Shown here piece after piece: positions 1 to 64,000 of a DNA stretch of 64,000 nucleotides; position 1 is the first letter of the stretch; every line of letters begins with the position of its first letter. Origin of the DNA: Coriobacteriales bacterium (GTDB taxonomy: Bacteria; Actinomycetota; Coriobacteriia; Coriobacteriales; UBA8131). The notes beneath the pieces are model-generated. The model did no database searches, was not told where the DNA came from, and saw only the letters and a list, made by a program, of their open reading frames with translations. The translations under genes and the position numbers were made by a program. The DNA lies in assembly GCA_031279835.1 (NCBI GenBank), contig JAITHV010000075.1:948-64947 (forward strand), read 5' to 3'.

Positions 1-619
1 TGACAACCTGCAAGGGTGCCGGGTTGCTGCTTTCTTTAAGCGCCACGGTCGTCAGGTACTCCATCCCGCCACAGCACGGCACCTCCATTTTGACCACGGT
101 GACCGAGTTGACCGAGTTGTGGCTGAAGATCGCCGTAAGCTTCTCGAGACAGTTTGTACCGTCAAACTTTGGACAGCCAATAAGCGTAATGCGTCCACGC
201 ATGAACTCTGCATGAAACGACGCACGGGCAAAGGCGGCACAATCGGCCGCAATGAGCAGGTCGGATCCTTGGAGGCGTGGCATGGTGGGCGGCACGAGAC
301 GAATCTTCACGGGCCACTGGCTGAGCTCGCCTGCCGGGGCAGAGCTCGCGTCGCCCCCCTGCGCAGTGGGGCTTGCTGACTGCGCCTTGAGGGCAGCGGC
401 AACGGCAGCCTCGTCAAAGGGGCGCGCCTCACGTTCTTCAAAGCTGATCGCGCCGGTAGGACATGCAGGGAGGCAGTTTCCGAGACCGTCGCAATAGTCT
501 TCACGCAGCAACACGGCTTTTCCGTCGACAATGCCTATAGCGCCTTCGTGACAGGCGTCAGCGCATAGTCCGCAACCGTCACATTTTTCTTGTTCAATCT
601 TTATTATTGTTCGCAACAT
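1..619 (-). CDS. 4Fe-4S dicluster ferredoxin-like protein; 3' end cut by window edge. Absent from the supplied ORF track because there is no stop in the window.
   Basis: Manual translation of the minus strand from ATG 619-617 gives MLRTIIKIEQEKCDGCGLCADACHEGAIGIVDGKAVLLREDYCDGLGNCLPACPTGAISFEE..., with two Cys-cluster motifs. I checked every codon down to position 2 and found no in-frame stop (...ITLIGCPKFDG...VPCCGGMEYL...). AGGAGGTG lies upstream of the ATG. Confidence 0.75.
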   Translation of the reverse strand, partial: MLRTIIKIEQEKCDGCGLCADACHEGAIGIVDGKAVLLREDYCDGLGNCLPACPTGAISFEEREARPFDEAAVAAALKAQSASPTAQGGDASSAPAGELSQWPVKIRLVPPTMPRLQGSDLLIAADCAAFARASFHAEFMRGRITLIGCPKFDGTNCLEKLTAIFSHNSVNSVTVVKMEVPCCGGMEYLTTVALKESSNPAPLQVV

Positions 620-676
620 AGTGGCAAACACCTCCTAAATGGTTTTTTCTCATTATATTCAGATGATGCCTGCTCT

Positions 677-696
677 TCTGTTGTATATACAACAGA
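677..696. promoter_or_regulatory. Perfect 20-bp palindrome TCTGTTGTATATACAACAGA (TGTTG-N6-CAACA core), a candidate CRP/FNR-family site upstream of the ferredoxin-like gene
   Basis: Exact reverse-complement symmetry read from the sequence. The centre lies about 41 bp upstream of the TSS predicted from a perfect TATAAT (minus strand, plus coordinates 652-657). Confidence 0.35.
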
Positions 697-748
697 TTGT
701 ATTTCGACGTTCAGTCGACTGAAAAAGACACGCTCCTGGTGCAAAGGG

Positions 749-2497
749 TCATATCACCTTGACGGATGAGACGGCGGAGCAAAAACGGTCCGCAAAACGC
801 TTGAGCGTCTCGTGATCGCTATTACAGAGATGTATCTGCATAGCTCGGCGTCCACGAACAGAGAGCTCTTCAAAGTCAGCGCGAGCCTGTGTAGCCGCAA
901 GCGTTCCCAGAGTGTAACGTTCGTGCGGTATGCTTGTGTCTTTGGTGATGTCCTCGTCTGCCGAAATGAACAAGAACACCCCGGTGTTTGACCCGCCCTT
1001 GTGCAGCTGACCGGTCGAGTGCAGATAACGTGGACCAATCTCAAGACAAGACGCCATGCCCAAACTGGATGCGACCCGATGACGCATCGTCTCGAGATCG
1101 TTTCGCCTTTGACCCAAAAAGGGAAGAAACGCATTGAGCGAGAAGTAGTCACCCTCCCGAAACGAGCCAAGCAAAGTGCGCAGCGCACTGTCTATCAGTT
1201 CATGGCCAACAGACTCATCCTGACTAAGCAGGTCCCCCTCATTGATCAGCGCCGCGCTCATACGCAGTATGGGCACATAATAGCCTTCATAATATACTTG
1301 GCTATAGTGATCTGGCTGCGACGACATGCCGGAATCCTCGCGCAACAATTCACTGACCCGCAGTTTGGTGGCGTCCACATCGGGCTGATCAAAGGGGTTG
1401 AGCTTCATGAGGATGCCGAGAAATGCAATGGCGTACTCCCAGATCACGAAGTGTCCGAGCAATTCTTCTATGCTTTGTAGTGTAAAGTGTCGTATTGACA
1501 TACACTCGTTAATGCAGGTAAGTGATTCCGAGAATCCCTCAGTGTGGCCAACCTCATAGGTGATGACACAGCGGTCGGCGCGCGGCTCGCGGAGAGTACT
1601 AGGGTCTATCTCTATGTTCGGCACTATGCCCTTGCCCTGTTTACCGAGCGACTCGGCGACAAGCTGCTCGATCCACAGGCCAAAGACAAGTCCCGAGGGC
1701 GGCATGACCAACGACACCTTGTCGCGCTTGTCCATCAGACCACGGTACAAAAAGCTGGCAAGGCTTAGGGCTGGGTTCTCGCGTGTGTCTGCTGCGCAGC
1801 GTGCCTCAACGGCCGCTGCTGAGGCAACCGCCTGCTCGATGTCAATGCCTACGAGTGCAGCCGGGAACAGGCCGAACACGCTCAGGGCCGAAAAGCGCCC
1901 ACCGACGCCGCTAGGACCTGGGAGCACGAGGCGATAGTTTTTCTCGTGCGCAAGCTGCTCAAGAGAGCTTTCTGGGTCAGTGATGGCAACGAATCGCTTG
2001 GCAGCGCCCTCTATGCCAAGGTGCCCCACCACGTAGCTCCATACCACACGCTCGAGCATGAGTGGCTCGATAGTCGAACCGGATTTCGACGACACAATGT
2101 ACAAGGTGCGCGCAGGATCACACTTCTTAAGGATGTTTGTTACGAACTCCGGTGATAGCGAGTCAATCGTATAAAAGTTGACATCGGTGCGATCTGTGTG
2201 CACCTCATGAAGCTTTGTGATGGTCATGGCGGCCTGAGAAGAGCCGCCTTGACCAAGAAGAACTACTGCGTCAAGGCCTTCGAGGCGAATCCCCGAGGCT
2301 ATCTCTGCAAGCTCCGTGACCGAAAAAGGCGGTCGTGAGCTCAAGTCTACCCAGCCGAGAAATCCAGCGGCATACTCCGCTGCCTCGGGGCTAGCGTCAA
2401 AGAGCGAAGCGTCGCGCGCCTGTAGACGTGATGGTGCCTTGAGCTTGAGCAGTCGCTCAAGGCACTCGTTGCATGCAAAAGATTGTTCACTGCCCAT
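749..2497 (-). CDS. pgi: Glucose-6-phosphate isomerase (long PGI type)
   Basis: ORF 749..2611 contains the PGI signature GVGGRFSALSVFG and SKSGSTIEP. I chose the start at the internal ATG (MGSEQSF, 2497) because the longer ORF would overlap rplQ. Confidence 0.85.
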   Translation of the reverse strand: MGSEQSFACNECLERLLKLKAPSRLQARDASLFDASPEAAEYAAGFLGWVDLSSRPPFSVTELAEIASGIRLEGLDAVVLLGQGGSSQAAMTITKLHEVHTDRTDVNFYTIDSLSPEFVTNILKKCDPARTLYIVSSKSGSTIEPLMLERVVWSYVVGHLGIEGAAKRFVAITDPESSLEQLAHEKNYRLVLPGPSGVGGRFSALSVFGLFPAALVGIDIEQAVASAAAVEARCAADTRENPALSLASFLYRGLMDKRDKVSLVMPPSGLVFGLWIEQLVAESLGKQGKGIVPNIEIDPSTLREPRADRCVITYEVGHTEGFSESLTCINECMSIRHFTLQSIEELLGHFVIWEYAIAFLGILMKLNPFDQPDVDATKLRVSELLREDSGMSSQPDHYSQVYYEGYYVPILRMSAALINEGDLLSQDESVGHELIDSALRTLLGSFREGDYFSLNAFLPFLGQRRNDLETMRHRVASSLGMASCLEIGPRYLHSTGQLHKGGSNTGVFLFISADEDITKDTSIPHERYTLGTLAATQARADFEELSVRGRRAMQIHLCNSDHETLKRFADRFCSAVSSVKVI

Positions 2498-2528
2498 TGA
2501 AAGTCGCCTGTTCGCAGCGTGCTTCGGC

Positions 2529-3167
2529 CTACGCGTCAGCGGGCTTGTTCTCAGGCTCGTCAGCCCCTTCCTCGGCACCTTCGGGCTCAGCCTTGACCTC
2601 GGACCCCTCATCCTCGACGGCCTCAGGCTCGTCTGCCTCGGTCTCAGGCACGGCGTCTGTCTCCTCGAGTTCCTCCTCGGTTTCCTCAGACTCGACTACG
2701 GCCTCAAGCACATCGGCATCAGCAGACGGCTCACTCGACTTCTTTGGTGCCGGTGCGTCAGTCTTCTCAACTGCCTTGCCGTCCTTTTTCTTCTCTTTTG
2801 CGACATATTGCTCAGTGACGAGCTGCATGATAACGATAACCGCTGAGTCGCCGCGTCGCGTGCCTATCTTCAAGATGCGGGAGTAGCCGCCCGGGCGGTC
2901 TTTGAAGAGGCCTTGCTCCACCTTCGAAAAAACCTCCCTGACGAGGTCCTTGTCCCCAAGCTTTGCGATGGCGAGGCGCCGCGAATGCACGTCTCCGCGC
3001 TTAGCCCACGTAATGACGCGGTCCACGTCGCCTCGAATTTCTTTCGCGCGCTCAAGCGTGGTCTTTATGCGGTCGTTCTTGAAAAGCGCAACGCACAGGT
3101 TCTTCTTGATGGCCTTGGTGTGGCTCGCATCAGTCCCGAGCTTGCGACCTTTTTTGTAGTGTCTCAT
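2529..3167 (-). CDS. rplQ: 50S ribosomal protein L17 with a long acidic C-terminal tail
   Basis: MRHYKKGRKLGTDASHTKA...GGYSRILKIGTRRGD is a typical L17 core. It sits downstream of rpoA. Confidence 0.95.
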   Translation of the reverse strand: MRHYKKGRKLGTDASHTKAIKKNLCVALFKNDRIKTTLERAKEIRGDVDRVITWAKRGDVHSRRLAIAKLGDKDLVREVFSKVEQGLFKDRPGGYSRILKIGTRRGDSAVIVIMQLVTEQYVAKEKKKDGKAVEKTDAPAPKKSSEPSADADVLEAVVESEETEEELEETDAVPETEADEPEAVEDEGSEVKAEPEGAEEGADEPENKPADA

Positions 3168-3200
3168 TCTGGTGTTCTCCTCGTAGCACTGGCAAAAAGC

Positions 3201-4145
3201 CTAGGGCTTCAAGCCAAGGTCCATGGTTTGGAGCTTGTCCTTGACTTCCTCTATGGACTTCGCGCCAAAGTTGCGAATATTGAGCAGGTCGTTCTCGCTG
3301 TAGTCAACGAGTTGGCGCACAGTATGAATGCCAGCGCGCTTGAGGCAGTTGTACGAGCGCACGGAGAGGTCAAGCTCCTCGACCTGCTTGTCAAGCTCAA
3401 GGCTGCCGCTCATGCTGTCGCTCGCAAAGATGCTGCCTGATGGGTCAGCCTCGACCACCGTCTCGCCGAGCTTCAGGAAGGCCTCGGTGTGCTGCATGAC
3501 GATGTTGGCGGCGTGAACCACAGCCTCAGAGGGCGTGATGGAGCCATTGGTCTCGACCTCAAGGATGAGGCGGTCATAGTCAGTGCGCTGGCCGACGCGG
3601 GTGTCCGAGACGTTCATCGTGCAACGGCGAACGGGCGAGAACAGCGAGTCTACGTGAATGTAGCCGATGGGGTCGATTTCGCGCTTGTTGCGCTCCGCGC
3701 TGATATACCCGCGGCCGACGCCGATGCGCAGCTCCATGTTGAGCCGACCGCCTTCTGCGAGCGTCGCAATGGCATGGTCGGTGTTGACCAGCTTGAACTC
3801 AGCCGGCACGTCAATGTCTGCGCCGGTCACAACCGTCGGTCCCAGGGCGCTGATCGAGGCGATGCCCTCATCACCCGTGCCCAGGGCGCTGAACACGAGA
3901 CCCTTGACGTTCAGGACAATGTCGGTGACGTCCTCAATGACGCCGTCGGCGGTCGAGAACTCATGCTGCACGCCATCAATTCGGATGGCAGTCGCAGCGG
4001 CGCCGTCCAAAGACGAAAGCAGCACCCGGCGCATGCTGTTGCCAAGCGTCTGGCCGTAACCGCGCTCAAGTGGCTCGACGATGAAGCGTGCCAAGGTGTC
4101 GTTGACGGGCTCAACTTTTACCTGTGGTCTCATGAACTCTGTCAT
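3201..4145 (-). CDS. rpoA: DNA-directed RNA polymerase alpha subunit
   Basis: The VEPLERGYGQTLGNSMRRVLLSS motif and a C-terminal domain (SVRSYNCLKRAGIHTV). Start taken at MTEFMRPQ (4145) so that it does not overlap rpsD. Confidence 0.95.
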   Translation of the reverse strand: MTEFMRPQVKVEPVNDTLARFIVEPLERGYGQTLGNSMRRVLLSSLDGAAATAIRIDGVQHEFSTADGVIEDVTDIVLNVKGLVFSALGTGDEGIASISALGPTVVTGADIDVPAEFKLVNTDHAIATLAEGGRLNMELRIGVGRGYISAERNKREIDPIGYIHVDSLFSPVRRCTMNVSDTRVGQRTDYDRLILEVETNGSITPSEAVVHAANIVMQHTEAFLKLGETVVEADPSGSIFASDSMSGSLELDKQVEELDLSVRSYNCLKRAGIHTVRQLVDYSENDLLNIRNFGAKSIEEVKDKLQTMDLGLKP

Positions 4146-4167
4146 ACGTGGTTCCCTGTCTCTTTCA

Positions 4168-4794
4168 TTACTTGGAGTAGAGCTCGACGATGAGCTGCTC
4201 GCGGATATCCAGGTCAATTTGCTCGCGCGTGGGGAGCTCGAGCACAGAGCCTTGGAGCTTCTCGATGTCTACCTCCAGCCATTGGGGCACTTCGGTGCGC
4301 TCGTTTGAGATAAGCGCCGTCTTGATGACCAGGAGGTCTTTTGCCTTGGTGGCAACTGCCACAAGGTCGCAAGCCTTGACGCGGTACGACGGGATGTTCA
4401 CGCGACGGCCGTTGACGGTAATGTGGCCGTGACGCACCTGCTGGCGCGCCTCGTCTCGCGACTTCGCGAACCCCAGGCGGTACACCACGTTGTCGAGGCG
4501 CAGCTCAAGGATGCGCAGCAGGTTCTCGCCAGTCACTCCGTGCTGACGGTTTGCCAGCTCGTAATAGCCTCTAAACTGCTTCTCGAGCAGACCGTAGATA
4601 CGCTTTGCCTTTTGCTTCTCGCGCAGCTGGAGCCGGTATTCGGACTCCTTGACGCGCTTCTTGCCGGCCTCGCCCGGCGCGTAGGGCCGTCGCTCAACGG
4701 CACACTTGTCCGTGTAGCAGCGACTGCCCTTCAAGAACAGCTTGCTGCCCTCGCGGCGGCAAAGGCGGCAGTCTGCTCCGGTATATCTAGCCAT
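4168..4794 (-). CDS. rpsD: 30S ribosomal protein S4
   Basis: [26 protein letters not shown]... is a typical S4 N-terminus. ATG verified at 4794-4792. Confidence 0.95.
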
Positions 4795-4968
4795 AATGCC
4801 TATTCCTCTCAAATCACAGGATTCATCAGTTCATGACCCTTTGGCGCCTGGGGGCGCCGGTCTGCCGTAGCGCCCCGTTGCTGACGGGGCAGGTGGCCTT
4901 CAGGGCTTGCGGCTCCCCGAGGCAGTCGGCGCACAGCCATCGTGGCCGCGCTGCCAGCCGCTCGGACC

Positions 4969-5367
4969 CTAAACGCGACGGCGCTTGCGCTGGCGCACCC
5001 CGTTGTGCGGGATGGGGGTGCAGTCCTGGATGCTTGCGATCTCCAAGCCAGTGGCCTGGAGCGTCCGGATAGCCGTCTCGCGTCCTGAGCCTGGGCCCTT
5101 GACAAAGACCGAGACCTTGCGCAGACCGTGCTCCTGGGCAATCTTCGCGCAGGCCTCAGCTGCCATTTGCGCGGCAAAGGGCGTCGACTTGCGCGAGCCC
5201 TTGAAGCCTACCGTTCCAGCGCTCTGCCAAGCGATGACATTGCCCTGCGGGTCGGTGATGCTTATGATGGTGTTGTTAAACGTGGACTTGATGTGTGCTT
5301 GACCAACCGCAATATTCTTGCGCTCAGAGCGCTTGATGCGGGTGCGCACCTGTTTTTTTGCTGCCAT
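4969..5367 (-). CDS. rpsK: 30S ribosomal protein S11
   Basis: [22 protein letters not shown]...[14 protein letters not shown] is S11 family. Confidence 0.97.
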
Positions 5368-5735
5368 TACTTCTTCTTGCCTCCGATCTGCTTGCGTGGG
5401 CCTTTACGCGTGCGCGCGTTCGTGTGAGTGCGCTGGCCGCGCACCGGTAGACCGCGACGATGGCGAAGCCCGCGATAGCACCCGATCTCCATGAGGCGCT
5501 TGATGTTTTGCTGCACCTCTCGGCGCAGGTCGCCCTCAATCTTGAGGTTTTTGTCAATATACTCGCGGAGTCGGACCGTCTCCTCCTCAGTGAGGTCTCT
5601 GACCCGGGTGTCCGGGTCGATGTCGGTCGCTGCGAGGACCTGCTTGGCCGTAGTCAAGCCAATCCCAAAGATGTAGGTCAACCCAATCTCCACACGCTTC
5701 TCGCGCGGTAGGTCGACACCGGCAATACGCGCCAT
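5367..5735 (-). CDS. rpsM: 30S ribosomal protein S13
   Basis: [26 protein letters not shown] is S13. The TAATG junction gives a 1-nt overlap with rpsK. Confidence 0.97.
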
Positions 5736-5751
5736 CCGGCAGTTCTCCTCC

Positions 5752-5865
5752 CTAGCCCTGACGCTGCTTGTGGCGCGGGTTCTCGCAGATTACGAGCACG
5801 CGCCCATGGCGTCGGATTATCTTACATTTGTCACACATCTTTTTTACTGAAGGGCGTACCTTCAT
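5752..5865 (-). CDS. rpmJ: 50S ribosomal protein L36 (too short for the ORF track)
   Basis: Manual translation gives [37 protein letters not shown] followed by a stop. ATG at 5865-5863, TAG at 5754-5752. Confidence 0.9.
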
Positions 5866-5944
5866 GGTCTTGTCCTTTCTATATTCTCTATAGTCACGCC
5901 GCAGCCGCGGGCGTCATTTTTTAGCTGGGGATAAGGGCATGGCG

Positions 5945-6163
5945 TCATTTGTACCGGTAGGTGATCCGACCGCGCTTAAGGTCATAGGGAGATAGCTCCA
6001 CGGTGACCTTGTCGCCTGGGAGTATGCGGATATAGTGCATGCGCATCTTCCCAGAGATGTGTGCAAGCACTACGTGACCGTTCTCAAGCTCTACTTTGAA
6101 CATCGCATTGGGCAGTGGCTCAATCACGGTGCCTTCGAGCTCGATTGCATCTTCTTTTCCCAA
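5945..6163 (-). CDS. infA: Translation initiation factor IF-1, TTG start
   Basis: [52 protein letters not shown] is IF-1. The N-terminal part of ORF 5945..6247 is not IF-1-like. A TTG at 6163-6161 is preceded by GGAAG and gives the canonical 72 aa. Confidence 0.9.
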
Positions 6164-6381
6164 AAAACCGCTTCCTATTCGATTACAAAAACGACAGCGT
6201 TCAATATTAGCGTAAACCACTTGTTGAGGACAAGGGTTTTTTTTCAACTGTTATCGATCTAATGCCACATACATGGGCAAAAGGCGGGCATTTGACGGAT
6301 TATTGCCGGGTTCCCGCCTGGTTTATGGCTCACGAGTGCCCACAGAGCTTCGAAATGACGTCTTGCTGTTTCTTCATGCGC

Positions 6382-6717
6382 TCAGCGGCCTGCTCGTCGA
6401 GCAGACACGAGGTGACGCAAAGCGAGCACCGGGTGATGAAGCAGCATGCGCGGACCAGCGAAGCGCATGACCTCCTGTATGCGCTGCCGTTTGTCACCCG
6501 CATAGCACTGTATGGGGCAGTTGCTGCAAAACGGCTTCTTGTCGCGCAGGGGGCACTGCTCGACACGACGGCGTGCGTAGGACGCGAGCTCCTCGCATTG
6601 AGCGCACAGGCCGTCGCCCGACGCGGCGTGGGAGCGCGACTTGCAAAAGAGGGCAATCATCTCCTCGACGATGCGCTGATCGCCGTCACAGCTGTTCAAT
6701 GAGGATCGTCTTGTCAT
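6382..6717 (-). CDS. Nitrous oxide-stimulated promoter family protein (YgbA-like)
   Basis: KKPFCSNCPIQCYAGDKRQRIQEVMRFAGPRMLLHHPVLALRHL parallels E. coli YgbA (KPACKQCPVHCY...MRWAGPRML..HP), recalled from memory. Confidence 0.8.
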   Translation of the reverse strand: MTRRSSLNSCDGDQRIVEEMIALFCKSRSHAASGDGLCAQCEELASYARRRVEQCPLRDKKPFCSNCPIQCYAGDKRQRIQEVMRFAGPRMLLHHPVLALRHLVSARRAGR

Positions 6718-6762
6718 ATGCGGCCAGTCAAGTGGCTCAACGAGGCGTCGCGGCCAGTGTTT

Positions 6763-7308
6763 TTAGCCGAGTGTAGCCAGAGCGCCGAAAGTAGTGACAA
6801 GAACGAGGATGATCGGCAGGCAGCATAGAATCAGAAAGCCCAATACAGCAACAAGCACACCGATCCATATGCGGTTTTTGCCGGAAGGCTGCTCAAGTTG
6901 TTGTTGGTAGCCGCGACCGACGGGCTGCACGTTGACGGTGATCGGCTGCGCCGCAACTGCCGTTGGATAAGGAGACGCGGGGGCAGCTGGACGGACGGGA
7001 GTACCAGGTGTATTAGAAGTGCCATTAGCGCCATCGGCGGCAGGGGTCGTGGCCTGCTGCCAGCCAGCGGCAAGCGGCTGCCCGGAAGCATTGTAGCTGA
7101 CAGGTGGCGCGTACGACGGCAGTGACGATGTTCCTGCTGCAATTGACTGGTTGGGCGCTGGGGCGCCGGGCGCAGCCGTCTCAGACGCGGCACCCAGTCC
7201 GTCCGAGACGACCTGCCCGGCGATCGGGCCTGCCGTCAAAGACTTCCCGCAATAGGGGCAAAACGTCACGCTTTCTGAGACCTCGTTGTTACAGCTCCCA
7301 CATTTCAT
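6763..7308 (-). CDS. Zinc-ribbon membrane protein with a Pro/Ala-rich linker and a C-terminal TM segment
   Basis: N-terminal MKCGSCNNEVSESVTFCPYCG (CxxC...CxxC). A low-complexity middle region. C-terminal hydrophobic WIGVLVAVLGFLILCCLPIILVLV. Confidence 0.6.
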   Translation of the reverse strand: MKCGSCNNEVSESVTFCPYCGKSLTAGPIAGQVVSDGLGAASETAAPGAPAPNQSIAAGTSSLPSYAPPVSYNASGQPLAAGWQQATTPAADGANGTSNTPGTPVRPAAPASPYPTAVAAQPITVNVQPVGRGYQQQLEQPSGKNRIWIGVLVAVLGFLILCCLPIILVLVTTFGALATLG

Positions 7309-7320
7309 GACAGTCCTTTC

Positions 7321-8199
7321 TCATCGTTGCCGGTCGGTCTTGAAGAACAAGGCAACGGTCCCCGGGCCTGCATGTGCGCCGATAACGGGGTCGAGGTAGT
7401 TGATGACAGGATCAGCGATGCCGTACCTCTCCTTAAGCTGAGCTGCCACAAACTGAGCCTCCTCGATGCAGTCGCCATGTGAGATGGCAACCACTTGCTG
7501 CCCTTTAGGCTCGCTTGCCCCTTGCACAAAATGCTCGATGAGGGACTGAAGCGACTTCTTGCGCCCACGGACCTTCTCCACCGGGACCAGACGTCCGACG
7601 TCGTCAACATGGAGCACTGGCTTGATGTTCAGCAGCGTCCCCGCTATGGCAACGCCTTTTGAGAGCCTGCCCCCGCGCTGGAGGTAATTGAGGTTGTCGA
7701 CAGTGAACCAATGTGCGAAGTTGAGACAGTGCCCTGCAGCCCACTGTGCCACCTCGTCAAGCGTCTCGCCCGCCTCACGGCGTTTCGCCGCCTCGAGCAC
7801 AAACAGGCCTTGTCCGAGAGCAGCGGCCAAGGTGTCAACACAAAACAGCCTGCGCTCAGGATAATCGCGCTCTGCCACCTGCCTCAGGTGCGCGCTTATT
7901 ACCTCGTAGGTTCCCGAAAGGGCTGAGTCAAAGCCGAGGTACAGCACGTCGAGGCCTTTGTCAAACTGACCGCGGAGAAGGTCTTCCGCCTCTTGCTTGC
8001 TAGGAAGCGAGGTTCGAATGAGCTTGCCGTCGCGCATCATGTCGTAGAACTGCTTGAGGTCGATGCTGCTTCCTTTGAGGTAGCTGCGATACAACTCGCC
8101 CTCAATGTTGAACTCGAGCGCCATGATCTGAAGATCGTAGTGGTCGATGATAGGCTCTGGCAGGTTTGACGCAGAGTCTGTGATGATGCCAAAGGTCAT
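7321..8199 (-). CDS. DegV family fatty-acid-binding protein
   Basis: FGIITDSASNLP...SLPS...GHCLNF...VAISHGDC is the typical DegV layout. Confidence 0.9.
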   Translation of the reverse strand: MTFGIITDSASNLPEPIIDHYDLQIMALEFNIEGELYRSYLKGSSIDLKQFYDMMRDGKLIRTSLPSKQEAEDLLRGQFDKGLDVLYLGFDSALSGTYEVISAHLRQVAERDYPERRLFCVDTLAAALGQGLFVLEAAKRREAGETLDEVAQWAAGHCLNFAHWFTVDNLNYLQRGGRLSKGVAIAGTLLNIKPVLHVDDVGRLVPVEKVRGRKKSLQSLIEHFVQGASEPKGQQVVAISHGDCIEEAQFVAAQLKERYGIADPVINYLDPVIGAHAGPGTVALFFKTDRQR

Positions 8200-8329
8200 G
8201 GTTTCTCCCGTTTTTATAGAGTCACGGCCGTCGAATTAGGCAACTGTATGATAGCAGTTTTGTTGCCCCGCAACAGGCACGTCAGGTCACTGCCGACGCG
8301 GTGGTCAGGCGCGTGAGCCGCCCGAGCAG

Positions 8330-8596
8330 TCAGGACTGGCCGCCAAGGGCAGCGCACCAGTCAGCAAAGCGATCGGGGTCAACGTCAATGGCCACGAGCT
8401 TTTGGCGCGCAGTAGACCCTTTGAGAATCCGCACGGCACTTTGGGGTATTCGCAGCTCATGAGAGAGAAGCTTGATGACGGCATTGTTTGCCTTGCCCCC
8501 TTCTGGCGGTGCGGTCACGCGCACTGCTAGCACGCCGCGCTCTTCATCAGCCCAGCCGCTCACCTCGTTGGCACAAGCGCGCGGGGTGACTTTCAA
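8330..8596 (-). CDS. DUF167 (YggU-like) protein
   Basis: KVTPRA...VRVTAPPEGGKANNAVIKLLS is the hallmark DUF167 motif. TTG start as in the track; the N-terminus is uncertain. Confidence 0.75.
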   Translation of the reverse strand: MKVTPRACANEVSGWADEERGVLAVRVTAPPEGGKANNAVIKLLSHELRIPQSAVRILKGSTARQKLVAIDVDPDRFADWCAALGGQS

Positions 8597-8634
8597 CCGA
8601 ACGGTAACACTTGCTTTGAGCGGCAGGTGTCTGC

Positions 8635-9438
8635 TCAGTCGATCTCCTCGATGTCGATGTCGTCCTCAAAGTCGAGGATAACGTCGCTGTCGGTGTCGGT
8701 GTCGCCGCCTTGAACGGAGTCTATGACACCTGTAGCCGCCGCTTTGGCCGAGCTGGCAGAAGTTGCCGCAGCAGAGGCGCCAGACTGCGCAAAGAGACTG
8801 CCTGCCCCTGAGACCTGCGCACGGGAATGACCGGCCGCAGACGGCGGCAGCGAGGCATCGTTGCCGGTGATGACCTCCCGCGCCTCCATGGGCATGAGCG
8901 TTGCCCTGGCCGATGACACGTCTGGCACGATGCCGTCGATCGTAGGCATGACTTTCTGTGCGTCTGTAGAGAAGTGATTGAGGATCGAGAGGTAGTCGGT
9001 GCGGAACTTCTCGCACGACTCCCGCAGACGATCGATCTCGTCAAGTATGCGTTGTTTTTCAGCCATTGCGTCTCGCACGATGTCGCGCGCGCGCTGCTCG
9101 GCCTCGCGGTAGGCCTTCTCTGCCTCGATGCGCGCCTCTTCTTTGAGCGCGTCTGCGCTTCGCTGAGCAGCGATGAACGCCTTTGATATCTGCTCCTCGG
9201 TCGCCGAGGACTTAGGGGGCGTCGGTGCCGACTTGGCGGCGAGGGCAGCTTGTGCCTCTGCACTCTTGGCTCTGGCCTCAGCAGCGTCGATGCGGTTCTT
9301 CGCCTCGACGAGCGCACGGTTAAAATTGTCAACTTCAAGGGCAATGCGCTCCAGGAACACATCGACTTCCTGAGCGTCATAGCCATGACGGGAAGTGTTG
9401 AAGCTCTGCTGCTGGATATCCATCGCGGTCAAGCCCAT
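8635..9438 (-). CDS. divIVA: DivIVA-domain cell-division/polarity protein
   Basis: LTAMDIQQQSFNTSRHGYDAQEVDVFLERIA is the DivIVA N-terminal domain, followed by a coiled coil. Confidence 0.85.
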   Translation of the reverse strand: MGLTAMDIQQQSFNTSRHGYDAQEVDVFLERIALEVDNFNRALVEAKNRIDAAEARAKSAEAQAALAAKSAPTPPKSSATEEQISKAFIAAQRSADALKEEARIEAEKAYREAEQRARDIVRDAMAEKQRILDEIDRLRESCEKFRTDYLSILNHFSTDAQKVMPTIDGIVPDVSSARATLMPMEAREVITGNDASLPPSAAGHSRAQVSGAGSLFAQSGASAAATSASSAKAAATGVIDSVQGGDTDTDSDVILDFEDDIDIEEID

Positions 9439-9768
9439 GACGGTTCCTCTCTACGTAATGGCAGGCATGACAGACAGGCAGGACGCCTGCCTCGCTTGTT
9501 TTTCGAAAGTATATCTTACCATAGGCTTTTATGGCACATGGCGAATGGGCGCTCCCAGGCACAAGCCGCGGCGCCTGTGCCTGGGACAAGAGAAGAAGAA
9601 GTAGCCAGGGAAGGCTGCTTCATCCTCACTATAGCATATTTCTGACTACATATCATACGATTTGTGGGCCAAGAAGCCAGAATCCCGCATGTCCAAGTCG
9701 CCCACGACGTTTCGCTGATAACCCGTGCCGTGCTTTTGTTGCTTCATGCATCTGCCTGCGCAGCAAGT

Positions 9769-10020
9769 CTAGAGGATCCGCACGAGGAGCTGGACGACGA
9801 CCTGAAGGACGACGATCGCGATAAGGGGGCTGAGGTCAATGCCGCTCAGTGGCGGGATAAAGCGCCTGAACAGACCGACGTACGGGCCACAGAGGGTGTC
9901 AAGCGCCTTATAGATGTCATTGAGGACGCCCTTGCTGTGGTCAAACCACGAGAACAATGCCCACACAAAGACAAGGAGCGTGTAGAGGCTTCCGAGCGTG
10001 CTGATGATGTTGCGGATCAT
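9769..10020 (-). CDS. yggT: YggT family membrane protein
   Basis: An 83-aa protein with two TM segments and the RFIPPLSGIDLSPLIAIVVLQ motif. ATGA overlap with the proC stop. Confidence 0.85.
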   Translation of the reverse strand: MIRNIISTLGSLYTLLVFVWALFSWFDHSKGVLNDIYKALDTLCGPYVGLFRRFIPPLSGIDLSPLIAIVVLQVVVQLLVRIL

Positions 10021-10898
10021 GCCAGCTCCTCCGCCCGCGCGACAGCCGAGTGAACCGCCTGCCGCATTGTTTGCGCAAGCCCCTGAGTGTCAAACGAGTC
10101 GAGTGCCGCCTGCGTGGTCCCTCCCGGGCTTGCGACAGCGGCAACGAGCTCGTCGGGGGCTTGGCCGCCGAGATCGAGCAGGCGCGCCGTGCCGGCCATC
10201 GTCTGCTGTACTAGGCGCAAGGCCAGGGCAGCGTCAAGGCCCTCCTCCTCGCCTGCCTTGGCCAAGTCACGCACAACGCGCGCAAAGTAGGCCGGCCCCG
10301 AGCCGCTCAGTGCTGTCGCGGCGTTTATCAGTCGTTCTTCGAGCAGCACGGCATCGCCCATCAACGAGAACAGGTCGCGCACGAGCTCTCCTTCACTCAG
10401 CGCGGTATGCTCGCCAACGGCAACGGCGCTCATGCCCGCACCGACCATGAGCGGGGTGTTGGGCATGACGCGAATGATTGCCACTGAGCCGAACAGCTCC
10501 TCGAGCGTCGCTGTGGTTATCCCGGCGGCTATAGACACGACGCGTTGCGGACGAAAGCCGTCAGTGGCGACTAGCTGCGCCGCCACGTCGCGCAGCACCT
10601 GAGGCTTTACTGCCAACAGGCAGGTGGAGGGGTTTTTTACGCTGCCGCCGTCGGCCACGCAGCGCACGCCGAAAACCTCCTCAAGATACGCCCTGCGGTC
10701 CTCGCTTGGCTCGGCCACAACAATCGACTCTGCGTCGAACTGCGCTCCATGAACGAGCCCCGACACGATCGCCTCTCCCATTTTTCCGCCGCCGACCAAG
10801 ACGATGGGCGCAACGCGCTCCTCGATCACGTCAAGGGCAAGGTGCACTTCGGTAGCCGCTTCACGCCGGCTGGGCGTCACGTCAAGCATCATTCTCAC
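10017..10898 (-). CDS. proC: Pyrroline-5-carboxylate reductase
   Basis: VLVGGGKMGEAIVSGL Rossmann motif and the C-terminal P5CR motif VASPGGTTQAAL. The exact start (GTG 10898 or ATG 10892/10889) is uncertain. Confidence 0.85.
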   Translation of the reverse strand: MRMMLDVTPSRREAATEVHLALDVIEERVAPIVLVGGGKMGEAIVSGLVHGAQFDAESIVVAEPSEDRRAYLEEVFGVRCVADGGSVKNPSTCLLAVKPQVLRDVAAQLVATDGFRPQRVVSIAAGITTATLEELFGSVAIIRVMPNTPLMVGAGMSAVAVGEHTALSEGELVRDLFSLMGDAVLLEERLINAATALSGSGPAYFARVVRDLAKAGEEEGLDAALALRLVQQTMAGTARLLDLGGQAPDELVAAVASPGGTTQAALDSFDTQGLAQTMRQAVHSAVARAEELA

Positions 10899-10978
10899 CC
10901 AATCTCTTGTGCCTCCCGTTCGCGCCGTTGCCGACGCGGTCCGTGTAGAGGCATGTTGTTGCCAGTACGGCCAGTCTG

Positions 10979-11959
10979 TCAGAGCGCCAGTCCTCGGGCG
11001 CGAAGGACTTCGCGCTCGTCGTCGGTCAAGGCATAGTCTTTAGTGATGACGTAAATGCGGTTTGCAGGGCTGTCTACCTGCGCGGAGAGCACCGCTGCGG
11101 CACCAAACGAGAAGTCGAGTATCCGTTTAGCAAGCTCTGGGCGGGTCGAAGTCAGGTCTACAGCGACTGCTGAGCCCTCCTTGAGGGCTTTTGCCACCTG
11201 CTCGGCATCCGCATACGCGCTCGGCCTGAGAGCCACGACCTGCCTGAAGCCGCGAGAGGCTGCTTGGGCAGGACGCGCTGAGCGAGGCTGCGGGGAGCCC
11301 GAGCGGCTCGCGTAGTAAGCCGGGAAGTCGCCTGACGGCGAGTGGCCGAGATCACCTGCAGCGTCCTGACCGGCCGCGTCTGCCGCCATGGTCGCCGATA
11401 GCCGGTCTTGCGACTTGCTGGGGGTGGGCGCATTGGCAGCCGGTGCCCCTGCGGCGCCGTTGAGCCGCTGGCGCTCTTGGTGTAGTTGCGCCAGCTTGTT
11501 GGGGCCTGTGCGCGAGAGGGTGTGCGCCATTGACTGAGGGCTGTCGTCCAGGTAGGGAGACGAGTACTGCGCCGTTGCGAGCGAGCCTGCCCGGGAGCCG
11601 GCCGGGCTCACGTCAGAGGCAGCAGTGCGCCGTGACGCAACATCGGTGCGGGTGCTGCTTGAATAGGGCAACAACTCCTGAGAGCGCACATCCGAGAGCG
11701 TCACAAACGGCGTGTGGGCGTCAGGACGATAGCTCGACGTCGGCAGGTCGCGAAAAGCGGTGTTGCTGGTCTGCGCAAAGCCGTCGTCGTATTCTTCAGC
11801 ATAGCCGTCGTCGTAAGAATCACCGTCAGGCCTGTCATAACCGTCGGCAGCAGAGTCGTACTGGTATTCTCCGTCATCATAGTAATCGTCGTCATAGTCG
11901 CTTCGGTCGTCTCTGCGATCTTTTCCAAAGCGGTTTTTAAGCGAATCAAAGACACCCAT
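10979..11959 (-). CDS. sepF: Cell division protein SepF with an approximately 235-aa disordered N-terminal region
   Basis: The C-terminal VVALRPSAYADAEQVAKALKEGSAVAVDLT...RILDFSFGAA...IYVITK is the SepF domain. Confidence 0.85.
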   Translation of the reverse strand: MGVFDSLKNRFGKDRRDDRSDYDDDYYDDGEYQYDSAADGYDRPDGDSYDDGYAEEYDDGFAQTSNTAFRDLPTSSYRPDAHTPFVTLSDVRSQELLPYSSSTRTDVASRRTAASDVSPAGSRAGSLATAQYSSPYLDDSPQSMAHTLSRTGPNKLAQLHQERQRLNGAAGAPAANAPTPSKSQDRLSATMAADAAGQDAAGDLGHSPSGDFPAYYASRSGSPQPRSARPAQAASRGFRQVVALRPSAYADAEQVAKALKEGSAVAVDLTSTRPELAKRILDFSFGAAAVLSAQVDSPANRIYVITKDYALTDDEREVLRARGLAL

Positions 11960-12024
11960 GTTGCCAACTCCTCAGATAGCCTGACAAGCACCTGCCGTGT
12001 TTTAACCTCGTTTGTGCGACGGAC

Positions 12025-12768
12025 CTACCCATGGGTATCCTGCCACACCTTTCTGCCAATACGTAAAATAGTAGCACCTTCTTCGACCGCTATCACGTAG
12101 TCTTCCGACATTCCCATCGACAATTCCCGCAGCTCGACATTGGGGAGAGCGCCGATGCGCGCTGCGAGGTCGTCTCGTAAGACGCGCAAGGCCCTGAACG
12201 TCGATCGGGCGCGCTTTGCGTCGCCCTGCGGCGCCATAGTCATGAGGCCGCGCACCTGTAGGTGGCGGTATTGAGGCACCGTCACGAGCATCCGCTCAAG
12301 CTCGGCAGGGGCCACGCCATCCTTGCTCGGCTCGCCGGAGACGTTGACCTCGATAAGCACGTCCTGTACGAGGGTCGATCCGGGTTCAGGCGCAGGGAAC
12401 GCTCCGGTCGCGCCCTGGTGGCTCTCGTGCTCAGCAATGCGCCTCTCAATGGCAGCAAGCGCCCGCTCAGAGGCCAGGGAATGCACGAGCGAGGCGCGCG
12501 CGGCAAAGTCCTTGACTTTGTTGGTCTGGATCGAGCCGATAAAATGCCAGCGCTCTTGTGGAAACGCGTCCCGACGCTCGCTGAAGAGCGCGGTTCGGTT
12601 CTCGCCAAAATCATGGATGCCCGCTGTGACCGCCTGCGCAATCTCGGCATGACCGACTGTCTTGCTCACTGCGACAACGCGTATCTCGCCCGGGTCACGA
12701 CCTACACGCTCTGCGGCACAGGCCACCTCGGCGCGGATCTTGTCGATGTTTTCTGCAATTGACGCCAT
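12025..12768 (-). CDS. yggS: YggS family pyridoxal-phosphate homeostasis protein
   Basis: VVAVSKTV (PLP Lys), HFIGSIQTNKV, LSMGMSEDY. Confidence 0.9.
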   Translation of the reverse strand: MASIAENIDKIRAEVACAAERVGRDPGEIRVVAVSKTVGHAEIAQAVTAGIHDFGENRTALFSERRDAFPQERWHFIGSIQTNKVKDFAARASLVHSLASERALAAIERRIAEHESHQGATGAFPAPEPGSTLVQDVLIEVNVSGEPSKDGVAPAELERMLVTVPQYRHLQVRGLMTMAPQGDAKRARSTFRALRVLRDDLAARIGALPNVELRELSMGMSEDYVIAVEEGATILRIGRKVWQDTHG

Positions 12769-12902
12769 TGTCTACTCCAACCACAAGGGTAGAGCGGTAC
12801 CCCTTTGTCGTCTCAAGTGTGTCGAGCGTGTCTGGTGGTGCGTGTGCCTCAAATTACTTGGACTTCTCGTTGCTTCTTTGACTCCGGGCGTCCTGGTGGA
12901 TT

Positions 12903-14015
12903 CTAGTATCCTTGCCGCAGGAAGTCTGGAATGAAGTCCTCGTCAAAGCCGCCTGCCGGGACTGGTCGCGTGCGGGAAGTAGCGGCAGGAGAGGCTGCCT
13001 CTTCGTCGTAGTTGCCGTTCGCAGAGTAAAGGGAGTCGAACTCTATCGAGGACTGGGCGTTTTTGTCGCTGAAGCCTGTTGCGACGACTGTCACGCGCAA
13101 CTGTTCGTCGAGCGTGTCGTCGATCACCGCTCCAAATATGACGGTGGCCTCGGGGTCAGCGGCGTCAGTCACAGCGTTGGCGGCCTCCGAGACCTCATGC
13201 ATAGACGTGTCTGAGTTGCCAGAGATAGACACAAGAATGCGGTTCGCGCCAACGATGGACGACTCGAGCAGCTTGCTCGAGATCGCCTGAGTGGCAGCCT
13301 CGACGGCCCGGTTCTCACCCGAAGCTATGCCAATGCCCATCATGGCGGTCCCTGCATTTTTCATGACAGTGCGCACGTCGGCGAAATCAAGGTTAATGAG
13401 GCCAGGAATGGTGATAAGGTCGGTGATGCCCTGGATGCCCTGGCGAAGGATGTCGTCGGCTATGCGAAAAGCGTCAAGCATGGAGGTCTTCTTCTCGACG
13501 ATCTGCAGCAGGCGGTCGTTGGGAATGACAATGAGCGTGTCTACCTTTTGGGAGAGCAGCATGATGCCTTCCTCGGCCTGCATCTTGCGCTTGCGACCCT
13601 CGAAGCCAAACGGCTTCGTGACTACCCCGACGGTAAGCACGTTTTGATCCTCGTGCGCGATCTCAGCGACGATCGGTGCGGCGCCTGTGCCGGTGCCGCC
13701 GCCTTCTCCCGCAGTGATGAACACCATGTCGGCGCCCTCGATCGCGTCACTCAGCTCCTTGCGGGACTCCTCGGCGGCCTGTGCGCCGACCTCGGGATTC
13801 GCGCCCGCGCCCAAACCGTGTGTAAGGTCCATGCCAATATGGACGGTGTGGTCGGCGTCAGACATAAGGAGCGCCTGTCGGTCGGTGTTGACCGCTACGA
13901 ACTCGACACCCTTGATGCCTGCCTCGACCATACGGTTGACGGCATTGGTGCCGCCGCCACCGACGCCAACGACCTTGATGACGGCCAGGTGTTCCCTGCC
14001 TATGAAATCCGACAT
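12903..14015 (-). CDS. ftsZ: Cell division GTPase FtsZ
   Basis: [15 protein letters not shown] and [10 protein letters not shown] tubulin signature motifs. Confidence 0.97.
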
Positions 14016-14098
14016 AGTCTGTCCTCCATCGGTAGCTGTTATTCAGCTCCCCACTGCGCATGCTGCCGCGAAGATGCTGAAAAAATCTTCAAAATTGA

Positions 14099-14126
14099 AT
14101 AATAGCAGGTAACGGGCTACGGTCAA
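14099..14126 (-). promoter_or_regulatory. Candidate sigma-70-type ftsZ promoter (TTGACC-16 nt-TATTAT)
   Basis: Read on the minus strand: -35 at plus coordinates 14121-14126, -10 at plus coordinates 14099-14104. GGAGGA RBS lies before the ftsZ ATG. Confidence 0.4.
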
Positions 14127-14424
14127 TAGATTCATGGGCACTATTTGCTTAAATGCCCAACATTTTTTCAAAAAATGGATACACCCTTATGAGGGTCCCT
14201 AGCCGGGCGCGTCTTGTTTCGCCAAACCATAGACACACCCCTTTTGCTGGGGATACAGTCGAACACAAGGCGAGCTTCGACCGCTGGTGCCAAGACGGCA
14301 GCGCTGTTGTCACCATTCTCGGCCATACCGCTGAGTGTCATGCAACAGAACACCAACCGCTCGGCTACAGGCGCACGACAGCTGCCTCTTCCAAGTGCCT
14401 GATCAGGTGCGGACGCGCGGCGTT

Positions 14425-15555
14425 TTAGCTCGTGACCAGGCACAGGTGCTCGGGTGGGACGCGCATTGTGACGTGCTCGCCCTTCTCAAGCAGTCGCAGG
14501 GCAGGCTCTTGTAGCATTGACGAGCGCTTGTCCATCTTCCATTGCAGGCGCTCGCTGGCGCCGTCAGGCATGAGCATGACAACGCGCTCGAAGCGCGAGT
14601 CGCTCACACGGACAACCTCGCAGCGAAACTCATTGTGAGCTTTGGCAGACGCGGACGCGGTCGTGCTGCAAGGCGCTTGTGGGCACAGAGGGGTTGCCGG
14701 TGCGGTCAAGACCGGCTCAAGGTACGACGCGCGGACACCAACCCAGGCAACGTCGCGCGGAACGGGTGCCGTCGCGGCAAGCCGCAGGTTCCAGGCAAGA
14801 GCCTCAACCGTATGGTCGTCATGGTAACGTGCGGGGGAGATGTTCTTCACCCCCGTGACTTTGAGCGTGGCCAGCGACGAGGGGCGCGCCATCAAATCGG
14901 CAGGGGCGTCGATGTCTATGAGCGTGCCGTTGCTTATCACTGCGATGCGGTCGCTGAACCTGAACGCCTCGTCGATGTCGTGCGACACATAGAGTATGGT
15001 GCCCTCGAAGCGTTCAAAGAGATCAAGCAGGTCTTGCTCGAGCGCGCCTTTTAGATGCGAGTCAAGGGATGAGAACGGCTCGTCGAGCATGAGGATTCCC
15101 GGGTTTGCCGCAAGCATGCGCGCCAGGGCCACCCGTTGCTGCTGACCACCCGAAAGCCGCACAGGATACCGCTTCTCGAAGCCTTTGAGCCCGAAGCGCT
15201 CAATCTGCTCAGTCACCATGCGCTCGACATCTCCACGCGGTGTCGAAGGCGGGATACCGGCGGCGATGTTTGCAGCGACTGTGAGGTTTGGGAACAGCAT
15301 ATAGTTCTGAAACAGCATGGCGGTCTTACGCTGCTGCGGCGTGAGGTTGATACGGCGCACGGAGTCGAAGAACACGGTGCCGTTGACCACAATGCGGCCC
15401 TCGTCTGGCTTCTCCAACCCAGCGACGCAACGCAACGTGAGGCTTTTGCCGCTGCCTGACTCCCCAAGAAACCCGATAGTCTCGGACCCCGCCTCAAGAG
15501 CCACGTCGAGGTCGAACGCCGGGTAGTGCTTCTTAATGCGCAGTTCGAGGCTCAT
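14425..15555 (-). CDS. modC: Molybdate/tungstate-type ABC transporter ATP-binding protein with a C-terminal TOBE-like domain
   Basis: GESGSGKS Walker A and LSGGQQQRVALARML signature. 4-nt overlap with modB. Anion specificity is inferred from context. Confidence 0.8.
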   Translation of the reverse strand: MSLELRIKKHYPAFDLDVALEAGSETIGFLGESGSGKSLTLRCVAGLEKPDEGRIVVNGTVFFDSVRRINLTPQQRKTAMLFQNYMLFPNLTVAANIAAGIPPSTPRGDVERMVTEQIERFGLKGFEKRYPVRLSGGQQQRVALARMLAANPGILMLDEPFSSLDSHLKGALEQDLLDLFERFEGTILYVSHDIDEAFRFSDRIAVISNGTLIDIDAPADLMARPSSLATLKVTGVKNISPARYHDDHTVEALAWNLRLAATAPVPRDVAWVGVRASYLEPVLTAPATPLCPQAPCSTTASASAKAHNEFRCEVVRVSDSRFERVVMLMPDGASERLQWKMDKRSSMLQEPALRLLEKGEHVTMRVPPEHLCLVTS

Positions 15556-17024
15556 GCGCCCTTCTCGCCGCCTTTGTCAAGTCCAGGCTTGCGATAGCGC
15601 TGGGTTCGGGAGGCATACCAGTTGATAAGCAGGATGACGGCAAACGAGATGAGTATGACGACAACGACCCAGAAGGCCGCTATGTCGGTGCGCCCTCCCA
15701 TCCACTGGTAGTAGATGGCGAGCGGCATGGTTTGGGTAACACCTGCGTAGTTTCCGGCGACAAAAAGCGTTGCGCCAAACTCTCCCATTGCGCGCGCGAA
15801 CGAGAGCACCGTGCCCGCCGCAATAGACGGCCAGGCGAGCGGCAAGGTGAGCCTAAAAAAGATGCGGGCGTTTGACCAGCCAAGGGTGCGGGCGGCGTCC
15901 GCTATGCTAGGGTCGAGGCCCTCAAAGGCCCCGCGCGCCGTCCGGTACATGAGCGGAAAAGCAACGACGAAGGCAGCGAGCACCGCAGATTGCCACGAGA
16001 AGACAAGCGAGAGTCCGTGCGCCGTGAACCAGCGGCCGAGCTCGGTCGAGTTGCCGAATGCCATGAGGAGGAGAAACCCGCAGACCGTTGGCGGAAGCAC
16101 CATAGGGATCGTGAAGATGGAGTCAAGCACATCGCGCAAGCGACTGCTCATCTTGAGCGAGAGGCGGGCGGCGGCAAGGCCGAGGACGAAGACGAAGACC
16201 ATGGCAGCAAGCGAGGTTCTGAGAGAGACCCAGAAGGGGCGATAGTCAATCCCATAAAAAAACTCCCAGAGCGCGTCAGTCCCTGAGGCTGGTTGCTGAA
16301 TGACCACCTCTTCCACTGGCAGCAGACGTCCGCTGAGCGTGAAGAGAGCGCCTGCCGACGCATCGTTGCCTGCGGCGGCCTGGTTGTCGGCAGACGGGAC
16401 TGCCTGTGACCACTCTTCTGCTTCTGCTCTCGCCTCTTGTGATGGCGATGGCGATGGCGATAGTGATGGTGCGGCGGCGACTTCAACGCAGACGTAGCTG
16501 CTCCCGGGCTCGACCACGACGCCAAACCGGTAACAGTATGCGCCATGCAGCAATGAGCTTTCCGTTGTGAACAGAGTGGGGACTTCCAGCGTGCTCAGAG
16601 GCACGCCTCCATGGGCTATTGCGTCGTCTACCGTCCTGACGAGGCGCATGAGGCCGTCTTGCACAGACGCTTCTTCGACATCGAGCCTGAGTCTGTCTGC
16701 GACCTCGCGCGGCACATGGACAATGACTGCCTCACTCGTCGCGACGACCGTGAAGGACTGTGCGTCGGTCATCGGAAAGCGGTAGCCGAAAGAGCGGCCT
16801 TCGTAGGATTTTGAAGTCCCTTTGTTCATGCGATGCACGTCGCTTGCCGCAAATGTTAGAGCGCCGTCCCGCGCAGAGCGTCCGTCAGCGGAAAGCTCAA
16901 CGGCATCTGGTGAGGCAGCCCAGGCGCTCGACACCGTCAGGCATAACAGCATGGCGCTTGCAAACAGTGCAAGCGCCATGACCGCGAGCATGCTTTGCTG
17001 TGTGCGTCGGGACCGCATAATCAC
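15552..17024 (-). CDS. modB: ModB-type ABC permease fused to an approximately 255-aa N-terminal secreted/anchored domain
   Basis: The C-terminal half (FWVSLRTSL...DAARTLGWSNARIFFRLTLPLAWPSI...) is a ModB/CysTW-type permease. The N-terminus has a signal-like segment LAVMALALFASAMLLCLTVSSAWA, a domain I do not recognise, and an SPSLSPSPSPS linker. Confidence 0.8.
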   Translation of the reverse strand: MIMRSRRTQQSMLAVMALALFASAMLLCLTVSSAWAASPDAVELSADGRSARDGALTFAASDVHRMNKGTSKSYEGRSFGYRFPMTDAQSFTVVATSEAVIVHVPREVADRLRLDVEEASVQDGLMRLVRTVDDAIAHGGVPLSTLEVPTLFTTESSLLHGAYCYRFGVVVEPGSSYVCVEVAAAPSLSPSPSPSQEARAEAEEWSQAVPSADNQAAAGNDASAGALFTLSGRLLPVEEVVIQQPASGTDALWEFFYGIDYRPFWVSLRTSLAAMVFVFVLGLAAARLSLKMSSRLRDVLDSIFTIPMVLPPTVCGFLLLMAFGNSTELGRWFTAHGLSLVFSWQSAVLAAFVVAFPLMYRTARGAFEGLDPSIADAARTLGWSNARIFFRLTLPLAWPSIAAGTVLSFARAMGEFGATLFVAGNYAGVTQTMPLAIYYQWMGGRTDIAAFWVVVVILISFAVILLINWYASRTQRYRKPGLDKGGEKGA

Positions 17025-17132
17025 CAGTATAGAGGATGCGGGGCCATCATAGACAACGATGCCGACGCCACAAGCCCGTGAGTCAGAAGAGCCAGACGGC
17101 GTCCCTTGACGCGAATGCGGCTGAACCGCCCT

Positions 17133-18020
17133 TTACGCGACTTCAAACCCATACTGGGACCAGACGCGCTGCGCGTCAGGGTCGTTAAGGCAAAAATCGA
17201 GGAAGTCCGCTGCTGCGTCGGCATTGGCACTGCTCTTGAGCACGGCTCCGGGATACACAATCGGCTTGTGAGCTGAGGACGGCACCGTGAACGCGGTCTT
17301 GATGCCACTGTAGCGGTACAGGTCGCTTGAGTAGACAAAACCAATCTGGCAGTCTCCTGACTCGACGTATTTTGCCGCATTGCCCACACTGCTGGCCGTG
17401 CGCACCTTCGGCTCAAACGAAGAGTCGTAACTGCCGCCCTTCCCCGATGCGTCTGAGTACATGCCTATGGTGTTCAACGCCTGGTTGGCATACTGACCTG
17501 CGGGAACTGTCTCACCGTCGCCGATTGCGATAGCGGTGATGTCGTCACGCGTCACGTCGCTGAGCGACTGAATCGACACGTCGCTTGAGGTACCGCAAAC
17601 TAGTACCAGGTCGTTTTCGAACATGGTCTTGCGCGTGGCGTCGTCGATCGAGCCATTGCTCGAGGCAGTGTCCATGCTCCCGGCAGAGGCAGTGACTAGC
17701 AGGTCAGGAGTCGCGCCAGCCTTGATCTGCTCAACCAGATCGCCCGAGGCTTTGAACTGGGTGTCAGCAAAGGTCACTCCTTGGTTTTTTTGAACATAGA
17801 GTTCTTGAACTTGTGGAAGCGCCTTCTCGAGGGAGTTTGCGGCGAAAATCTGGAGCTCTGTCTTCTGGGGAGTCTCTCCGGCCGGGTTATTTTCCTGAGG
17901 CCCCTGCTGCGCACAGCCATAGTTACCACATGTGCCGAATGCCAGTGCTAATGCTACAGCCAGGGCAACAAGGATTCGGGGGCGTTTTTTGCCTGTCATT
18001 GCGCTCTTTGTCTCGCTCAT
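17133..18020 (-). CDS. modA: Molybdate-binding periplasmic-type lipoprotein
   Basis: ModA-like: LQIFAANSL...ADLLVTASAGSMD...GIKTAFTVP. Signal/lipobox LALAFGTCG. Start chosen at ATG 18020, which has a GAGAGAGAGG RBS. Confidence 0.8.
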   Translation of the reverse strand: MSETKSAMTGKKRPRILVALAVALALAFGTCGNYGCAQQGPQENNPAGETPQKTELQIFAANSLEKALPQVQELYVQKNQGVTFADTQFKASGDLVEQIKAGATPDLLVTASAGSMDTASSNGSIDDATRKTMFENDLVLVCGTSSDVSIQSLSDVTRDDITAIAIGDGETVPAGQYANQALNTIGMYSDASGKGGSYDSSFEPKVRTASSVGNAAKYVESGDCQIGFVYSSDLYRYSGIKTAFTVPSSAHKPIVYPGAVLKSSANADAAADFLDFCLNDPDAQRVWSQYGFEVA

Positions 18021-18072
18021 CAGTGAGGTCCTCTCTCTCATTTCTATTGCCGACACTATATATTTTCTGATA

Positions 18073-18101
18073 ATGCTATTCTTATTTATGTTAATTGTCA
18101 A
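18073..18101 (-). promoter_or_regulatory. Candidate mod operon promoter (TTGACA-17 nt-TAGCAT)
   Basis: Read on the minus strand in the AT-rich spacer between rplT and modA. Confidence 0.35.
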
Positions 18102-18175
18102 TGTTTTTCGGGTCATTCAGCTTGTGGTAATCGAAGGGCGTCTCATGGCAGCAAACGACCAGACGCCTGTTTGAG

Positions 18176-18218
18176 CAAAGAGAAAGCCGCAGGCCGTTGA
18201 GATCCAACGGCCTGCGGC
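18176..18218 (-). terminator. Rho-independent terminator of infC-rpmI-rplT
   Basis: 14-bp GC-rich stem GCCGCAGGCCGTTG/CAACGGCCTGCGGC with a 5-nt loop, followed on the minus strand by TTTCTCTTTG. It lies about 55 nt after the rplT stop. Confidence 0.7.
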
Positions 18219-18273
18219 TGATGTCTTGCTACGAGCACCTAGTGCTAGGTCTTCGTTGAATTGCTTTTGGCGT

Positions 18274-18633
18274 TTATGCAGCGACCGACTTCTTGGCGAC
18301 CTCAGCAAGAGCCGCAAAAGCACCCGGGTCATTGACGGCCATGTCTGCCAGTACCTTGCGGTCAAGCTGTACGCCCGCCCGCTTCAAACCGTTCATAAAG
18401 ACTGAGTAACTCAGACCATTGATGCGTGCAGCAGCATTGATGCGCGTGATCCACAGACGCCGAATAACTCGCTTCTTGTTTCGACGATCACGATACGCAT
18501 ACTGCAAAGAATGCTGGACCTGCTCTTTTGCTACTCGGTACGAACGGGACTTTGCCCCATAATAGCCTTTCGCCCTGGCTAGAACGACACGGCGCTTTTT
18601 CTTGGCGGTTATTGAACGCTTTACGCGTGGCAT
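18274..18633 (-). CDS. rplT: 50S ribosomal protein L20
   Basis: [33 protein letters not shown] is L20. Confidence 0.97.
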
Positions 18634-18719
18634 GTATCTATCAACTCCTAACGGTTCTTCAGGCAGGGCTTTGTTGCTTTCCTGCCCCCGATGTTTGACC
18701 TACGAAAGAGGTGCTTGAC

Positions 18720-18917
18720 TTAGCGTAGCCCGAGACTGCGGGCAATAACCTTGTAGTCCGCCTGCGAGACTTCGGTCTCATGCCGGAAGTTGCGCTTGCG
18801 CTTCTGCGACTTCTTTTCGAGGATGTGGCTTTTAAACGCCTTGCTGCGCATGATCTTTCCTGTGCCAGTTACACGGAATCGCTTCGCAGAACCTCTATGC
18901 GTCTTCATTTTTGGCAT
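18720..18917 (-). CDS. rpmI: 50S ribosomal protein L35
   Basis: [24 protein letters not shown] is L35. ATG verified at 18917-18915. Confidence 0.95.
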
Positions 18918-19494
18918 CTGGCTCTCCTTTCTGAGAATTCTCGTCGGAATCCTCACTTAGTGCTTCCTTGGTGCTCTCGCGTTTCTTGAGCGGAGCTATG
19001 AGCATAAACATGTTCCTGCCCTCCAGCTTGGGCTGGTTCTCGATGATAGCCTGTTCTTTAAGGTCTTCTGCAAGCTTAACGAGAATGTTGAGCCCAAGCT
19101 CAGGGTGTGCCATTTCGCGCCCCCGGAACATGATGGTCACCTTGACCTTTGCGCCGTCGCTTAAAAAGCGCAGGATGTGCTTCTTTTTTGTCGTGTAGTC
19201 GCCCGTGTCGATCTTGGGGCGAAACTTCATTTCTTTGATGTCAATACGCGTCTGCTTCTTTCGAGCAGCTTTTGCCTTCATTTCTTGGTCATACTTGAAC
19301 TTGCCATAGTCCATGACGCGACAAACCGGTGGATCGGCGTCAGGGGCTATCTCAACGAGGTCAAGCCCCTCGTCGTCGGCATAACGCTGAGCGTCCGCTA
19401 TTGCAAATATCCCAAGCTGGTTGCCTTCTAGTCCAATAAGACGGCAACGAGTTATGCGGATCTCATCGTTGAGCCGGGGCTCTTGTGTGCTTAT
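18895..19494 (-). CDS. infC: Translation initiation factor IF-3 with a non-canonical ATA start
   Basis: The IF-3 sequence ([22 protein letters not shown]...[10 protein letters not shown]...) continues upstream of track ORF 18895..19314. An in-frame TGA lies two codons before an ATA at 19494-19492, and GGAGGTGA lies 6 nt upstream of that ATA. IF-3 genes classically use AUU/AUA starts. Confidence 0.85.
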
Positions 19495-19522
19495 GGTTCA
19501 CTCACCTCCATTAGTATTATGG

Positions 19523-19559
19523 AACAAGAAAACACCTGCGCAAGAATGCTGTGCAGGTG
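19523..19559 (-). terminator. Hairpin plus U-tract immediately upstream of the infC RBS (attenuator or upstream terminator)
   Basis: On the minus strand, CACCTGC(13-nt loop)GCAGGTG is followed by TTTTCTTGTT. It sits inside a 318-nt non-coding leader. Confidence 0.4.
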
Positions 19560-19812
19560 CCGCGACGGGTGGACCTGTGCAAGAACCTAGAAACCTCACA
19601 TCAGATCGTTTTATCCTCGTTGTTGGACCAGACAGCAACATAATAGCGCCGAAAGGTGGGAAGCCTTGCTCCCGCTTCGTGATCTTAGCAAGTCTGCGCA
19701 CCAGACGGGCGAACGTGCCAAATCAGTGTTCCGAGTCTAACAGATTTTCGACAGCACGTAAAGCGCACAATAGCCAGCATGGCTCTTGTTGCTCGAGAAG
19801 ACGTTTGTGTCA

Positions 19813-20742
19813 TCATGGGCAAGACCCGGCTTCGAGTGCGCAGGGGCCAGCCTGGGCGTCATGGCCTTGACCGGCGATCTCGCCGTGAGCTGCGACAGTC
19901 CCTGTAAGCCTGGCAGCCCGCTTTGCTGCCTGAGAGGGAGTCTCTGTTGAGGGACGACGCTTCCTCAGCTCTGGGGGTATCTGCTCGCATAAAGTGCCCC
20001 AAAAGCGCTTGGGCATGAAATTGCGCTGGCAAACAGGGTTATGCCGCTCTTCTATGGCGATGGTGTCAAAGAACGTTTGCCATAGTGACTGAAAACCCTC
20101 TTCGCTTCTGGAATTGTCTGGGAATGTGACGTCGAGGCGGCGTGTGTCCACGAGCCACCAGCTTGACGTGTCGAAGACTCCGGCAAGCTGGTGCGCACGG
20201 TCGAACAGCACAAACGGCTGAATGTTGAACCGTTCGGCGAAATGCTCCATGACTATGGGGACGACATTGGCCCTTGGCTCAACGCGCGCAAAGAATACGC
20301 CGCCCTCGAGCTCTGCAAAACGCGCGAACATCATGATGAAGTGCGCTTCGTTAGTGACTCTGAGCAGCATTTCTTTGAACTCATTGACTGCGGGGTGCGC
20401 GAGATGCAGAAGGGAATGCCGACCATGTTTAAAAGCATACTGCAGAAAGCGCAGTATCACGCCCCCTTTGTGGTCCTCGTCAGAAAGATAGACGCTGCGG
20501 ACCTCTTCATAGCACCGTGCTCCGAGCGTGCTGACGATGCCCGTCATAACCCGCTCAGCGTGATCGAGGTCGGTTGAGACACTCTGGTAGGATCCGAGCA
20601 AGCTATACTGCAATCCTTCCTCGACTAGAATATCGCTTGGGTTTTCCTTGGAGTCAAAGGCAAGAAACACCGCAGAGAGCAAGCCTTCGAGGCTGCCGTC
20701 GTACAGATAGAAGATGTCAGCATCAAGCAATAAGGGCTGCAT
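19813..20742 (-). CDS. TIGR03915/DUF4130-type putative DNA metabolism protein, partner of the radical SAM protein
   Basis: YLYDGSLEGLLSAVF...FLQYAFKHG...NEAHFIMMFARF...FVLFDR...RNFMPKRFW resembles the DUF4130 family as I recall it. 20-nt overlap with the upstream radical SAM gene. Confidence 0.8.
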   Translation of the reverse strand: MQPLLLDADIFYLYDGSLEGLLSAVFLAFDSKENPSDILVEEGLQYSLLGSYQSVSTDLDHAERVMTGIVSTLGARCYEEVRSVYLSDEDHKGGVILRFLQYAFKHGRHSLLHLAHPAVNEFKEMLLRVTNEAHFIMMFARFAELEGGVFFARVEPRANVVPIVMEHFAERFNIQPFVLFDRAHQLAGVFDTSSWWLVDTRRLDVTFPDNSRSEEGFQSLWQTFFDTIAIEERHNPVCQRNFMPKRFWGTLCEQIPPELRKRRPSTETPSQAAKRAARLTGTVAAHGEIAGQGHDAQAGPCALEAGSCP

Positions 20743-22222
20743 GCGTGTTCTCCCGACGCCTTGTTGCCTCTTCTTCCCAAAAACCCGTCACAGTAGCACT
20801 GGTATTATTTTTTGCTAGTACAGTTGTGCTTATACCCATGTTCTCTGCCAGAGAGCCAGGTGCTCCACAGCTTCCACTCATATGCCTTGAGCAGGCCGCA
20901 ACAGTCATGGCAGCGGTGACAAGCGGCGCTGTCTGCTCCTGTGCCTTCTGCGGACCCGTTTCGTAGTCTTCAAAAAGCGACAGCTGCCCTGCAGTCACGC
21001 CCTTGCAATGACGACGATGCGCGTCGTTTGCCAGCGTGCGGTAAATGCTTGAAGGGTCGAACACTATCCCTTCTGAGAACCTGCCATTACAAGTAATAAA
21101 GTGGCGTGCACGCTTCAGTGAGATATTGAGCCGCCTGAGATCGTCGAAGTCAAGCCGCCTCTCGCGGCGCGCCGCCCAGACCCTCTGAACACCTCGAACA
21201 CCAATCCCCGGGACGCGGAGCAACATGTCGTAGGATGCCTTGTTTATCTCTATAGGAAAGTGATCGATATGGTTCAAGGCCCAATTGCATTTTGGGTCGA
21301 TAAGCAGGTCGAGAAACGGGTGATCCTCGTCAATTATCTCTGATACATCGAACTGGTAGAAACGCATGAGCCAGTCAGCCTGATAGAGCCTATGCTCCCG
21401 AAGCAAAGGAGCCTCGCGCACAAGGGGCGACAACGGGTTTTCATTGACCGGGACATACGCGCTAAAGAAGACGCGGCGCAGCTCGAAAGACCGATACAAG
21501 CTCGCCGATAGATTAAGGATATGGTAGTCGCTCTCTGGCGAGGCACCGACGATCATCTGTGTGCTCTGGCCGGCAGGCACGAACCGCGTGCGCTTTGTCG
21601 TGCTCAGGCGCTTGTCTTGATAGTTTTCTTTGATGCCGTCATGTATAAAACGCAGCGACCCGAGCACAGAGGCCCTGTTCTTCTCAGGCGCTAGCATCTT
21701 TAGGCTATGGGCTGACGGAAACTCAATATTGACACTCATGCGGTCAACGAGCGTGCCGAGGCGGACAAGGAGCTCGTCAGAAGTACCTGGTATCGCCTTG
21801 GCATGGATATACCCGCGAAACCCATAGTGTTCACGCAAAAGGCGAATTGACTCGCACATTCGCTCTGTTGTGTAGTCCGGGGTGCGCAGGACGCCTGAGG
21901 ACAAGAACAGCCCTTCAATGTAGTTTCGTCGATAAAACCCCATAGTCAGCTCGGCTAGTTCGCGGGGCGAGAGCGTCGCACGCGGCACATCGTTTCTGGC
22001 GCGGTTGACGCAATAGGCACAATCATAGCTGCACACATTACTCATAAGTACTTTTAACAATGTAATACATCTTCCATCAGCAGAGAATGAATGGCATATT
22101 CCTGCGTTGGTCGTTGCGCCAAGCTTTCCTTTCTCTGCGCTGCGTGACACGCCACAGGACGTGCAGGCAACATCGTATTTTGCAGCATCGGCCAGTATGG
22201 TCAACTTGTCGAGCAACTCCAT
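20723..22222 (-). CDS. Putative DNA modification/repair radical SAM protein (TIGR03916-like)
   Basis: LADAAKYDVACTSCG..., the CSYDCAYCVNR radical-SAM CxxxCxxC motif, and an HhH-like LLRVPGIGVRGVQRVWAARR. Confidence 0.85.
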   Translation of the reverse strand: MELLDKLTILADAAKYDVACTSCGVSRSAEKGKLGATTNAGICHSFSADGRCITLLKVLMSNVCSYDCAYCVNRARNDVPRATLSPRELAELTMGFYRRNYIEGLFLSSGVLRTPDYTTERMCESIRLLREHYGFRGYIHAKAIPGTSDELLVRLGTLVDRMSVNIEFPSAHSLKMLAPEKNRASVLGSLRFIHDGIKENYQDKRLSTTKRTRFVPAGQSTQMIVGASPESDYHILNLSASLYRSFELRRVFFSAYVPVNENPLSPLVREAPLLREHRLYQADWLMRFYQFDVSEIIDEDHPFLDLLIDPKCNWALNHIDHFPIEINKASYDMLLRVPGIGVRGVQRVWAARRERRLDFDDLRRLNISLKRARHFITCNGRFSEGIVFDPSSIYRTLANDAHRRHCKGVTAGQLSLFEDYETGPQKAQEQTAPLVTAAMTVAACSRHMSGSCGAPGSLAENMGISTTVLAKNNTSATVTGFWEEEATRRRENTHAALIA

Positions 22223-22292
22223 AGGCTACTCCTTCTACACAGCGACATGCACGAGCAATACAACGAAAAAAACCAAGCACGTGAAACTTGAC

Positions 22293-22340
22293 AGAACATT
22301 TGTTTGTTAGTACTATGCGGGAACATTTGTTCGATGTCAA
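22293..22340 (-). promoter_or_regulatory. SOS-type promoter TTGACA-17 nt-CATAGT with two LexA (Cheo) boxes
   Basis: Minus-strand box 1, CGAACAAATGTTCC (plus coordinates 22320-22333), fits CGAACRNRYGTTYC exactly and lies in the -35/-10 spacer. Box 2, CAAACAAATGTTCT (plus coordinates 22293-22306), has 2 mismatches and lies at the predicted TSS. Confidence 0.6.
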
Positions 22341-22402
22341 GAGAATTTCGGAATCGGCTCGCTTGCTCGGCTAGCTGGGCTGAAATCAAGATGGGAGGCA
22401 GG

Positions 22403-24215
22403 TATAGCCTAAATCCCCCGCCAGTTTGGGCACATACAACCGGGGCTGAACAAGCCCCTTTCCAGACGTCAATCATACCCTTTGGCCGAGTGAATCAGGC
22501 GAAAACGCCCCTTGCGGCAGCTCATGGCCCTTGTATGTGCTAAGATAAGCACATACAGCGAAGGGAGAGCCATGTCACTGAGCGAGAGGGTCAAGGTGCC
22601 GATGCCGGAGAGCGGCGTCACCACAAGGAGGAGCGGCGGCCGCTCCTACGTCTACAAGGTCACGAGAAGCTACCGCAACGGCAAGGGCCAGCCCACGAGT
22701 GACCGGGTGAGCATCGGCCGGCTGGACGCGGCCACAGGGATGCTGGTGCCCAACGACAACTACTGGGTGCTTTACGAGGGCGCGGGCGTGGAGATACTGC
22801 CGTCCTACGACTCCGTGCGCTCCGTCGGGGCCACCTTCCTCGTCGGCGGCATACTGGAGGGCCTGGGCGCAGGCCGGATGCTCCAAGCGGTGCTGGGGCC
22901 TGAGCGCGCCTCCCTGGCGCTCACGGCGGCGACCTACATGACATGCCGGGGAAACGTGATGGAGCACATACTGGGCTGGTGCGAGTCGCACACCCTTTGC
23001 GAGGCCGCACTGGACGACCGCATGGCCTCGGCCCTGTTCTCCTCGATAACCTTCGGCGAGCGCATGGCCTTCTTCAGGGCCTGGGTGGCGGCGCACGGCG
23101 AGGACGGGTACCTGGCCTACGACGTCACCAGCTTCTCCAGCTACGCCAAAGGCATCCAGGGCACGGAGTGGGGCCACAATCGCGACGGCGAGCGCCTGCC
23201 GCAGATCAACATGGGCTGCTACATGGGCTTTAGAAGCGCGCTGCCGCTGTTTTACGTCACCTACCCCGGCTCCATCGTCGACAAGTCGCACATGGCCTAC
23301 ATGATGGCCTACAACGCCGATCTTGGCATCCACGGCGCCACCTTCGTGGTGGACAGGGGCTTTTGCACCACCGCCAATGTCCGCTACCTGCACGGCGAGG
23401 GGATGCCATACATCCTCGGCGTGGAGGTGCGCCACAAGGCAACGAAGGCGGCAATCGACAAGGTGGCGGACGGCATGGCGTCGATGCGGCGGCGCATCTG
23501 CCAGGGCATCTATGCCGAGTGCGTGCGCGGCTTTTTCTACGGAGAGCAGGCCAACATGCATATCTACCTGGACCCGGCCCTGGCCGAGGCCCAGCGCTCA
23601 GACCTCTATCGCACGGTGGAGGCCCAGGAAGAGAGGCTTGCCCAGATGGGACAGCAGACGAAAAAGGAGGCCAAGCGCCTGAGCGCGTTTTTTGACATTG
23701 GGCTGGGCGAGGGCGGCACCTTCACGTTCAAGCGCAGCTACAGCCGCATAGACGAGGCCGCAAGGCACGCCGGGTACTTCTGCCTGCTCACGTCAACAGA
23801 CCTCTCCAGCGCCGAGGCATTAGGCATCTACAGGCGCAGGGACGTCATCGAGAAGTGCTTCGACGACCTGAAAAACCATGTGGACATGAAGCGGCTGCGC
23901 ACGCACAGCACCGAGACCGCCGACGGCAAGCTCTTCTGCGCCTTCCTGGCACTGATAGCGGCCTGCCAGGTCAACGCCAAGCTGGGCAAGGCGATGAAGG
24001 ATATGGCAATGAGCAAAGACTCCGTTATCGCCGAGATGGATAAGATCAAGGCCGTCTACGCATCAGGCGGCAGGAGGCTGATGAACCCGGTGACGAAGAC
24101 CCAGCGCCTGATCCTTGAGGCTTTCGGGTTGGGGGAAGGCGACGTCAAGAGCTATGTCGCCAGCAAACCTGCCTGAGCCTGTATGTGTCCAAAATGCTGG
24201 GGAATTTAGGGTATA
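22403..24215 (+). mobile_element. IS1634/IS4-superfamily insertion sequence (about 1.8 kb)
   Basis: Imperfect terminal inverted repeats of about 36 bp (TATAGCCTAAATCCCCCGCCAGTTTGGGCACATACA versus the reverse complement of the right end, TATACCCTAAATTCCCCAGCATTTTGGACACATACA; about 30/36 identical) flank a single transposase ORF. Confidence 0.7.
22572..24176 (+). CDS. DDE transposase (IS1634-family-like)
   Basis: A protein of about 534 aa: YKVTRSYRNGKGQPTSDRVSIGRLD...AYDVTSFSSY...FVVDRGF...YRRRDVIEKCFDDLKN. Start chosen at ATG 22572, which has a GAAGGGAGAG RBS. Confidence 0.85.
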   Translation: MSLSERVKVPMPESGVTTRRSGGRSYVYKVTRSYRNGKGQPTSDRVSIGRLDAATGMLVPNDNYWVLYEGAGVEILPSYDSVRSVGATFLVGGILEGLGAGRMLQAVLGPERASLALTAATYMTCRGNVMEHILGWCESHTLCEAALDDRMASALFSSITFGERMAFFRAWVAAHGEDGYLAYDVTSFSSYAKGIQGTEWGHNRDGERLPQINMGCYMGFRSALPLFYVTYPGSIVDKSHMAYMMAYNADLGIHGATFVVDRGFCTTANVRYLHGEGMPYILGVEVRHKATKAAIDKVADGMASMRRRICQGIYAECVRGFFYGEQANMHIYLDPALAEAQRSDLYRTVEAQEERLAQMGQQTKKEAKRLSAFFDIGLGEGGTFTFKRSYSRIDEAARHAGYFCLLTSTDLSSAEALGIYRRRDVIEKCFDDLKNHVDMKRLRTHSTETADGKLFCAFLALIAACQVNAKLGKAMKDMAMSKDSVIAEMDKIKAVYASGGRRLMNPVTKTQRLILEAFGLGEGDVKSYVASKPA

Positions 24216-24285
24216 GATTAGATTAGAATGATGCTTCAGGCCGCAACAGCGACCGACTTGTGTTGCCCGAGAGGAGCGCCTTAAC

Positions 24286-24786
24286 ATGCGCTATGCCCTG
24301 AAGCCATTGGATGATTCGTATCGACAGCAATGCCGTGCGATCTTTAACGAGATAGTTGACGAAGGACAGGCGTTTCCTTGGGAGCAGCCGCTTGACGAGG
24401 CTGCCTTTGACAAGCTGTATCCTCCTCACGAGTCTGTCTGGTGCGCTGTGGATGAGCGCGATGAGGTGCTTGGCTTCGTCCACGTGCACCCCAATGGCAT
24501 CGGCCGCTGCGCGCATGTGGCAAACTGTGGTTACAGTGTGCGAACTGACGCACGTGGACAAGGCGTTGGGCGCTTGTTGGTCGAGAAGTCTTTAGAGGTG
24601 GCGCGCGCTGAGGGGTATCGTGGCATACAGTTCAACGCAGTGGTGGCTACCAATGCCGCAGCTATCGCTTTATACCGCTCGTTTGACTTTGCGATAGTCG
24701 GAACCATCCCCGGTGGCTTTCGCATCGACGACGAGGCGGGAGAGTCGCGCTTCGTTGACAGGCACATCATGTTTCGATCGCTTTGA
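24286..24786 (+). CDS. GNAT family N-acetyltransferase
   Basis: RGQGVGRLLVEKSLEVARAEGYRGIQFNAVVATNAAAIALYRSFDF is the acetyl-CoA-binding motif A region. Confidence 0.85.
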   Translation: MRYALKPLDDSYRQQCRAIFNEIVDEGQAFPWEQPLDEAAFDKLYPPHESVWCAVDERDEVLGFVHVHPNGIGRCAHVANCGYSVRTDARGQGVGRLLVEKSLEVARAEGYRGIQFNAVVATNAAAIALYRSFDFAIVGTIPGGFRIDDEAGESRFVDRHIMFRSL

Positions 24787-24819
24787 GGGTGATACGCAAG
24801 GGTGAACAGGTGACTCTCG

Positions 24820-25338
24820 CTAGCCTGCCAAGACCTTAACGATGAACTCGCGGTTGCGTGGACCGTCAAACTCACAAAAATATATCCCTTGCCACCTGCC
24901 GAGGACAAGCCTGCCGTCTTCGAGAATGACGGTCACGCTTGATCCGACGGCGCTCGCTTTAAGATGAGCCGACGAATTGCCCTCCCCGTGCCTGAACGCG
25001 CCCTGATCAGGAAGCGCGGCCTCGAGTCCAAGCAACAGGTCATGGCGCACCGCGGGGTCTGCGTTCTCGTTGATCGTTATTCCTGCTGATGTATGGGGGC
25101 AATACACCACGCAGATTCCGTCACGCACGCCTGACGCCTCCGCAGAGGCCATGACGTCATTTGTTATGTCATAAAGGGCCTCACGGGCAGTTTGGAGCCG
25201 ATGCTTTGTGTGTCGCGTGCCCATAATGGGTCCTGGGCGCGTGGGTGGCACAGCATTTGTCGAGTCAAAAGCAGTGGGCGCGCTCGGCTCCGCCTCTTCA
25301 GTGTGCGACAACGACTGGTCTGGCTCAAGTAGGCTCAT
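24820..25338 (-). CDS. YjbQ/UPF0047 family protein (secondary thiamine-phosphate synthase-like)
   Basis: CVVYCPHTSAGITINENADPAVRHD...GNSSAHLKAS...GRWQGIYFCEFDGPRNR. An alternative start at ATG 25224 is possible. Confidence 0.8.
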   Translation of the reverse strand: MSLLEPDQSLSHTEEAEPSAPTAFDSTNAVPPTRPGPIMGTRHTKHRLQTAREALYDITNDVMASAEASGVRDGICVVYCPHTSAGITINENADPAVRHDLLLGLEAALPDQGAFRHGEGNSSAHLKASAVGSSVTVILEDGRLVLGRWQGIYFCEFDGPRNREFIVKVLAG

Positions 25339-25427
25339 GGCGCTCTACACCACACTAAGACGTGCTGGACGCAACAACAACACACATTCGATTACCTATC
25401 ATTGGAGTCCGGTATGCTTATGTCAGT

Positions 25428-27869
<2,442 letters not shown>

Positions 27870-27893
27870 GAAGTGCCTCCCTTGTCCAGTGTT

Positions 27894-28280
27894 TTAGTGC
27901 CCCCTGCTACGATGCGCCGCATGCTCAAGTCCCACCTCGATAAGCTGCCGCACATGATCGTCGTCAAGCGAATACACGGCGCGCTGGCCGTCGCGGCGCG
28001 CGCGCACGAGCCCCCGGTCACGCAGCAGCCTGAACTGGTGGCTGACCGCCGACTGCGAGACCTTGCATAGCTCAACGAGCTCACAGACGCACATCTCGCC
28101 TGAGAGCAGGGAGGTCAGGATCTTGAGTCGCGTGGAGTCGGCAAGAGACGAGAAGATCTCTGAGACCTGATAGATGAGCTCGTCGTCGGGACAGCATGAC
28201 GGGATGTCGGCAGGATCCTGGCCGTCGGTTCCCGCGAAGGCTTGGATTGAGCAGACGAGCAGGTCGTCGTTCTCTGGCAT
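27894..28280 (-). CDS. ArsR/SmtB family metal-sensing repressor
   Basis: LADSTRLKILTSLLSGEMCVCELVELCKVSQSAVSHQFRLLRDRGLV is an ArsR wHTH. Start set at ATG 28280 (GAGGA RBS), because the longer ORF start at 28328 lies inside the operator and predicted TSS. Confidence 0.8.
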   Translation of the reverse strand: MPENDDLLVCSIQAFAGTDGQDPADIPSCCPDDELIYQVSEIFSSLADSTRLKILTSLLSGEMCVCELVELCKVSQSAVSHQFRLLRDRGLVRARRDGQRAVYSLDDDHVRQLIEVGLEHAAHRSRGH

Positions 28281-28318
28281 GGCGGTCCTCGCATTTCTAT
28301 GCATCAATTGTAACCTAT

Positions 28319-28338
28319 ATATGAGCATATGCTCATAT
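28319..28338. promoter_or_regulatory. Perfect 20-bp palindromic operator ATATGAGCATATGCTCATAT (ArsR/SmtB-type)
   Basis: Exact symmetry in the sequence. The TGAGCA-TA-TGCTCA core resembles the CzrA/CadC-type TGAACA..TGTTCA operators. It overlaps the predicted TSS of the arsR-ATPase operon. Confidence 0.6.
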
Positions 28339-28343
28339 TTTGC

Positions 28344-28372
28344 ATATTACTCACTGACAGTCGGTATGTCAA
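28344..28372 (-). promoter_or_regulatory. Promoter of the arsR-ATPase operon (TTGACA-17 nt-TAATAT)
   Basis: Near-consensus hexamers read on the minus strand: -35 at plus coordinates 28367-28372, -10 at plus coordinates 28344-28349. Confidence 0.55.
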
Positions 28373-28567
28373 GTGTTTTTTACGTCTTCACATCGTCTTG
28401 AACAAAAGATCAAAACGACGCAGCAACCTCTTATGTTGTCGTTACAAAAGAACTACAGTTGACATTTGGCCGACGTTTCTCACGGGACAGCATCGGTTGG
28501 TTGTGTGACAATAGCCGTTTAGCGCATTGCTGAGTCCAGGGGTAAAACGACGAGGAAGTGAGTTTAG

Positions 28568-30301
28568 ATGAAGACCAAGACAAAGTGCGTCACAGGGATA
28601 ATGACCATCATGCTCTGTGCGGCACTCGCGACTCCGCTGACCGGTTGCGGGCCGGCCGACTCTGTCGCAGCAACGGTGAACGGCGTCGACATCAGAGAAT
28701 CGACCATCACAGAACGGATAATGGCCATTCGCTCCGGCAACGCCAGTTACAACGACAACGTGGTCTGGGCCAATGCACTTGTCCTCTCAAACCTCACGCC
28801 TGCGACGCTTCGAGAACGAATGATCGAGGCGCAGATCGAGCAGATTCTCATCAAGGAGATAGCTGAAGAAAGAGGCATGAGCGTAGACGCGTCTGAGATC
28901 GACGCGACCGTTCAGCAAGCAAAGAGGACTATCGGCGGCACCGACGCCAACTGGACTTCTGCCCTGAAAAAACAAGGGTATGCCACCGAGGACGACTTTC
29001 GTGACATGCTCGAGGTAAACGACCTTGCGCTGAAGATCTACGAAAACATGGACATAGAGCCGACCGCCGACGAGCTCGTCAATTATGTGCTGGCCAATGC
29101 CTCGACGTATCGCGGGAAGCGATCTTCTGCTATTATAATCGCGTCTTCTCAATCTGCCGTTGACCCTCAGGGCCAGTCCGGCGGCGAGAGCAGCGGGACC
29201 GAAGCATCTCCCGAAGAAGGGCAGCCTGCGACGACTGAGGAGCAGCCTGCCCAGGAGGAGCAGCCTGCGACGACAGAGGAGCAGCCTGCCCAGGAGGAGC
29301 AGCCTGCGACGACTGAGGAGCAGCCTGCCCAGGCGCCTCCCGCAAGCTTGGCAGAAGAGACCGCCGCCATCATGGAGAAGCTCAATTCTGGCGTGAGCTT
29401 CGAGTCGCTCGTTGCAGAGTACTCTACCGACGCTGCCTCAAAGGAGAAGTCCGGCGACATGGGCTGGGGCTCAAACACAAGCTACGACACAACCTATCAG
29501 CAGGTGCTTGACACTTTGGCTGTCGGACAAGTCTCCGAGCCGTTCGTCGGAACCGACGGCTCCACGTATATCGTCAAGTGCACTGAGGAGTTCTACCCGC
29601 CGGCAGAAGGCGAAGGCACCATCTCTTACAACGACGTCCCAGAAAGCATCGTGGACGATGTGAGGACGCAGTGGATCGAGGCAAACCGCCAGGCAAAGTT
29701 CACCGAGCTGATAAACGCGCGCAAAGAGGCTTCGGAAATAACCATAAACCCCATGCCCAACGGCCTGCCCTATGACGTGGACATGGGCATCGCCACAGCA
29801 TCTCCAACCACCGACGAAGAAGGCAACCCGACGTACGCCACGAGCCAGCCTGACGCCGTTCAGTCAGCGCTTGGACAAGGACTGCTTATCGAGGACAAGC
29901 TCGAAGGAACTGGTGCTGCAGCGGGGCCAGGCAGCAAGGTGACCGTCATATACTCAGGAAGGCTCGAGGACGGCACCTACTTTGACAACACAGGCGAGCC
30001 CTACACCTTCATCTTGGGCGGCGCCTCGGTCATCAAGGGCTGGGACGCAGGCCTTGTCGGAATGAAAATCGGGGGCATCCGCATTCTCACGATCCCGCCC
30101 TCGCTCGGCTACGGCAGTCAGGACCGGGGCACGATCCCTCCTGACTCAACGCTCATCTTTGAGATCCAGCTCATCTCTATTGAAGGAGAGGAGCCGGCAC
30201 CCGCCGACACGCCCGCTGTCGAAGGGGAGGGCGATGGCGCCCAACCTGAGGGGGAGGCCCCTGCTGACGAGGCGAACATCGGTGAGACGCCCGCCGAATG
30301 A
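28568..30301 (+). CDS. Lipoprotein foldase: SurA/PrsA-like N-domain, parvulin-like domain and a C-terminal FKBP-type PPIase
   Basis: Lipobox LTGC at aa 24-27. Parvulin-like SFESLVAEYSTDAASKEKSGDMGWG...GSTYIVKC. FKBP: KVTVIYSGRLEDGTYFDNTGEPYTFILGGASVIKGWDAGLVGMKIGG...LIFEIQLISI. Confidence 0.85.
   Translation: MKTKTKCVTGIMTIMLCAALATPLTGCGPADSVAATVNGVDIRESTITERIMAIRSGNASYNDNVVWANALVLSNLTPATLRERMIEAQIEQILIKEIAEERGMSVDASEIDATVQQAKRTIGGTDANWTSALKKQGYATEDDFRDMLEVNDLALKIYENMDIEPTADELVNYVLANASTYRGKRSSAIIIASSQSAVDPQGQSGGESSGTEASPEEGQPATTEEQPAQEEQPATTEEQPAQEEQPATTEEQPAQAPPASLAEETAAIMEKLNSGVSFESLVAEYSTDAASKEKSGDMGWGSNTSYDTTYQQVLDTLAVGQVSEPFVGTDGSTYIVKCTEEFYPPAEGEGTISYNDVPESIVDDVRTQWIEANRQAKFTELINARKEASEITINPMPNGLPYDVDMGIATASPTTDEEGNPTYATSQPDAVQSALGQGLLIEDKLEGTGAAAGPGSKVTVIYSGRLEDGTYFDNTGEPYTFILGGASVIKGWDAGLVGMKIGGIRILTIPPSLGYGSQDRGTIPPDSTLIFEIQLISIEGEEPAPADTPAVEGEGDGAQPEGEAPADEANIGETPAE
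29213..29332 (+). repeat. In-frame tandem repeat, three copies of a 39-bp unit encoding EEQPATTEEQPAQ
   Basis: Units at 29213-29254 (one extra codon), 29255-29293 and 29294-29332 are nearly identical at the DNA level. Confidence 0.9.
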
Positions 30302-30410
30302 AGTCGCGCGACGCTCGATGCCGCGCCTTCGACCCATGCGGCGCCCATAGTTCCCGCAACCGCAAGCCTCGGCACATGCCGGGGCTTGCGTCTGACAGCA
30401 AAGACAGGCG

Positions 30411-32381
30411 ATGACCGTGGCATACCAGCTCATGATGGGAAACGAGGCCCTTGCGCACGGCGCCTTGCGCGCGGGAGTGCGGGTGGTCTGCGGATACCCG
30501 GGCACACCGTCCACCGAGGCATTAGAGGCCGTTGCGGCCCTTGTGCGCACATGGGCACACAAGGGCATGGCGGGCGGGCGTGGCGAAGTCCACGTCGAGT
30601 GGTCGGTCAACGAGAAGGCGGCGCTTGAGGTCGCGGCAGGGGCGGCGTTTTGCGGTGCCCGCGCCTTGGTGACCATGAAACAAGTGGGGCTCAACGTCGC
30701 GAGCGACCCGCTCATGACGCTGTCGTACCTTGGTTGCAAAGGCGGGCTTGTACTCTATGTTGCCGACGATCCTGGTCCCATCTCGTCCCAGACCGAGCAA
30801 GACACACGCCAGTTTGCCGCCTTTGCCAAGGTGCCCGTGCTAGACGCCGCCACTCCTGAGGACACCTGGCGCATGGTGCAAGAAGCGTTCGACCTTTCTG
30901 AGCGCCACCGACTGCCAGTCATCGTGCGAGGGACCACGCGTGTCTGTCATGGCAGTGCCCCGATCGAGCCGACCGAAAGCTATGTGCCCCACCCGACATC
31001 AGGCTTCGAAAAAAGCCCACAATGGGTGACGTTTCCCCCTCTCGCCTACCGCATGCACTGTATGATGCCCGATCGGACCAGAGCGATTGCCCAGGAGTTT
31101 GACCAGTACGAGGGCAACAAGCTGTGTGCTTGGGACGTTAAGGGCGCACCAAGGATTTTAGAGCGCTCAGTGCCGCCTGTGCCCGTCACGAACGGGGTCG
31201 TTGCATCGGGCATCAGCTGGTCCTACCTCATCGACGCCCTTGCCCTGCTGGGCTCACAGCAGACATCTTTGCCGCCGCTGCGTCTCCTCAAGATTGCAAC
31301 CCCGTACCCCTTCCCCGAGGGATTAGCCAGCACGTTTCTCAACGGCCTTGAGCAGGTCTTGGTGTTTGAGGAGCTTGAGAGCTGCATCGAGCGCGAGCTT
31401 CTGGCGCTCGTCGGGGCCAAGCATCGGGACGTCCGCGTGCTCGGCAAGCTGAGCGGGCACGCCTTGGCGGCCGGCGAGAACTCGATCGAGACGCTTTGCA
31501 GGCAGCTAGACGTGGCTTTTGCTCCCGACGCAGGGGCGCCCGCCGCGCCTGCCGCATCAGCCGCGCCTGCCGCTGCGCTCATTGCACATGCCGACGCGGT
31601 GGACCTGCCAGCCCGTCCGCCCGTGCTCTGCGCAGGCTGCCCCCATCGCGCCTCGTTCGCTGCCGTGAAAAAGGCACTGCGCCGTCGCCCTGCGACCTGC
31701 AGTGGCGACATCGGTTGCTACACGCTCGGCAACGCCTGGCCACTCGAAATGGTCGACACCTGTGTTTGCATGGGCGCTGGCATCACTGTGGCGCAGGGAA
31801 TGCATTGGGCCCAGCCAGACGTCGCCCACCTCGGCTTCGTAGGCGACTCAACATTCTTTGCAAGCGGCATCACCGGAGTCGTCAACGCCGTGTACAACCA
31901 GGTGCCGCTGACTCTCTTTGTGCTCGACAACTCGATCACCGCCATGACGGGCGCCCAGCCACATCCCGGCACTGGCATCCGATCAAGCTACGACGCGTCG
32001 CCCGATGACGCGCGTCACGCAGTCTCGATACCCGCAGTGCTTTTCGCGCTCGGCGTTCGCCACGTGGTCGAATGCGATCCTCTTGACTTCAAGAAGGCAG
32101 TCGCTGCCGCCACGACCGCGCTCGACTACGACGGCGTGAGCGCCGTCGTCTTTCGGGCGCCCTGCGTCACGCTCGCCACGCCCCAGCCCCCGCCTTCCTA
32201 CGACGCTCAAGCCTGCACGCTCTGCCGCTCCTGCATCACCCAGCTGGGCTGTCCGGCACTCACTGAGCAAGACGACGCGATACAGCTCGACCAGTCGCTC
32301 TGCTTTGGCTGCGGCCTATGCGCACAAGTCTGCGCAGTCGGCGCCCTGCAAAACCATGAGGACAAGGACGGTCGCCCATGA
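30411..32381 (+). CDS. iorA: Indolepyruvate:ferredoxin oxidoreductase alpha subunit
   Basis: MMGNEALAHGALRAGVRVVCGYPGTPSTE, a TPP-binding GDIGCYTLG...GDSTFFASG, and a C-terminal 2x[4Fe-4S] region (CTLCRSC...CFGCGLCAQVC). Confidence 0.9.
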   Translation: MTVAYQLMMGNEALAHGALRAGVRVVCGYPGTPSTEALEAVAALVRTWAHKGMAGGRGEVHVEWSVNEKAALEVAAGAAFCGARALVTMKQVGLNVASDPLMTLSYLGCKGGLVLYVADDPGPISSQTEQDTRQFAAFAKVPVLDAATPEDTWRMVQEAFDLSERHRLPVIVRGTTRVCHGSAPIEPTESYVPHPTSGFEKSPQWVTFPPLAYRMHCMMPDRTRAIAQEFDQYEGNKLCAWDVKGAPRILERSVPPVPVTNGVVASGISWSYLIDALALLGSQQTSLPPLRLLKIATPYPFPEGLASTFLNGLEQVLVFEELESCIERELLALVGAKHRDVRVLGKLSGHALAAGENSIETLCRQLDVAFAPDAGAPAAPAASAAPAAALIAHADAVDLPARPPVLCAGCPHRASFAAVKKALRRRPATCSGDIGCYTLGNAWPLEMVDTCVCMGAGITVAQGMHWAQPDVAHLGFVGDSTFFASGITGVVNAVYNQVPLTLFVLDNSITAMTGAQPHPGTGIRSSYDASPDDARHAVSIPAVLFALGVRHVVECDPLDFKKAVAAATTALDYDGVSAVVFRAPCVTLATPQPPPSYDAQACTLCRSCITQLGCPALTEQDDAIQLDQSLCFGCGLCAQVCAVGALQNHEDKDGRP

Positions 32382-33013
32382 GCCACACTAAACTTGAGAT
32401 CGTCACCGCAGGAGTCGGCGGACAAGGCACGGTGCTCGCCTCTAAACTGCTTGCTCAATCAGCACTTATCGGTGCACTTCCTGTGCGCACTGCCGAGACC
32501 ATCGGCATGGCACAGCGCGGCGGCAGCGTGCTGGGACATATACGCATTGGCGCGTTTGAAAGCCCGCTGGTCATGCACGGCCAAGCCGACGTGCTCATAG
32601 GCTTTGAGCCTACTGAGTCGCTGCGTGCCCTACCCTACCTGCGCGAGGGAGGAACCGTGGTGACTGCCCTGCGCACTATCGCGCCAAACCGGGGTGCGGC
32701 AGCTGCCGCACCGGCTGCCGCGTCGGCTGCCGCACTGACCGGCCGCACTTGCCCTGCCCCTCTAGAGGTCTTGCGCGAACTGGCGCTTGACGGTCGCATC
32801 GCGTCGCTCGTAGAGGTAGAGCAAGACGCGCTGTTGGCCCAGCTCGGCTCGTCACGTGTACTGAACGTGCTGCTCATCGGCGCTGCTTTAGCCTATCTTG
32901 CGCCCCTGAGTGCCAGCTCACTTGATGCGGCGCTCGCCGCAGTCGTCAAGCCAGCGTATCTCGCGCTGAACCGCCAGGCCTTGCAGCTCGGCAGGCTCGG
33001 CCGCCTGGCCTGA
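32378..33013 (+). CDS. iorB: Indolepyruvate:ferredoxin oxidoreductase beta subunit
   Basis: IVTAGVGGQGTVLASKLLAQ...ETIGMAQRGGSV. ATGA overlap with iorA. Confidence 0.85.
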   Translation: MSHTKLEIVTAGVGGQGTVLASKLLAQSALIGALPVRTAETIGMAQRGGSVLGHIRIGAFESPLVMHGQADVLIGFEPTESLRALPYLREGGTVVTALRTIAPNRGAAAAAPAAASAAALTGRTCPAPLEVLRELALDGRIASLVEVEQDALLAQLGSSRVLNVLLIGAALAYLAPLSASSLDAALAAVVKPAYLALNRQALQLGRLGRLA

Positions 33014-33090
33014 CCGCCTGACGCCTGCCGGGTCTGACTGCCTGACCAGGCACAATTGCTCAAACCCTGACCACAAGGAGCCAGACCCCC

Positions 33091-34326
33091 ATGGAGATGC
33101 ACCCCGCGACCCTCGAACAGATCACCGCCCTCATCGCCCGCGTCAAGGCACACAGCCCCTTTTACGCAAACAAGCTTATGGGCATACAACCGGGCGACAT
33201 CACGTCGCAGCACGAGTTCGAGCAGCTGCCTTTTACCACGAAGGAGGACCTGCGAAACGCCTATCCGCTCGGGCTTTCTGCCGTGCCCAATGAAGATATC
33301 GTGCGCATACATTCTTCAAGTGGCACTACCGGAACGCCTGTCATCATCCCCTACACTGCCCGTGACGTGCAAGACTGGTCCGTCATGTTCGCGCGGTGCT
33401 ACGAGATGGCGGGCATAACTCGCCACGACCGCATACACGTGACCCCGGGCTACGGCCTGTGGACTGCAGGAATCGGCTTTCAGCTCGGCGCCGAGCTGCT
33501 GGGGGCAATGGCCATCCCGATGGGTCCCGGCAATACCGACCGGCAGCTCCAGCTGATGATGGACCTCGGCTCGACGGTGCTCGGCGCCACGTCGTCTTAC
33601 GCCTTGCTGCTGGCGGAGACCATCGCCGCGCGTGGCATCCGCGACAAGATCAAGCTCCGCAAAGGCGTGATCGGCTCTGAGCGCTGGGGCGAGAGGATGC
33701 GCGCGCGCATAGCGGACGAGCTTGGTGTTGAGCTCCACGACATCTACGGTCTCACCGAGGTGTACGGTCCCGGCATCGGCATCAACTGCGAGGCACAGGA
33801 GGCAATGCATGTCTGGGATGATTATTGCTATTTTGAGATAATCGATCCTGACACCGGCGCCACCGTGCCTGACGGGACGAGTGGAGAGCTTGTCATCACC
33901 ACGCTGCGCAAGGAAGGCGCGCCGCTCATCCGCTACCGCACGCACGACCTCACGCGCTTCGTCGCCGGAGCCTGCCCCTGCGGCAGCCCCTTCCCGCGCA
34001 TCGAGACGCTCATCGGCCGTTCGGACGACATGGTCAAGGTCAAGGGGATAAACCTCTTTCCTGCCCACATTGAAGAGGCGCTCGCAGAAACACAGGGGGC
34101 CAGCAGCGAGTACCAGGTCATGATCGACCACCTCAACGGCAAGGACATCATGACGGTCTTCTTTGAGACAGAGGCTGCCGAGGACGAGCGGCAGCGCATA
34201 GAGCGCGAGCTGCACCGGGTGATCAAGGCCAAGCTGTCGCTGAGCGTGGTGCCCAAAGCGGTCTTGATCGGGGACTTGCCGCGCAGCGAGAAGAAGAGCA
34301 AGCGGTTTTTTGACAACCGCTACTGA
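33091..34326 (+). CDS. paaK: Phenylacetate-CoA ligase family (aryl-acetate/CoA ligase)
   Basis: FYANKL...LPFTTKEDLRNAYP...HSSSGTTGTPVIIPYTARD...YGLTE are PaaK-type adenylate-forming motifs. Confidence 0.85.
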   Translation: MEMHPATLEQITALIARVKAHSPFYANKLMGIQPGDITSQHEFEQLPFTTKEDLRNAYPLGLSAVPNEDIVRIHSSSGTTGTPVIIPYTARDVQDWSVMFARCYEMAGITRHDRIHVTPGYGLWTAGIGFQLGAELLGAMAIPMGPGNTDRQLQLMMDLGSTVLGATSSYALLLAETIAARGIRDKIKLRKGVIGSERWGERMRARIADELGVELHDIYGLTEVYGPGIGINCEAQEAMHVWDDYCYFEIIDPDTGATVPDGTSGELVITTLRKEGAPLIRYRTHDLTRFVAGACPCGSPFPRIETLIGRSDDMVKVKGINLFPAHIEEALAETQGASSEYQVMIDHLNGKDIMTVFFETEAAEDERQRIERELHRVIKAKLSLSVVPKAVLIGDLPRSEKKSKRFFDNRY

Positions 34327-34349
34327 GGTTTTTTGACAACCGCTACTGA
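34304..34349 (+). repeat. Perfect 23-bp tandem duplication (GGTTTTTTGACAACCGCTACTGA x2) covering the paaK stop codon
   Basis: Copy 1 at 34304-34326 contains the last paaK codons and the TGA. Copy 2 at 34327-34349 is identical. Confidence 0.95.
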
Positions 34350-34369
34350 GCGTCTGCGGCGCTCAGTAG
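34343..34369. terminator. 10-bp-stem hairpin between convergent paaK and the L,D-transpeptidase gene
   Basis: CTACTGAGCG-(7 nt)-CGCTCAGTAG. The right arm contains the stop codon of the minus-strand gene. There is no clear U-tract. Confidence 0.45.
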
Positions 34370-36255
34370 TGAAGCACCACTGGACAGCCTGTCTCGATGA
34401 GCGAGTAGAGCTCTCTCGCTCGCGCATAGGGCATGTTGATGCAACCATGGGAGCCGTTTCTGACATACCAGCTTCCGCCGAAAGTCGGCTGCCAGGTCGC
34501 GTCGTGGAACCCGACGCCCTCAACGGTCACGGGCATCCAAAAACTCACCGGCGTAATGTACTCAGGCTGGCCGTTCGCCATTATCCTCCCGCGCAAAACC
34601 GACGGGCTTTGCATGTCGAGCAGATAATACACCCCGTCGGGAGTCGTGTTGAACCCGTCGGGCTTGCCCGTCACCACGTCACTCTCCATAATGAGCTCCC
34701 CGTCACGGAAGTACCACATATGCTGTTCGGTCAAGTCTACCTCGGCGTACGTCTGCCCCCAGTCAAAAGCGCCGAACGACGCCGCGCGCGAGACACAGTG
34801 GGGCTCGCGCTCTTCCCCACGCCGCTCGCGGTACGCTGTGTGTATCGCGGCGACTTCTGCCTCCTGGTCGATTTGCCAGCCGTACGTTCCGCCCTCGACG
34901 ACCTTCTCCTCTCCGTACCCGCTCATAAAGGTGCGCTTGGCTCCCACGGTGTCGTAGCGCGACGCGAGGCCGGCGACCCATGAGCGCACGGCCGCATCGT
35001 CAAGCCCCGTTTGCTCTGGCGCGTAAATGTCCACCCAGTCGAGCGTGGTGCGCCCGTCAAGCGTCTCGGTCGCGCCGCCAATGGTATAGGAGATGGAGAA
35101 GGGGACGTACTTGTTGTAGAGCTCGATGTCGCGCGCCAGCGCCGAGGAGTCGCCAAAGACCTTGGGGTCTTGGTAGGCGCCTGACTCCTCAAGGTCGAGG
35201 ATGCCTTCTGTGGCGTACACTGCCGCAATGATGGCCGCGCGCGTCTTGATGGTGTTAAGCGTGGTGCCCCGCACCTCTGGATGCACACGATACGCTGAGT
35301 CGACGAACTCCGCGTAGGCGTCGGCAGGCGCAACCATGGACGACGTGTCCATGAAGGAGAAGCTGTCTATCGCCGCATTTAGCTTGTCGAGGTTAAAGGT
35401 GACGCTTGCAGCAAGATGATCTGCTGATGATGGATTAAACAGCCGTGCGCCCCACAAGAAGACATTTTGCTCGTAGAGAAGGCGTTGCAGTTGGTTGTCT
35501 GAGATGTAGCGCAGCTCGATCTGGGAGCCGGGTATGACGTGCGTGCCACTGCGGGAGACGACTTTGAGCGTGTACCGGTCCACCTGGTCGCGGATGACGT
35601 CCTCTGCCTGTGCAGGCGTGAGAAACGATATGTCCACGCCGTTGACGCTGGTGTTGAACCCATAGTGGTAGTTGAAGAACACGGCAAGCCCCAGATAGCC
35701 CGCAAGCAGCAAGCCGAAAGCGGTGCCAAGCGCCATCCACAGCCAAAAGAACGAGCGCTTCTCGACGATGCGCACGTGCCCTGGCGCGAACTGCTCTTCA
35801 GCGGGGGTGGGCGGCTCGTCAAGCTCGCCAGGCTCGCCTGCGGCGGCGGCGCCCCCTTCCTTCTCCTCGCCCTCGCCCTCGTCAGGCTCGTCAGGCTCGC
35901 CAGCGGCGGCCCCGTCCTTGCCATCCTCGTCAGCGTCGGCGTCAGCCTCAGCCTTGCCATCCTCGTCGGCGTCAGCGTCGGCGTCAGCGTCAGCCTTGCC
36001 ATCCTCGCCAGCGTCAGCATCGGCGTCAGCGTCAGCGTCATCCTTGCCATCCTCGCCAGTGCCGTCACTGGCCGCCTCTCCGCCCAAGTCGTCGGCACCA
36101 GCCGTCTCTGTGCCCAGTGAGTCCTCACTGGCCGCGTCTGAGGCCGTATCCGTCACAGGCGCAGCTTCATCTGGCACTGTGCCTGCGACGGCCAGCGCAA
36201 CGTCATTCTCCACTTCAGTGGAGCCTTTGGTTTTCTTCCTGAATCTCAGTCCCAT
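34363..36255 (-). CDS. Membrane-anchored L,D-transpeptidase (YkuD domain) with an acidic cytoplasmic N-terminus
   Basis: The C-terminal GFHDATWQPTFGGSWYVRNGSHGCINMPYARARELY is the YkuD catalytic H...SHGC motif. TM segment WLWMALGTAFGLLLAGYLGLAVFF. Confidence 0.8.
   Translation of the reverse strand: MGLRFRKKTKGSTEVENDVALAVAGTVPDEAAPVTDTASDAASEDSLGTETAGADDLGGEAASDGTGEDGKDDADADADADAGEDGKADADADADADEDGKAEADADADEDGKDGAAAGEPDEPDEGEGEEKEGGAAAAGEPGELDEPPTPAEEQFAPGHVRIVEKRSFFWLWMALGTAFGLLLAGYLGLAVFFNYHYGFNTSVNGVDISFLTPAQAEDVIRDQVDRYTLKVVSRSGTHVIPGSQIELRYISDNQLQRLLYEQNVFLWGARLFNPSSADHLAASVTFNLDKLNAAIDSFSFMDTSSMVAPADAYAEFVDSAYRVHPEVRGTTLNTIKTRAAIIAAVYATEGILDLEESGAYQDPKVFGDSSALARDIELYNKYVPFSISYTIGGATETLDGRTTLDWVDIYAPEQTGLDDAAVRSWVAGLASRYDTVGAKRTFMSGYGEEKVVEGGTYGWQIDQEAEVAAIHTAYRERRGEEREPHCVSRAASFGAFDWGQTYAEVDLTEQHMWYFRDGELIMESDVVTGKPDGFNTTPDGVYYLLDMQSPSVLRGRIMANGQPEYITPVSFWMPVTVEGVGFHDATWQPTFGGSWYVRNGSHGCINMPYARARELYSLIETGCPVVLHY
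35917..36057 (-). repeat. Coding low-complexity repeat (DADADA/EDGK units)
   Basis: GEDGKDDADADADADAGEDGKADADADADADEDGKAEADADADEDGK, encoded by iterated GCGTCAGC/GCCATCCTC units. Confidence 0.8.
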
Positions 36256-36449
36256 GTACCATCATTGCCAAATATGTGGTCAAAACAGCGTGGTGTCCCG
36301 TCAATAGCGACGCACGCGCGCGCCAGGGGAACAACCACCATACGATACCATACTAATTGCCTCGGTACACTGGCCTGTTTTCTGCAATAATGGGGAAATA
36401 CCAACCAGTCGCTGCACAGACGCGACTCGATGCGAAAGGTGCCTCGTCC

Positions 36450-37853
36450 ATGTCTTTTTCTACCTTGATCCTGGCGGCCGGCGCTGGCACGCGCATGAAA
36501 TCCGCCCTTCCCAAGGTGGCCCATGAGGTGCTCGGCAAGCCGCTGGTTCGCTGGGTTGTGGACGCCGCGCGCGCGGCAGGGTCTGCGCACGTGATAACCG
36601 TCGTGGGCCTGGGCAGAGACAAGGTAGCCCCGCTGGTCAGCGACACCACGGTCGTCGTGCAAGAAGAGCAGCTCGGGACCGGGCACGCCGTCATGATGGC
36701 CCGCCATGAGCTCGAGGCGCTCGAGGGCACAGACGGCGCAGAAGACCTGCTCGTGCTGTGCGGCGACACTCCCCTGCTCACCGCGCAGACCATCGGCAAG
36801 CTTGTTGCGGCGCATCGCGCACAGGGCGCGGCAGGCACCGTCATGAGCTTTGTTCCCGATGACCCGTACGGCTATGGGCGCATAATCCGCGACGCCCATG
36901 GCTCGTTTGCGCGCATAATCGAGGAGCGCGACGCCGCCCCAGACGTGAGACAGGTCCGCGAGGCGAACAGCGGCATGTACTGCTTTGACCGCTCCGCGCT
37001 TCTCTCTGTGATCGACAGCATCGACTGCAACACGGCGGGAGACGAGTTCTACCTCACCAAGGCGCTCGAGCACCTGCGTGACTCGGCCGCCGGGGTTTGC
37101 GTGTGCCCGTGCGACGACGCAGACGAGGCCTTGGGCATCAACGACCGCGTGCAGCTCGCCGCTGCGGGGCGCATCGCACAGGCTCGCGTCAACGAGGCGC
37201 ACCTGCGCGCGGGTGTCAGCATGCTTGACCCGTCAATGGTGTGGATAGGCCCCGACGTCACGCTTGGTCGCGATGTGAGCCTGTATCCCTTGACCTTTCT
37301 TATGGGGGCAACGAGCATCGGTGAGGGGTGCGTCCTCGGGCCCAACACCCAGGTGCGCGACAGCGTCGTCGGACGAGACTGCTCACTCGTGGAGAGCATA
37401 GTGCTCGGCTCGACGCTTGAGGACGGCGTGGACGCCGGCCCGCGCGCCTACCTGCGCCCCGGAACTCATATGAAATCTGGCTCACATGTTGGCACACATG
37501 TGGAGATAAAAAACTCCACAATAGGCAACAACTCCAAAGTTCCCCACTTGAGCTACATTGGCGACACGACAATCGGCGCAGACGTGAACATCGGCGCGGG
37601 AACCATCACCTGCAACTACGACGGCACAGACAAGCACCGCACCATCATCGGCGACAATACTTTTGTGGGCAGCAACACGATGCTCATCGCACCGGTCACC
37701 GTCGGCAGCGACGCCAAGACCGGGGCCGGCTCGGTCATAACAGACGATGTGCCCGACGGCATGCTGGGCATTGCGCGGGCTTTGCAGGTGAACAAGCCGA
37801 GGGGCGCCCGATCAAACGACACAACAGACGATCAAGCTAGGAGCGATGCATGA
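36450..37853 (+). CDS. glmU: Bifunctional UDP-GlcNAc pyrophosphorylase / GlcN-1-P acetyltransferase
   Basis: ILAAGAGTRMKSALPKV and C-terminal left-handed beta-helix hexapeptide repeats. Start at ATG 36450 (GAAAGG RBS). Confidence 0.92.
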   Translation: MSFSTLILAAGAGTRMKSALPKVAHEVLGKPLVRWVVDAARAAGSAHVITVVGLGRDKVAPLVSDTTVVVQEEQLGTGHAVMMARHELEALEGTDGAEDLLVLCGDTPLLTAQTIGKLVAAHRAQGAAGTVMSFVPDDPYGYGRIIRDAHGSFARIIEERDAAPDVRQVREANSGMYCFDRSALLSVIDSIDCNTAGDEFYLTKALEHLRDSAAGVCVCPCDDADEALGINDRVQLAAAGRIAQARVNEAHLRAGVSMLDPSMVWIGPDVTLGRDVSLYPLTFLMGATSIGEGCVLGPNTQVRDSVVGRDCSLVESIVLGSTLEDGVDAGPRAYLRPGTHMKSGSHVGTHVEIKNSTIGNNSKVPHLSYIGDTTIGADVNIGAGTITCNYDGTDKHRTIIGDNTFVGSNTMLIAPVTVGSDAKTGAGSVITDDVPDGMLGIARALQVNKPRGARSNDTTDDQARSDA

Positions 37854-38827
37854 CCGAAGTCACCAAAAACCTCATGTTGTTCTCTGGACGGAGCAACCCG
37901 GCGCTTGCCGACAAGATAGCCGTCGAGCTGGGGGTGAGTCTCGGCAGCATCAAAATCACGACATTCTCCAACGACGAGATCTATGCGCGTTACCAACAAG
38001 GCGTCCGCGGCAGCGACCTGTTCATTGTCCAGTCGCTGTCGTCATGGGACAAAGGAAGCGTCAACGACGCCCTCATGGAGCTGCTCATCATGACAGACGC
38101 CGCAAAGCGCGCCTCAGCGCACACGGTCACTGCGGTCATCACTCACTTCGGCTACTCGCGCCAAGACAAGAAGTCTGCGGCGCGCGAGCCTATCACCGCC
38201 AAGCTGGTGGCCAACATGCTCACGGTGGCGGGCATCGACCGTGTGATCACCATCGACCTGCACCAAGGCCAGATCCAGGGCTTCTTTGACCTCCCGGTGA
38301 ACCACCTGACCGCGTTGCCCCTGTTTGCCGGCTACTTCCAAAGCCGACAGCTCGAGAACTTGTGCGTGGTCTCTCCCGATGTGGGCAGGGCCAAAGCGGC
38401 CAAGAAGCTTGCCGACATGCTCGGAGCCGAGCTGGCCATCATGCACAAGTCTCGTCCCGAGCACAACGTCGCCGAGGTCGCTAGTGTCATCGGCCGAGTA
38501 AAGGGGCGGGTCTGCATCCTCAACGACGACATCATCGACACCGCAGGGTCGATCTGCGCCGGCGCCCAGGCGCTCATTGAGGAAGGCGCCAAGGAGGTCT
38601 ATGTCTGCGCCACGCACGGCATCTTCTCAGGGCCGGCCTTCGAGCGTCTTGCGTCTGCCCCTCTCAAGGAAGTGGTGGTGTGCGACACGGTGCCCGCGTC
38701 AGCCGAGCGGCTGAGTCAAGGCAAGATACAAGTAGTCAGCGTCGCCCCACTGCTCGCACAGGCTATCAACAACGTGTTCAACGAGCAGTCGGTCAGTGAG
38801 ATGTTCGACCCGGACTTCGCGCTTTGA
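37850..38827 (+). CDS. prs: Ribose-phosphate pyrophosphokinase
   Basis: LFSGRSNPALADKIA...DLHQGQIQGFF...DDIIDTAGS is Prs. ATGA overlap with glmU. Confidence 0.95.
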   Translation: MTEVTKNLMLFSGRSNPALADKIAVELGVSLGSIKITTFSNDEIYARYQQGVRGSDLFIVQSLSSWDKGSVNDALMELLIMTDAAKRASAHTVTAVITHFGYSRQDKKSAAREPITAKLVANMLTVAGIDRVITIDLHQGQIQGFFDLPVNHLTALPLFAGYFQSRQLENLCVVSPDVGRAKAAKKLADMLGAELAIMHKSRPEHNVAEVASVIGRVKGRVCILNDDIIDTAGSICAGAQALIEEGAKEVYVCATHGIFSGPAFERLASAPLKEVVVCDTVPASAERLSQGKIQVVSVAPLLAQAINNVFNEQSVSEMFDPDFAL

Positions 38828-38896
38828 GGCCGCGGCCGCGGCAGAGAGCGCACGTGCGAGGGTCCCAATGACAGCCAAGGGCGCAAGGCGGCTTAT

Positions 38897-39514
38897 ATGC
38901 CGCCTCTGACGCACACAGACAGATCGCCGTGTGCTGAGGGCGCTGTCTGCCTGGTCGTCGGTCTGGGCAACCCCGGCGCCGACTACGAGCCGACGCGCCA
39001 CAACGCGGGCTTCATGGCAGCAGACGCCCTGATCACAGAGCTTTCGGGCGGTCGCAGCGCCTACACGCGCATGCGCTGCGACGCGCTTGTCAGCGAGCTT
39101 GGCTTTGAGGGGCGCACGGTTGCTGTTGCCCGTCCACAAACCTACATGAACCTCAGCGGGCGCTCGGTAAAGGGGCTGCTCAAGCAGTACGGGCTGGCGC
39201 TTGACGGCCTTCTCGTCATCCAAGACGACCTCGACCTGCCCGTCGCGACGTTGCGCCTCAAGCAAGGTGGCGGCGATGGCGGGCATCGCGGCGTGCGCAG
39301 CGTCATCGACTCGGTCGGCGCCGGCTTTGCGCGGCTCAAGATCGGCGTGGGGCGCCCTCCTGGCCAGATGCCAGCGGAACGCTATGCCTTGTTGGCCATG
39401 CGGGGAGAAGAACTCGAGGGGCTGCGCGCCGACGCCGCCCGCGCCGCCGACATTGCCTGTGCCGTCTTGCGCCATGGCGTCCTGCGCGCGCAAAACGAGT
39501 ACAACGGCATCTGA
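38897..39514 (+). CDS. pth: Peptidyl-tRNA hydrolase
   Basis: VVGLGNPGADYEPTRHNAGF and GGGDGGHRGVRS are Pth motifs. Confidence 0.9.
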   Translation: MPPLTHTDRSPCAEGAVCLVVGLGNPGADYEPTRHNAGFMAADALITELSGGRSAYTRMRCDALVSELGFEGRTVAVARPQTYMNLSGRSVKGLLKQYGLALDGLLVIQDDLDLPVATLRLKQGGGDGGHRGVRSVIDSVGAGFARLKIGVGRPPGQMPAERYALLAMRGEELEGLRADAARAADIACAVLRHGVLRAQNEYNGI

Positions 39515-39517
39515 CCT

Positions 39518-39542
39518 GCCGAGGCCTTTAGGTCGCCTCGGC
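39518..39542. terminator. Hairpin between convergent pth and the MATE gene
   Basis: GCCGAGGC-(9 nt)-GCCTCGGC. It overlaps the MATE stop codon and has no U-tract. Confidence 0.3.
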
Positions 39543-40970
39543 CGCTCGCGCCTCGTCACCCTCGCGCTGGCGGATCTTCCTGTTGAGCTTGCGAAACTCA
39601 AGCAAGATCATGCCGCCTGCAGTCACTACCGAGAGCAAGTCGGCAGTCGGGTAGGTGTAGTAGATGGCCTGCAGCGGCGTGACGCCAAATACGGCGGGAA
39701 ACTCGGCAGCAATGTAGGGAAGCAGGTACATAAGCGGCACAAGGTACAGCACCTGGCGCGTGAGCGAGACGAACATCGAGCGAAACGGCTGCCCGCTTGA
39801 CTGGAAGTAGTTCGCGACGACCACCTGTAGCCCGACAAGCGGCATGAAGAACATCTGCACCTGCAAGGCGACTACCGTGAAGCTCTCCAACTCGCCGGTG
39901 ACCCCGAACAGGTGGACGATCGGCCAGGGCAGCAGGTGCACGAGCAGCCAGAAGAGAATCCCGATGACGATGACCCACACAAAAGAGATAGAGAGGGTCG
40001 ACTTGACGCGCCGGTAGTTCTTGGCGCCGTAGTTGTAGCCGAGTATAGGCTGTGCCGCCATTGCGACGCCGAGTATGGGGAAGAACGCGAACATCGCCAC
40101 ACGCTGTACCACCCCGATGGCGGCAATCGCCCCCGCAGACCCTATGGGGTCTAAGGCTCCGTAGAGCTTGAGCTGGTTGTTGAGGATGAAGCTCAGGACC
40201 GCCATGGCCATCTGGAGCACGAAGGTGGCGGCTCCGAGCGCCGTAATCGAGCCGACGAGGCGCGGAATCAGCCTGAAGTACCTGGCCTTGAGCTTGAAGG
40301 GCGCCCGCTTGGTAAAGATGAAGTACCAGAGCACGAGCGCCGCGCTGAAGCCCTGGCCGATCACCGTCGCCCAGGCCGAGCCGGCCATGCCCCAGCCGAG
40401 CACCATGACAAACAGGTAGTTGAGCACGATGCACACGAGCGTGCCCGCGACCATGGTGTACAACGCGCGGTTCGGGTCGCCTGCGGTGCGGATGAAGTTG
40501 TTGAACCCCATGCCGAGAAACTGGAGGATAAACCCAAGCGATATTATCCGCATGAACACATGTGAGTAATCCCAAGCCTCCTCCGTGGCACCGCTCAGCA
40601 TGAGAACCGGGTCCATGAACAGGTTGATCGCGACGGTGGCGGCAACGGCGATGATGATCGTGAGCGTAAAGCAGTTGCCGAGCACCTTTTCGGCGTCGTG
40701 CGACTTGCCTTCGCCGAGCCTGAGCGCAGCCAGGGCGTTGCCGCCGGCACCTATGAGAATGGCGAGCGACATGGCGAGGATCATGACGGGCATGGCGACC
40801 GTCACCGCCGTGAGGCCGTCCTCGCCGACGCCGTGCCCAATGAAAATGGAGTCGATGGTGTTGTACAGCCCGTTTACCACAAGACCAATGATGGCAGGTA
40901 TGGAAAACTCAACCATGAGCTTGCCGATCTTAGAGGTGCCGAGCTTATTAACCTGTGTGTGATTGTTCAT
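39528..40970 (-). CDS. MATE family efflux transporter
   Basis: 12-TM profile. KLMVEFSIPAIIGLVVNGLYNTIDSIFIGHGVG is the typical MATE N-terminus. Start at ATG 40970 avoids an overlap with birA. Confidence 0.85.
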   Translation of the reverse strand: MNNHTQVNKLGTSKIGKLMVEFSIPAIIGLVVNGLYNTIDSIFIGHGVGEDGLTAVTVAMPVMILAMSLAILIGAGGNALAALRLGEGKSHDAEKVLGNCFTLTIIIAVAATVAINLFMDPVLMLSGATEEAWDYSHVFMRIISLGFILQFLGMGFNNFIRTAGDPNRALYTMVAGTLVCIVLNYLFVMVLGWGMAGSAWATVIGQGFSAALVLWYFIFTKRAPFKLKARYFRLIPRLVGSITALGAATFVLQMAMAVLSFILNNQLKLYGALDPIGSAGAIAAIGVVQRVAMFAFFPILGVAMAAQPILGYNYGAKNYRRVKSTLSISFVWVIVIGILFWLLVHLLPWPIVHLFGVTGELESFTVVALQVQMFFMPLVGLQVVVANYFQSSGQPFRSMFVSLTRQVLYLVPLMYLLPYIAAEFPAVFGVTPLQAIYYTYPTADLLSVVTAGGMILLEFRKLNRKIRQREGDEARAAEAT

Positions 40971-40992
40971 TCGTCCAGTATACCGTAGGCCT

Positions 40993-41844
40993 TCAGGCTT
41001 TTTGAAGGGTTGCTTCACCAACGGTTACCGCGCAGACACCTAAAGGCGCCGCTGCGTTCTCAACGAGCAGCTGGCCGTCAAGCCCGACACCTTGCACGAG
41101 CCCCTCGGCCAGCACCATGCCGTCAGGGGACCTGACGCATACTTGCTTGTTTGCCAGTATATGATACTGTTCATATTCTTGTATAAATGGAGAGAAAGAG
41201 AACCCGGCCTCGTGCCAGTCGCCAAGACAGCGCAGCAAGCTGTTGATGACAAGCGCAGAGACTTCCTCGCGGCTGCACGAGGTACCGGGCGCAGCGGGAA
41301 GGTCGCTCAGGCAACACGCTGTGGACGGTAGGTGCTGACCGCCGAGACCGACGTTGACACATGCGCCCACATTGACGCCAACGCCCACAACGAGCCCCTG
41401 CGCACCAGAAGGGCACAGAGGCGAGGACTCTGCCAGGATGCCTGCGGCTTTGCCCTTTACGGCAACGATGTCGTTCGGCCACTTGATCAGCAGCCCTTCT
41501 ACGAGCCCTGCGAGAGCGCGCCGCGTGGCGACTGCCGCCACGAGCGATACCGCCCCCAGCCTCTCGGGGCCAGCTGGCACCGCAAGGGCCAGCGACAGGT
41601 ACACGCCGCCCGCTGGAGAAGACCAGCTGCGCCCGAGGCGGCCGCGCCCTGCGCCTTGTCGGGCGGCGACCACCGCCTGGGGCGCGATGCGACGCGCCGA
41701 AGGACGCGCTGCAGACGTAGCGCGCAAGGCTGACTTTGCCACGTCGTTCGTCGAGCCCACTTCCTCGAAGACCTGCAGCTCGATCGTGTCGTCAAGCAGC
41801 CCGCGCAGCACGTCAGCGCGCAGCGGCTGTGTTGTATTGGCCAT
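40993..41844 (-). CDS. birA: Biotin-[acetyl-CoA-carboxylase] ligase, class I (no HTH)
   Basis: QGAGRGRLGRSWSSPAGGVYLSLAL and KWPNDIV...GKAAGILAE. Confidence 0.85.
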   Translation of the reverse strand: MANTTQPLRADVLRGLLDDTIELQVFEEVGSTNDVAKSALRATSAARPSARRIAPQAVVAARQGAGRGRLGRSWSSPAGGVYLSLALAVPAGPERLGAVSLVAAVATRRALAGLVEGLLIKWPNDIVAVKGKAAGILAESSPLCPSGAQGLVVGVGVNVGACVNVGLGGQHLPSTACCLSDLPAAPGTSCSREEVSALVINSLLRCLGDWHEAGFSFSPFIQEYEQYHILANKQVCVRSPDGMVLAEGLVQGVGLDGQLLVENAAAPLGVCAVTVGEATLQKA

Positions 41845-41942
41845 GCCTTCAAAGCCTCCCGTCTGTGCATGCTCGCGTCGCCCGACACGTCGCCCGGGCG
41901 CTCAGAGCCGGTTCACGGAGGATTGTACCCTATAATTGTCCC

Positions 41943-44366
41943 ATGACATCATTTGAGTACATACTGGTCATGCTCGTTGCCGTTCTTGTCTCCAGCCTCA
42001 TCAGCCAGAGGTTCGCCAAGCTGTCGACGCCGATCATCCAAATAGCCTTGGGCGTGGCCATAGCGCTCGTGCCCTTCTTTCATTTTGACATGTCGCTTGA
42101 GCCGGAGCTGTTCTTGGTCCTCTTCATCGCGCCGCTGTTGTTCGAGGACGCCAAGCGGGCCGAGAAGCCTACGCTCTGGCGGCTCAAGCGCCCCATACTC
42201 CTGCTTGCCCTCGGGCTCGTCTTTGTGACCTGTCTGGCCGTCGGCGGCTTTGTCCATGCCACGTTGCCGGCCATTCCGCTTGCGGCCGCCTTTGCGCTCG
42301 CTGCCGCGCTCGCCCCTACTGACGCTGTTGCCGTCGGGTCGCTCGAGGAGACCGCCGACATCGGCGAGGACAAGCGCGCGCTGCTGCAAGGCGAGGCGCT
42401 CTTCAACGACGCGTCTTCTATCGTCTGCTTTCAGTTCGCGCTTGCAGCGCTCGCCGTGGGGCCGTTCGCTGCGACAAGCGGCTCAGGCGAAGTCGCCTTC
42501 GTCGGCAGCATCGTCACCACCTTCCTGTTCATGTTCCTCGGCGGCGTGGCCGTCGGCGCGACGGCCATGGGGCTGCGCGCGCTGTTGGTGCGCTTTTTGA
42601 AGGCGGCAGGCGTGGAGAGCATAACCTTTCACGTGCTCTTCGAGGTCATTACGCCCTTCATCGTCTTTTTGGCCGCAGAGGCCGTCGGCGTCAGCGGCAT
42701 CATCGCGGTGGTCGTCGCAGGCATTGCCTACTCGATCCGCAGGCGGCGCCAGACCCCCAGCGCGGCGCGACACCACATCGTGTCGACGAGTGTCTGGAGC
42801 GTGGCCAGCTTTACCTTGAACGGCATTGTCTTCCTCATCCTCGGGACCCAGCTCCCCCATGTCATCGGGCGCGTCTGGGCCGGCTCCGGAGCCGACTTCG
42901 GCGTGGTCGCCGTCATGATAGCGCTGTTTTTATTTGCTATCATGTTCATACGTTTTGCCTGGGTCTTCGTGGTGAACCGCAACGCGCCGCTCGCGCTTGA
43001 GGCGCTCGAGGCGCTTAAAGCTCAGGCGACAAGCGCGGCCGCCCAAGAAGGCGCGGCCGTTGACGGCGTTTCCGCCGCACGCGAAGGCGTGGCCGTTCAC
43101 GCCGATCCCGCCGACCTGCTCCTCGCTGAGGAGGGCGCCACCGGACGGGAGCTGGTCGAGGCTCGAGCCGAGTCGGCCGTTTTCACCTTCGAGGAACTGG
43201 CGGCACGGCGCGCCGAGGAGCGCCGGACGCAACGCTCGGGGTCGCAAGACGAGCGTCGGCGCCAGCGCCACGCCCGACTCGCCGAACAGCGAGGCCGCGC
43301 CGCCGCAGAGCGCACGTCGCAAGGCTACCTTCGAGCACACGCGCGCGACGCCCTTGTCCTCACCTTGACCGGCGTCAAGGGCGCCATCTCGCTTGCCCTG
43401 CTGCTCACCATCCCCCTCACGCTTCAAGACGGCACAACCCCCTTCCCCGAGCGTGACTTGCTGCTGCTGCTCGCCTCAGGAATCATCATCGCCTCTCTGG
43501 TGCTCGCCAACATCCTCGTCCCGCTCGTCTCGCCCCGAAAAGCACGGCCTATAGCCTCGGACGACGAGATCGCGGCCATCCTCGACATCTACCGCAGCGT
43601 CCTGCACACGCTCATGCAAAACACCGCGCCAGCCGACAAGGCGGCGGCCGAGGAGGTCATCCGCCTCTACAGCAGCCGGTTGTTGCAGCTCAAGAGCACG
43701 CGGGCCGTCTCGGACCCGGCAGAAGACGACCTCCGAAAGCAGATAATCCAGTGGGAGCTCGACTACACCCTGCGCCTGGTTGACATCGACCGGCTGAACC
43801 CCCTGCTCGGCTCGGCGTACGTCTACCAGCTCGGGCGCGTCCTTGCCCGACTCGAGCATCATGGCGAGACCACGTGGGTGGCGCGCAACATCTTCTTGCA
43901 GATCGCCCATGGGCTGCGCGAGGCGCGCACCTACCGTCGCAGTCACCCCGAGGCATTCAAGGCCGAGAAGCGCCTCGGCAAGCGCAAGACGGCGCATATT
44001 CTCCAAGAGCTCCAGCGCGAGAACTACCAGCATGTCGTTGAGCGGCTCGAGGCCATGCTCAAGCAGCCGGATGCGCCGACACGGGTAGTCACGCTCGTGC
44101 TCAATGACTTCAAGCGGCGGCTCATGCGCTTTGAGGTCATGGACGCGCGGCGCAGGCACAGGCGCGGGCAGCTACTGTCAGACAACGGCCAGCAGCGCGC
44201 TGCATATGAGGAGAAGGTGCTTGCCATCAACGAGCAGGCGCTGCGCTACGAGCGCGACGCCATCAATGCGGCGCTCGTAGAAGGCCGCATCTCTCCTGCG
44301 GCAGCGCAGCGGCTTCGTGATACTGTCACCCTGATGGAACTCGACATTGAGGGGCAACTCGAATAA
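41943..44366 (+). CDS. CPA1 (NhaP-type) Na+/H+ antiporter with a long cytoplasmic C-terminal region
   Basis: N-terminal multi-TM domain (FIAPLLFEDA..., LAPTDAVAV, GEALFNDASSIV) followed by an Arg/Glu-rich helical tail of about 350 aa. Start at ATG 41943; the longer ORF overlaps birA. Confidence 0.8.
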   Translation: MTSFEYILVMLVAVLVSSLISQRFAKLSTPIIQIALGVAIALVPFFHFDMSLEPELFLVLFIAPLLFEDAKRAEKPTLWRLKRPILLLALGLVFVTCLAVGGFVHATLPAIPLAAAFALAAALAPTDAVAVGSLEETADIGEDKRALLQGEALFNDASSIVCFQFALAALAVGPFAATSGSGEVAFVGSIVTTFLFMFLGGVAVGATAMGLRALLVRFLKAAGVESITFHVLFEVITPFIVFLAAEAVGVSGIIAVVVAGIAYSIRRRRQTPSAARHHIVSTSVWSVASFTLNGIVFLILGTQLPHVIGRVWAGSGADFGVVAVMIALFLFAIMFIRFAWVFVVNRNAPLALEALEALKAQATSAAAQEGAAVDGVSAAREGVAVHADPADLLLAEEGATGRELVEARAESAVFTFEELAARRAEERRTQRSGSQDERRRQRHARLAEQRGRAAAERTSQGYLRAHARDALVLTLTGVKGAISLALLLTIPLTLQDGTTPFPERDLLLLLASGIIIASLVLANILVPLVSPRKARPIASDDEIAAILDIYRSVLHTLMQNTAPADKAAAEEVIRLYSSRLLQLKSTRAVSDPAEDDLRKQIIQWELDYTLRLVDIDRLNPLLGSAYVYQLGRVLARLEHHGETTWVARNIFLQIAHGLREARTYRRSHPEAFKAEKRLGKRKTAHILQELQRENYQHVVERLEAMLKQPDAPTRVVTLVLNDFKRRLMRFEVMDARRRHRRGQLLSDNGQQRAAYEEKVLAINEQALRYERDAINAALVEGRISPAAAQRLRDTVTLMELDIEGQLE

Positions 44367-44386
44367 ACTGGTGACGTGCATCGTGT

Positions 44387-44460
44387 TGGGGTATCGTCCA
44401 ACGGCAGGACTCTGGTTTTTGGTGCCAGCTATCTAGGTTCGAATCCTGGTACCCCAGCCA
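44387..44460 (+). tRNA. tRNA-Gln (anticodon UUG), CCA encoded
   Basis: Manual cloverleaf: acceptor TGGGGTA/TACCCCA, D arm GTCC-AACGGCA-GGAC, anticodon arm CTGGT-TTTTGGT-GCCAG (U33, UUG at 34-36), T arm CTAGG-TTCGAAT-CCTGG, then GCCA. The ends resemble E. coli tRNA-Gln. Confidence 0.93.
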
Positions 44461-44597
44461 TTTGCATACGGGCATGGCCCAAGACTTTGCGTCAGCCCAA
44501 CGGGTGGGGAGCAATGCGGTGCGTCGAGACAACGCGCCTGCCGTCACGATTGCTGAGGCCGCAGGCTAAGCGTACCTTGTTGGGGAGAATAACCAGC

Positions 44598-48461
<3,864 letters not shown>

Positions 48462-48511
48462 CGGGGTGAAGCGCGAGGGTCACCTTGCGCCGGCGCGCCT
48501 TGCGCCTTACG

Positions 48512-51500
48512 CTACTCCACCGACTTCAACGAGGTCACCGGGTCGATGCGCCTCAGGCGGGGCAGCATGGCGACGAAGAGCAGCGCGCTGCACAGCACGG
48601 TGAACAGCGCGGCAAGCATGAAGCTCTGTGGACGGATCACACGAGTGAACATAAGCTCACCCATGTCTAGAGTTCCCATCACGAACTCATGGAGGAAGAC
48701 GCCCCCGACAAGTCCGAGCGCGAGCCCTATCAGCATCAGGATGGCGACCTCACGGTAGATGTACCCTGCGACTTCTCGCTGGTAGTACCCGATGACCTTG
48801 AGTGTCGCAAGCTCGCGCATGCGCTCGGTAATATTGAGGTTGACAAGGTTGTACAGCACCACGAAGGTCAGCACGCAGCAGACGGCCACCATGAACCAAA
48901 CCACATACAGCATGTTCTCAGTCACCTCGTCCACCAGCGTCTCGAGCATCGAGACGGGCTGCGAGAGCGCTATCATCTTGGTCTTCAAGAGCTCGGCCGT
49001 GAGGGCGTCAAGCTCGCTGTCAGTCAGGTCCGCCTTGAGCAGCACCGTCGCATACGGAGGGTCTTCTCCGTAGAGGGCGTAAAAATCCTCGGGCGTTATG
49101 AAGACGAAGTTGTACAGGTAGTTCTCCATCACCCCTGAGACCACGAGGTCCTTGGCTGGCTGCCCCGTGCGCTCGCAGTGCACGACGTCGCCAACGCCGA
49201 CGCCTAACACCCGCGACAGGCGCTCCGAGATGACCGCTCGGGGAAGAGAGTCGATGTCAGCGTCGGCCGACGCACCTTGTGCGCCGTCGGCCTCCATGAC
49301 GAGCTTTGGGGGGGGCGGGGGCGGAAACTCCAAAGGCGCGTGCCCGTTGCGCTCGCGGAAAGTGAGGAAGCCCTTGATAGCCTCAGAGTCCTCGACGACG
49401 TAGAGGTAGGTGATAAACCCCGCGCTCGACCGCCCGTTGGCCGAGGCCTCAAGCCCCGACGCGAAGGCGTACGCGCTCTCGTAGTCGCTAAGCCGCCTGT
49501 TGAGTTCGGTGTCGGCCGAGCTTGACGACGGCTCGCGCAGTGTGAACGCCGCCTCGTAGTGTGCGATCTCGCCGAACTGGACTTGGGCGACCGACCCGAT
49601 GGAGTCCAGCACGCCAAACACCGTCACGAGCAACGCCACCGAGCCCGTCACCCCGGTGATGGTCATCACAAGGCGCTTCTTGTAGCGGATCAGGTTGCGC
49701 AAAGTCACCCGGCCTTTAAAGCCGATGCGCCGCCACACTATGCCCACGCGCTCCAAGAACACCCGGCTGCCTGCACGAGGCGAGCCGGGTCGCATAAGCA
49801 CCGACGCAGAGCTGTAGAGGCTCGAGCGACAGGCGAAGTAGGTGACGACCGCGATCACCACGGCGCCGCCGAGCAGCCCAATTATGCAGGGTATCACCGC
49901 AGGGACAAGCTCGAACCCGTTGACCGGGTAGTTGCTCACGTACATGCTCCAAATGAGGCGCGGGATGACGAGCACTCCAAGCGCCACGCCTATCACGCCG
50001 CCTGGCAGCCCCATCGCCCAGGGGAAGAACTGGTACATGGACCCAATGGCGTCCTCAGTGAACCCGAGCGCCTTCAACGTGCCGATCTGGCTGCGCTGCT
50101 CCTCGACCATGCGCGCCATGGTCGTCAGGCACACAAGCGCCGCGATCACAAAGAAGAAGTACGGGATGACGAGCGAGAGCATGGTGATGCGCTCGGCGTT
50201 TGACTTGAAGTCCGAGAAGCCCGGCAACTCGCTGCGCGCCTGCAGCAGCCAGGTGGGCGGCCCAATCTCAGAAACCACCTTCCGGGCGGAGTCCAGGTCT
50301 GCCTGGAGCGCCTCGATAGCCGTGTTCGCCTCCTCAGACTGGTTCTGATAGCTTGACTCTCCTTGCTCAAGGGCGCTCTTGCTGCGGTCGAGCTCGGATC
50401 GAGAGCTGCTGAGCTTTCTCTCGTTTTCGTCTATCTCTTCCGCCGCCTTGCGGTACTTCTCCATGCCTGACGCGTACTCGGCGTCTTTTTGCTCCAATTG
50501 CCCACGCGACGCGAGCAGCTCGCGCTCGCTGGCAACAATCTGCTGTTGGAGCCCGCCGATCTGAGGGACCAGCGCTTCGAGCTGTGCCTGTATCTGTGCC
50601 AAGACCGCCGGGTTGGTCTCCCCGGTCATAGCGGCTATGAGGGCGTCACGCTGCGACTCAAGCTGCCCAAGCGCCTGCTTGGCGCCCGCAAGCTGCTTGT
50701 TGCCGGCGTCATAGGTCGCCCATCCGTCGTCCAGGGCTTTTTTTGCCGCCTTGAGCTCGCGCTCGCTCTCGTCAAGCTCTCGTTTTGCCTGCTCCAAGTC
50801 ACTGACGCCTTTTTGGTACGCCTCCTCGCCTGAGTGGATCTCGTCTTGGGCCGCGCTCAGCTTTTCACGGGCGTCTGCCAGCTCCTTGTCTGCCTCTGAC
50901 CGGGCTGAGTCGATCTCGCCGGCAGCCGAGTCGACCTGCTCGTTGACTGCCTGTCGCATCTCGTTTTGGCGTACTTTGGCACGCTGCTGGCAGAATGCCT
51001 CCAGAGACGCGTACTTCCTGTCGATGACGCCGGTGTACTCGTCTGAGAACGAGGGTACGCCTGCGGTGTCGGCAAGCCGCAACCCGATCACCGTGTAGTA
51101 ATCGCTCGTGAACGTCGAGGCGGGCACGTAGAGAAAGCCGGAGACCCTTCCCGATCCGATCGTCGCAGAGCCCCGCGTGTTCGATATGTACAAAGGCGTC
51201 CGCGCCTTGCCCACGACGGTGAGCATCGTCTGAGACACCAAGTCAAGGCTGGTGGGGTCGTTCTCGCCGTTGAACGTCACGACGTCGCCGACCACCAACG
51301 CCGAGTCTGCGTCCGCAACGCACTCGCCCTGCGCGAGCGGCATCCTTCCTGCCGTCAGCTTCAGCCGCGAGATCCCCGTCTGCGGGTCATGGGCCTCGCC
51401 GTTGCAGACCTCGTCAGGCAGGCTGAGCAGGGCATAGACGAGCACTTCTTCGTTATGCCGCGCCGAGATGTTGACGGCATAGCCTGGCTCGACCTCGAGC

Positions 51501-51745
51501 ACGCCTGGCTGGGCGGCAAGCGCCTCGACGTCGGCCGCGGTTATCCCCATGTCGCAAAACAGGCGGTAGTCAGACAGGTTGCGGTCCTCGAGGTAGCCGC
51601 TCATCGTCTGAAGCATGCTCGGCGCCGCTGACTGAAAGCCTGCCAAGACCGCCGCGCCAAGCGCGACCAGCACCATGAGCGAGACGAAGCGCCCGGGGGT
51701 GCGCGCCAGCTGCCGACGCGTCATCTTGCGCAGGGAGCGGCTCAT
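48512..51745 (-). CDS. MacB/FtsX-type ABC permease (1077 aa, two FtsX modules) with a very long coiled-coil ectodomain
   Basis: The start MSRSLRKMTRRQLARTPGRF at ATG 51745 overlaps the ATPase stop (ATGA). Two FtsX-type TM bundles. Approximately aa 250-495 is heptad-rich. The track ORF extends falsely to 52339 across the ATPase gene. Confidence 0.85.
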   Translation of the reverse strand: MSRSLRKMTRRQLARTPGRFVSLMVLVALGAAVLAGFQSAAPSMLQTMSGYLEDRNLSDYRLFCDMGITAADVEALAAQPGVLEVEPGYAVNISARHNEEVLVYALLSLPDEVCNGEAHDPQTGISRLKLTAGRMPLAQGECVADADSALVVGDVVTFNGENDPTSLDLVSQTMLTVVGKARTPLYISNTRGSATIGSGRVSGFLYVPASTFTSDYYTVIGLRLADTAGVPSFSDEYTGVIDRKYASLEAFCQQRAKVRQNEMRQAVNEQVDSAAGEIDSARSEADKELADAREKLSAAQDEIHSGEEAYQKGVSDLEQAKRELDESERELKAAKKALDDGWATYDAGNKQLAGAKQALGQLESQRDALIAAMTGETNPAVLAQIQAQLEALVPQIGGLQQQIVASERELLASRGQLEQKDAEYASGMEKYRKAAEEIDENERKLSSSRSELDRSKSALEQGESSYQNQSEEANTAIEALQADLDSARKVVSEIGPPTWLLQARSELPGFSDFKSNAERITMLSLVIPYFFFVIAALVCLTTMARMVEEQRSQIGTLKALGFTEDAIGSMYQFFPWAMGLPGGVIGVALGVLVIPRLIWSMYVSNYPVNGFELVPAVIPCIIGLLGGAVVIAVVTYFACRSSLYSSASVLMRPGSPRAGSRVFLERVGIVWRRIGFKGRVTLRNLIRYKKRLVMTITGVTGSVALLVTVFGVLDSIGSVAQVQFGEIAHYEAAFTLREPSSSSADTELNRRLSDYESAYAFASGLEASANGRSSAGFITYLYVVEDSEAIKGFLTFRERNGHAPLEFPPPPPPKLVMEADGAQGASADADIDSLPRAVISERLSRVLGVGVGDVVHCERTGQPAKDLVVSGVMENYLYNFVFITPEDFYALYGEDPPYATVLLKADLTDSELDALTAELLKTKMIALSQPVSMLETLVDEVTENMLYVVWFMVAVCCVLTFVVLYNLVNLNITERMRELATLKVIGYYQREVAGYIYREVAILMLIGLALGLVGGVFLHEFVMGTLDMGELMFTRVIRPQSFMLAALFTVLCSALLFVAMLPRLRRIDPVTSLKSVE

Positions 51746-52446
51746 GTGGCCAGGTCCTCGGCCTTGCGAGGCGACAGGTTCTTCACGAGACTGTCTATCT
51801 GGCCGTTTCGGACGGTGATGACTTTTTGCGCCAGCTCCGTGATGTCGTTGTTGTGGGTAATGAGCACGACGGTCATGCCCGAGTCCTCGCTCGTCTTTTG
51901 GAGCAGCGAGAGTATCTGGATGCCCGTGGCCTCGTCGAGCGCGCCAGTTGGCTCGTCGCACAGCAGCAGCTTGGGGTTCTTCACGAGGGCGCGGGCGATG
52001 GCGACACGCTGCTGCTCGCCGCCAGAAAGCTGCGAGGGAAAGCTGTTCATGCGATGCGAGAGCTCGACGGCGTCGAGCATCGCGCGCGGCGATGCCGGTC
52101 GCTTGCACACCTCGGCGGCAAGCTCGACGTTCTCGAGCGCGGTCAAGTTGGGGATAAGGTTGTAGAACTGGAACACGAAGCCGACGCTGTTGCGGCGATA
52201 CGATGCCAGCCGCCGCTCGTTGTAGCGGGTGATTTCTTCCCCGTCCACGGTGACAGTGCCCGAAGAGCGCCGGTCGATGCCGCCCAAAATGTTCAGGATG
52301 GTAGTCTTGCCGGCCCCCGATGGACCAACGATGGCACAAAACTCGCCCTGCTCAACGATCAGGCTCACTTCTTTGAGCGCAGTGGCCTTCGTCTCGCCCT
52401 GCCGATACACTTTTGACACATCACGAAACTCAATATAAGGCGCCAT
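51742..52446 (-). CDS. ABC transporter ATP-binding protein (MacB/LolD-like)
   Basis: GPSGAGKTT, LSGGEQQRVAIARAL, LLLCDEPTGALD. Confidence 0.92.
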   Translation of the reverse strand: MAPYIEFRDVSKVYRQGETKATALKEVSLIVEQGEFCAIVGPSGAGKTTILNILGGIDRRSSGTVTVDGEEITRYNERRLASYRRNSVGFVFQFYNLIPNLTALENVELAAEVCKRPASPRAMLDAVELSHRMNSFPSQLSGGEQQRVAIARALVKNPKLLLCDEPTGALDEATGIQILSLLQKTSEDSGMTVVLITHNNDITELAQKVITVRNGQIDSLVKNLSPRKAEDLAT

Positions 52447-52760
52447 GCCCCTCCCTCATATTTCCCTTGTCCGCACGACACGCCAAAAAGACCTGCTCGC
52501 CAGTCCGCTTGGATGCCTCGTCATATGCTCGTAGCTATGCTAGCAAAGACCAGGTTCATTAACAAGGGGTCCTTTTCTCGCAATTTGTGAGCTTGTGGAT
52601 GACTTTGGGCCACAGGACGCTCGCTCACCAAGCTCACGCCAGCGTCACTGTTCATGGCAGACTCCCATCTAACTTCACTGATTGCTCGGGGGGGGACGGC
52701 GGCATTGTCCGCACGATGCGCTGGCAGGTCCTTGAGGTGGACCCTGCGACTACGGCGCTT

Positions 52761-52826
52761 CGCGCCTTTGCACAGGATGACGAGCTGCGAACATGCCCCT
52801 CGTCCGTCATCCTGCGCAAAGGCGCG
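52761..52826. repeat. Long inverted repeat (22-bp arms, 1 mismatch, 22-nt spacer) in the divergent control region
   Basis: Left arm CGCGCCTTTGCACAGGATGACG (52761-52782) and right arm CGTCATCCTGCGCAAAGGCGCG (52805-52826), with a single A/C mismatch. Confidence 0.8.
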
Positions 52827-52949
52827 CGCAGTTGTCGTCAGGGGCCTCCAACGGTATCATTGTCGCTGAAGAGTTACACGGGCGCTTCACGTCATCTGTC
52901 GGCCTCAGGGTCAGGCGTGCCCGAAAAGCCAGCGAGAAAAGGGGTTGCC

Positions 52950-53246
52950 ATGGTCGCGATACCTCCAACAGGCGTCACCGCAGACGAGGTGCTGCGCGAG
53001 CTCATTGAGGTGCTTGCCTCAGTGCTCGGCGAAGAAGTTGTAGCCGTCATGGACGTGAGCGCCGAGAGCAGCTTTGTGCGCGACCTCGAGATGGACAGCA
53101 TAGCCATCGTCGCCTTCGCCTCAGAAGTCAACGAGCGCTTCGGCGAGCGTGTGGACTTCATTGCCTGGCTGCGCGGCCAGTCGCTGCGCTCGCTTCAAAA
53201 GCTCACGGTCAAAGACGTGGCCGACTTTATCGTTCAGGGTCGCTGA
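52950..53246 (+). CDS. Discrete acyl carrier protein
   Basis: 98 aa. ADEVLRELIEVLASVLG...SFVRDLEMDSIAIVAFASEV has the DSI phosphopantetheine-attachment motif. ATG 52950 has a GAGAAAAGGGG RBS. The upstream 121 open codons of the track ORF do not look protein-like. Confidence 0.8.
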   Translation: MVAIPPTGVTADEVLRELIEVLASVLGEEVVAVMDVSAESSFVRDLEMDSIAIVAFASEVNERFGERVDFIAWLRGQSLRSLQKLTVKDVADFIVQGR

Positions 53247-54098
53247 GTGGCGCTTGACGAGCGTTTTGTCGCGGTTGGCACAAAAAAAGTCCATGTGGTC
53301 GAGATGCGGCCAGACGCGCCGCTCCGGCCGCCAACAGAGGCGCTGGCGCCGTCCGCACACGACATGCCGAGCGCCGGCGCACAAGCACTCGTCATGCTCC
53401 ACGGGCTGTTCTCCAACCTGAGCCTCTACTTTTTCAGAATAGCACCTTCATTAGCACATACTTATCGGGTTGTTATATATGACCTCCGCAGCCACGGCCT
53501 GAGCGAGCGGGCATCGGGGGCCCACACGCTCGAGGTCTTGTCCGAAGACCTGCTCGCCCTCATGGACGCTCTCGAAATCGAGAAGGCCGCGCTCGCCGGC
53601 CACAGCTACGGCGGGACGGTCGCGCTGCTCACTGCCCTGCAGCACCCCGAGAAGGTCAGCCAGCTGGCGCTCATCGACGCGCCGTGCCTCACTGAGCCGC
53701 GGTTCGCCGCCGCGCGCCTCAGACAGCGGCTCTCGCACGGGCGGGTCACCGACCGCTCTGTGGCGCGCTATGCAAGCGCCGCCGGCCTGTCTGCCCAGGC
53801 GCGCCGCTCACCGAAGTCTCAGGAACAAATTCGGTACTTGCTCACCGAAGGCAGACTCGAGGCCTCGTTTTCAGCCGGGCGCACGACGATGCAGTCGCTT
53901 GACCTGGGGCGCCTGGCCATGCCGACGCTGCTGTTGTACGGCACGCGCTCTCCCTTTCGCGCAACAGGGCGGCGCCTCAAGGCCGCGATTCCCTGTTCCG
54001 TCCTAGAACTGGTCGAGGGAGGCCACGACTTCCCGGTAAAAAGCGCTCCACAGCTGACCGAGCACCTCGCCTGCTTTTTAGCAGGCACGGGTATTTGA
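53247..54098 (+). CDS. Alpha/beta-fold hydrolase (possible thioesterase/acyl hydrolase)
   Basis: VMLHGLFSN oxyanion region, the GHSYGG nucleophile elbow and a C-terminal GGHDFP. The GTG start directly abuts the ACP TGA. Confidence 0.8.
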   Translation: MALDERFVAVGTKKVHVVEMRPDAPLRPPTEALAPSAHDMPSAGAQALVMLHGLFSNLSLYFFRIAPSLAHTYRVVIYDLRSHGLSERASGAHTLEVLSEDLLALMDALEIEKAALAGHSYGGTVALLTALQHPEKVSQLALIDAPCLTEPRFAAARLRQRLSHGRVTDRSVARYASAAGLSAQARRSPKSQEQIRYLLTEGRLEASFSAGRTTMQSLDLGRLAMPTLLLYGTRSPFRATGRRLKAAIPCSVLELVEGGHDFPVKSAPQLTEHLACFLAGTGI

Positions 54099-54289
54099 CT
54101 CTCAAAAACTATAAAAAACTCTCAAGAACCATTAAAAACGCCCGAACAGGCCAGAGTCCGCCCTAAGACAGGCTCGCTGGATTTTGCCCTGCTTGTATTA
54201 CCAGTTCCTTAAGTTTTCGTGACTATGGCCTGCCCTCTTGAAAACAGCGCCGTGACGCCATCTTTTGCCTTTGTTGCGTGTCCTTCTTA

Positions 54290-54317
54290 TTGACTTATGG
54301 AACATTATTAGTATCAT
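54290..54317 (+). promoter_or_regulatory. Candidate promoter of the megasynthase gene (TTGACT-16 nt-TATCAT)
   Basis: Read in the AT-rich 330-bp spacer, about 105 nt upstream of the chosen ATG. Confidence 0.45.
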
Positions 54318-54428
54318 TTTCTTGAGAGTGTTCTGCGGCTCAAGGGGCTGTGATCCTAAGTATAGGGTAGAGGACTCAGGGAACAAGGGGCCATGGTCTT
54401 GCTATGGCTTTGCAGAGAAGGGCACCAT

Positions 54429-57400
54429 ATGAACATGAGACTGTGTTGCATATCGCCGTTTGAACGGCCCGATTGCAACTTGGTGAAGTCCGCGTTGAAA
54501 GCAGGTGCCTTTGGCGTCTTGCACCTCGGGGCTGATCCTGTTGTCGCAACTGCCGCACTTGAGGAGATGGCGGCTCGAACCGCTCTCAACTTCGGCGTCT
54601 GCTTGTCCGACGAGTCGCTTTCTGGGCTTGCGCTGCCCGAGCAAGTCGCTGTCGTCATGCTCCCCTGGGGGATGACGCCGCCTCAGCAGGCCGCCAACCC
54701 CGCGTACGAGGTCATATGGCAGGTCAGCACTGTGCCAGAGGCCTGCGAGGCATTGGAGACAAACCCCTCATCAATCATACTCAAAGGCTGCGAGGGAGCC
54801 GGTGCTTGCAGCGCAGACTCTGCCTTCCTGTTGTTCCAGGCGCTGCGCGAGCGTTGTCTTGAGGCAGGCGTCAGCATCTACATCCAAGGCGGCATCGGCA
54901 TACACACAGCAGCCGCCTACCTCGCGCTCGGCGCCAGCGGCGTCGTCATGGACTCACAGCTCGCGCTCTTCGCCGAGTGCGGCACGTCGCCTGAGCTCAA
55001 GGCCGCCCTTGGACGCCTGAGCGGCAACGAGATCCGCGAGCTGGACGGCTTCCGGTATTTCGTGCGCCCCGGTGGCGCAGAGCCCCCGCAGGACGCAGGG
55101 GTCACCGGACTCAAAGAGCATATGGCGCAGGCGACTCAGGACTGCATGCCGCTCGGGCAAGACGTCATACTCGGCGCCGAGCTCGTGCGCCGCTACGGAA
55201 GCCTCAAGCGGCTCGTGCGTGCTATCGGCCGAGCACCCCTCGGCTACCTACGCCTCGCCCAGTCGCTTGGCTGCCTTGCCCCAGGAGACGAGCTTGCCTC
55301 CGACTTGGGGACCGAGCTTCCCCTCGCACAAGGGCCAATGGCGCGCATCAGCGACGTACCGCAGTTCTTGCGCAGCGTCGCCGACGAGGGCGCGCTCCCC
55401 TACCTGGCCATGAGCATGACGACCGGCAGCCGCGCCGCAGAGTCGCTGGCCGCAGTCAAAGACGCGCTCGACGGCAAGGCATGGGGCGTCGGCATACTCG
55501 GCTTTATCTATCCTAAAGTCCTTGAGGAGCAGACCCGCCTCATCATCGAGGCCCACCCCCCTGTGGTGCTCATTGCCGGAGGGCGCCCTTCGCAGGCGCG
55601 CGCCTTCGAGCAGGCCGGCATCCAGGTGTTCTTGCATGTTCCGACAGCAAGCCTTCTCGACATGTTCCTGAAAGAAGGCGCCCGAAGCTTCGTCTTCGAG
55701 GGCCGCGAGAGCGGCGGGCATGTTGGCCCGCTCCCGTCAGCGGTGCTTTGGGACAAGCAAGTCAGCCGCCTCCTTGAGATCGACGACATCTCCTCGCTCA
55801 AGCTGTTCTTCGCTGGCGGCGTCCACGACGCGCTCTCTGCGGCATTCGTCAGGGTGCTCGCCTCCCAGCTGGTGGCCCGCGGCGCCAAGGTAGGACTGCA
55901 GGTTGGCACTGCCTACCTTTACACTGACGAGGCCGTAAGCACGGGCGCCATCACCGAGGGCTACCGCAAACAGCTCGTCGAGGGCACGGCCACCTTGCTG
56001 CTCAAGTCAGGTGCCGGTCAAGAGAGCCGTTGCATCCCCTCGGCCTTCACGGACTATTTTGAGCAAGAGCGCCAGCGCATGCTCGACGAGGGGCTCGAGA
56101 TGACCGACGTGCTCATGCGTCTTGAAGAGCTCAACTTGGGCAGGCTGCGCATCGCGTCAAAAGGCGTCGAGCGCCAAGGCGATGCCCTCGTGCAGCTCGA
56201 CGCGCGCGAACAGGGCGACAAAGGCCTGTTCATGACCGGCGCCGTGACGCCCCTCATTAACGAGACCGGCACGATACCAGCCCTGCACGACGCCCTTTTT
56301 GCGTCGAGCGCACAGCTCCTGGGCGCTCTGGGCGCCTCGGGCGACGCAGGCGACGCGGCGGCAACGACGGGCGGCAGAGGCCTAGCCCACATCGGCGACG
56401 GCGCCTCGGGCTCGAGCCCCCACACGTTGCCGGCCTGCGACGTGGCCATTGTCGGCATGGAGTGCATCTTTCCCGACGCCGCAAACAAAGACGAGTACTG
56501 GCGCAATATCCTGCTCGGACGCAACAGCATCCGCGAGGTCTCCCCTGACCGCTGGCAGGCTGAGCTGTTTTACGACCCTGAGGCAAGCGACACCGACCAC
56601 GTGGTCTCCAAATGGGGCGGGTTCATCGACGCCTCGGACTTTGACGCCCTCGAGTTCGGCATCACGCCACAGTCGCTTGCCGCCATCGAGCCGGTCCAGC
56701 TACTGAGCCTGCTGGTGGCCAAGCGCGCGCTTGCAGACGCAGGCTACACCGACCTCTCAGCGATCGACATGGAGGACACTTCGGTGATCTTCGGCGGCCA
56801 AGGCGCCGGCGAGCTGACCGTCTCTTACACTACGCGCTCCGAGATGCGCCGCTTTTTTGGCGCGCTGCCCCCCGAGGCCGCAGCAGTACTGCCGAGGCTG
56901 ACGGAGGACTCGTTTCCGGGCGTTTTGTCCAACCTCATATCGGGGCGCATCACAAACCGCCTCAACATGGGCGGCCGCAACTACACGGTAGACGCGGCCT
57001 GCGCCTCGTCGCTTGCCGCGCTCGACATCGCCTACACCGAGCTGGCCTGCGGAAAGGCCGACATGGTTGTGCTCGGTGGCGCTGACGCCCATAACGGCAT
57101 CGGGGACTTCCTCATGTTCGGGAGCACCTATGCCCTTTCTCGCACCGGCAGATGCTCGACCTTTGACGCTGAGGCCGACGGCATAGCATTGGGAGAAGGC
57201 GTCGGCGTGGTCATACTCAAGCGCCTTGACGACGCGCGGCGCGACGGCAACAAGATCTACGCGGTCATCAAGGGCATTGGAGGCAGCAGCGACGGCAAAG
57301 TCCTCGGGCTGACTGCCCCAGACAAGCAAGGCCAGCAACGCGCGATGGAGCGCGCGTACGCCGCCGCAGGCGTCGACCCCGCACAGATCGGCCTCATCGA

Positions 57401-60400
57401 GGCCCACGGCACCGGTACCGTCGTCGGCGACCGCGCCGAGCTCGAGGCGCTCAACGAGCTCTTCCTCGACTTTGGAACGCAACCGGGCCGCATTCGCGTC
57501 GGCTCGGTCAAGACGCAGATCGGGCACACAAAGTGTGCGGCCGGCGTCGCAGGGCTCATCAAGACAGCCCTCAGCGTCCAGCACGGGCTTCTCCCTCGGA
57601 CCCTGAACCTCAAGCACCCCAACGGGGCGTGGCTGCCCAACGGCCCCTTCAGCTTCCGCACCGAGTCGGTGGGCTACTGGAACGACCCGGTGCGCCTTGC
57701 GGGTGTGAGCGGCTTTGGCTTCGGCGGCACGAACTTCCATGTCATAGTCGGGAACCACGAGGAGGCACGGCCGGCCGTGCCGCTCAAGTCCTGGCCTGCC
57801 GAACTGCTCGTCTTCCGTGGCGCGACGCCCGAGGAGGCCTGCGAGCCTATGCGCAAGATCGTCGAGCTGTTCGCGGTCAATGACAGCATATGCCTCAAAG
57901 ACATAGCGTTCACGCTCGCCTCACAGGCAGGCTCGGCGCCCATCCAGTTCAGCATCGTCGCCACAAGCCGCGACGGCTTGCTTGCCTCCATCGAGGCAGC
58001 GCTTGCAGGCGCCCCCGACGAGCACACCTTTGCCCGTCGCCCAATCGAGGGCAAGGTGGCCTTCTTGTTCCCCGGCCAGGGCAGCCAACGAACGCACATG
58101 GCCGCCGGGCTGTTCACGCTGTTCCCCCGCATGCGCCGCCTGCTTGACGCTCATCCGGAGTACTTATGCCTGCTGTTCCCTGACGCTGTGTTCACCGATG
58201 AGGCACGGCGCGCCCAACAACTGGCCGTCACCGACACACGCAATGCCCAGCCATTGCTCGGCATTGTCGACCTCGCGCTCGCGACGCTGCTGCGCGACCT
58301 CGGCGTTCAGGCCGACATGGCGGCTGGGCACAGTTACGGCGAGCTCGTCGCACTGTGCTTCGCCGGCGCCTTCGAGGAGTCCTGCCTCGTAAGCCTGAGC
58401 GCCCAGCGCGCCGAGGCGGTGCTTGGCGCCGTGGGCGACGACCCCGGCCGCATGGCGGCGGTCCGCACCGACACAGACACCCTCGAGGCGCTGCTCGATG
58501 GCGCTGCAGACGTGTGGGCGGTCAACTACAATGCCCCCAAGCAGACCGTTGTCGCCGGCACGGGCCCAGGGCTTGACGCCTTTCTCGCCAAGCTCGATGC
58601 GGAGAAGGTCAGCTATGCCGAGCTCGACGTGGCCTGCGCCTTCCACAGCCCGCTGCTCGCCGGGGCACAAGACAGCTTCGCCGCCGTCCTCAAGGACGTC
58701 GCCTTCAAGAAGCCGTCGGTGCCCGTCTGGTCAAACACCACCGCCGAGGCCTACCCTACAACCGCCCCGGCGATACGCGCGCGCCTCGCCGAGCAGCTGG
58801 TGAGCCCGGTGCGCTTCGCGCGCGAGATCGAGAGCATGTACGACGACGGCGCCCGCGTGTTCATCGAGGCCGGCCCTGGCGCGACTTTGACCACGCTGGC
58901 AGGAAGGACGATAAAAGACAAAGGGATCGCCTGCATTCAGACTGAGCGAGCAGACAAAGAGTGCCTTGAGTTCCTGCTTACAGGCCTGGCACACTACCTA
59001 GCGACCGGGAGGGAGATCAGCATGGACAAGTTGTACGAAGGCAGAGACGCACAGGAAGTCAACATCGACAAACCCGAGGCCCACAAGAAGAACGCCACGG
59101 TCTGGAAAGTGGACGGAGGGCGCGCGGTGCCCGAGTTCGGCGAGCTGCCCGCGCATGCCGGCACCCCCGTGACCCGGCCGCTCCTCTCGCTGTCTGCCCT
59201 CGCGTCTTCTGCAGGCAACCACAACGTCGAAGACGTCGTGATGGCGTTTCTCGACAACGTGAACAACATCATGCAAGACCAGCGCGACGTCATGCTCGGC
59301 TACCTCGGCTCGCCTGAGACAGCTCCTCGCTCAGCACCTGTGCAGCGCACGTTCGTCTTCGCCGATGACGGCAGCCCGCTCCAGGGCACCAGTGACGCCT
59401 CCGGCGGTCCGGTCCCGGTCGAGGCCACGGTCATCGAGAGCGCAGCGCCCGGCGCGCCAGCCGCGGGCAGCGGCCTGCCCGACATCCGCGACCTCTCTAC
59501 CGAGCAGATCACCGAGATCGTCCTCAGCATCATCAGCGACAAGACCGGGTACCCGACCGACATGCTCGGGCTCGACGTCAACCTCGAAGCCGACCTGAGC
59601 ATTGACTCCATAAAGAAGGTCGAGATCGTCGGCGGCCTGCGCGACCGCGTGAACCTCCCCGAAGAGGGCGAGGACATGGACGACTTCTTTGAGAAGATGA
59701 TAGCGATAAAGACCATCCGCTCGTTGGTGGAGTGGATCCAGGAGATGGGCGCGGCCATTGGCGACGAGGAGGCCGGGCAGACAGCGCTTGAGGGAGTCGT
59801 CGAGGCGTCCTCGGCCGAAGGCGAGGGAAGCACGCAGGCTTCGCCCGCCGTTACGGCAGTCACCGCGGCCGCAACGGCCGCCGCCGCCGGCGGCGGAGCC
59901 GCCGCCGACTCCGCCGTCATCGACGACGTGGTCCGCATGATCCTCACGAAGACCTCAGTCCCCCTCGGCGAGACCGACGAGTCGGTGCTCGAGGGAAAGC
60001 GAATTGCCGTCACCGACGACGGCAAGGGACTTGCGGCCGGCGTGGTCGCCGCGCTGGGCGACAAAGGCGCCGAGGCGGTCCTCGTCACCCTGGCCGACCT
60101 CGGCCCTGACGGGCTTGCGCCCTTTGACGGGCTCGTGCTCGTAAGCTCAGCCGCAGGGACCCACTACACAGCAGCAGACCTGTTCGGCCTCCTGAAGACC
60201 GCCGACATGACGCGTCTTCGTTGGGCGGCAGTCTTCGACGACCTTCCTGCCGAGCTCCTGCGCGCGCGCAAGTCGTTCAAGCTTGAGCGGCTAGAGGGCT
60301 TCTCCGGCCTTATCAAGTCGCTCTGCCACGAGTATCCGGGCGTTCGCCTGAGCATGGTCGAGTTCGACGTGGCCATGGACGCGGCGACGCTTCCGGCCAT

Positions 60401-61385
60401 AGTCGTCAGCGAGCTGTGCGCTACGTCGCCCTTCCCCGAAGTCTTCTACGAGGGCGCAAAGCGCTTTGCGCTCCTGCCGCATGTGGCAGACCTCCCTGAC
60501 GGCGAGCCGCACGACCTGGGGCTAGACAGCTCCTCGCTCGTGCTCGTTCTCGGCGGGGCCCAAGGCATCACGCCACACCTCGTGGGCGGGCTCGCAAAGA
60601 CCTACCCCTGCCGCTACCTGCTCGTGGGAAGCACCGCCCCCGCCACGCCTGAAGAAGAGCAGGCCTACGCGCAGCTCGCTGGGCGCGACGAGATACGTCG
60701 CCACCTCATCGACGTCGAGGGCATGAAGCAGCCACGCGAGATCGAGCAAAAGACAGCGCGCATTGCCAAGACCAAGCAGATTGCTGCCACGCTCTTGGCC
60801 TTTGAGGCACTCGGCGCCACTGCGAGCTATCACAGCGTTGACGTCACCGAAACTGCAGCCCTGCGCAGCTTCGTCCGCGCCGTCGTAGCTGAGCACGGCA
60901 CGATCGACGGCGTGGTCCACGCCGCAGGCATCTTGGAGGACAAGCGCTTCTGTGACATGGCGCAGGACTCCTTCGAGCGCGTCTACCGCACCAAGACCGC
61001 GCCTCTGGCCGTCATCGCCGAGGAGCTGCTCGGCGGCCTCAAGCTGCTCGTCATGTTCAGCAGCATGTCCTCGGCCCTCGGCAACGCCGGACAATGCAAC
61101 TATGCCGCCGGTAACAGCGTCTTTGACATAACCGCCCGCATCCTCAGCAAGAAGCAGCCTGAGCTGCGCGTCATGGCCTTCAATTGGGGCCCCTGGAAGG
61201 GCACCGGCATGGTGAACGACACCCTCGAGGCCGAGTTCCGCAAGCGCGGCATCTCCCTTCTCACGCTCGAAAAGGGCATCCCCTTCTTCTGTGACGAGCT
61301 TGAGAAGGGCACACAGCCTTCAGTCCTCGCCATTGCCGGACAAAAAGAGGAGGTCGGGCGCTTCATTGAGTCCAGCCTGCAGTGA
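54429..61385 (+). CDS. Pfa-type (PUFA-synthase-like) type I megasynthase. Domain order: NMO-like, NMO/FabK-type ER, KS, AT, ACP, KR.
   Basis: ER: LAQGPMARISD...FEGRESGGHVG. KS: TVDAACASS (Cys codon 57000-57002), EAHGTGT, KTQIGHTKCAAG, GFGGTNFHV. AT: FLFPGQGSQ, GHSYGE (Ser codon about 58332), CAFHSP. ACP: LEADLSIDSIKK. KR: VLGGAQGITPHL, NAGQCNYAAGN. Start set at ATG 54429 (GAAGGG RBS); the track start is 54393. Confidence 0.92.
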   Translation: MNMRLCCISPFERPDCNLVKSALKAGAFGVLHLGADPVVATAALEEMAARTALNFGVCLSDESLSGLALPEQVAVVMLPWGMTPPQQAANPAYEVIWQVSTVPEACEALETNPSSIILKGCEGAGACSADSAFLLFQALRERCLEAGVSIYIQGGIGIHTAAAYLALGASGVVMDSQLALFAECGTSPELKAALGRLSGNEIRELDGFRYFVRPGGAEPPQDAGVTGLKEHMAQATQDCMPLGQDVILGAELVRRYGSLKRLVRAIGRAPLGYLRLAQSLGCLAPGDELASDLGTELPLAQGPMARISDVPQFLRSVADEGALPYLAMSMTTGSRAAESLAAVKDALDGKAWGVGILGFIYPKVLEEQTRLIIEAHPPVVLIAGGRPSQARAFEQAGIQVFLHVPTASLLDMFLKEGARSFVFEGRESGGHVGPLPSAVLWDKQVSRLLEIDDISSLKLFFAGGVHDALSAAFVRVLASQLVARGAKVGLQVGTAYLYTDEAVSTGAITEGYRKQLVEGTATLLLKSGAGQESRCIPSAFTDYFEQERQRMLDEGLEMTDVLMRLEELNLGRLRIASKGVERQGDALVQLDAREQGDKGLFMTGAVTPLINETGTIPALHDALFASSAQLLGALGASGDAGDAAATTGGRGLAHIGDGASGSSPHTLPACDVAIVGMECIFPDAANKDEYWRNILLGRNSIREVSPDRWQAELFYDPEASDTDHVVSKWGGFIDASDFDALEFGITPQSLAAIEPVQLLSLLVAKRALADAGYTDLSAIDMEDTSVIFGGQGAGELTVSYTTRSEMRRFFGALPPEAAAVLPRLTEDSFPGVLSNLISGRITNRLNMGGRNYTVDAACASSLAALDIAYTELACGKADMVVLGGADAHNGIGDFLMFGSTYALSRTGRCSTFDAEADGIALGEGVGVVILKRLDDARRDGNKIYAVIKGIGGSSDGKVLGLTAPDKQGQQRAMERAYAAAGVDPAQIGLIEAHGTGTVVGDRAELEALNELFLDFGTQPGRIRVGSVKTQIGHTKCAAGVAGLIKTALSVQHGLLPRTLNLKHPNGAWLPNGPFSFRTESVGYWNDPVRLAGVSGFGFGGTNFHVIVGNHEEARPAVPLKSWPAELLVFRGATPEEACEPMRKIVELFAVNDSICLKDIAFTLASQAGSAPIQFSIVATSRDGLLASIEAALAGAPDEHTFARRPIEGKVAFLFPGQGSQRTHMAAGLFTLFPRMRRLLDAHPEYLCLLFPDAVFTDEARRAQQLAVTDTRNAQPLLGIVDLALATLLRDLGVQADMAAGHSYGELVALCFAGAFEESCLVSLSAQRAEAVLGAVGDDPGRMAAVRTDTDTLEALLDGAADVWAVNYNAPKQTVVAGTGPGLDAFLAKLDAEKVSYAELDVACAFHSPLLAGAQDSFAAVLKDVAFKKPSVPVWSNTTAEAYPTTAPAIRARLAEQLVSPVRFAREIESMYDDGARVFIEAGPGATLTTLAGRTIKDKGIACIQTERADKECLEFLLTGLAHYLATGREISMDKLYEGRDAQEVNIDKPEAHKKNATVWKVDGGRAVPEFGELPAHAGTPVTRPLLSLSALASSAGNHNVEDVVMAFLDNVNNIMQDQRDVMLGYLGSPETAPRSAPVQRTFVFADDGSPLQGTSDASGGPVPVEATVIESAAPGAPAAGSGLPDIRDLSTEQITEIVLSIISDKTGYPTDMLGLDVNLEADLSIDSIKKVEIVGGLRDRVNLPEEGEDMDDFFEKMIAIKTIRSLVEWIQEMGAAIGDEEAGQTALEGVVEASSAEGEGSTQASPAVTAVTAAATAAAAGGGAAADSAVIDDVVRMILTKTSVPLGETDESVLEGKRIAVTDDGKGLAAGVVAALGDKGAEAVLVTLADLGPDGLAPFDGLVLVSSAAGTHYTAADLFGLLKTADMTRLRWAAVFDDLPAELLRARKSFKLERLEGFSGLIKSLCHEYPGVRLSMVEFDVAMDAATLPAIVVSELCATSPFPEVFYEGAKRFALLPHVADLPDGEPHDLGLDSSSLVLVLGGAQGITPHLVGGLAKTYPCRYLLVGSTAPATPEEEQAYAQLAGRDEIRRHLIDVEGMKQPREIEQKTARIAKTKQIAATLLAFEALGATASYHSVDVTETAALRSFVRAVVAEHGTIDGVVHAAGILEDKRFCDMAQDSFERVYRTKTAPLAVIAEELLGGLKLLVMFSSMSSALGNAGQCNYAAGNSVFDITARILSKKQPELRVMAFNWGPWKGTGMVNDTLEAEFRKRGISLLTLEKGIPFFCDELEKGTQPSVLAIAGQKEEVGRFIESSLQ

Positions 61386-61478
61386 CGTGGAGCGCCTAGC
61401 CCCCACAACGCGTCAAAGGCGCAGAGGTTCCGACAGCAATGACGTGCAGGCGTCTGCACAGAGAGTCAGGGTCATGAC

Positions 61479-64000
61479 GTGACAGCAGCAAACAAAGACA
61501 TCGCCATCGTCGGCATCTCCCTGCTTTGCCCCGCAGGAGACTGTGTCGAGGAGTTCTGGCACAGTATAGCAACAGGTGGCGACTTTATCACCGAGATACC
61601 AGACAACATCATCGAGTCCTTTTACTTTGACAAGGACAGCTCAGCCGCCGACCGCTTCTACTGCAACAAGGGCGGCGTGAGCAAGCCATGCTGGGTGGAC
61701 CCTTTGCGCTACGGGCTTCTCCCCGTGACGGTCAAGGGGCTTGACCCTGAGCAGCTTATCTCGCTCAGCCTCGTAGAGCGCGCGCTCATTGACGCGGGGG
61801 TGTATGAGAAGGACCTGCCGCTCAACAAGGGCAGCATGATCATCGGAAGAGGGAGCTTTCCCGGCGTCGTGACATTGCGCTGCAACGAGATAGTGCGTTC
61901 CTCCAACCAGCTTGTGCTGCTGCTCAAAGAGGCGCTGCCCTCGCTGAGCGACGAGGACCTCAACCAGTTCAGGAAGGTGTACCAGTCTCGCCAGGGGATG
62001 TTCCAGTCAGACACCGCCATCGGGACGATGCCCAACCTCATCGCCTCGCTCGTTGCGAACCGCTTCGACATGCAAGGCCCCGCCTACCTGCTCGACGCCG
62101 CCTGCGCGAGCGGCATCGTCGCCATCGACCACTCGATCACGCTTCTGCGCAGCGGACAGTGCGATATAGCGGTCGCCGGCGGCATGCACGCGGGCCACAG
62201 CTCTATGTTCATGAGCGCCTTCAACATGATGGGCGCCATGACACACAAAGGGCAGATCACCCCCTTTGCCAAAAACGCCGACGGGCTGATCGTCGGCGTG
62301 GGCGAGGCGTTCATCGTGCTCAAGACCCTCGAGAAGGCCGAGCGCGACGGCGACCGCATCTATGCCGTCATAAAAGACACGGCCGTGTGCAGCGACGGCG
62401 GCGGCTCCCACGTGACAGTCACTTCTGTCCCCGGCGAAGTGCGCGTCATGGACCTCGCCTGGAAGAAGGCCGGGATGGACCCGGCCAAAATTGGCTATGT
62501 CGAGGCGCATGGGACCGGCACGCCTGTCGGGGACCGCGTGGAGATAACGGCGCTCAAGGAGTTCTTCGGCGACTCCAGCACGCCCCGCGCCTGGGTGGGC
62601 TCCCTGAAGTCGAATGTCGGCCACATGATGGGCGCCGCAGGCATCATGGGAGTCATCAAGGCGGCACTTGCCCTGTACTACCGCACCATTCCGCCGACCC
62701 TGCACTGCGAAGAGCCGCTGCCCGTCATGTTCGAGTCGCGCTTCCTGCCGCCCTCCGAGGCAATCCCCTGGGACGAGGACCAGTATCCCCTTGTCGCCGC
62801 AGTCAACGCGTTTGGCTTTGGCGGCATCAACTCGCACGCCATTCTGACCGCTTACAAGCCGTCTGCAGGCGCGCCGCCTCAGCCGCTCCCCCGCCCCTGG
62901 CTCGGGGAGACGATCATGCTCTCTGCCCCCGACAAAGAGGCACTTGTCGCCAAAGTCAAAGCGGGCGATTTCACCGACACGGGCGGCAGCTGGCGCATCG
63001 CCCTGTTCGACCCCACCGAGAAGCGCCTTGCGCTCGCCCTCTCCATCATTGACAAGGGAGTGCCTTGGCGCGGCCGCTCGGACATCTGGTTCAGCAACGA
63101 GCAGCTGCTGACCGAAGGCGGCAAGACGGTCTTCATGTTCCCGGGCTTCTTCCCTGAGGAGGCGCCCGACACAGACGACCTGACCGGTTGCCTTGGCCTT
63201 CCGATGCGCGACCAGGTCGTCGACGAGCTTGTCGCCCTGATAAAAGACCCCAGCTCGGTCAAACGCGAAGGCATCCGCAACATGGAGACCGTCTGCGCAC
63301 AAGACCTGATGCTGCGCGCCTTTGACAAGCTCGGCATCAAGGCAGACCTGTACATCGGCCACAGCATCGGCGAGTGGATGGCAAACACCTTCGCCGGCAA
63401 CGGGACCTCTGAGGACTTCTCCGAGATCATCAAGCTCGTCGGCGACTCCCAGACCGAGCACACGCATCCCTTTATCGCCGTCAGCGTCGACCTCGACACC
63501 GCGCTCACATGGTGCGCTCAGATACCCGGCCTGTACGTCTCCAATGACAACTGCCCTGGACAGATCCTCATGTGTGGGGAGAAGGCCGCGCATGACACGC
63601 TGCTCGAGCTGCTTGAGCGCGAGAGGGTCTTCTACACGGTCTTGCCTTTTGGCAGCGGCATGCACACGCCGCTTTGGAACGACCGGCTCGACAAGTCCAT
63701 GGCCAGCCTCGACCTCTTCGAGAACGTGCAGGGGTCGGTCCCCGTCTGGTCTGCAACGACGCTAGAGCCTATCCCCACCAACTCCGAGGAGTACCGCACG
63801 CTCGTCCGACGACAGCTCGTCGAGCCGGTCTACTTTCGCGAGCTGACCGAGAAGCTCTACCACGAGCAAGGCGCGCGTCTCTTTGTGCAGATCGGCTCCG
63901 GCAACCTCGTGGGCTTTGTGGAGAACACGCTCAAGGGCTTGCCGTTCGGCGCGGTGTCCACCGTGTCGCCCGGTCGCAGCGCGCTCGCGCAGATGCGACG
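61479..64000 (+). CDS. Second Pfa-type synthase subunit (KS followed by a GHSIGE acyltransferase-like domain), 3' end beyond the window. Absent from the ORF track because there is no stop in the window.
   Basis: Manual translation from GTG 61479 (in-frame TGA at 61440) gives VTAANKDIAIVGISLLCPAG...LLDAACASGIVAIDHS (Cys codon 62103-62105), VEAHGTGTPVGD, LKSNVGHMMGAAG, AFGFGGINSHAIL, then KTVFMFPGF...LYIGHSIGEWMA. The frame is open to position 64000. Confidence 0.88.
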   Translation, partial: MTAANKDIAIVGISLLCPAGDCVEEFWHSIATGGDFITEIPDNIIESFYFDKDSSAADRFYCNKGGVSKPCWVDPLRYGLLPVTVKGLDPEQLISLSLVERALIDAGVYEKDLPLNKGSMIIGRGSFPGVVTLRCNEIVRSSNQLVLLLKEALPSLSDEDLNQFRKVYQSRQGMFQSDTAIGTMPNLIASLVANRFDMQGPAYLLDAACASGIVAIDHSITLLRSGQCDIAVAGGMHAGHSSMFMSAFNMMGAMTHKGQITPFAKNADGLIVGVGEAFIVLKTLEKAERDGDRIYAVIKDTAVCSDGGGSHVTVTSVPGEVRVMDLAWKKAGMDPAKIGYVEAHGTGTPVGDRVEITALKEFFGDSSTPRAWVGSLKSNVGHMMGAAGIMGVIKAALALYYRTIPPTLHCEEPLPVMFESRFLPPSEAIPWDEDQYPLVAAVNAFGFGGINSHAILTAYKPSAGAPPQPLPRPWLGETIMLSAPDKEALVAKVKAGDFTDTGGSWRIALFDPTEKRLALALSIIDKGVPWRGRSDIWFSNEQLLTEGGKTVFMFPGFFPEEAPDTDDLTGCLGLPMRDQVVDELVALIKDPSSVKREGIRNMETVCAQDLMLRAFDKLGIKADLYIGHSIGEWMANTFAGNGTSEDFSEIIKLVGDSQTEHTHPFIAVSVDLDTALTWCAQIPGLYVSNDNCPGQILMCGEKAAHDTLLELLERERVFYTVLPFGSGMHTPLWNDRLDKSMASLDLFENVQGSVPVWSATTLEPIPTNSEEYRTLVRRQLVEPVYFRELTEKLYHEQGARLFVQIGSGNLVGFVENTLKGLPFGAVSTVSPGRSALAQMR

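Follow-up and report, generated by a model that had tools for sequence, protein, structure and literature searches.

A probable type M/N-class secondary lipid synthase locus next to a MacB/FtsX-type ABC exporter in an uncultured Coriobacteriales bacterium

Described systems and the layout of the locus

In the classification of Shulse and Allen, synthase types M–T are separated from the PUFA types A–L by a KS tree and by PPTase motifs (PMC3098273). File S1 of that study, published in 2011, tabulates the layout ER-KS-MAT-ACP(n)-KR / KS-AT-PPTase / ACP for types M, N, and O, and lists the characterised ArsA as ER-KS-MAT-ACP-KR (PMC3098273). Azotobacter ArsA makes the long alkyl chain of phenolic lipids, C23–C25 or C22–C26 (PMC4824345; PMC13291983). 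The products of type M systems were still called unidentified in 2018 (PMC6042109) and 2026 (PMC13291983); the initial annotation of our locus named no assigned product for such clusters, in agreement with these three sources (PMC3098273; PMC6042109; PMC13291983). None of the described systems compared here is a near-identical characterised cluster with a known product.

We analysed a 64-kb stretch of DNA (the window) from an uncultured Coriobacteriales bacterium. Four consecutive plus-strand genes lie between positions 52950 and 64000 and encode, in order, a free ACP, an alpha/beta-hydrolase, an ER-KS-MAT-ACP-KR protein (protein 1), and a KS-AT protein (protein 2) that is still open at 64000. 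Pfam confirmed the gene positions and domain order of the initial annotation, with E-values for the four-gene set far beyond chance. The layout is the same as that of the type M/N/O secondary-lipid synthases, and protein 1 has the domain order of Azotobacter ArsA. The initial annotation had called the layout non-canonical and overstated its novelty, as the class was already catalogued in 2011. The differences from pfaABCD that it listed are correct: (i) the ER is fused to the N-terminus of the KS-AT-ACP-KR protein, whereas pfaABCD has a separate PfaD; (ii) there is one ACP in place of a tandem array; (iii) an extra free ACP and hydrolase lie upstream; and (iv) no DH, CLF, or PPTase appears before the window ends, KS2 being followed by an AT. 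Pfam on the window, together with the domains and fold of orthologues, revealed no FabA-type DH, CLF, or tandem ACPs.

On balance, we favour the reading that the four-gene set is an iterative type I FAS/PKS "secondary lipid synthase" of the Shulse–Allen type M/N class, coupled in this lineage to a MacB/FtsX-type ABC exporter. PfaD- and PfaA-like parts would then probably be fused in one protein and PfaB/PfaC-like, DH, and PPTase parts in another, with a discrete ACP and an alpha/beta-hydrolase besides.

Domain content of the cassette

The free ACP (98 aa; 52950–53246, plus strand) carries an LEMDSI serine motif (PF00550, E=7e-8). Its ATG is preceded by an AAAGGGG ribosome-binding site, and the JGI annotation contains the identical call. 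It is 38–43% identical to the small ACP downstream of protein 2 in Listeria, Dysgonomonas, Pedobacter, and L001, one of the closest relatives of the window (L001–L004, L084, and L085). The alpha/beta-hydrolase (283 aa; 53247–54098, plus strand; PF00561, E=2e-26) has a GHSYGG serine (nucleophile) elbow and is presumed to be a thioesterase or release enzyme; its score against the PF00975 thioesterase model, 25.5 bits, is just below the cut-off. In most type M/N loci a hydrolase homologue directly follows the ACP gene, and we add the hydrolase to the cassette as its conserved fourth gene. Two sigma-70-like promoter matches, by consensus only, lie on the plus strand: TTGTCG-17-TATCAT (52832–52860; 9/12) in the 503-bp divergent intergenic region 5' of the ACP gene, and TTGACT-16-TATCAT (54290–54317; 10/12) 5' of protein 1.

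Protein 1, a "PfaD-PfaA fusion" of 2318 aa (54429–61385, plus strand), reads [weak NMO-like]-ER-KS-MAT-ACP-KR by Pfam and NCBIfam. Its ORF opens at 54393; the ATG at 54429, which has the better RBS, gives the 2318-aa product. Domain by domain, it is 51–67% identical to the L001–L003 orthologues, 36–57% to those of Pedobacter/Chryseobacterium, and 32–50% to those of Streptomyces/Frankia. The N-terminal NMO-like segment of the initial annotation (54429–55298, plus strand) is present but weak, a degenerate NMO/FabK-like stretch (PF03060, E=5.6e-4, below the Pfam cut-off) that matches the ER segment by BLASTP at E=0.017 over the G-x-E-x-G-G / GG(I/V) region. The remaining domains, all on the plus strand, are better defined. 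The ER (55299–56183) is an FMN-type enoyl reductase of the FabK/PfaD type (PF03060 (NMO), E=9e-17; TIGR03151 FabK, E=2e-21) and matches FabK crystal structures at E of about 1e-11. KS1 (56439–57611; PF00109 and PF02801, E=6e-63 and 1e-38) has its catalytic residues complete: Cys (VDAACASS), His (EAHGTGT), and His (IGHTK). AT1 (58062–58928; PF00698, E=5e-34; FabD model, E=6e-54) is a malonyl-CoA:ACP transacylase, with GQGSQ, GHSYGE, Arg at Ser+25, and AFHS in the translation. The best-scoring model for KS1-AT1 is PfaA TIGR02813 (838 bits, E=1e-251; under the 1010-bit cut-off). A single integrated ACP (LSIDS; 59517–59735), with one PF00550 match only, and a ketoreductase domain (60543–61223; PF08659, E=2e-30) complete the protein.

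Protein 2 ("PfaB/PfaC-like"; 61479–64000, plus strand) starts at a GTG at 61479 and runs for 840 codons without a stop up to 64000; by Pfam, these first 840 aa of an expected 1440–1470 hold KS2-AT2. It has at least 120 homologues, the best 58% identical among the matches listed. Nearly all homologues of full length (about 1440–1470 aa) carry a PKS-type dehydratase and an Sfp-type PPTase (PF01648) in their C-terminal half. Hence the DH and PPTase of protein 2, which the initial annotation rightly reported as not visible before 64000, are most likely located just past that position. The predicted C-terminal fold of the orthologue P0010 (57% identical to protein 2) is a PKS-type double-hotdog DH followed by an Sfp PPTase, with TM scores of 0.67–0.73 on the target for the DH model against the CurJ, MlnB, and PpsC DH domains and of 0.73 for the PPTase model against Sfp (4MRT); pLDDT is mostly >80 in the DH-PPTase part and <50 in the first 140 residues. 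An invariant His164 and a D321-x3-Q325 motif are present in the orthologue C-terminal half. The DH-PPTase fusion alone occurs in 793 representative clusters (50% identity, E<=1e-30).

KS2 (61494–62711, plus strand; Pfam, E=4e-44 and 1e-36) has an intact Cys-His-His triad (LDAACASG, EAHGTGT, and VGHMM), kept in 19/19 aligned family members, and is therefore not a CLF. The initial annotation had placed an insertion before the active-site Cys in both KS domains. This is clear for KS2, where ~70 residues (roughly 114–187; some 20–95 upstream of Cys209) prevent a continuous alignment with KS domains of modular PKSs; in the Moritella PfaC KS this stretch has a colinear counterpart (6RIW; 7–457 versus 3–450). 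It is not clear for KS1, which aligns full-length to trans-AT and cis-AT PKS KS domains (PDB) with only ~6–18 extra residues, and the motifs quoted as the insertion are the normal pre-Cys loop. AT2 (63111–63908, plus strand; PF00698, E=3e-9, partial) is a divergent acyltransferase that retains the Ser-His dyad (GHSIGEW, GMHTP) and lacks both the GQGSQ glutamine and the Arg at Ser+25, which are missing in 19/19 members (alignment columns). In this it resembles PfaB, which has lost the malonyl-binding arginine plus a conserved glutamine at another motif (PMC12895367).

Relatives and the adjacent exporter

Bacteroidota, Actinomycetota, and Burkholderiales share a conserved cassette of protein 1, protein 2, ACP, and hydrolase. 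Dozens of genomes have all four genes together, which supports the initial view of one biosynthetic unit; one relative has several paralogous copies. An NJ tree built on KS2-AT2 groups the window with Coriobacteriales/Clostridiales/Listeria in a clade of gut anaerobes beside Bacteroidales, with Chryseobacterium/Pedobacter (type N) as sister and then Frankia/Streptomyces (type M).

The four genes stand as a unit, and that unit is probably larger than first stated, taking in a minus-strand pair of ABC ATPase and MacB/FtsX permease genes (48512–52446) for an exporter of lipid type. The ATP-binding subunit (234 aa; 51742–52446) is of the LolD/FtsE/DevA/MacB type (NCBIfam LolD, E=2e-64; DevA family, E=2e-61; MacB, E=2e-59; all under equivalog cut-offs) and is 56–58% identical to the synthase-adjacent ATPases in L001 and L004. 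The MacB/FtsX-type permease (1077 aa; 48512–51745) has two FtsX stretches (Pfam, E=1e-29) and weak matches to NCBIfam DevC/LolCE/ADOP. Its start ATG at 51745 overlaps the ATPase stop (ATGA), and the pair is translationally coupled; the mechanical permease ORF of 1275 aa runs too far, into the ATPase gene. We note that the exporter genes are divergently transcribed from the synthase in the window.

Like the window, the L001, L002/L003, L004, and L085 loci have a MacB/FtsX exporter next to the synthase. Its permease is an orthologue (1043–1104 aa) in L001, L002/L003, and L085 and a weaker match in L004 (27% identity). In Listeria sp. PSOL-1, exporter and hydrolase are fused in one 891-aa protein (hydrolase-ABC-MacB_PCD-FtsX), and the window hydrolase is 34% identical to its hydrolase domain. 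MacB-type pumps are common, so adjacency at a single locus is weak evidence; the argument is carried by the recurrence elsewhere and by the Listeria fusion.

Likely function and alternative readings

By analogy with ArsA, the likeliest function is that of an iterative synthase making a long, largely saturated acyl chain that would then be released and exported. As types M/N include no member of known product, ArsA and domain logic are the basis from which we extrapolate the chemistry. The ArsA-derived alkyl chains of phenolic lipids are saturated. In the proposed working, protein 2 would end in an Sfp-type PPTase, expected beyond 64000, that makes the ACPs holo, and AT1, a canonical malonyl transacylase, would charge the one ACP of protein 1 with malonyl. 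KS1 would carry out priming and elongation, and the catalytically intact KS2 would probably handle later rounds or the final condensation. Each round would use the KR of protein 1, a PKS-type DH of protein 2 expected from its orthologues, and the FabK/PfaD-type ER of protein 1. Having an ER domain need not mean that reduction is complete each time. The outcome would be a long, largely saturated, possibly partly hydroxylated acyl chain, as for Azotobacter ArsA. AT2, which like PfaB lacks the malonyl-binding Gln and Arg, may transfer the completed chain either to the free ACP or to water; the hydrolase would release it, and the adjacent ABC exporter would transfer it from the cytoplasmic membrane to the cell surface. 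The roles of KS2, AT2, and the free ACP are those we infer.

The Pfa-like character described initially stands, in that PfaA is the best-scoring model for KS1-AT1, KS2 aligns colinearly with the KS of PfaC, and the ER is of the FabK/PfaD type; with the PfaB-like AT2, these features would also suit a genuine PUFA synthase supplying EPA/DHA-like polyunsaturated fatty acids for membrane lipids. That reading is extremely unlikely given the single ACP, the AT in the place of a CLF, the PfaA score below the family cut-off, and the separation of types M–T from the PUFA types (PMC3098273). The orthologues have one DH only, a double hotdog of the PKS type, and lack the FabA-type dehydratase/isomerase pair that would install cis double bonds. 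The cluster is almost certainly not a PUFA synthase. An iterative PKS for a polyene/arylpolyene-type pigment or antibiotic, with the free ACP and the hydrolase there for a second building block and for release, is very unlikely, even though the cex (celluxanthene) cluster of anaerobic clostridia combines parts of the same types, namely an unusual iterative PKS, a PPTase, a trans-acting ACP, and an alpha/beta-hydrolase (PMC12144888). The neighbouring exporter would fit a secreted bioactive compound, but an apparently intact ER is conserved inside protein 1 of every member, and KASIII and acyl-AMP ligase are absent beside the cluster. Moreover, the nearest characterised architecture, ArsA, makes long saturated alkyl chains of phenolic lipids.

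Shulse and Allen suggested that the type M system of Renibacterium salmoninarum, which has no fabA and fabZ, is its main FAS (PMC3098273). A main (housekeeping) synthase in place of FAS II would also suit a self-sufficient domain set (KS, MAT, ACP, KR, DH, ER, and PPTase) and the absence of fab genes from the 64-kb window. We consider it distinctly unlikely here, as the cassette also occurs in Listeria, Pedobacter, Chryseobacterium, and Streptomyces, genera with their own FAS II, and is present in several paralogous copies in one relative. Its distribution is patchy and phyla are intermixed in the KS2-AT2 tree, a pattern suggestive of an accessory trait spread by horizontal transfer, and its links are to exporters or glycosyltransferases and not to phospholipid genes. 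A synthase of glycolipids, as most type M/N clusters would be, is unlikely but retains some weight; its long chain would be glycosylated by GT1 enzymes encoded past 64000 or elsewhere and leave through the ABC pump, by analogy with heterocyst glycolipids. In Dysgonomonas, the hydrolase gene is followed by one or two genes for UDPGT/EryCIII-like glycosyltransferases, as it is in nearly all loci of Bacteroidota, Streptomyces, Amycolatopsis, Frankia, and Burkholderiales, and the source contig is 91,042 bp, which places ~27 kb in total outside the window. Against it, the closest relatives (L001–L004, L084, and L085) have no GT within 10 kb, protein 2 of L002/L003 is directly followed by rapZ, a CofD-family gene, whiA, and the gene gap, and no upstream window ORF of at least 150 aa matches a glycosyltransferase family. 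Under the favoured reading of a secondary lipid synthase coupled to an exporter, the end product may differ between clades, given glycosyltransferases in most type M/N loci and none seen here. Besides the hydrolase, we add two observations to the description of the class: GT1 glycosyltransferases are also present in most type M/N loci, and in most gut-clade loci examined a MacB/FtsX ABC exporter stands in place of the GT1 genes.

Genes and domains of the cassette

The initial annotation described a Pfa-like secondary-lipid cluster of four plus-strand genes that is cut by the window end. A Pfam search of 52950-64000 confirmed the four genes with the domain content described; the finding is real and was correctly interpreted. 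The cassette opens with a free ACP (98 aa, 52950-53246, +; PF00550, E=7e-8), which starts at an ATG with a good ribosome-binding site. It is followed by an alpha/beta-hydrolase with a GHSYGG elbow (283 aa, 53247-54098, +; PF00561, E=2e-26). Protein 1 (2318 aa, 54429-61385, +) lies in an ORF that opens at 54393, and the ATG at 54429 has the better ribosome-binding site. After a gap of 93 nt, protein 2 begins at GTG 61479 (+) and continues to 64000, 840 codons without a stop.

Protein 1 carries an NMO/FabK-type ER (E=9e-17 in Pfam; E=2e-21 on the NCBIfam FabK model; ~1e-11 against FabK crystal structures), after which Pfam places a KS (6e-63, 1e-38), an AT (5e-34), one ACP and a KR (2e-30). The 290 extra residues at its N-terminus are weakly NMO-like (E=5.6e-4, below the cut-off) and match the ER segment in BLASTP with E=0.017. 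A second, degenerate NMO/FabK-like segment (54429-55298, +) precedes the functional-looking ER, an arrangement that suggests a tandem pseudo-dimer of TIM barrels. A heterodimer of ER domains is reported for thraustochytrid PUFA synthases (PMC13311796, 2026). Protein 2 begins with a KS (4e-44, 1e-36) followed by a divergent AT (3e-9), again by Pfam.

We compared the catalytic sites of the two KS-AT pairs, KS1-AT1 of protein 1 and KS2-AT2 of protein 2. Both KS domains keep the Cys-His-His triad, which for KS2 is present in all 19 aligned family members. An insertion just upstream of the active-site Cys had been ascribed to both. It is clear in KS2, whose HMMER alignments to modular-PKS KS domains are interrupted at ~residues 114-187 and which is colinear with the KS of Moritella PfaC (6RIW; 7-457 against 3-450). 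In KS1 it is not clear, the extra length being small (~6-18 residues) and common to trans-AT PKS KS domains. The Pfa affinity of KS1-AT1 is better evidenced by its top-scoring model, PfaA TIGR02813 (838 bits, under the 1010-bit cut-off), than by the insertion. AT1 has a complete malonyl signature (GQGSQ, GHSxG, Arg at Ser+25 and AFHS). AT2 retains the Ser-His dyad, and its Gln and Arg are absent in every member aligned (n=19). In PfaB, a long-chain terminal acyltransferase, the malonyl-binding arginine is lost, as is a conserved glutamine at another motif (PMC12895367).

Upstream of the cluster the window is ordinary chromosome, with rpoA, rpsD, ftsZ, sepF, divIVA, glmU, prs and pth. Within this otherwise housekeeping stretch we noted an IS-type DDE transposase gene (PF01609; 22512-24176, +), an overlapping gene pair for radical-SAM and DUF4130 proteins (19813-22222, -), and an indolepyruvate/2-oxoacid:ferredoxin oxidoreductase pair followed by a PaaK-like aryl-acid CoA ligase (30411-34326, +). 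The last, ~19 kb upstream of the cluster, is a module for fermenting aromatic amino acids and shows no evident connection with it. Just before the cluster lie MatE, a biotin/lipoate ligase-family gene, a Na+/H+ exchanger-like gene, a tRNA-Gln and a hybrid histidine kinase. We excluded the four protein-coding genes from the cluster because none recurs beside the synthase in related loci, apart from MatE in Dysgonomonas. The tRNA-Gln (anticodon TTG, 44387-44460, +; ARAGORN; 54 bits in Rfam) falls within the first 85 nt of the mechanically called kinase ORF (1361 aa, 44376-48461; GAF, HisKA, HATPase, two receivers and a C-terminal hemerythrin), and the real kinase start must therefore lie downstream of the tRNA.

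The missing half of protein 2

We turned to homologues for the part of protein 2 beyond the window. The best 120 are at most 58% identical to it, and their hosts are Coriobacteriales and Clostridiales MAGs, Listeria, Dysgonomonas/Azobacteroides, Pedobacter, Chryseobacterium and Mucilaginibacter. Complete homologues are 1440-1470 aa long, and nearly all have a PPTase domain (PF01648); a profile of their C-terminal 600 residues matches Sfp and AcpS structures in the PDB. In the ~300 residues between AT and PPTase, neither Pfam (E≤1) nor a PDB profile search detected a DH, and no FabA-like Pfam domain occurs in the full-length homologues. We modelled the DH-PPTase region of P0010, a Coriobacteriales orthologue 57% identical to protein 2, with AlphaFold2 and compared the model by Foldseek. 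The model (mean pLDDT 78.7; structured part mostly >80) matches the PKS double-hotdog DHs CurJ, MlnB and PpsC with target-normalised TM scores of 0.67-0.73, and past the DH it matches Sfp (4MRT, TM 0.73). In the family alignment the His of HPYLxDHS is invariant and a D-x3-Q motif is kept. Based on these fold matches, the PPTase profile and the conserved residues, we assign the family a predicted KS-AT-DH-PPTase architecture, in which the DH was revealed solely by the model and not by sequence. The DH and PPTase of the window protein would be expected at ~64000-65900 by comparison with the orthologues.

The family is common, with 793 representative clusters (50% identity, E≤1e-30) returned when the DH-PPTase profile was searched by HMM against the whole library. 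Some matches, DH-PPTase proteins of ~500 aa, looked at first like candidate stand-alone ArsD-like proteins. At least 8 of the 10 checked lie on 2-11 kb contigs or are flagged partial; we dropped the idea of stand-alone ArsD-like proteins because these are most probably gene fragments.

Type M/N membership and characterised relatives

The layout in the window was already catalogued in 2011. File S1 of Shulse and Allen gives 'ER-KS-MAT-ACP2-KR / KS-AT-PPTase / ACP' for secondary-lipid synthase types M (Frankia, Renibacterium, Actinosynnema, S. avermitilis) and N (Chryseobacterium gleum; Chitinophaga pinensis, entered as KS-PPTase), for type O this layout with between one and three ACPs, and 'ER-KS-MAT-ACP-KR' plus a PPTase protein for type P, the Azotobacter ars system (PMC3098273). 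Every product except that of type P was then unknown (PMC3098273). A 2018 report likewise gives no identified product for SAV_7361, a S. avermitilis PKS with a C-terminal PPTase (PMC6042109). By accession numbering, the type M entry NP_828538-36 would correspond to the S. avermitilis 'pks1' genes sav_7362/SAV_7361.

Representatives of types N and M such as C. gleum EFK33535-33533, Frankia, Renibacterium salmoninarum and S. avermitilis NP_828538-36 have the gene set and domain order of the window: ER-KS-MAT-ACP(n)-KR, KS-AT-(DH)-PPTase, a discrete ACP and an alpha/beta-hydrolase, with the DH/PPTase end of the window protein taken from its orthologues. In the window itself, Pfam and NCBIfam place the first order in one polypeptide with one ACP (54429-61385), the second polypeptide starts with KS-AT and has an intact KS2 triad before its divergent AT, and the discrete ACP is 38-43% identical to cassette ACPs. 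The window proteins are 36-57% identical to those of type N genera and 32-50% to those of type M genera. The differences are modest: one integrated ACP where most listed type M/N members have two, an ACP and hydrolase placed before protein 1 instead of after protein 2, and a MacB/FtsX exporter in place of glycosyltransferases, with no GT1 gene seen and an uncultured Coriobacteriales as host.

A neighbour-joining tree of KS2-AT2, rooted on KS1-AT1 and built without bootstrap, groups the window in the same way. It shares a clade with Coriobacteriales, Clostridiales, Listeria and one termite-associated Actinomycetes MAG; this clade adjoins Bacteroidales and is sister to Sphingobacteriia/Flavobacteriia, home of the type N genera Chryseobacterium and Pedobacter; next outward are actinomycetes, including the type M genera Frankia and Streptomyces. 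These are the same genera as in 2011 but not the same strains, and the 2011 tree was built on the PfaA-like (proximal) KS rather than KS2-AT2. The mixture of phyla in our tree suggests that the cassette has been horizontally transferred. Taken together, we are highly confident that the window cluster is a type M/N secondary lipid synthase. It is an addition to a known and chemically uncharacterised class, and extends into uncultured Coriobacteriales a group already widespread elsewhere: its hosts include soil Bacteroidota, Streptomyces and Frankia, bacteria associated with fish or food and, probably, anaerobes of the insect gut. A KS-AT match from a MAG labelled Bifidobacterium breve (L083, 10001-12634; 36% identical to protein 2) lies in the tree outside the group that holds every other relative. 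It has no other cassette genes and is odd for Bifidobacterium; it may be a binning artefact or an unrelated PKS/FAS.

The sole biochemically characterised enzyme of the protein 1 architecture is ArsA of Azotobacter vinelandii (YP_002800097), a maker of long alkyl chains whose ER-KS-MAT-ACP-KR order with a single ACP is exactly that of protein 1, at the level of the architecture in File S1. Its alkyl chains are saturated. Work by Miyanaga et al. in 2008 reportedly found that ArsA builds the chain from malonyl-CoA and that the chain remains on the ArsA ACP. The arsABCD system feeds type III PKSs that yield cyst alkylresorcinols with alkyl chains of C23-C25 or C22-C26 (PMC4824345, PMC13291983). 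No arsB- or arsC-like type III PKS (chalcone-synthase-like) gene occurs among the neighbours scanned, and only 93 nt separate the genes for proteins 1 and 2. In the File S1 listing, ArsD bears a PPTase and is annotated without KS-AT, and the ars system has no free ACP (PMC3098273); the window has one. File S1 lists a hydrolase for no type, and is hence uninformative on whether ars has one.

Type F, the HglE/HglC/HglD/HglB and glycosyltransferase system of Nostoc/Anabaena with its DevBCA pump, is another Pfa-like synthase without a FabA-type DH. DevBCA acts in export, and the type F chain becomes an envelope lipid exported by this MacB-type ABC pump; most type M/N relatives, too, add glycosyltransferases. 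The heterocyst glycolipid chain is mostly saturated and very long, C26-C32 (PMC13291983). The window does not match the type F partition into separate HglE (KS-MAT-ACP2-KR), KS/CLF-AT, ER and ACP-TE proteins plus a glycosyltransferase. A MacB/DevCA-type exporter does lie beside the synthase (48512-52446), as in type F; its ATPase reaches 208 bits against the DevA-family model, and DevC is a weak hit for its permease. We read this likeness as a probable functional analogy, not as evidence of membership.

Flanking genes and candidate products

We scanned one genome per species and found at least 80 related loci, the best being 51% identical among the matches listed. By tblastn with the window proteins, protein 1, protein 2, the ACP and the hydrolase co-occur in that order in Pedobacter, Chryseobacterium, Dyadobacter, Burkholderiales MAGs, Streptomyces, Amycolatopsis, Frankia and others. 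Because of this co-occurrence, we add the hydrolase, absent from the 2011 table, as a conserved fourth member of the cassette; the ACP-hydrolase pair of the window has shifted upstream of protein 1. In nearly all type M/N loci of Bacteroidota, Streptomyces, Amycolatopsis, Frankia and Burkholderiales, one or two GT1 (UDPGT/EryCIII-like) genes come right after the hydrolase (15397-17783 in the Dysgonomonas locus L086; ~15300-17800 in loci L005-L051), a feature observed in this analysis and outside the 2011 type definition. These genes suggest that the bulk of the type M/N family makes a glycolipid.

The gut clade, comprising the Coriobacteriales, Clostridiales and Listeria relatives, looks different. 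A tblastn search with the Dysgonomonas glycosyltransferases found no GT1 within 10 kb in the window, in loci L001-L004 or in L084 (Listeria sp. PSOL-1) and L085. Immediately upstream of the window ACP gene, and divergent from it, is an ABC ATPase gene (51742-52446, -), coupled translationally by an ATGA overlap to an FtsX/MacB-type permease gene (1077 aa, 48512-51745, -). The permease has two FtsX stretches and weak SMC-like, possibly coiled-coil, matches at ~residues 250-500 (449-696 in the over-long ORF). In Pfam-labelled neighbourhoods and by tblastn, a MacB/FtsX exporter also adjoins the synthase in L001, L002/L003, L004 and L085, and with L084 five related loci show the association. L084 encodes a single 891-aa protein (14728-17403 of LR760298.1) made up of an alpha/beta-hydrolase, an ABC ATPase, a MacB periplasmic core and FtsX. 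The fusion gene lies directly 3' of the synthase and ACP genes, and its hydrolase domain is 34% identical to that of the window. We know of no described hydrolase-MacB fusion. It is our strongest evidence for what would be a functional link between release and export, and in most gut-clade loci examined a MacB-type exporter appears to stand in place of the glycosyltransferases.

We consider the following overall sketch of synthase, release and export reasonably probable. A single KR and a single ER are present, and orthologues add one PKS-type DH. By analogy with ArsA, the synthase would work iteratively with most rounds fully reduced, giving a long, largely saturated chain in which some positions may be left hydroxylated. 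KS2 would serve later elongation rounds, AT2 with the free ACP and the hydrolase would form the off-loading stage, and the ABC pump would carry the product to the cell surface.

Other products have to be weighed against a long, reduced chain. PfaABCDE of Shewanella and Moritella is, like the window, an iterative type I system with related KS, MAT, ACP, KR, PfaD-type ER and PfaB-like AT domains, but a true PUFA synthase, which requires FabA-type DHs, a CLF and ACPs in tandem, is very unlikely here. The window has a single PP-binding domain rather than an array of at least four; in both the window and the full-length homologues an AT and no second KS-like domain follows KS2, so there is no KS-CLF didomain; and in place of two FabA-type dehydratase/isomerases the orthologues have one PKS-type double-hotdog DH by fold, with no FabA Pfam match. 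The ER is also fused to the PfaA-like protein, and in orthologues the PPTase is fused too. The cex cluster of Acetivibrio thermocellus shows that iterative PKSs with a trans-acting ACP, an alpha/beta-hydrolase and a PPTase occur in anaerobes, yet it has KASIII enzymes and an AMP-ligase, lacks an ER, and makes an arylpolyene tetronate (PMC12144888). No cex-type accessory genes flank the window cluster, and we rejected cex as its counterpart; with a conserved ER and these genes missing, a polyene iPKS is unlikely. Replacement of a housekeeping FAS seems unlikely from these 64 kb: neither the patchy spread across phyla nor the linkage to exporters or glycosyltransferases suits it well, and Listeria, Pedobacter and Streptomyces have their own FAS II. 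A DegV-family gene in the window (7321-8199, -; fatty-acid-binding, FakB-like), which bears on whether this host has its own FAS II, hints at the use of exogenous fatty acids.

The product of the window cluster could still be a glycolipid, as suggested for the bulk of the family, if GT genes lie past the window end; we regard this as improbable. Tentatively, and as a conjecture, we propose instead that in the gut clade a glycolipid-type M/N synthase has become GT-free: a hydrolase acting right at the MacB/FtsX pump, as the Listeria fusion may indicate, would cut a very-long-chain lipid from its carrier, and the lipid would end up on the Gram-positive cell surface or be shed from it. If so, anaerobic gut bacteria would have an envelope or secreted lipid that is undescribed, together with a new route of lipid export.

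Fifteen years after cataloguing, no product has been assigned to type M/N. Our analysis offers three leads: (i) a predicted hidden PKS-type DH between AT and PPTase; (ii) an alpha/beta-hydrolase and, in most lineages, a GT1 that belong to the cassette and point to a glycolipid; and (iii) an exporter instead of glycosyltransferases in most gut-clade loci examined, fused to the hydrolase in Listeria. These make the product question more approachable in cultivable Listeria grandensis, Listeria sp. PSOL-1, Pedobacter, Chryseobacterium and S. avermitilis. The window, being MAG-derived, contributes context more than direct access to the product, and experiments would better start elsewhere.

In some gut-clade genomes, two or three protein 2 paralogues surround one copy of protein 1, as in the Coriobacteriales MAG locus L001 (Ga0466708_202304, 1-24398), whose cluster also has an acetyl-CoA carboxylase carboxyltransferase gene, and in L085 (14397-18821). 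One such paralogue, P0037, has a degenerate PPTase motif, FGAAKQA against FWVAKEA.

Follow-up and report, generated by a model that had tools for sequence, protein, structure and literature searches.

The megasynthase encoded at 54429..61385 (+ strand) in the window, i.e. the whole stretch of 64,000 nucleotides that was analysed, begins with two unlike barrels of the FabK fold. As far as can be told from sequence, the second (copy 2) is best explained as a normal FMN-dependent FabK-type enoyl-ACP reductase (ER), and the first (copy 1) is a domain whose fold is kept and whose catalytic residues are lost throughout its family. Our main reading, to which a rough probability of 0.55 can be given, regards copy 1 as a pseudo-reductase paired, within the same chain, with the active ER, much like CLF with KS. 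The gene product as a whole is best explained as a fused secondary-lipid/fatty-acid megasynthase of PfaD-PfaA type with a didomain reductase unit.

The domain order of the megasynthase, established from the ORF list, the translation, Pfam and NCBIfam, is pseudo-ER, ER, KS, AT, ACP and KR. The gene has an alternative ATG at 54393, from which the residues of its 2330-aa product are numbered here; Met13 (54429) is the likelier true start, because the alignments with homologues begin at about aa 13-20. Pfam detected NMO (aa 382-565) followed, at 56439..61199 (+), by KS (aa 683-1073), AT (aa 1224-1512), one ACP (aa 1709-1756) and KR (aa 2051-2269). A Gly/Ala/Ser-rich linker (aa ~651-682; 56343..56438, +), with an AF2 pLDDT below 50 for aa 655-679, joins the ER to the KS. 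The PfaA model TIGR02813 scored 837.9 bits, short of its curated cut-off of 1010.1, and the single PP-binding domain found by Pfam does not match the tandem ACPs of PfaA, so that on these profiles the megasynthase is PfaA-like (KS-AT-ACP-KR) and non-canonical. The motifs quoted in an earlier note on this DNA were all located in the ORF 54393..61385 (+): in copy 1, CISPFERPD (aa 19-27), IILKGCEGAGACS (aa 128-140) and IYIQGGIGIHTAAAYLALGASGVVMDSQ (aa 162-189), and in copy 2, LAQGPMARISD (aa 311-321), FVFEGRESGGHVG (aa 433-445), LFFAGGV (aa 471-477) and VGTAYL (aa 504-509).

A second megasynthase gene (KS-AT...; translation and Pfam) lies at 61479..64000 (+) and runs past the end of the window, its start being approximate (GTG at 61479 or 61452); a full-length homologue at locus L054 reads KS-AT-(PS-DH)-PPTase (ACPS) by Pfam, the PS-DH match being weak (E 0.003). 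The arrangement of a fused pfaDA and a pfaBC-PPTase, similar to type M of Shulse and Allen, was thus found, with a weak DH and with the second gene of the window incomplete. Given a KR, a probable DH and an ER, a saturated or hydroxy long-chain acyl product would be expected. Upstream, Pfam identified an ACP domain at the C terminus of a 219-aa protein (52587-53246, +) and, in the gene that abuts this one, an alpha/beta hydrolase (53247-54098, +); both genes probably belong to the cluster. The Listeria cornellensis cluster likewise has an alpha/beta hydrolase next to it.

Copy 2 (aa 300-650; 55290..56342, +), a barrel with a lid, was recognised as a FabK-type FMN ER by Pfam NMO (E 3.4e-15), by the FabK model TIGR03151 (E 4.6e-19), by FabKs of the PDB (E 2e-11) and by Foldseek. 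With the ER motif definitions and FMN contacts taken from PMC13311796, all of the hallmarks (QGPMxRxSD, EGxE[CS]GGH, AGG and GT) are present and are invariant or nearly so in the 65 homologues on which the copy-2 statistics are based. These include Q, G, P, M, R, S and D of motif I, QGPMARISD (aa 313-321; 55329..55355, +), and E436, G437, E439, G441, G442 and the putative catalytic His443 of motif III, EGRESGGH (aa 436-443; 55698..55721, +), each found in 65/65 sequences, as well as G505 (65/65) and T506 (63/65) of the FMN phosphate loop (55905..55910, +). The earlier note had taken copy 2 for an ER of the PfaD or trans-ER type, an assignment that had to be abandoned: TIGR03151 was the only NCBIfam model that matched either half at E <= 1, with no PfaD family among the matches; the PDB sequence matches of copy 2 were FabK and NMO only, none of them PfaD; and Foldseek gave a TMt of 0.88 with FabK 2Z6I and of 0.53-0.54 with PfaD (4YX6, 4Z9R). 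Motif III of copy 2 (EGxExGGH) also has the length found in FabK. Against TIGR03151 as an equivalog, however, copy 2 scored 68.8 bits by itself and 76.4 bits within the whole protein, the cut-off being 453.1, and by this test it is FabK-like and not a FabK orthologue.

Copy 1 (aa 13-292; 54429..55268, +) is a true FabK-fold domain, a TIM barrel of the FabK/NMO fold with a small lid, designated here pseudo-ER on the basis of profile comparison, AF2, Foldseek and residue statistics. Family profiles were needed in its case because single-sequence tests (BLASTP, phmmer, Pfam and NCBIfam) were too weak. PF03060 (NMO) gave 19.7 bits (E 6e-4) on the window's copy 1, below its 28-bit gathering cut-off, and a precomputed PF03060 match is present on copy 1 of several homologues; TIGR03151 reached 16 bits against its 453-bit equivalog cut-off, and a phmmer search of aa 1-669 against the PDB rendered no match from copy 1. 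The copy-1 family profile, on the other hand, matched 5GVJ, 5GVH and 3BO9 in the PDB at E 5e-19; the E values were 1e-13 to 1e-15 for other FabKs and 1e-5 to 1e-7 for NMOs. AF2 modelled copy 1 by itself as an eight-strand beta/alpha barrel (pLDDT 93.5, pTM 0.91), for which the best PDB matches in Foldseek were FabK and NMO (E 3e-11; FabK TM 0.72-0.75), and the TIM barrel and the lid are both seen in these structural comparisons.

The residues by which an ER is recognised are for the most part gone from copy 1, as was evaluated in 216 homologues. At SPFERPD (aa 21-27; 54453..54473, +), which aligns with motif I QGPMxRxSD of FabK and copy 2, the position of the FMN-contacting Met is occupied by Phe23 in the window and by Met in 0/216 homologues, and the loop is variable (F123, L22, P21, A14, C12...). 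KGCEGAGA (aa 131-138; 54783..54806, +), which aligns with motif III EGxExGGH, retains G132, E134 and G137, with the first Glu replaced by Lys and the His by Ala. The His of this motif is the proposed catalytic residue (H144 in SpFabK, H1776 in scERb); its equivalent in copy 1 is Ala138 in the window and His in only 1/216 homologues, and its variability (R117, W26, L20, A9, K8...) fits a site that is out of use. The position of the first Glu, which contacts ribityl and isoalloxazine, is Lys or Arg (K/R131) in 204/216. The copy 1 of the window is here more degenerate than its family, having EGAGA where most relatives have E-x-G-G. QGGIGIHT...GVVMDSQL (aa 165-190; 54885..54962, +), identified by alignment and residue counts as the beta7/beta8 loops, corresponds to the FMN-binding stretch A188-F195 of SpFabK, which is conserved in all FabKs (PMC9260719). 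Its phosphate-site glycines are retained (G166 in 216/216, G167 in 215/216), and the GT of the FMN phosphate loop is replaced by D187-S188 (D-x in 206/216, G in 1/216). The statement of the earlier note that copy 1 lacks catalytic hallmarks is supported for the His, the Met of motif I and the GT, and these losses extend to the whole family. Copy 1 probably carries no bound FMN.

A near-invariant set of residues is special to copy 1, namely K/R131, E134 (212/216), GG166-167, H171 (179/216), D187 (206/216), Q189 (207/216), E195 and R221; the polar residues strongly conserved at its former active-site face are K/R131, E134, H171, T172, D187, Q189, E195, E213 and R221. Mean information content in the catalytic-face loops amounts to 2.41 bits in copy 1, compared with 2.21 in the rest of the domain, and to 3.63 bits in copy 2, compared with 2.63, and by this measure the constraint on the active site is relaxed in copy 1.

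That the two halves form a tandem pair of NMO/FabK-fold barrels, as had been proposed in the earlier note, was borne out by profiles and models alike. BLASTP of one half against the other gave a weak match (E 0.017 over 104 aa), exactly in the register proposed, and hhalign of the copy-1 and copy-2 columns of 65 homologues gave a strong one (probability 98.3%, E 1.8e-14, 219 aligned columns, ~18% identity). An internal duplication followed by decay of the first copy, the origin suggested in the same note, was not supported. The copy-1 profile (65 sequences) scored 76-105 bits against FabK fragments and copy 2 scored 65-76 bits against FabK, with medians of 39 and 14 bits for the copies against each other; each copy is closer in score to FabK than to the other copy, so that a recent internal duplication appears unsupported and was dropped.

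A survey of homologues rendered copy 1 followed by copy 2 in all of the 68 full-length sequences. Copy 2 stood alone in no more than four matches, all of which begin with the first residue of a truncated ORF. Genome loci were found with patterns derived from copy 2, and the best 80 of these 581 loci all carry both copies in the same order. Searching a word index with copy 1 alone yielded no more than 5 fragments of homologues, whereas a didomain query and an exhaustive search revealed a large family: copy 1 is present in at least 595 clusters (50% identity, E <= 1e-30, exhaustive search of representatives), and the pair was found in hundreds of bacterial species of the Actinomycetota, Bacillota, Bacteroidota, Myxococcota, Planctomycetota, Acidobacteriota and Proteobacteria. 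Judged by this distribution, copies 1 and 2 form an obligate unit, and copy 1 is an old, widely conserved domain and no local degenerate relic. The Listeria cornellensis locus, which is broken up into overlapping ORFs and perhaps damaged by frameshifts, has the didomain as an ORF of its own (615 aa). An apparent case of the two barrels lying in separate genes (L081) was set aside, since it comes from a contig of 2.4x coverage, too error-prone to be trusted.

Several other roles of copy 1 have to be weighed. It could be a recent, lineage-specific duplicate of copy 2 that is decaying and without function, and the window's copy 1 does fall below the family consensus, both in its Pfam NMO score of 19.7 bits and in its EGAGA. 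Such an origin can hardly be right, however, for a domain that is known from at least 595 clusters (50% identity, E <= 1e-30) and from many phyla, always stands in front of copy 2 in the full-length homologues, has a confident fold and near-invariant residues of its own, and scores higher against FabK than against its neighbour, as copy 2 also does. It is improbable, although less so, that copy 1 works as a further FMN enoyl reductase by means of non-canonical residues, which would give the synthase two active ERs, e.g. for different chain lengths. The scores of the copy-1 profile against FabK fragments, above those of copy 2, and the retention of E134, GG166-167, E195 and R221, shared with FabK, speak for it. 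The His is nevertheless missing from 215/216 homologues, its position being unconserved, and the Met from 216/216; the Gly-Thr has become Asp-x in 206/216, where the Asp would oppose the FMN phosphate, and in 204/216 Lys or Arg takes the place of the Glu in contact with ribityl and isoalloxazine.

A further possibility, less likely than the main reading, is that copy 1 has been repurposed as an enzyme or for the binding of a ligand. The old pocket, with K131, E134, H171, D187 and Q189, would then serve e.g. an isomerase or dehydratase-type step, or would accommodate NAD(P)H, ACP or its phosphopantetheine arm, a role that would be compatible with pairing. Near-invariant polar residues lie at the C-terminal ends of beta6-beta8, and they exceed what a pure scaffold would obviously need, so that a bound ligand or a novel activity is conceivable; the retention in the copy-1 family of GG166-167 and of most of the E-x-G-G makes a phosphate-containing ligand possible; and the NMO fold supports other chemistry, FabX (dehydrogenase/isomerase) being among the Foldseek neighbours. 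Against this stand the information content of the catalytic-face loops, which in copy 1, unlike in copy 2, barely exceeds that of the rest of the domain, the variability of the motif-I loop and the further degradation of motif III in the window. Moreover, a KR, an ER and a probable DH are already present in the cluster, so that no missing step demands a new enzyme, and the new residue set matches no known family or motif in Pfam, NCBIfam or the comparison of the profile with the PDB. The more specific proposal that the FabK barrel of copy 1 has given rise to a new domain which works without flavin, in catalysis or in the handling of substrates, and acts through K131, E134, H171, D187 and Q189, seems to us rather doubtful; such a domain might isomerise or gate enoyl/acyl-ACP intermediates, or might bind the ACP arm to set which cycles are reduced. 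The suggestion of the earlier note that copy 1 has a structural or repurposed role is a sensible one.

In the pseudo-reductase reading that we prefer, copy 1 would be a FabK-fold pseudo-enzyme, deprived both of the proposed catalytic His and of the side chains by which the isoalloxazine ring and the phosphate of FMN are bound, and the conserved polar residues K131, H171, D187 and Q189 would fill or re-purpose the former cofactor pocket. Copy 1 is predicted to pack on copy 2 within one chain, forming a pseudo-heterodimer whose geometry may resemble that of a dimer, and the one active ER would be stabilised by the surface of this partner, in analogy to KS and its inactive partner CLF. The AF2 model of aa 1-680 (pLDDT 92.6, pTM 0.92) has the two domains confidently fixed relative to each other. 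In-chain pairing is proposed because TIM-barrel ERs work as dimers. In Pfa, FAS and PKS systems the ER domains function in dimeric form. A homodimer is known for FabK (PMC9260719), and in thraustochytrids ERb has to be paired with ERc in a heterodimer before it can fold and bind FMN (PMC13311796).

Both copies are collinear with FabK (TIGR03151; PDB 2Z6I, 5GVH, 7L00, 9PL0) and share its TIM-barrel-plus-lid fold. Copy 2 has all the FabK motifs, including EGxExGGH and the putative catalytic His, whereas copy 1 has none of His, Met and GT, and here two unlike FabK-like barrels stand in one chain, joined to KS-AT-ACP-KR. The ERs of PfaD and of trans-AT PKSs (PDB 4YX6, 6LKC, 4CW5, 4Z38) are similar in that an FMN TIM-barrel ER serves a PfaA-like KS-AT-ACP-KR; for PfaD-type ERs an N-terminal subdomain of ~50-80 aa is described where the present protein has a whole second barrel. 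Fusions of pfaD to pfaA together with a pfaBC-PPTase fusion are known from Aquimarina and Flavobacterium, with a similar case in Renibacterium (PMC13291983; types L-N, PMC3098273), and a pfaDA fusion from Ottowia (PMC13291983), but these papers describe a single ER. Our literature searches rendered known PfaD and pfaDA papers, none of them with a second barrel, and nothing relevant on tandem, pseudo or double ERs or on ER-KS architecture. The earlier note had remarked that a double-ER fusion of this kind is not known from textbook Pfa systems, which is supported here. A 2026 paper calls the thraustochytrid synthases unique in having two TIM-barrel ERs (PMC13311796), the one reported case of two such domains in a single synthase. 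Those ERs, ERb and ERc (PDB 9SDD), are likewise paralogous domains of one synthase, but they are separate polypeptides, 89% identical, both of which keep the catalytic His and bind FMN, whereas the barrels described here are a fused tandem with ~18% identity, one of them stripped of catalytic residues. The likeness to KS-CLF (type II PKS, PfaC), in which an active domain has a conserved inactive paralogue as obligatory dimer partner, is an analogy only: fold and chemistry are different, and the pairing of the barrels is predicted.

The covalent attachment of a catalytically stripped paralogue in front of an active ER represents a bacterial solution that is unlike that of ERb/ERc and far more widespread. 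If the pseudo-dimer is real, it would explain how an ER that requires a dimer can reside at the N terminus of a megasynthase, and the ER would join KS/CLF as the second case in assembly lines of a dead paralogue acting as obligatory partner. Should copy 1 instead be a flavin-independent domain, an enzymatic step would have gone unrecognised in a large class of bacterial lipid synthases. In automatic annotation these synthases will be credited with one ER or, wrongly, with two, and for the expression or engineering of their ER both barrels are probably required.

The megasynthase gene is an ORF of 2330 aa at 54393..61385(+), from whose first codon residues are numbered here; the ATG at 54429, used in the earlier note, is likelier than 54393 to be the true start, since alignments with homologues begin at aa 13-20, and it is preceded by a Shine-Dalgarno-like GAAGGG. 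Pfam assigns to the product, all on the forward strand, an NMO domain (aa 382-565), a KS (aa 683-1073), an AT (aa 1224-1512), one ACP (aa 1709-1756) and a KR (aa 2051-2269). The single detected ACP stands between long Ala/Gly/Ser-rich low-complexity linkers (window 59400-60500, aa ~1560-2040), and the ACP-to-KR stretch of ~290 aa, which bears no domain assignment, may be a KR structural subdomain. The top NCBIfam match of the protein is PfaA TIGR02813 (838 bits, under the 1010-bit cut-off), and FabK TIGR03151 is the sole NCBIfam family reported for its N-terminal part, in which copy 1 (aa 13-292; 54429..55268) and copy 2 (aa 300-650; 55290..56342) are found.

The earlier note had read these segments as a tandem pair of related NMO/FabK-type barrels, and the peptide motifs it quoted are all present, as written there, in the translated ORF. 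Taken as single sequences, the segments give little evidence of a relationship: aa 1-300 and aa 301-669 align in BLASTP with an E of 0.017 over 104 aa, in the register proposed in the note, copy 1 alone scored 19.7 bits with Pfam NMO (gathering cut-off 28 bits), and copy 1 had no match in a PDB sequence search with aa 1-669. Profile evidence, on the other hand, is decisive. A profile built from six copy-1 sequences matched Thermotoga FabK (5GVH, 5GVJ, 3BO9) with an E of 5e-19, as well as three other FabKs (1e-13 to 1e-15) and NMOs (1e-5 to 1e-7), and when the columns of copy 1 and copy 2 in an alignment of 65 sequences were compared by hhalign, the probability was 98.3% (E 1.8e-14, 219 columns). 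The AF2 model of aa 1-680 (pLDDT 92.6, pTM 0.92) has FabK 2Z6I as its top PDB match (TMt 0.88), and that of copy 1 alone (pLDDT 93.5, pTM 0.91), with eight beta/alpha units and a small lid, best matches FabK and NMO (E 3e-11, TM 0.72-0.75). Because profile and structure evidence both place them in the FabK/NMO fold, the first 290 aa cannot be regarded as unrelated to it.

Catalytic hallmarks were assessed with motif definitions and FMN contacts taken from PMC13311796 (the 9SDD paper) and PMC9260719 (a FabK review). In copy 2, QGPMxRxSD, EGxE[CS]GGH, AGG[IV]HD and G-x3-GTAYL show no or hardly any variation among 65 homologues. For copy 1, residues were counted in 216 near-complete family members, and the claim that it lacks catalytic hallmarks was confirmed. 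The FMN-contacting Met of motif I (position 23) is present in 0/216, Phe being found in 123 and varied residues in the others; the Glu contacting the ribityl/isoalloxazine (131) is Lys or Arg in 204/216; the catalytic His of motif III (138) is kept in 1/216 (R117, W26, L20, A9, K8 and others); and the Gly-Thr of the FMN-binding stretch (187-188) is Asp-x, with Asp in 206/216 and Gly in 1/216. Glu to Lys at 131 occurs together with Gly to Asp at 187 in 194/216 sequences. Kept or newly fixed in copy 1, out of 216, are G132 (216), E134 (212), G137 (210), G166 (216), G167 (215), G169 (211), H171 (179), T172 (184), Q189 (207), E195 (206), E213 (203), R221 (208), Q256 (194) and D257 (177). Information content is 2.41 bits in the catalytic-face loops of copy 1 vs 2.21 in the rest, and 3.63 vs 2.63 bits in copy 2; active-site constraint is relaxed in copy 1. 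The window's copy 1 is slightly more degraded than the consensus (E-G-A-G-A vs E-x-G-G in most relatives). The only copy 1 among the 216 with His at the catalytic position (AKGAESGGHIG) is that of P0168, a 2289-aa homologue with VLDTQL where the GT loop is expected, which may represent an intermediate state.

The internal duplication proposed in the earlier note did not find support. Four FabK fragments scored 76-105 bits with a 65-sequence HMM of copy 1 and 65-76 bits with that of copy 2, vs medians of 39 bits for copy-2 sequences with the copy-1 HMM and 14 bits for copy-1 sequences with the copy-2 HMM, and in a joint alignment copy 1 is collinear with FabK and copy 2 has insertions of its own. 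Each barrel is thus closer in score to FabK than to its neighbour, and recent duplication followed by decay is therefore rejected; an ancient duplication, or the fusion of two FabK-family paralogues, is possible as the origin of the pair. The PfaD-type label given to copy 2 also has to be abandoned: no NCBIfam family match or PDB sequence match to PfaD was obtained, and in PDB structure comparison its TM to PfaD is lower than that to FabK.

The pair is not peculiar to the Coriobacteriales MAG from which the window comes. An exhaustive search with the copy-1 profile matched the representatives of 595 clusters (50% identity) at E <= 1e-30; at E <= 1e-10 the number was 1293. The full-length matches are mostly proteins of 2200-2900 aa in which copy 1 occupies residues ~5-280 and the profile matches a second time, more weakly. 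Local domain assignment of 261 retrieved proteins found copy 1 followed by copy 2 in 68/68 of those of at least 1500 aa; copy 2 stood alone in only four cases, and in each of these it began with the first residue of a truncated ORF. When genomes were scanned with copy-2 patterns as seeds, 581 loci were found, and copy 1 is present in all of the best 80 of these, which belong to Bacillota, Actinomycetota, Myxococcota, Planctomycetota, Acidobacteriota, Gemmatimonadota, Proteobacteria and Bacteroidota (Chryseobacterium, Pedobacter, Chitinophaga, Dyadobacter). In Listeria cornellensis the didomain of both copies has a called ORF of its own (615 aa), preceding a KS-AT gene; in this locus (AODE01000039.1, 10001-21371) the cluster is broken up into six or more overlapping ORFs (didomain, KS-AT, KR, KS, AT-containing, ACPS), with overlaps of 35 and 29 nt at two junctions, and it could be either a version whose parts are truly separate or a pseudogene cluster with many frameshifts. 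The gene calls of another locus, L081:1550-3035, put copy 1 (286 aa) and the start of copy 2 in two neighbouring genes with one base between them; the contig is metagenomic, 3.9 kb long and covered 2.4x, and the split is either natural or due to a frameshift error in sequencing.

Downstream, a second megasynthase gene (KS-AT..., by translation and Pfam; 61452/61479-64000, +) runs past the window end. A homologue of this gene that is complete, from a Coriobacteriia MAG (L054:13379-17833), is KS-AT-(PS-DH)-PPTase, with a C-terminal 4'-phosphopantetheinyl transferase (ACPS) domain and a weak PS-DH match (E 0.003) inside a ~560-aa stretch with no other assignment. Acetyl-CoA carboxylase genes (BCCP, biotin carboxylase, carboxyltransferase; L054:1339-5767, -) adjoin that synthase, which hints at a primary fatty-acid-type role; the window has a biotin/lipoate ligase-family gene at 40993-41844(-). 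Directly upstream of the megasynthase, two genes abut each other: one for a 219-aa protein (52587-53246, +) with a Pfam ACP in its C-terminal third only and no family match in its N-terminal ~130 aa, and one for an alpha/beta hydrolase (53247-54098, +; Pfam; JGI name pimeloyl-ACP methyl ester carboxylesterase), a candidate release enzyme. The Listeria cornellensis cluster likewise has an alpha/beta hydrolase at its flank. Further upstream, a 1361-aa hybrid sensor kinase (44376-48461, +; GAF, HisKA/HATPase, two receivers, C-terminal hemerythrin) and a 1275-aa ORF with FtsX-type permease domains (48512-52339, -) are convergent. The cluster architecture matches the fused pfaDA + pfaBC-PPTase secondary lipid synthases noted in Aquimarina, Flavobacterium and Renibacterium (PMC13291983) and types L-N of Shulse and Allen (PMC3098273), neither of which mentions a second barrel.

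As to function, the dead first copy with a structural or repurposed role envisaged in the earlier note holds up; what falls from its interpretation is the internal duplication and the assignment of copy 2 to the PfaD type. TIM-barrel ERs, FabK among them, are dimers (PMC9260719, PMC13311796), and thraustochytrid ERb without its partner ERc is insoluble and FMN-free (PMC13311796). It can be the case that copy 1 has been repurposed for ligand binding or catalysis, in keeping with its conserved polar residue set. Because the barrels are always coupled, the two-domain model is confidently rigid (pTM 0.92) and copy 1 has lost its catalytic residues, we propose that copy 1 is a pseudo-ER, a dead, CLF-like partner that would form an intramolecular pseudo-dimer with copy 2 as the single active ER. 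The changes at 131 and 187, complementary and co-conserved, may plug the former FMN pocket. Such a pair is widespread in databases and has apparently gone unrecognised in the literature.
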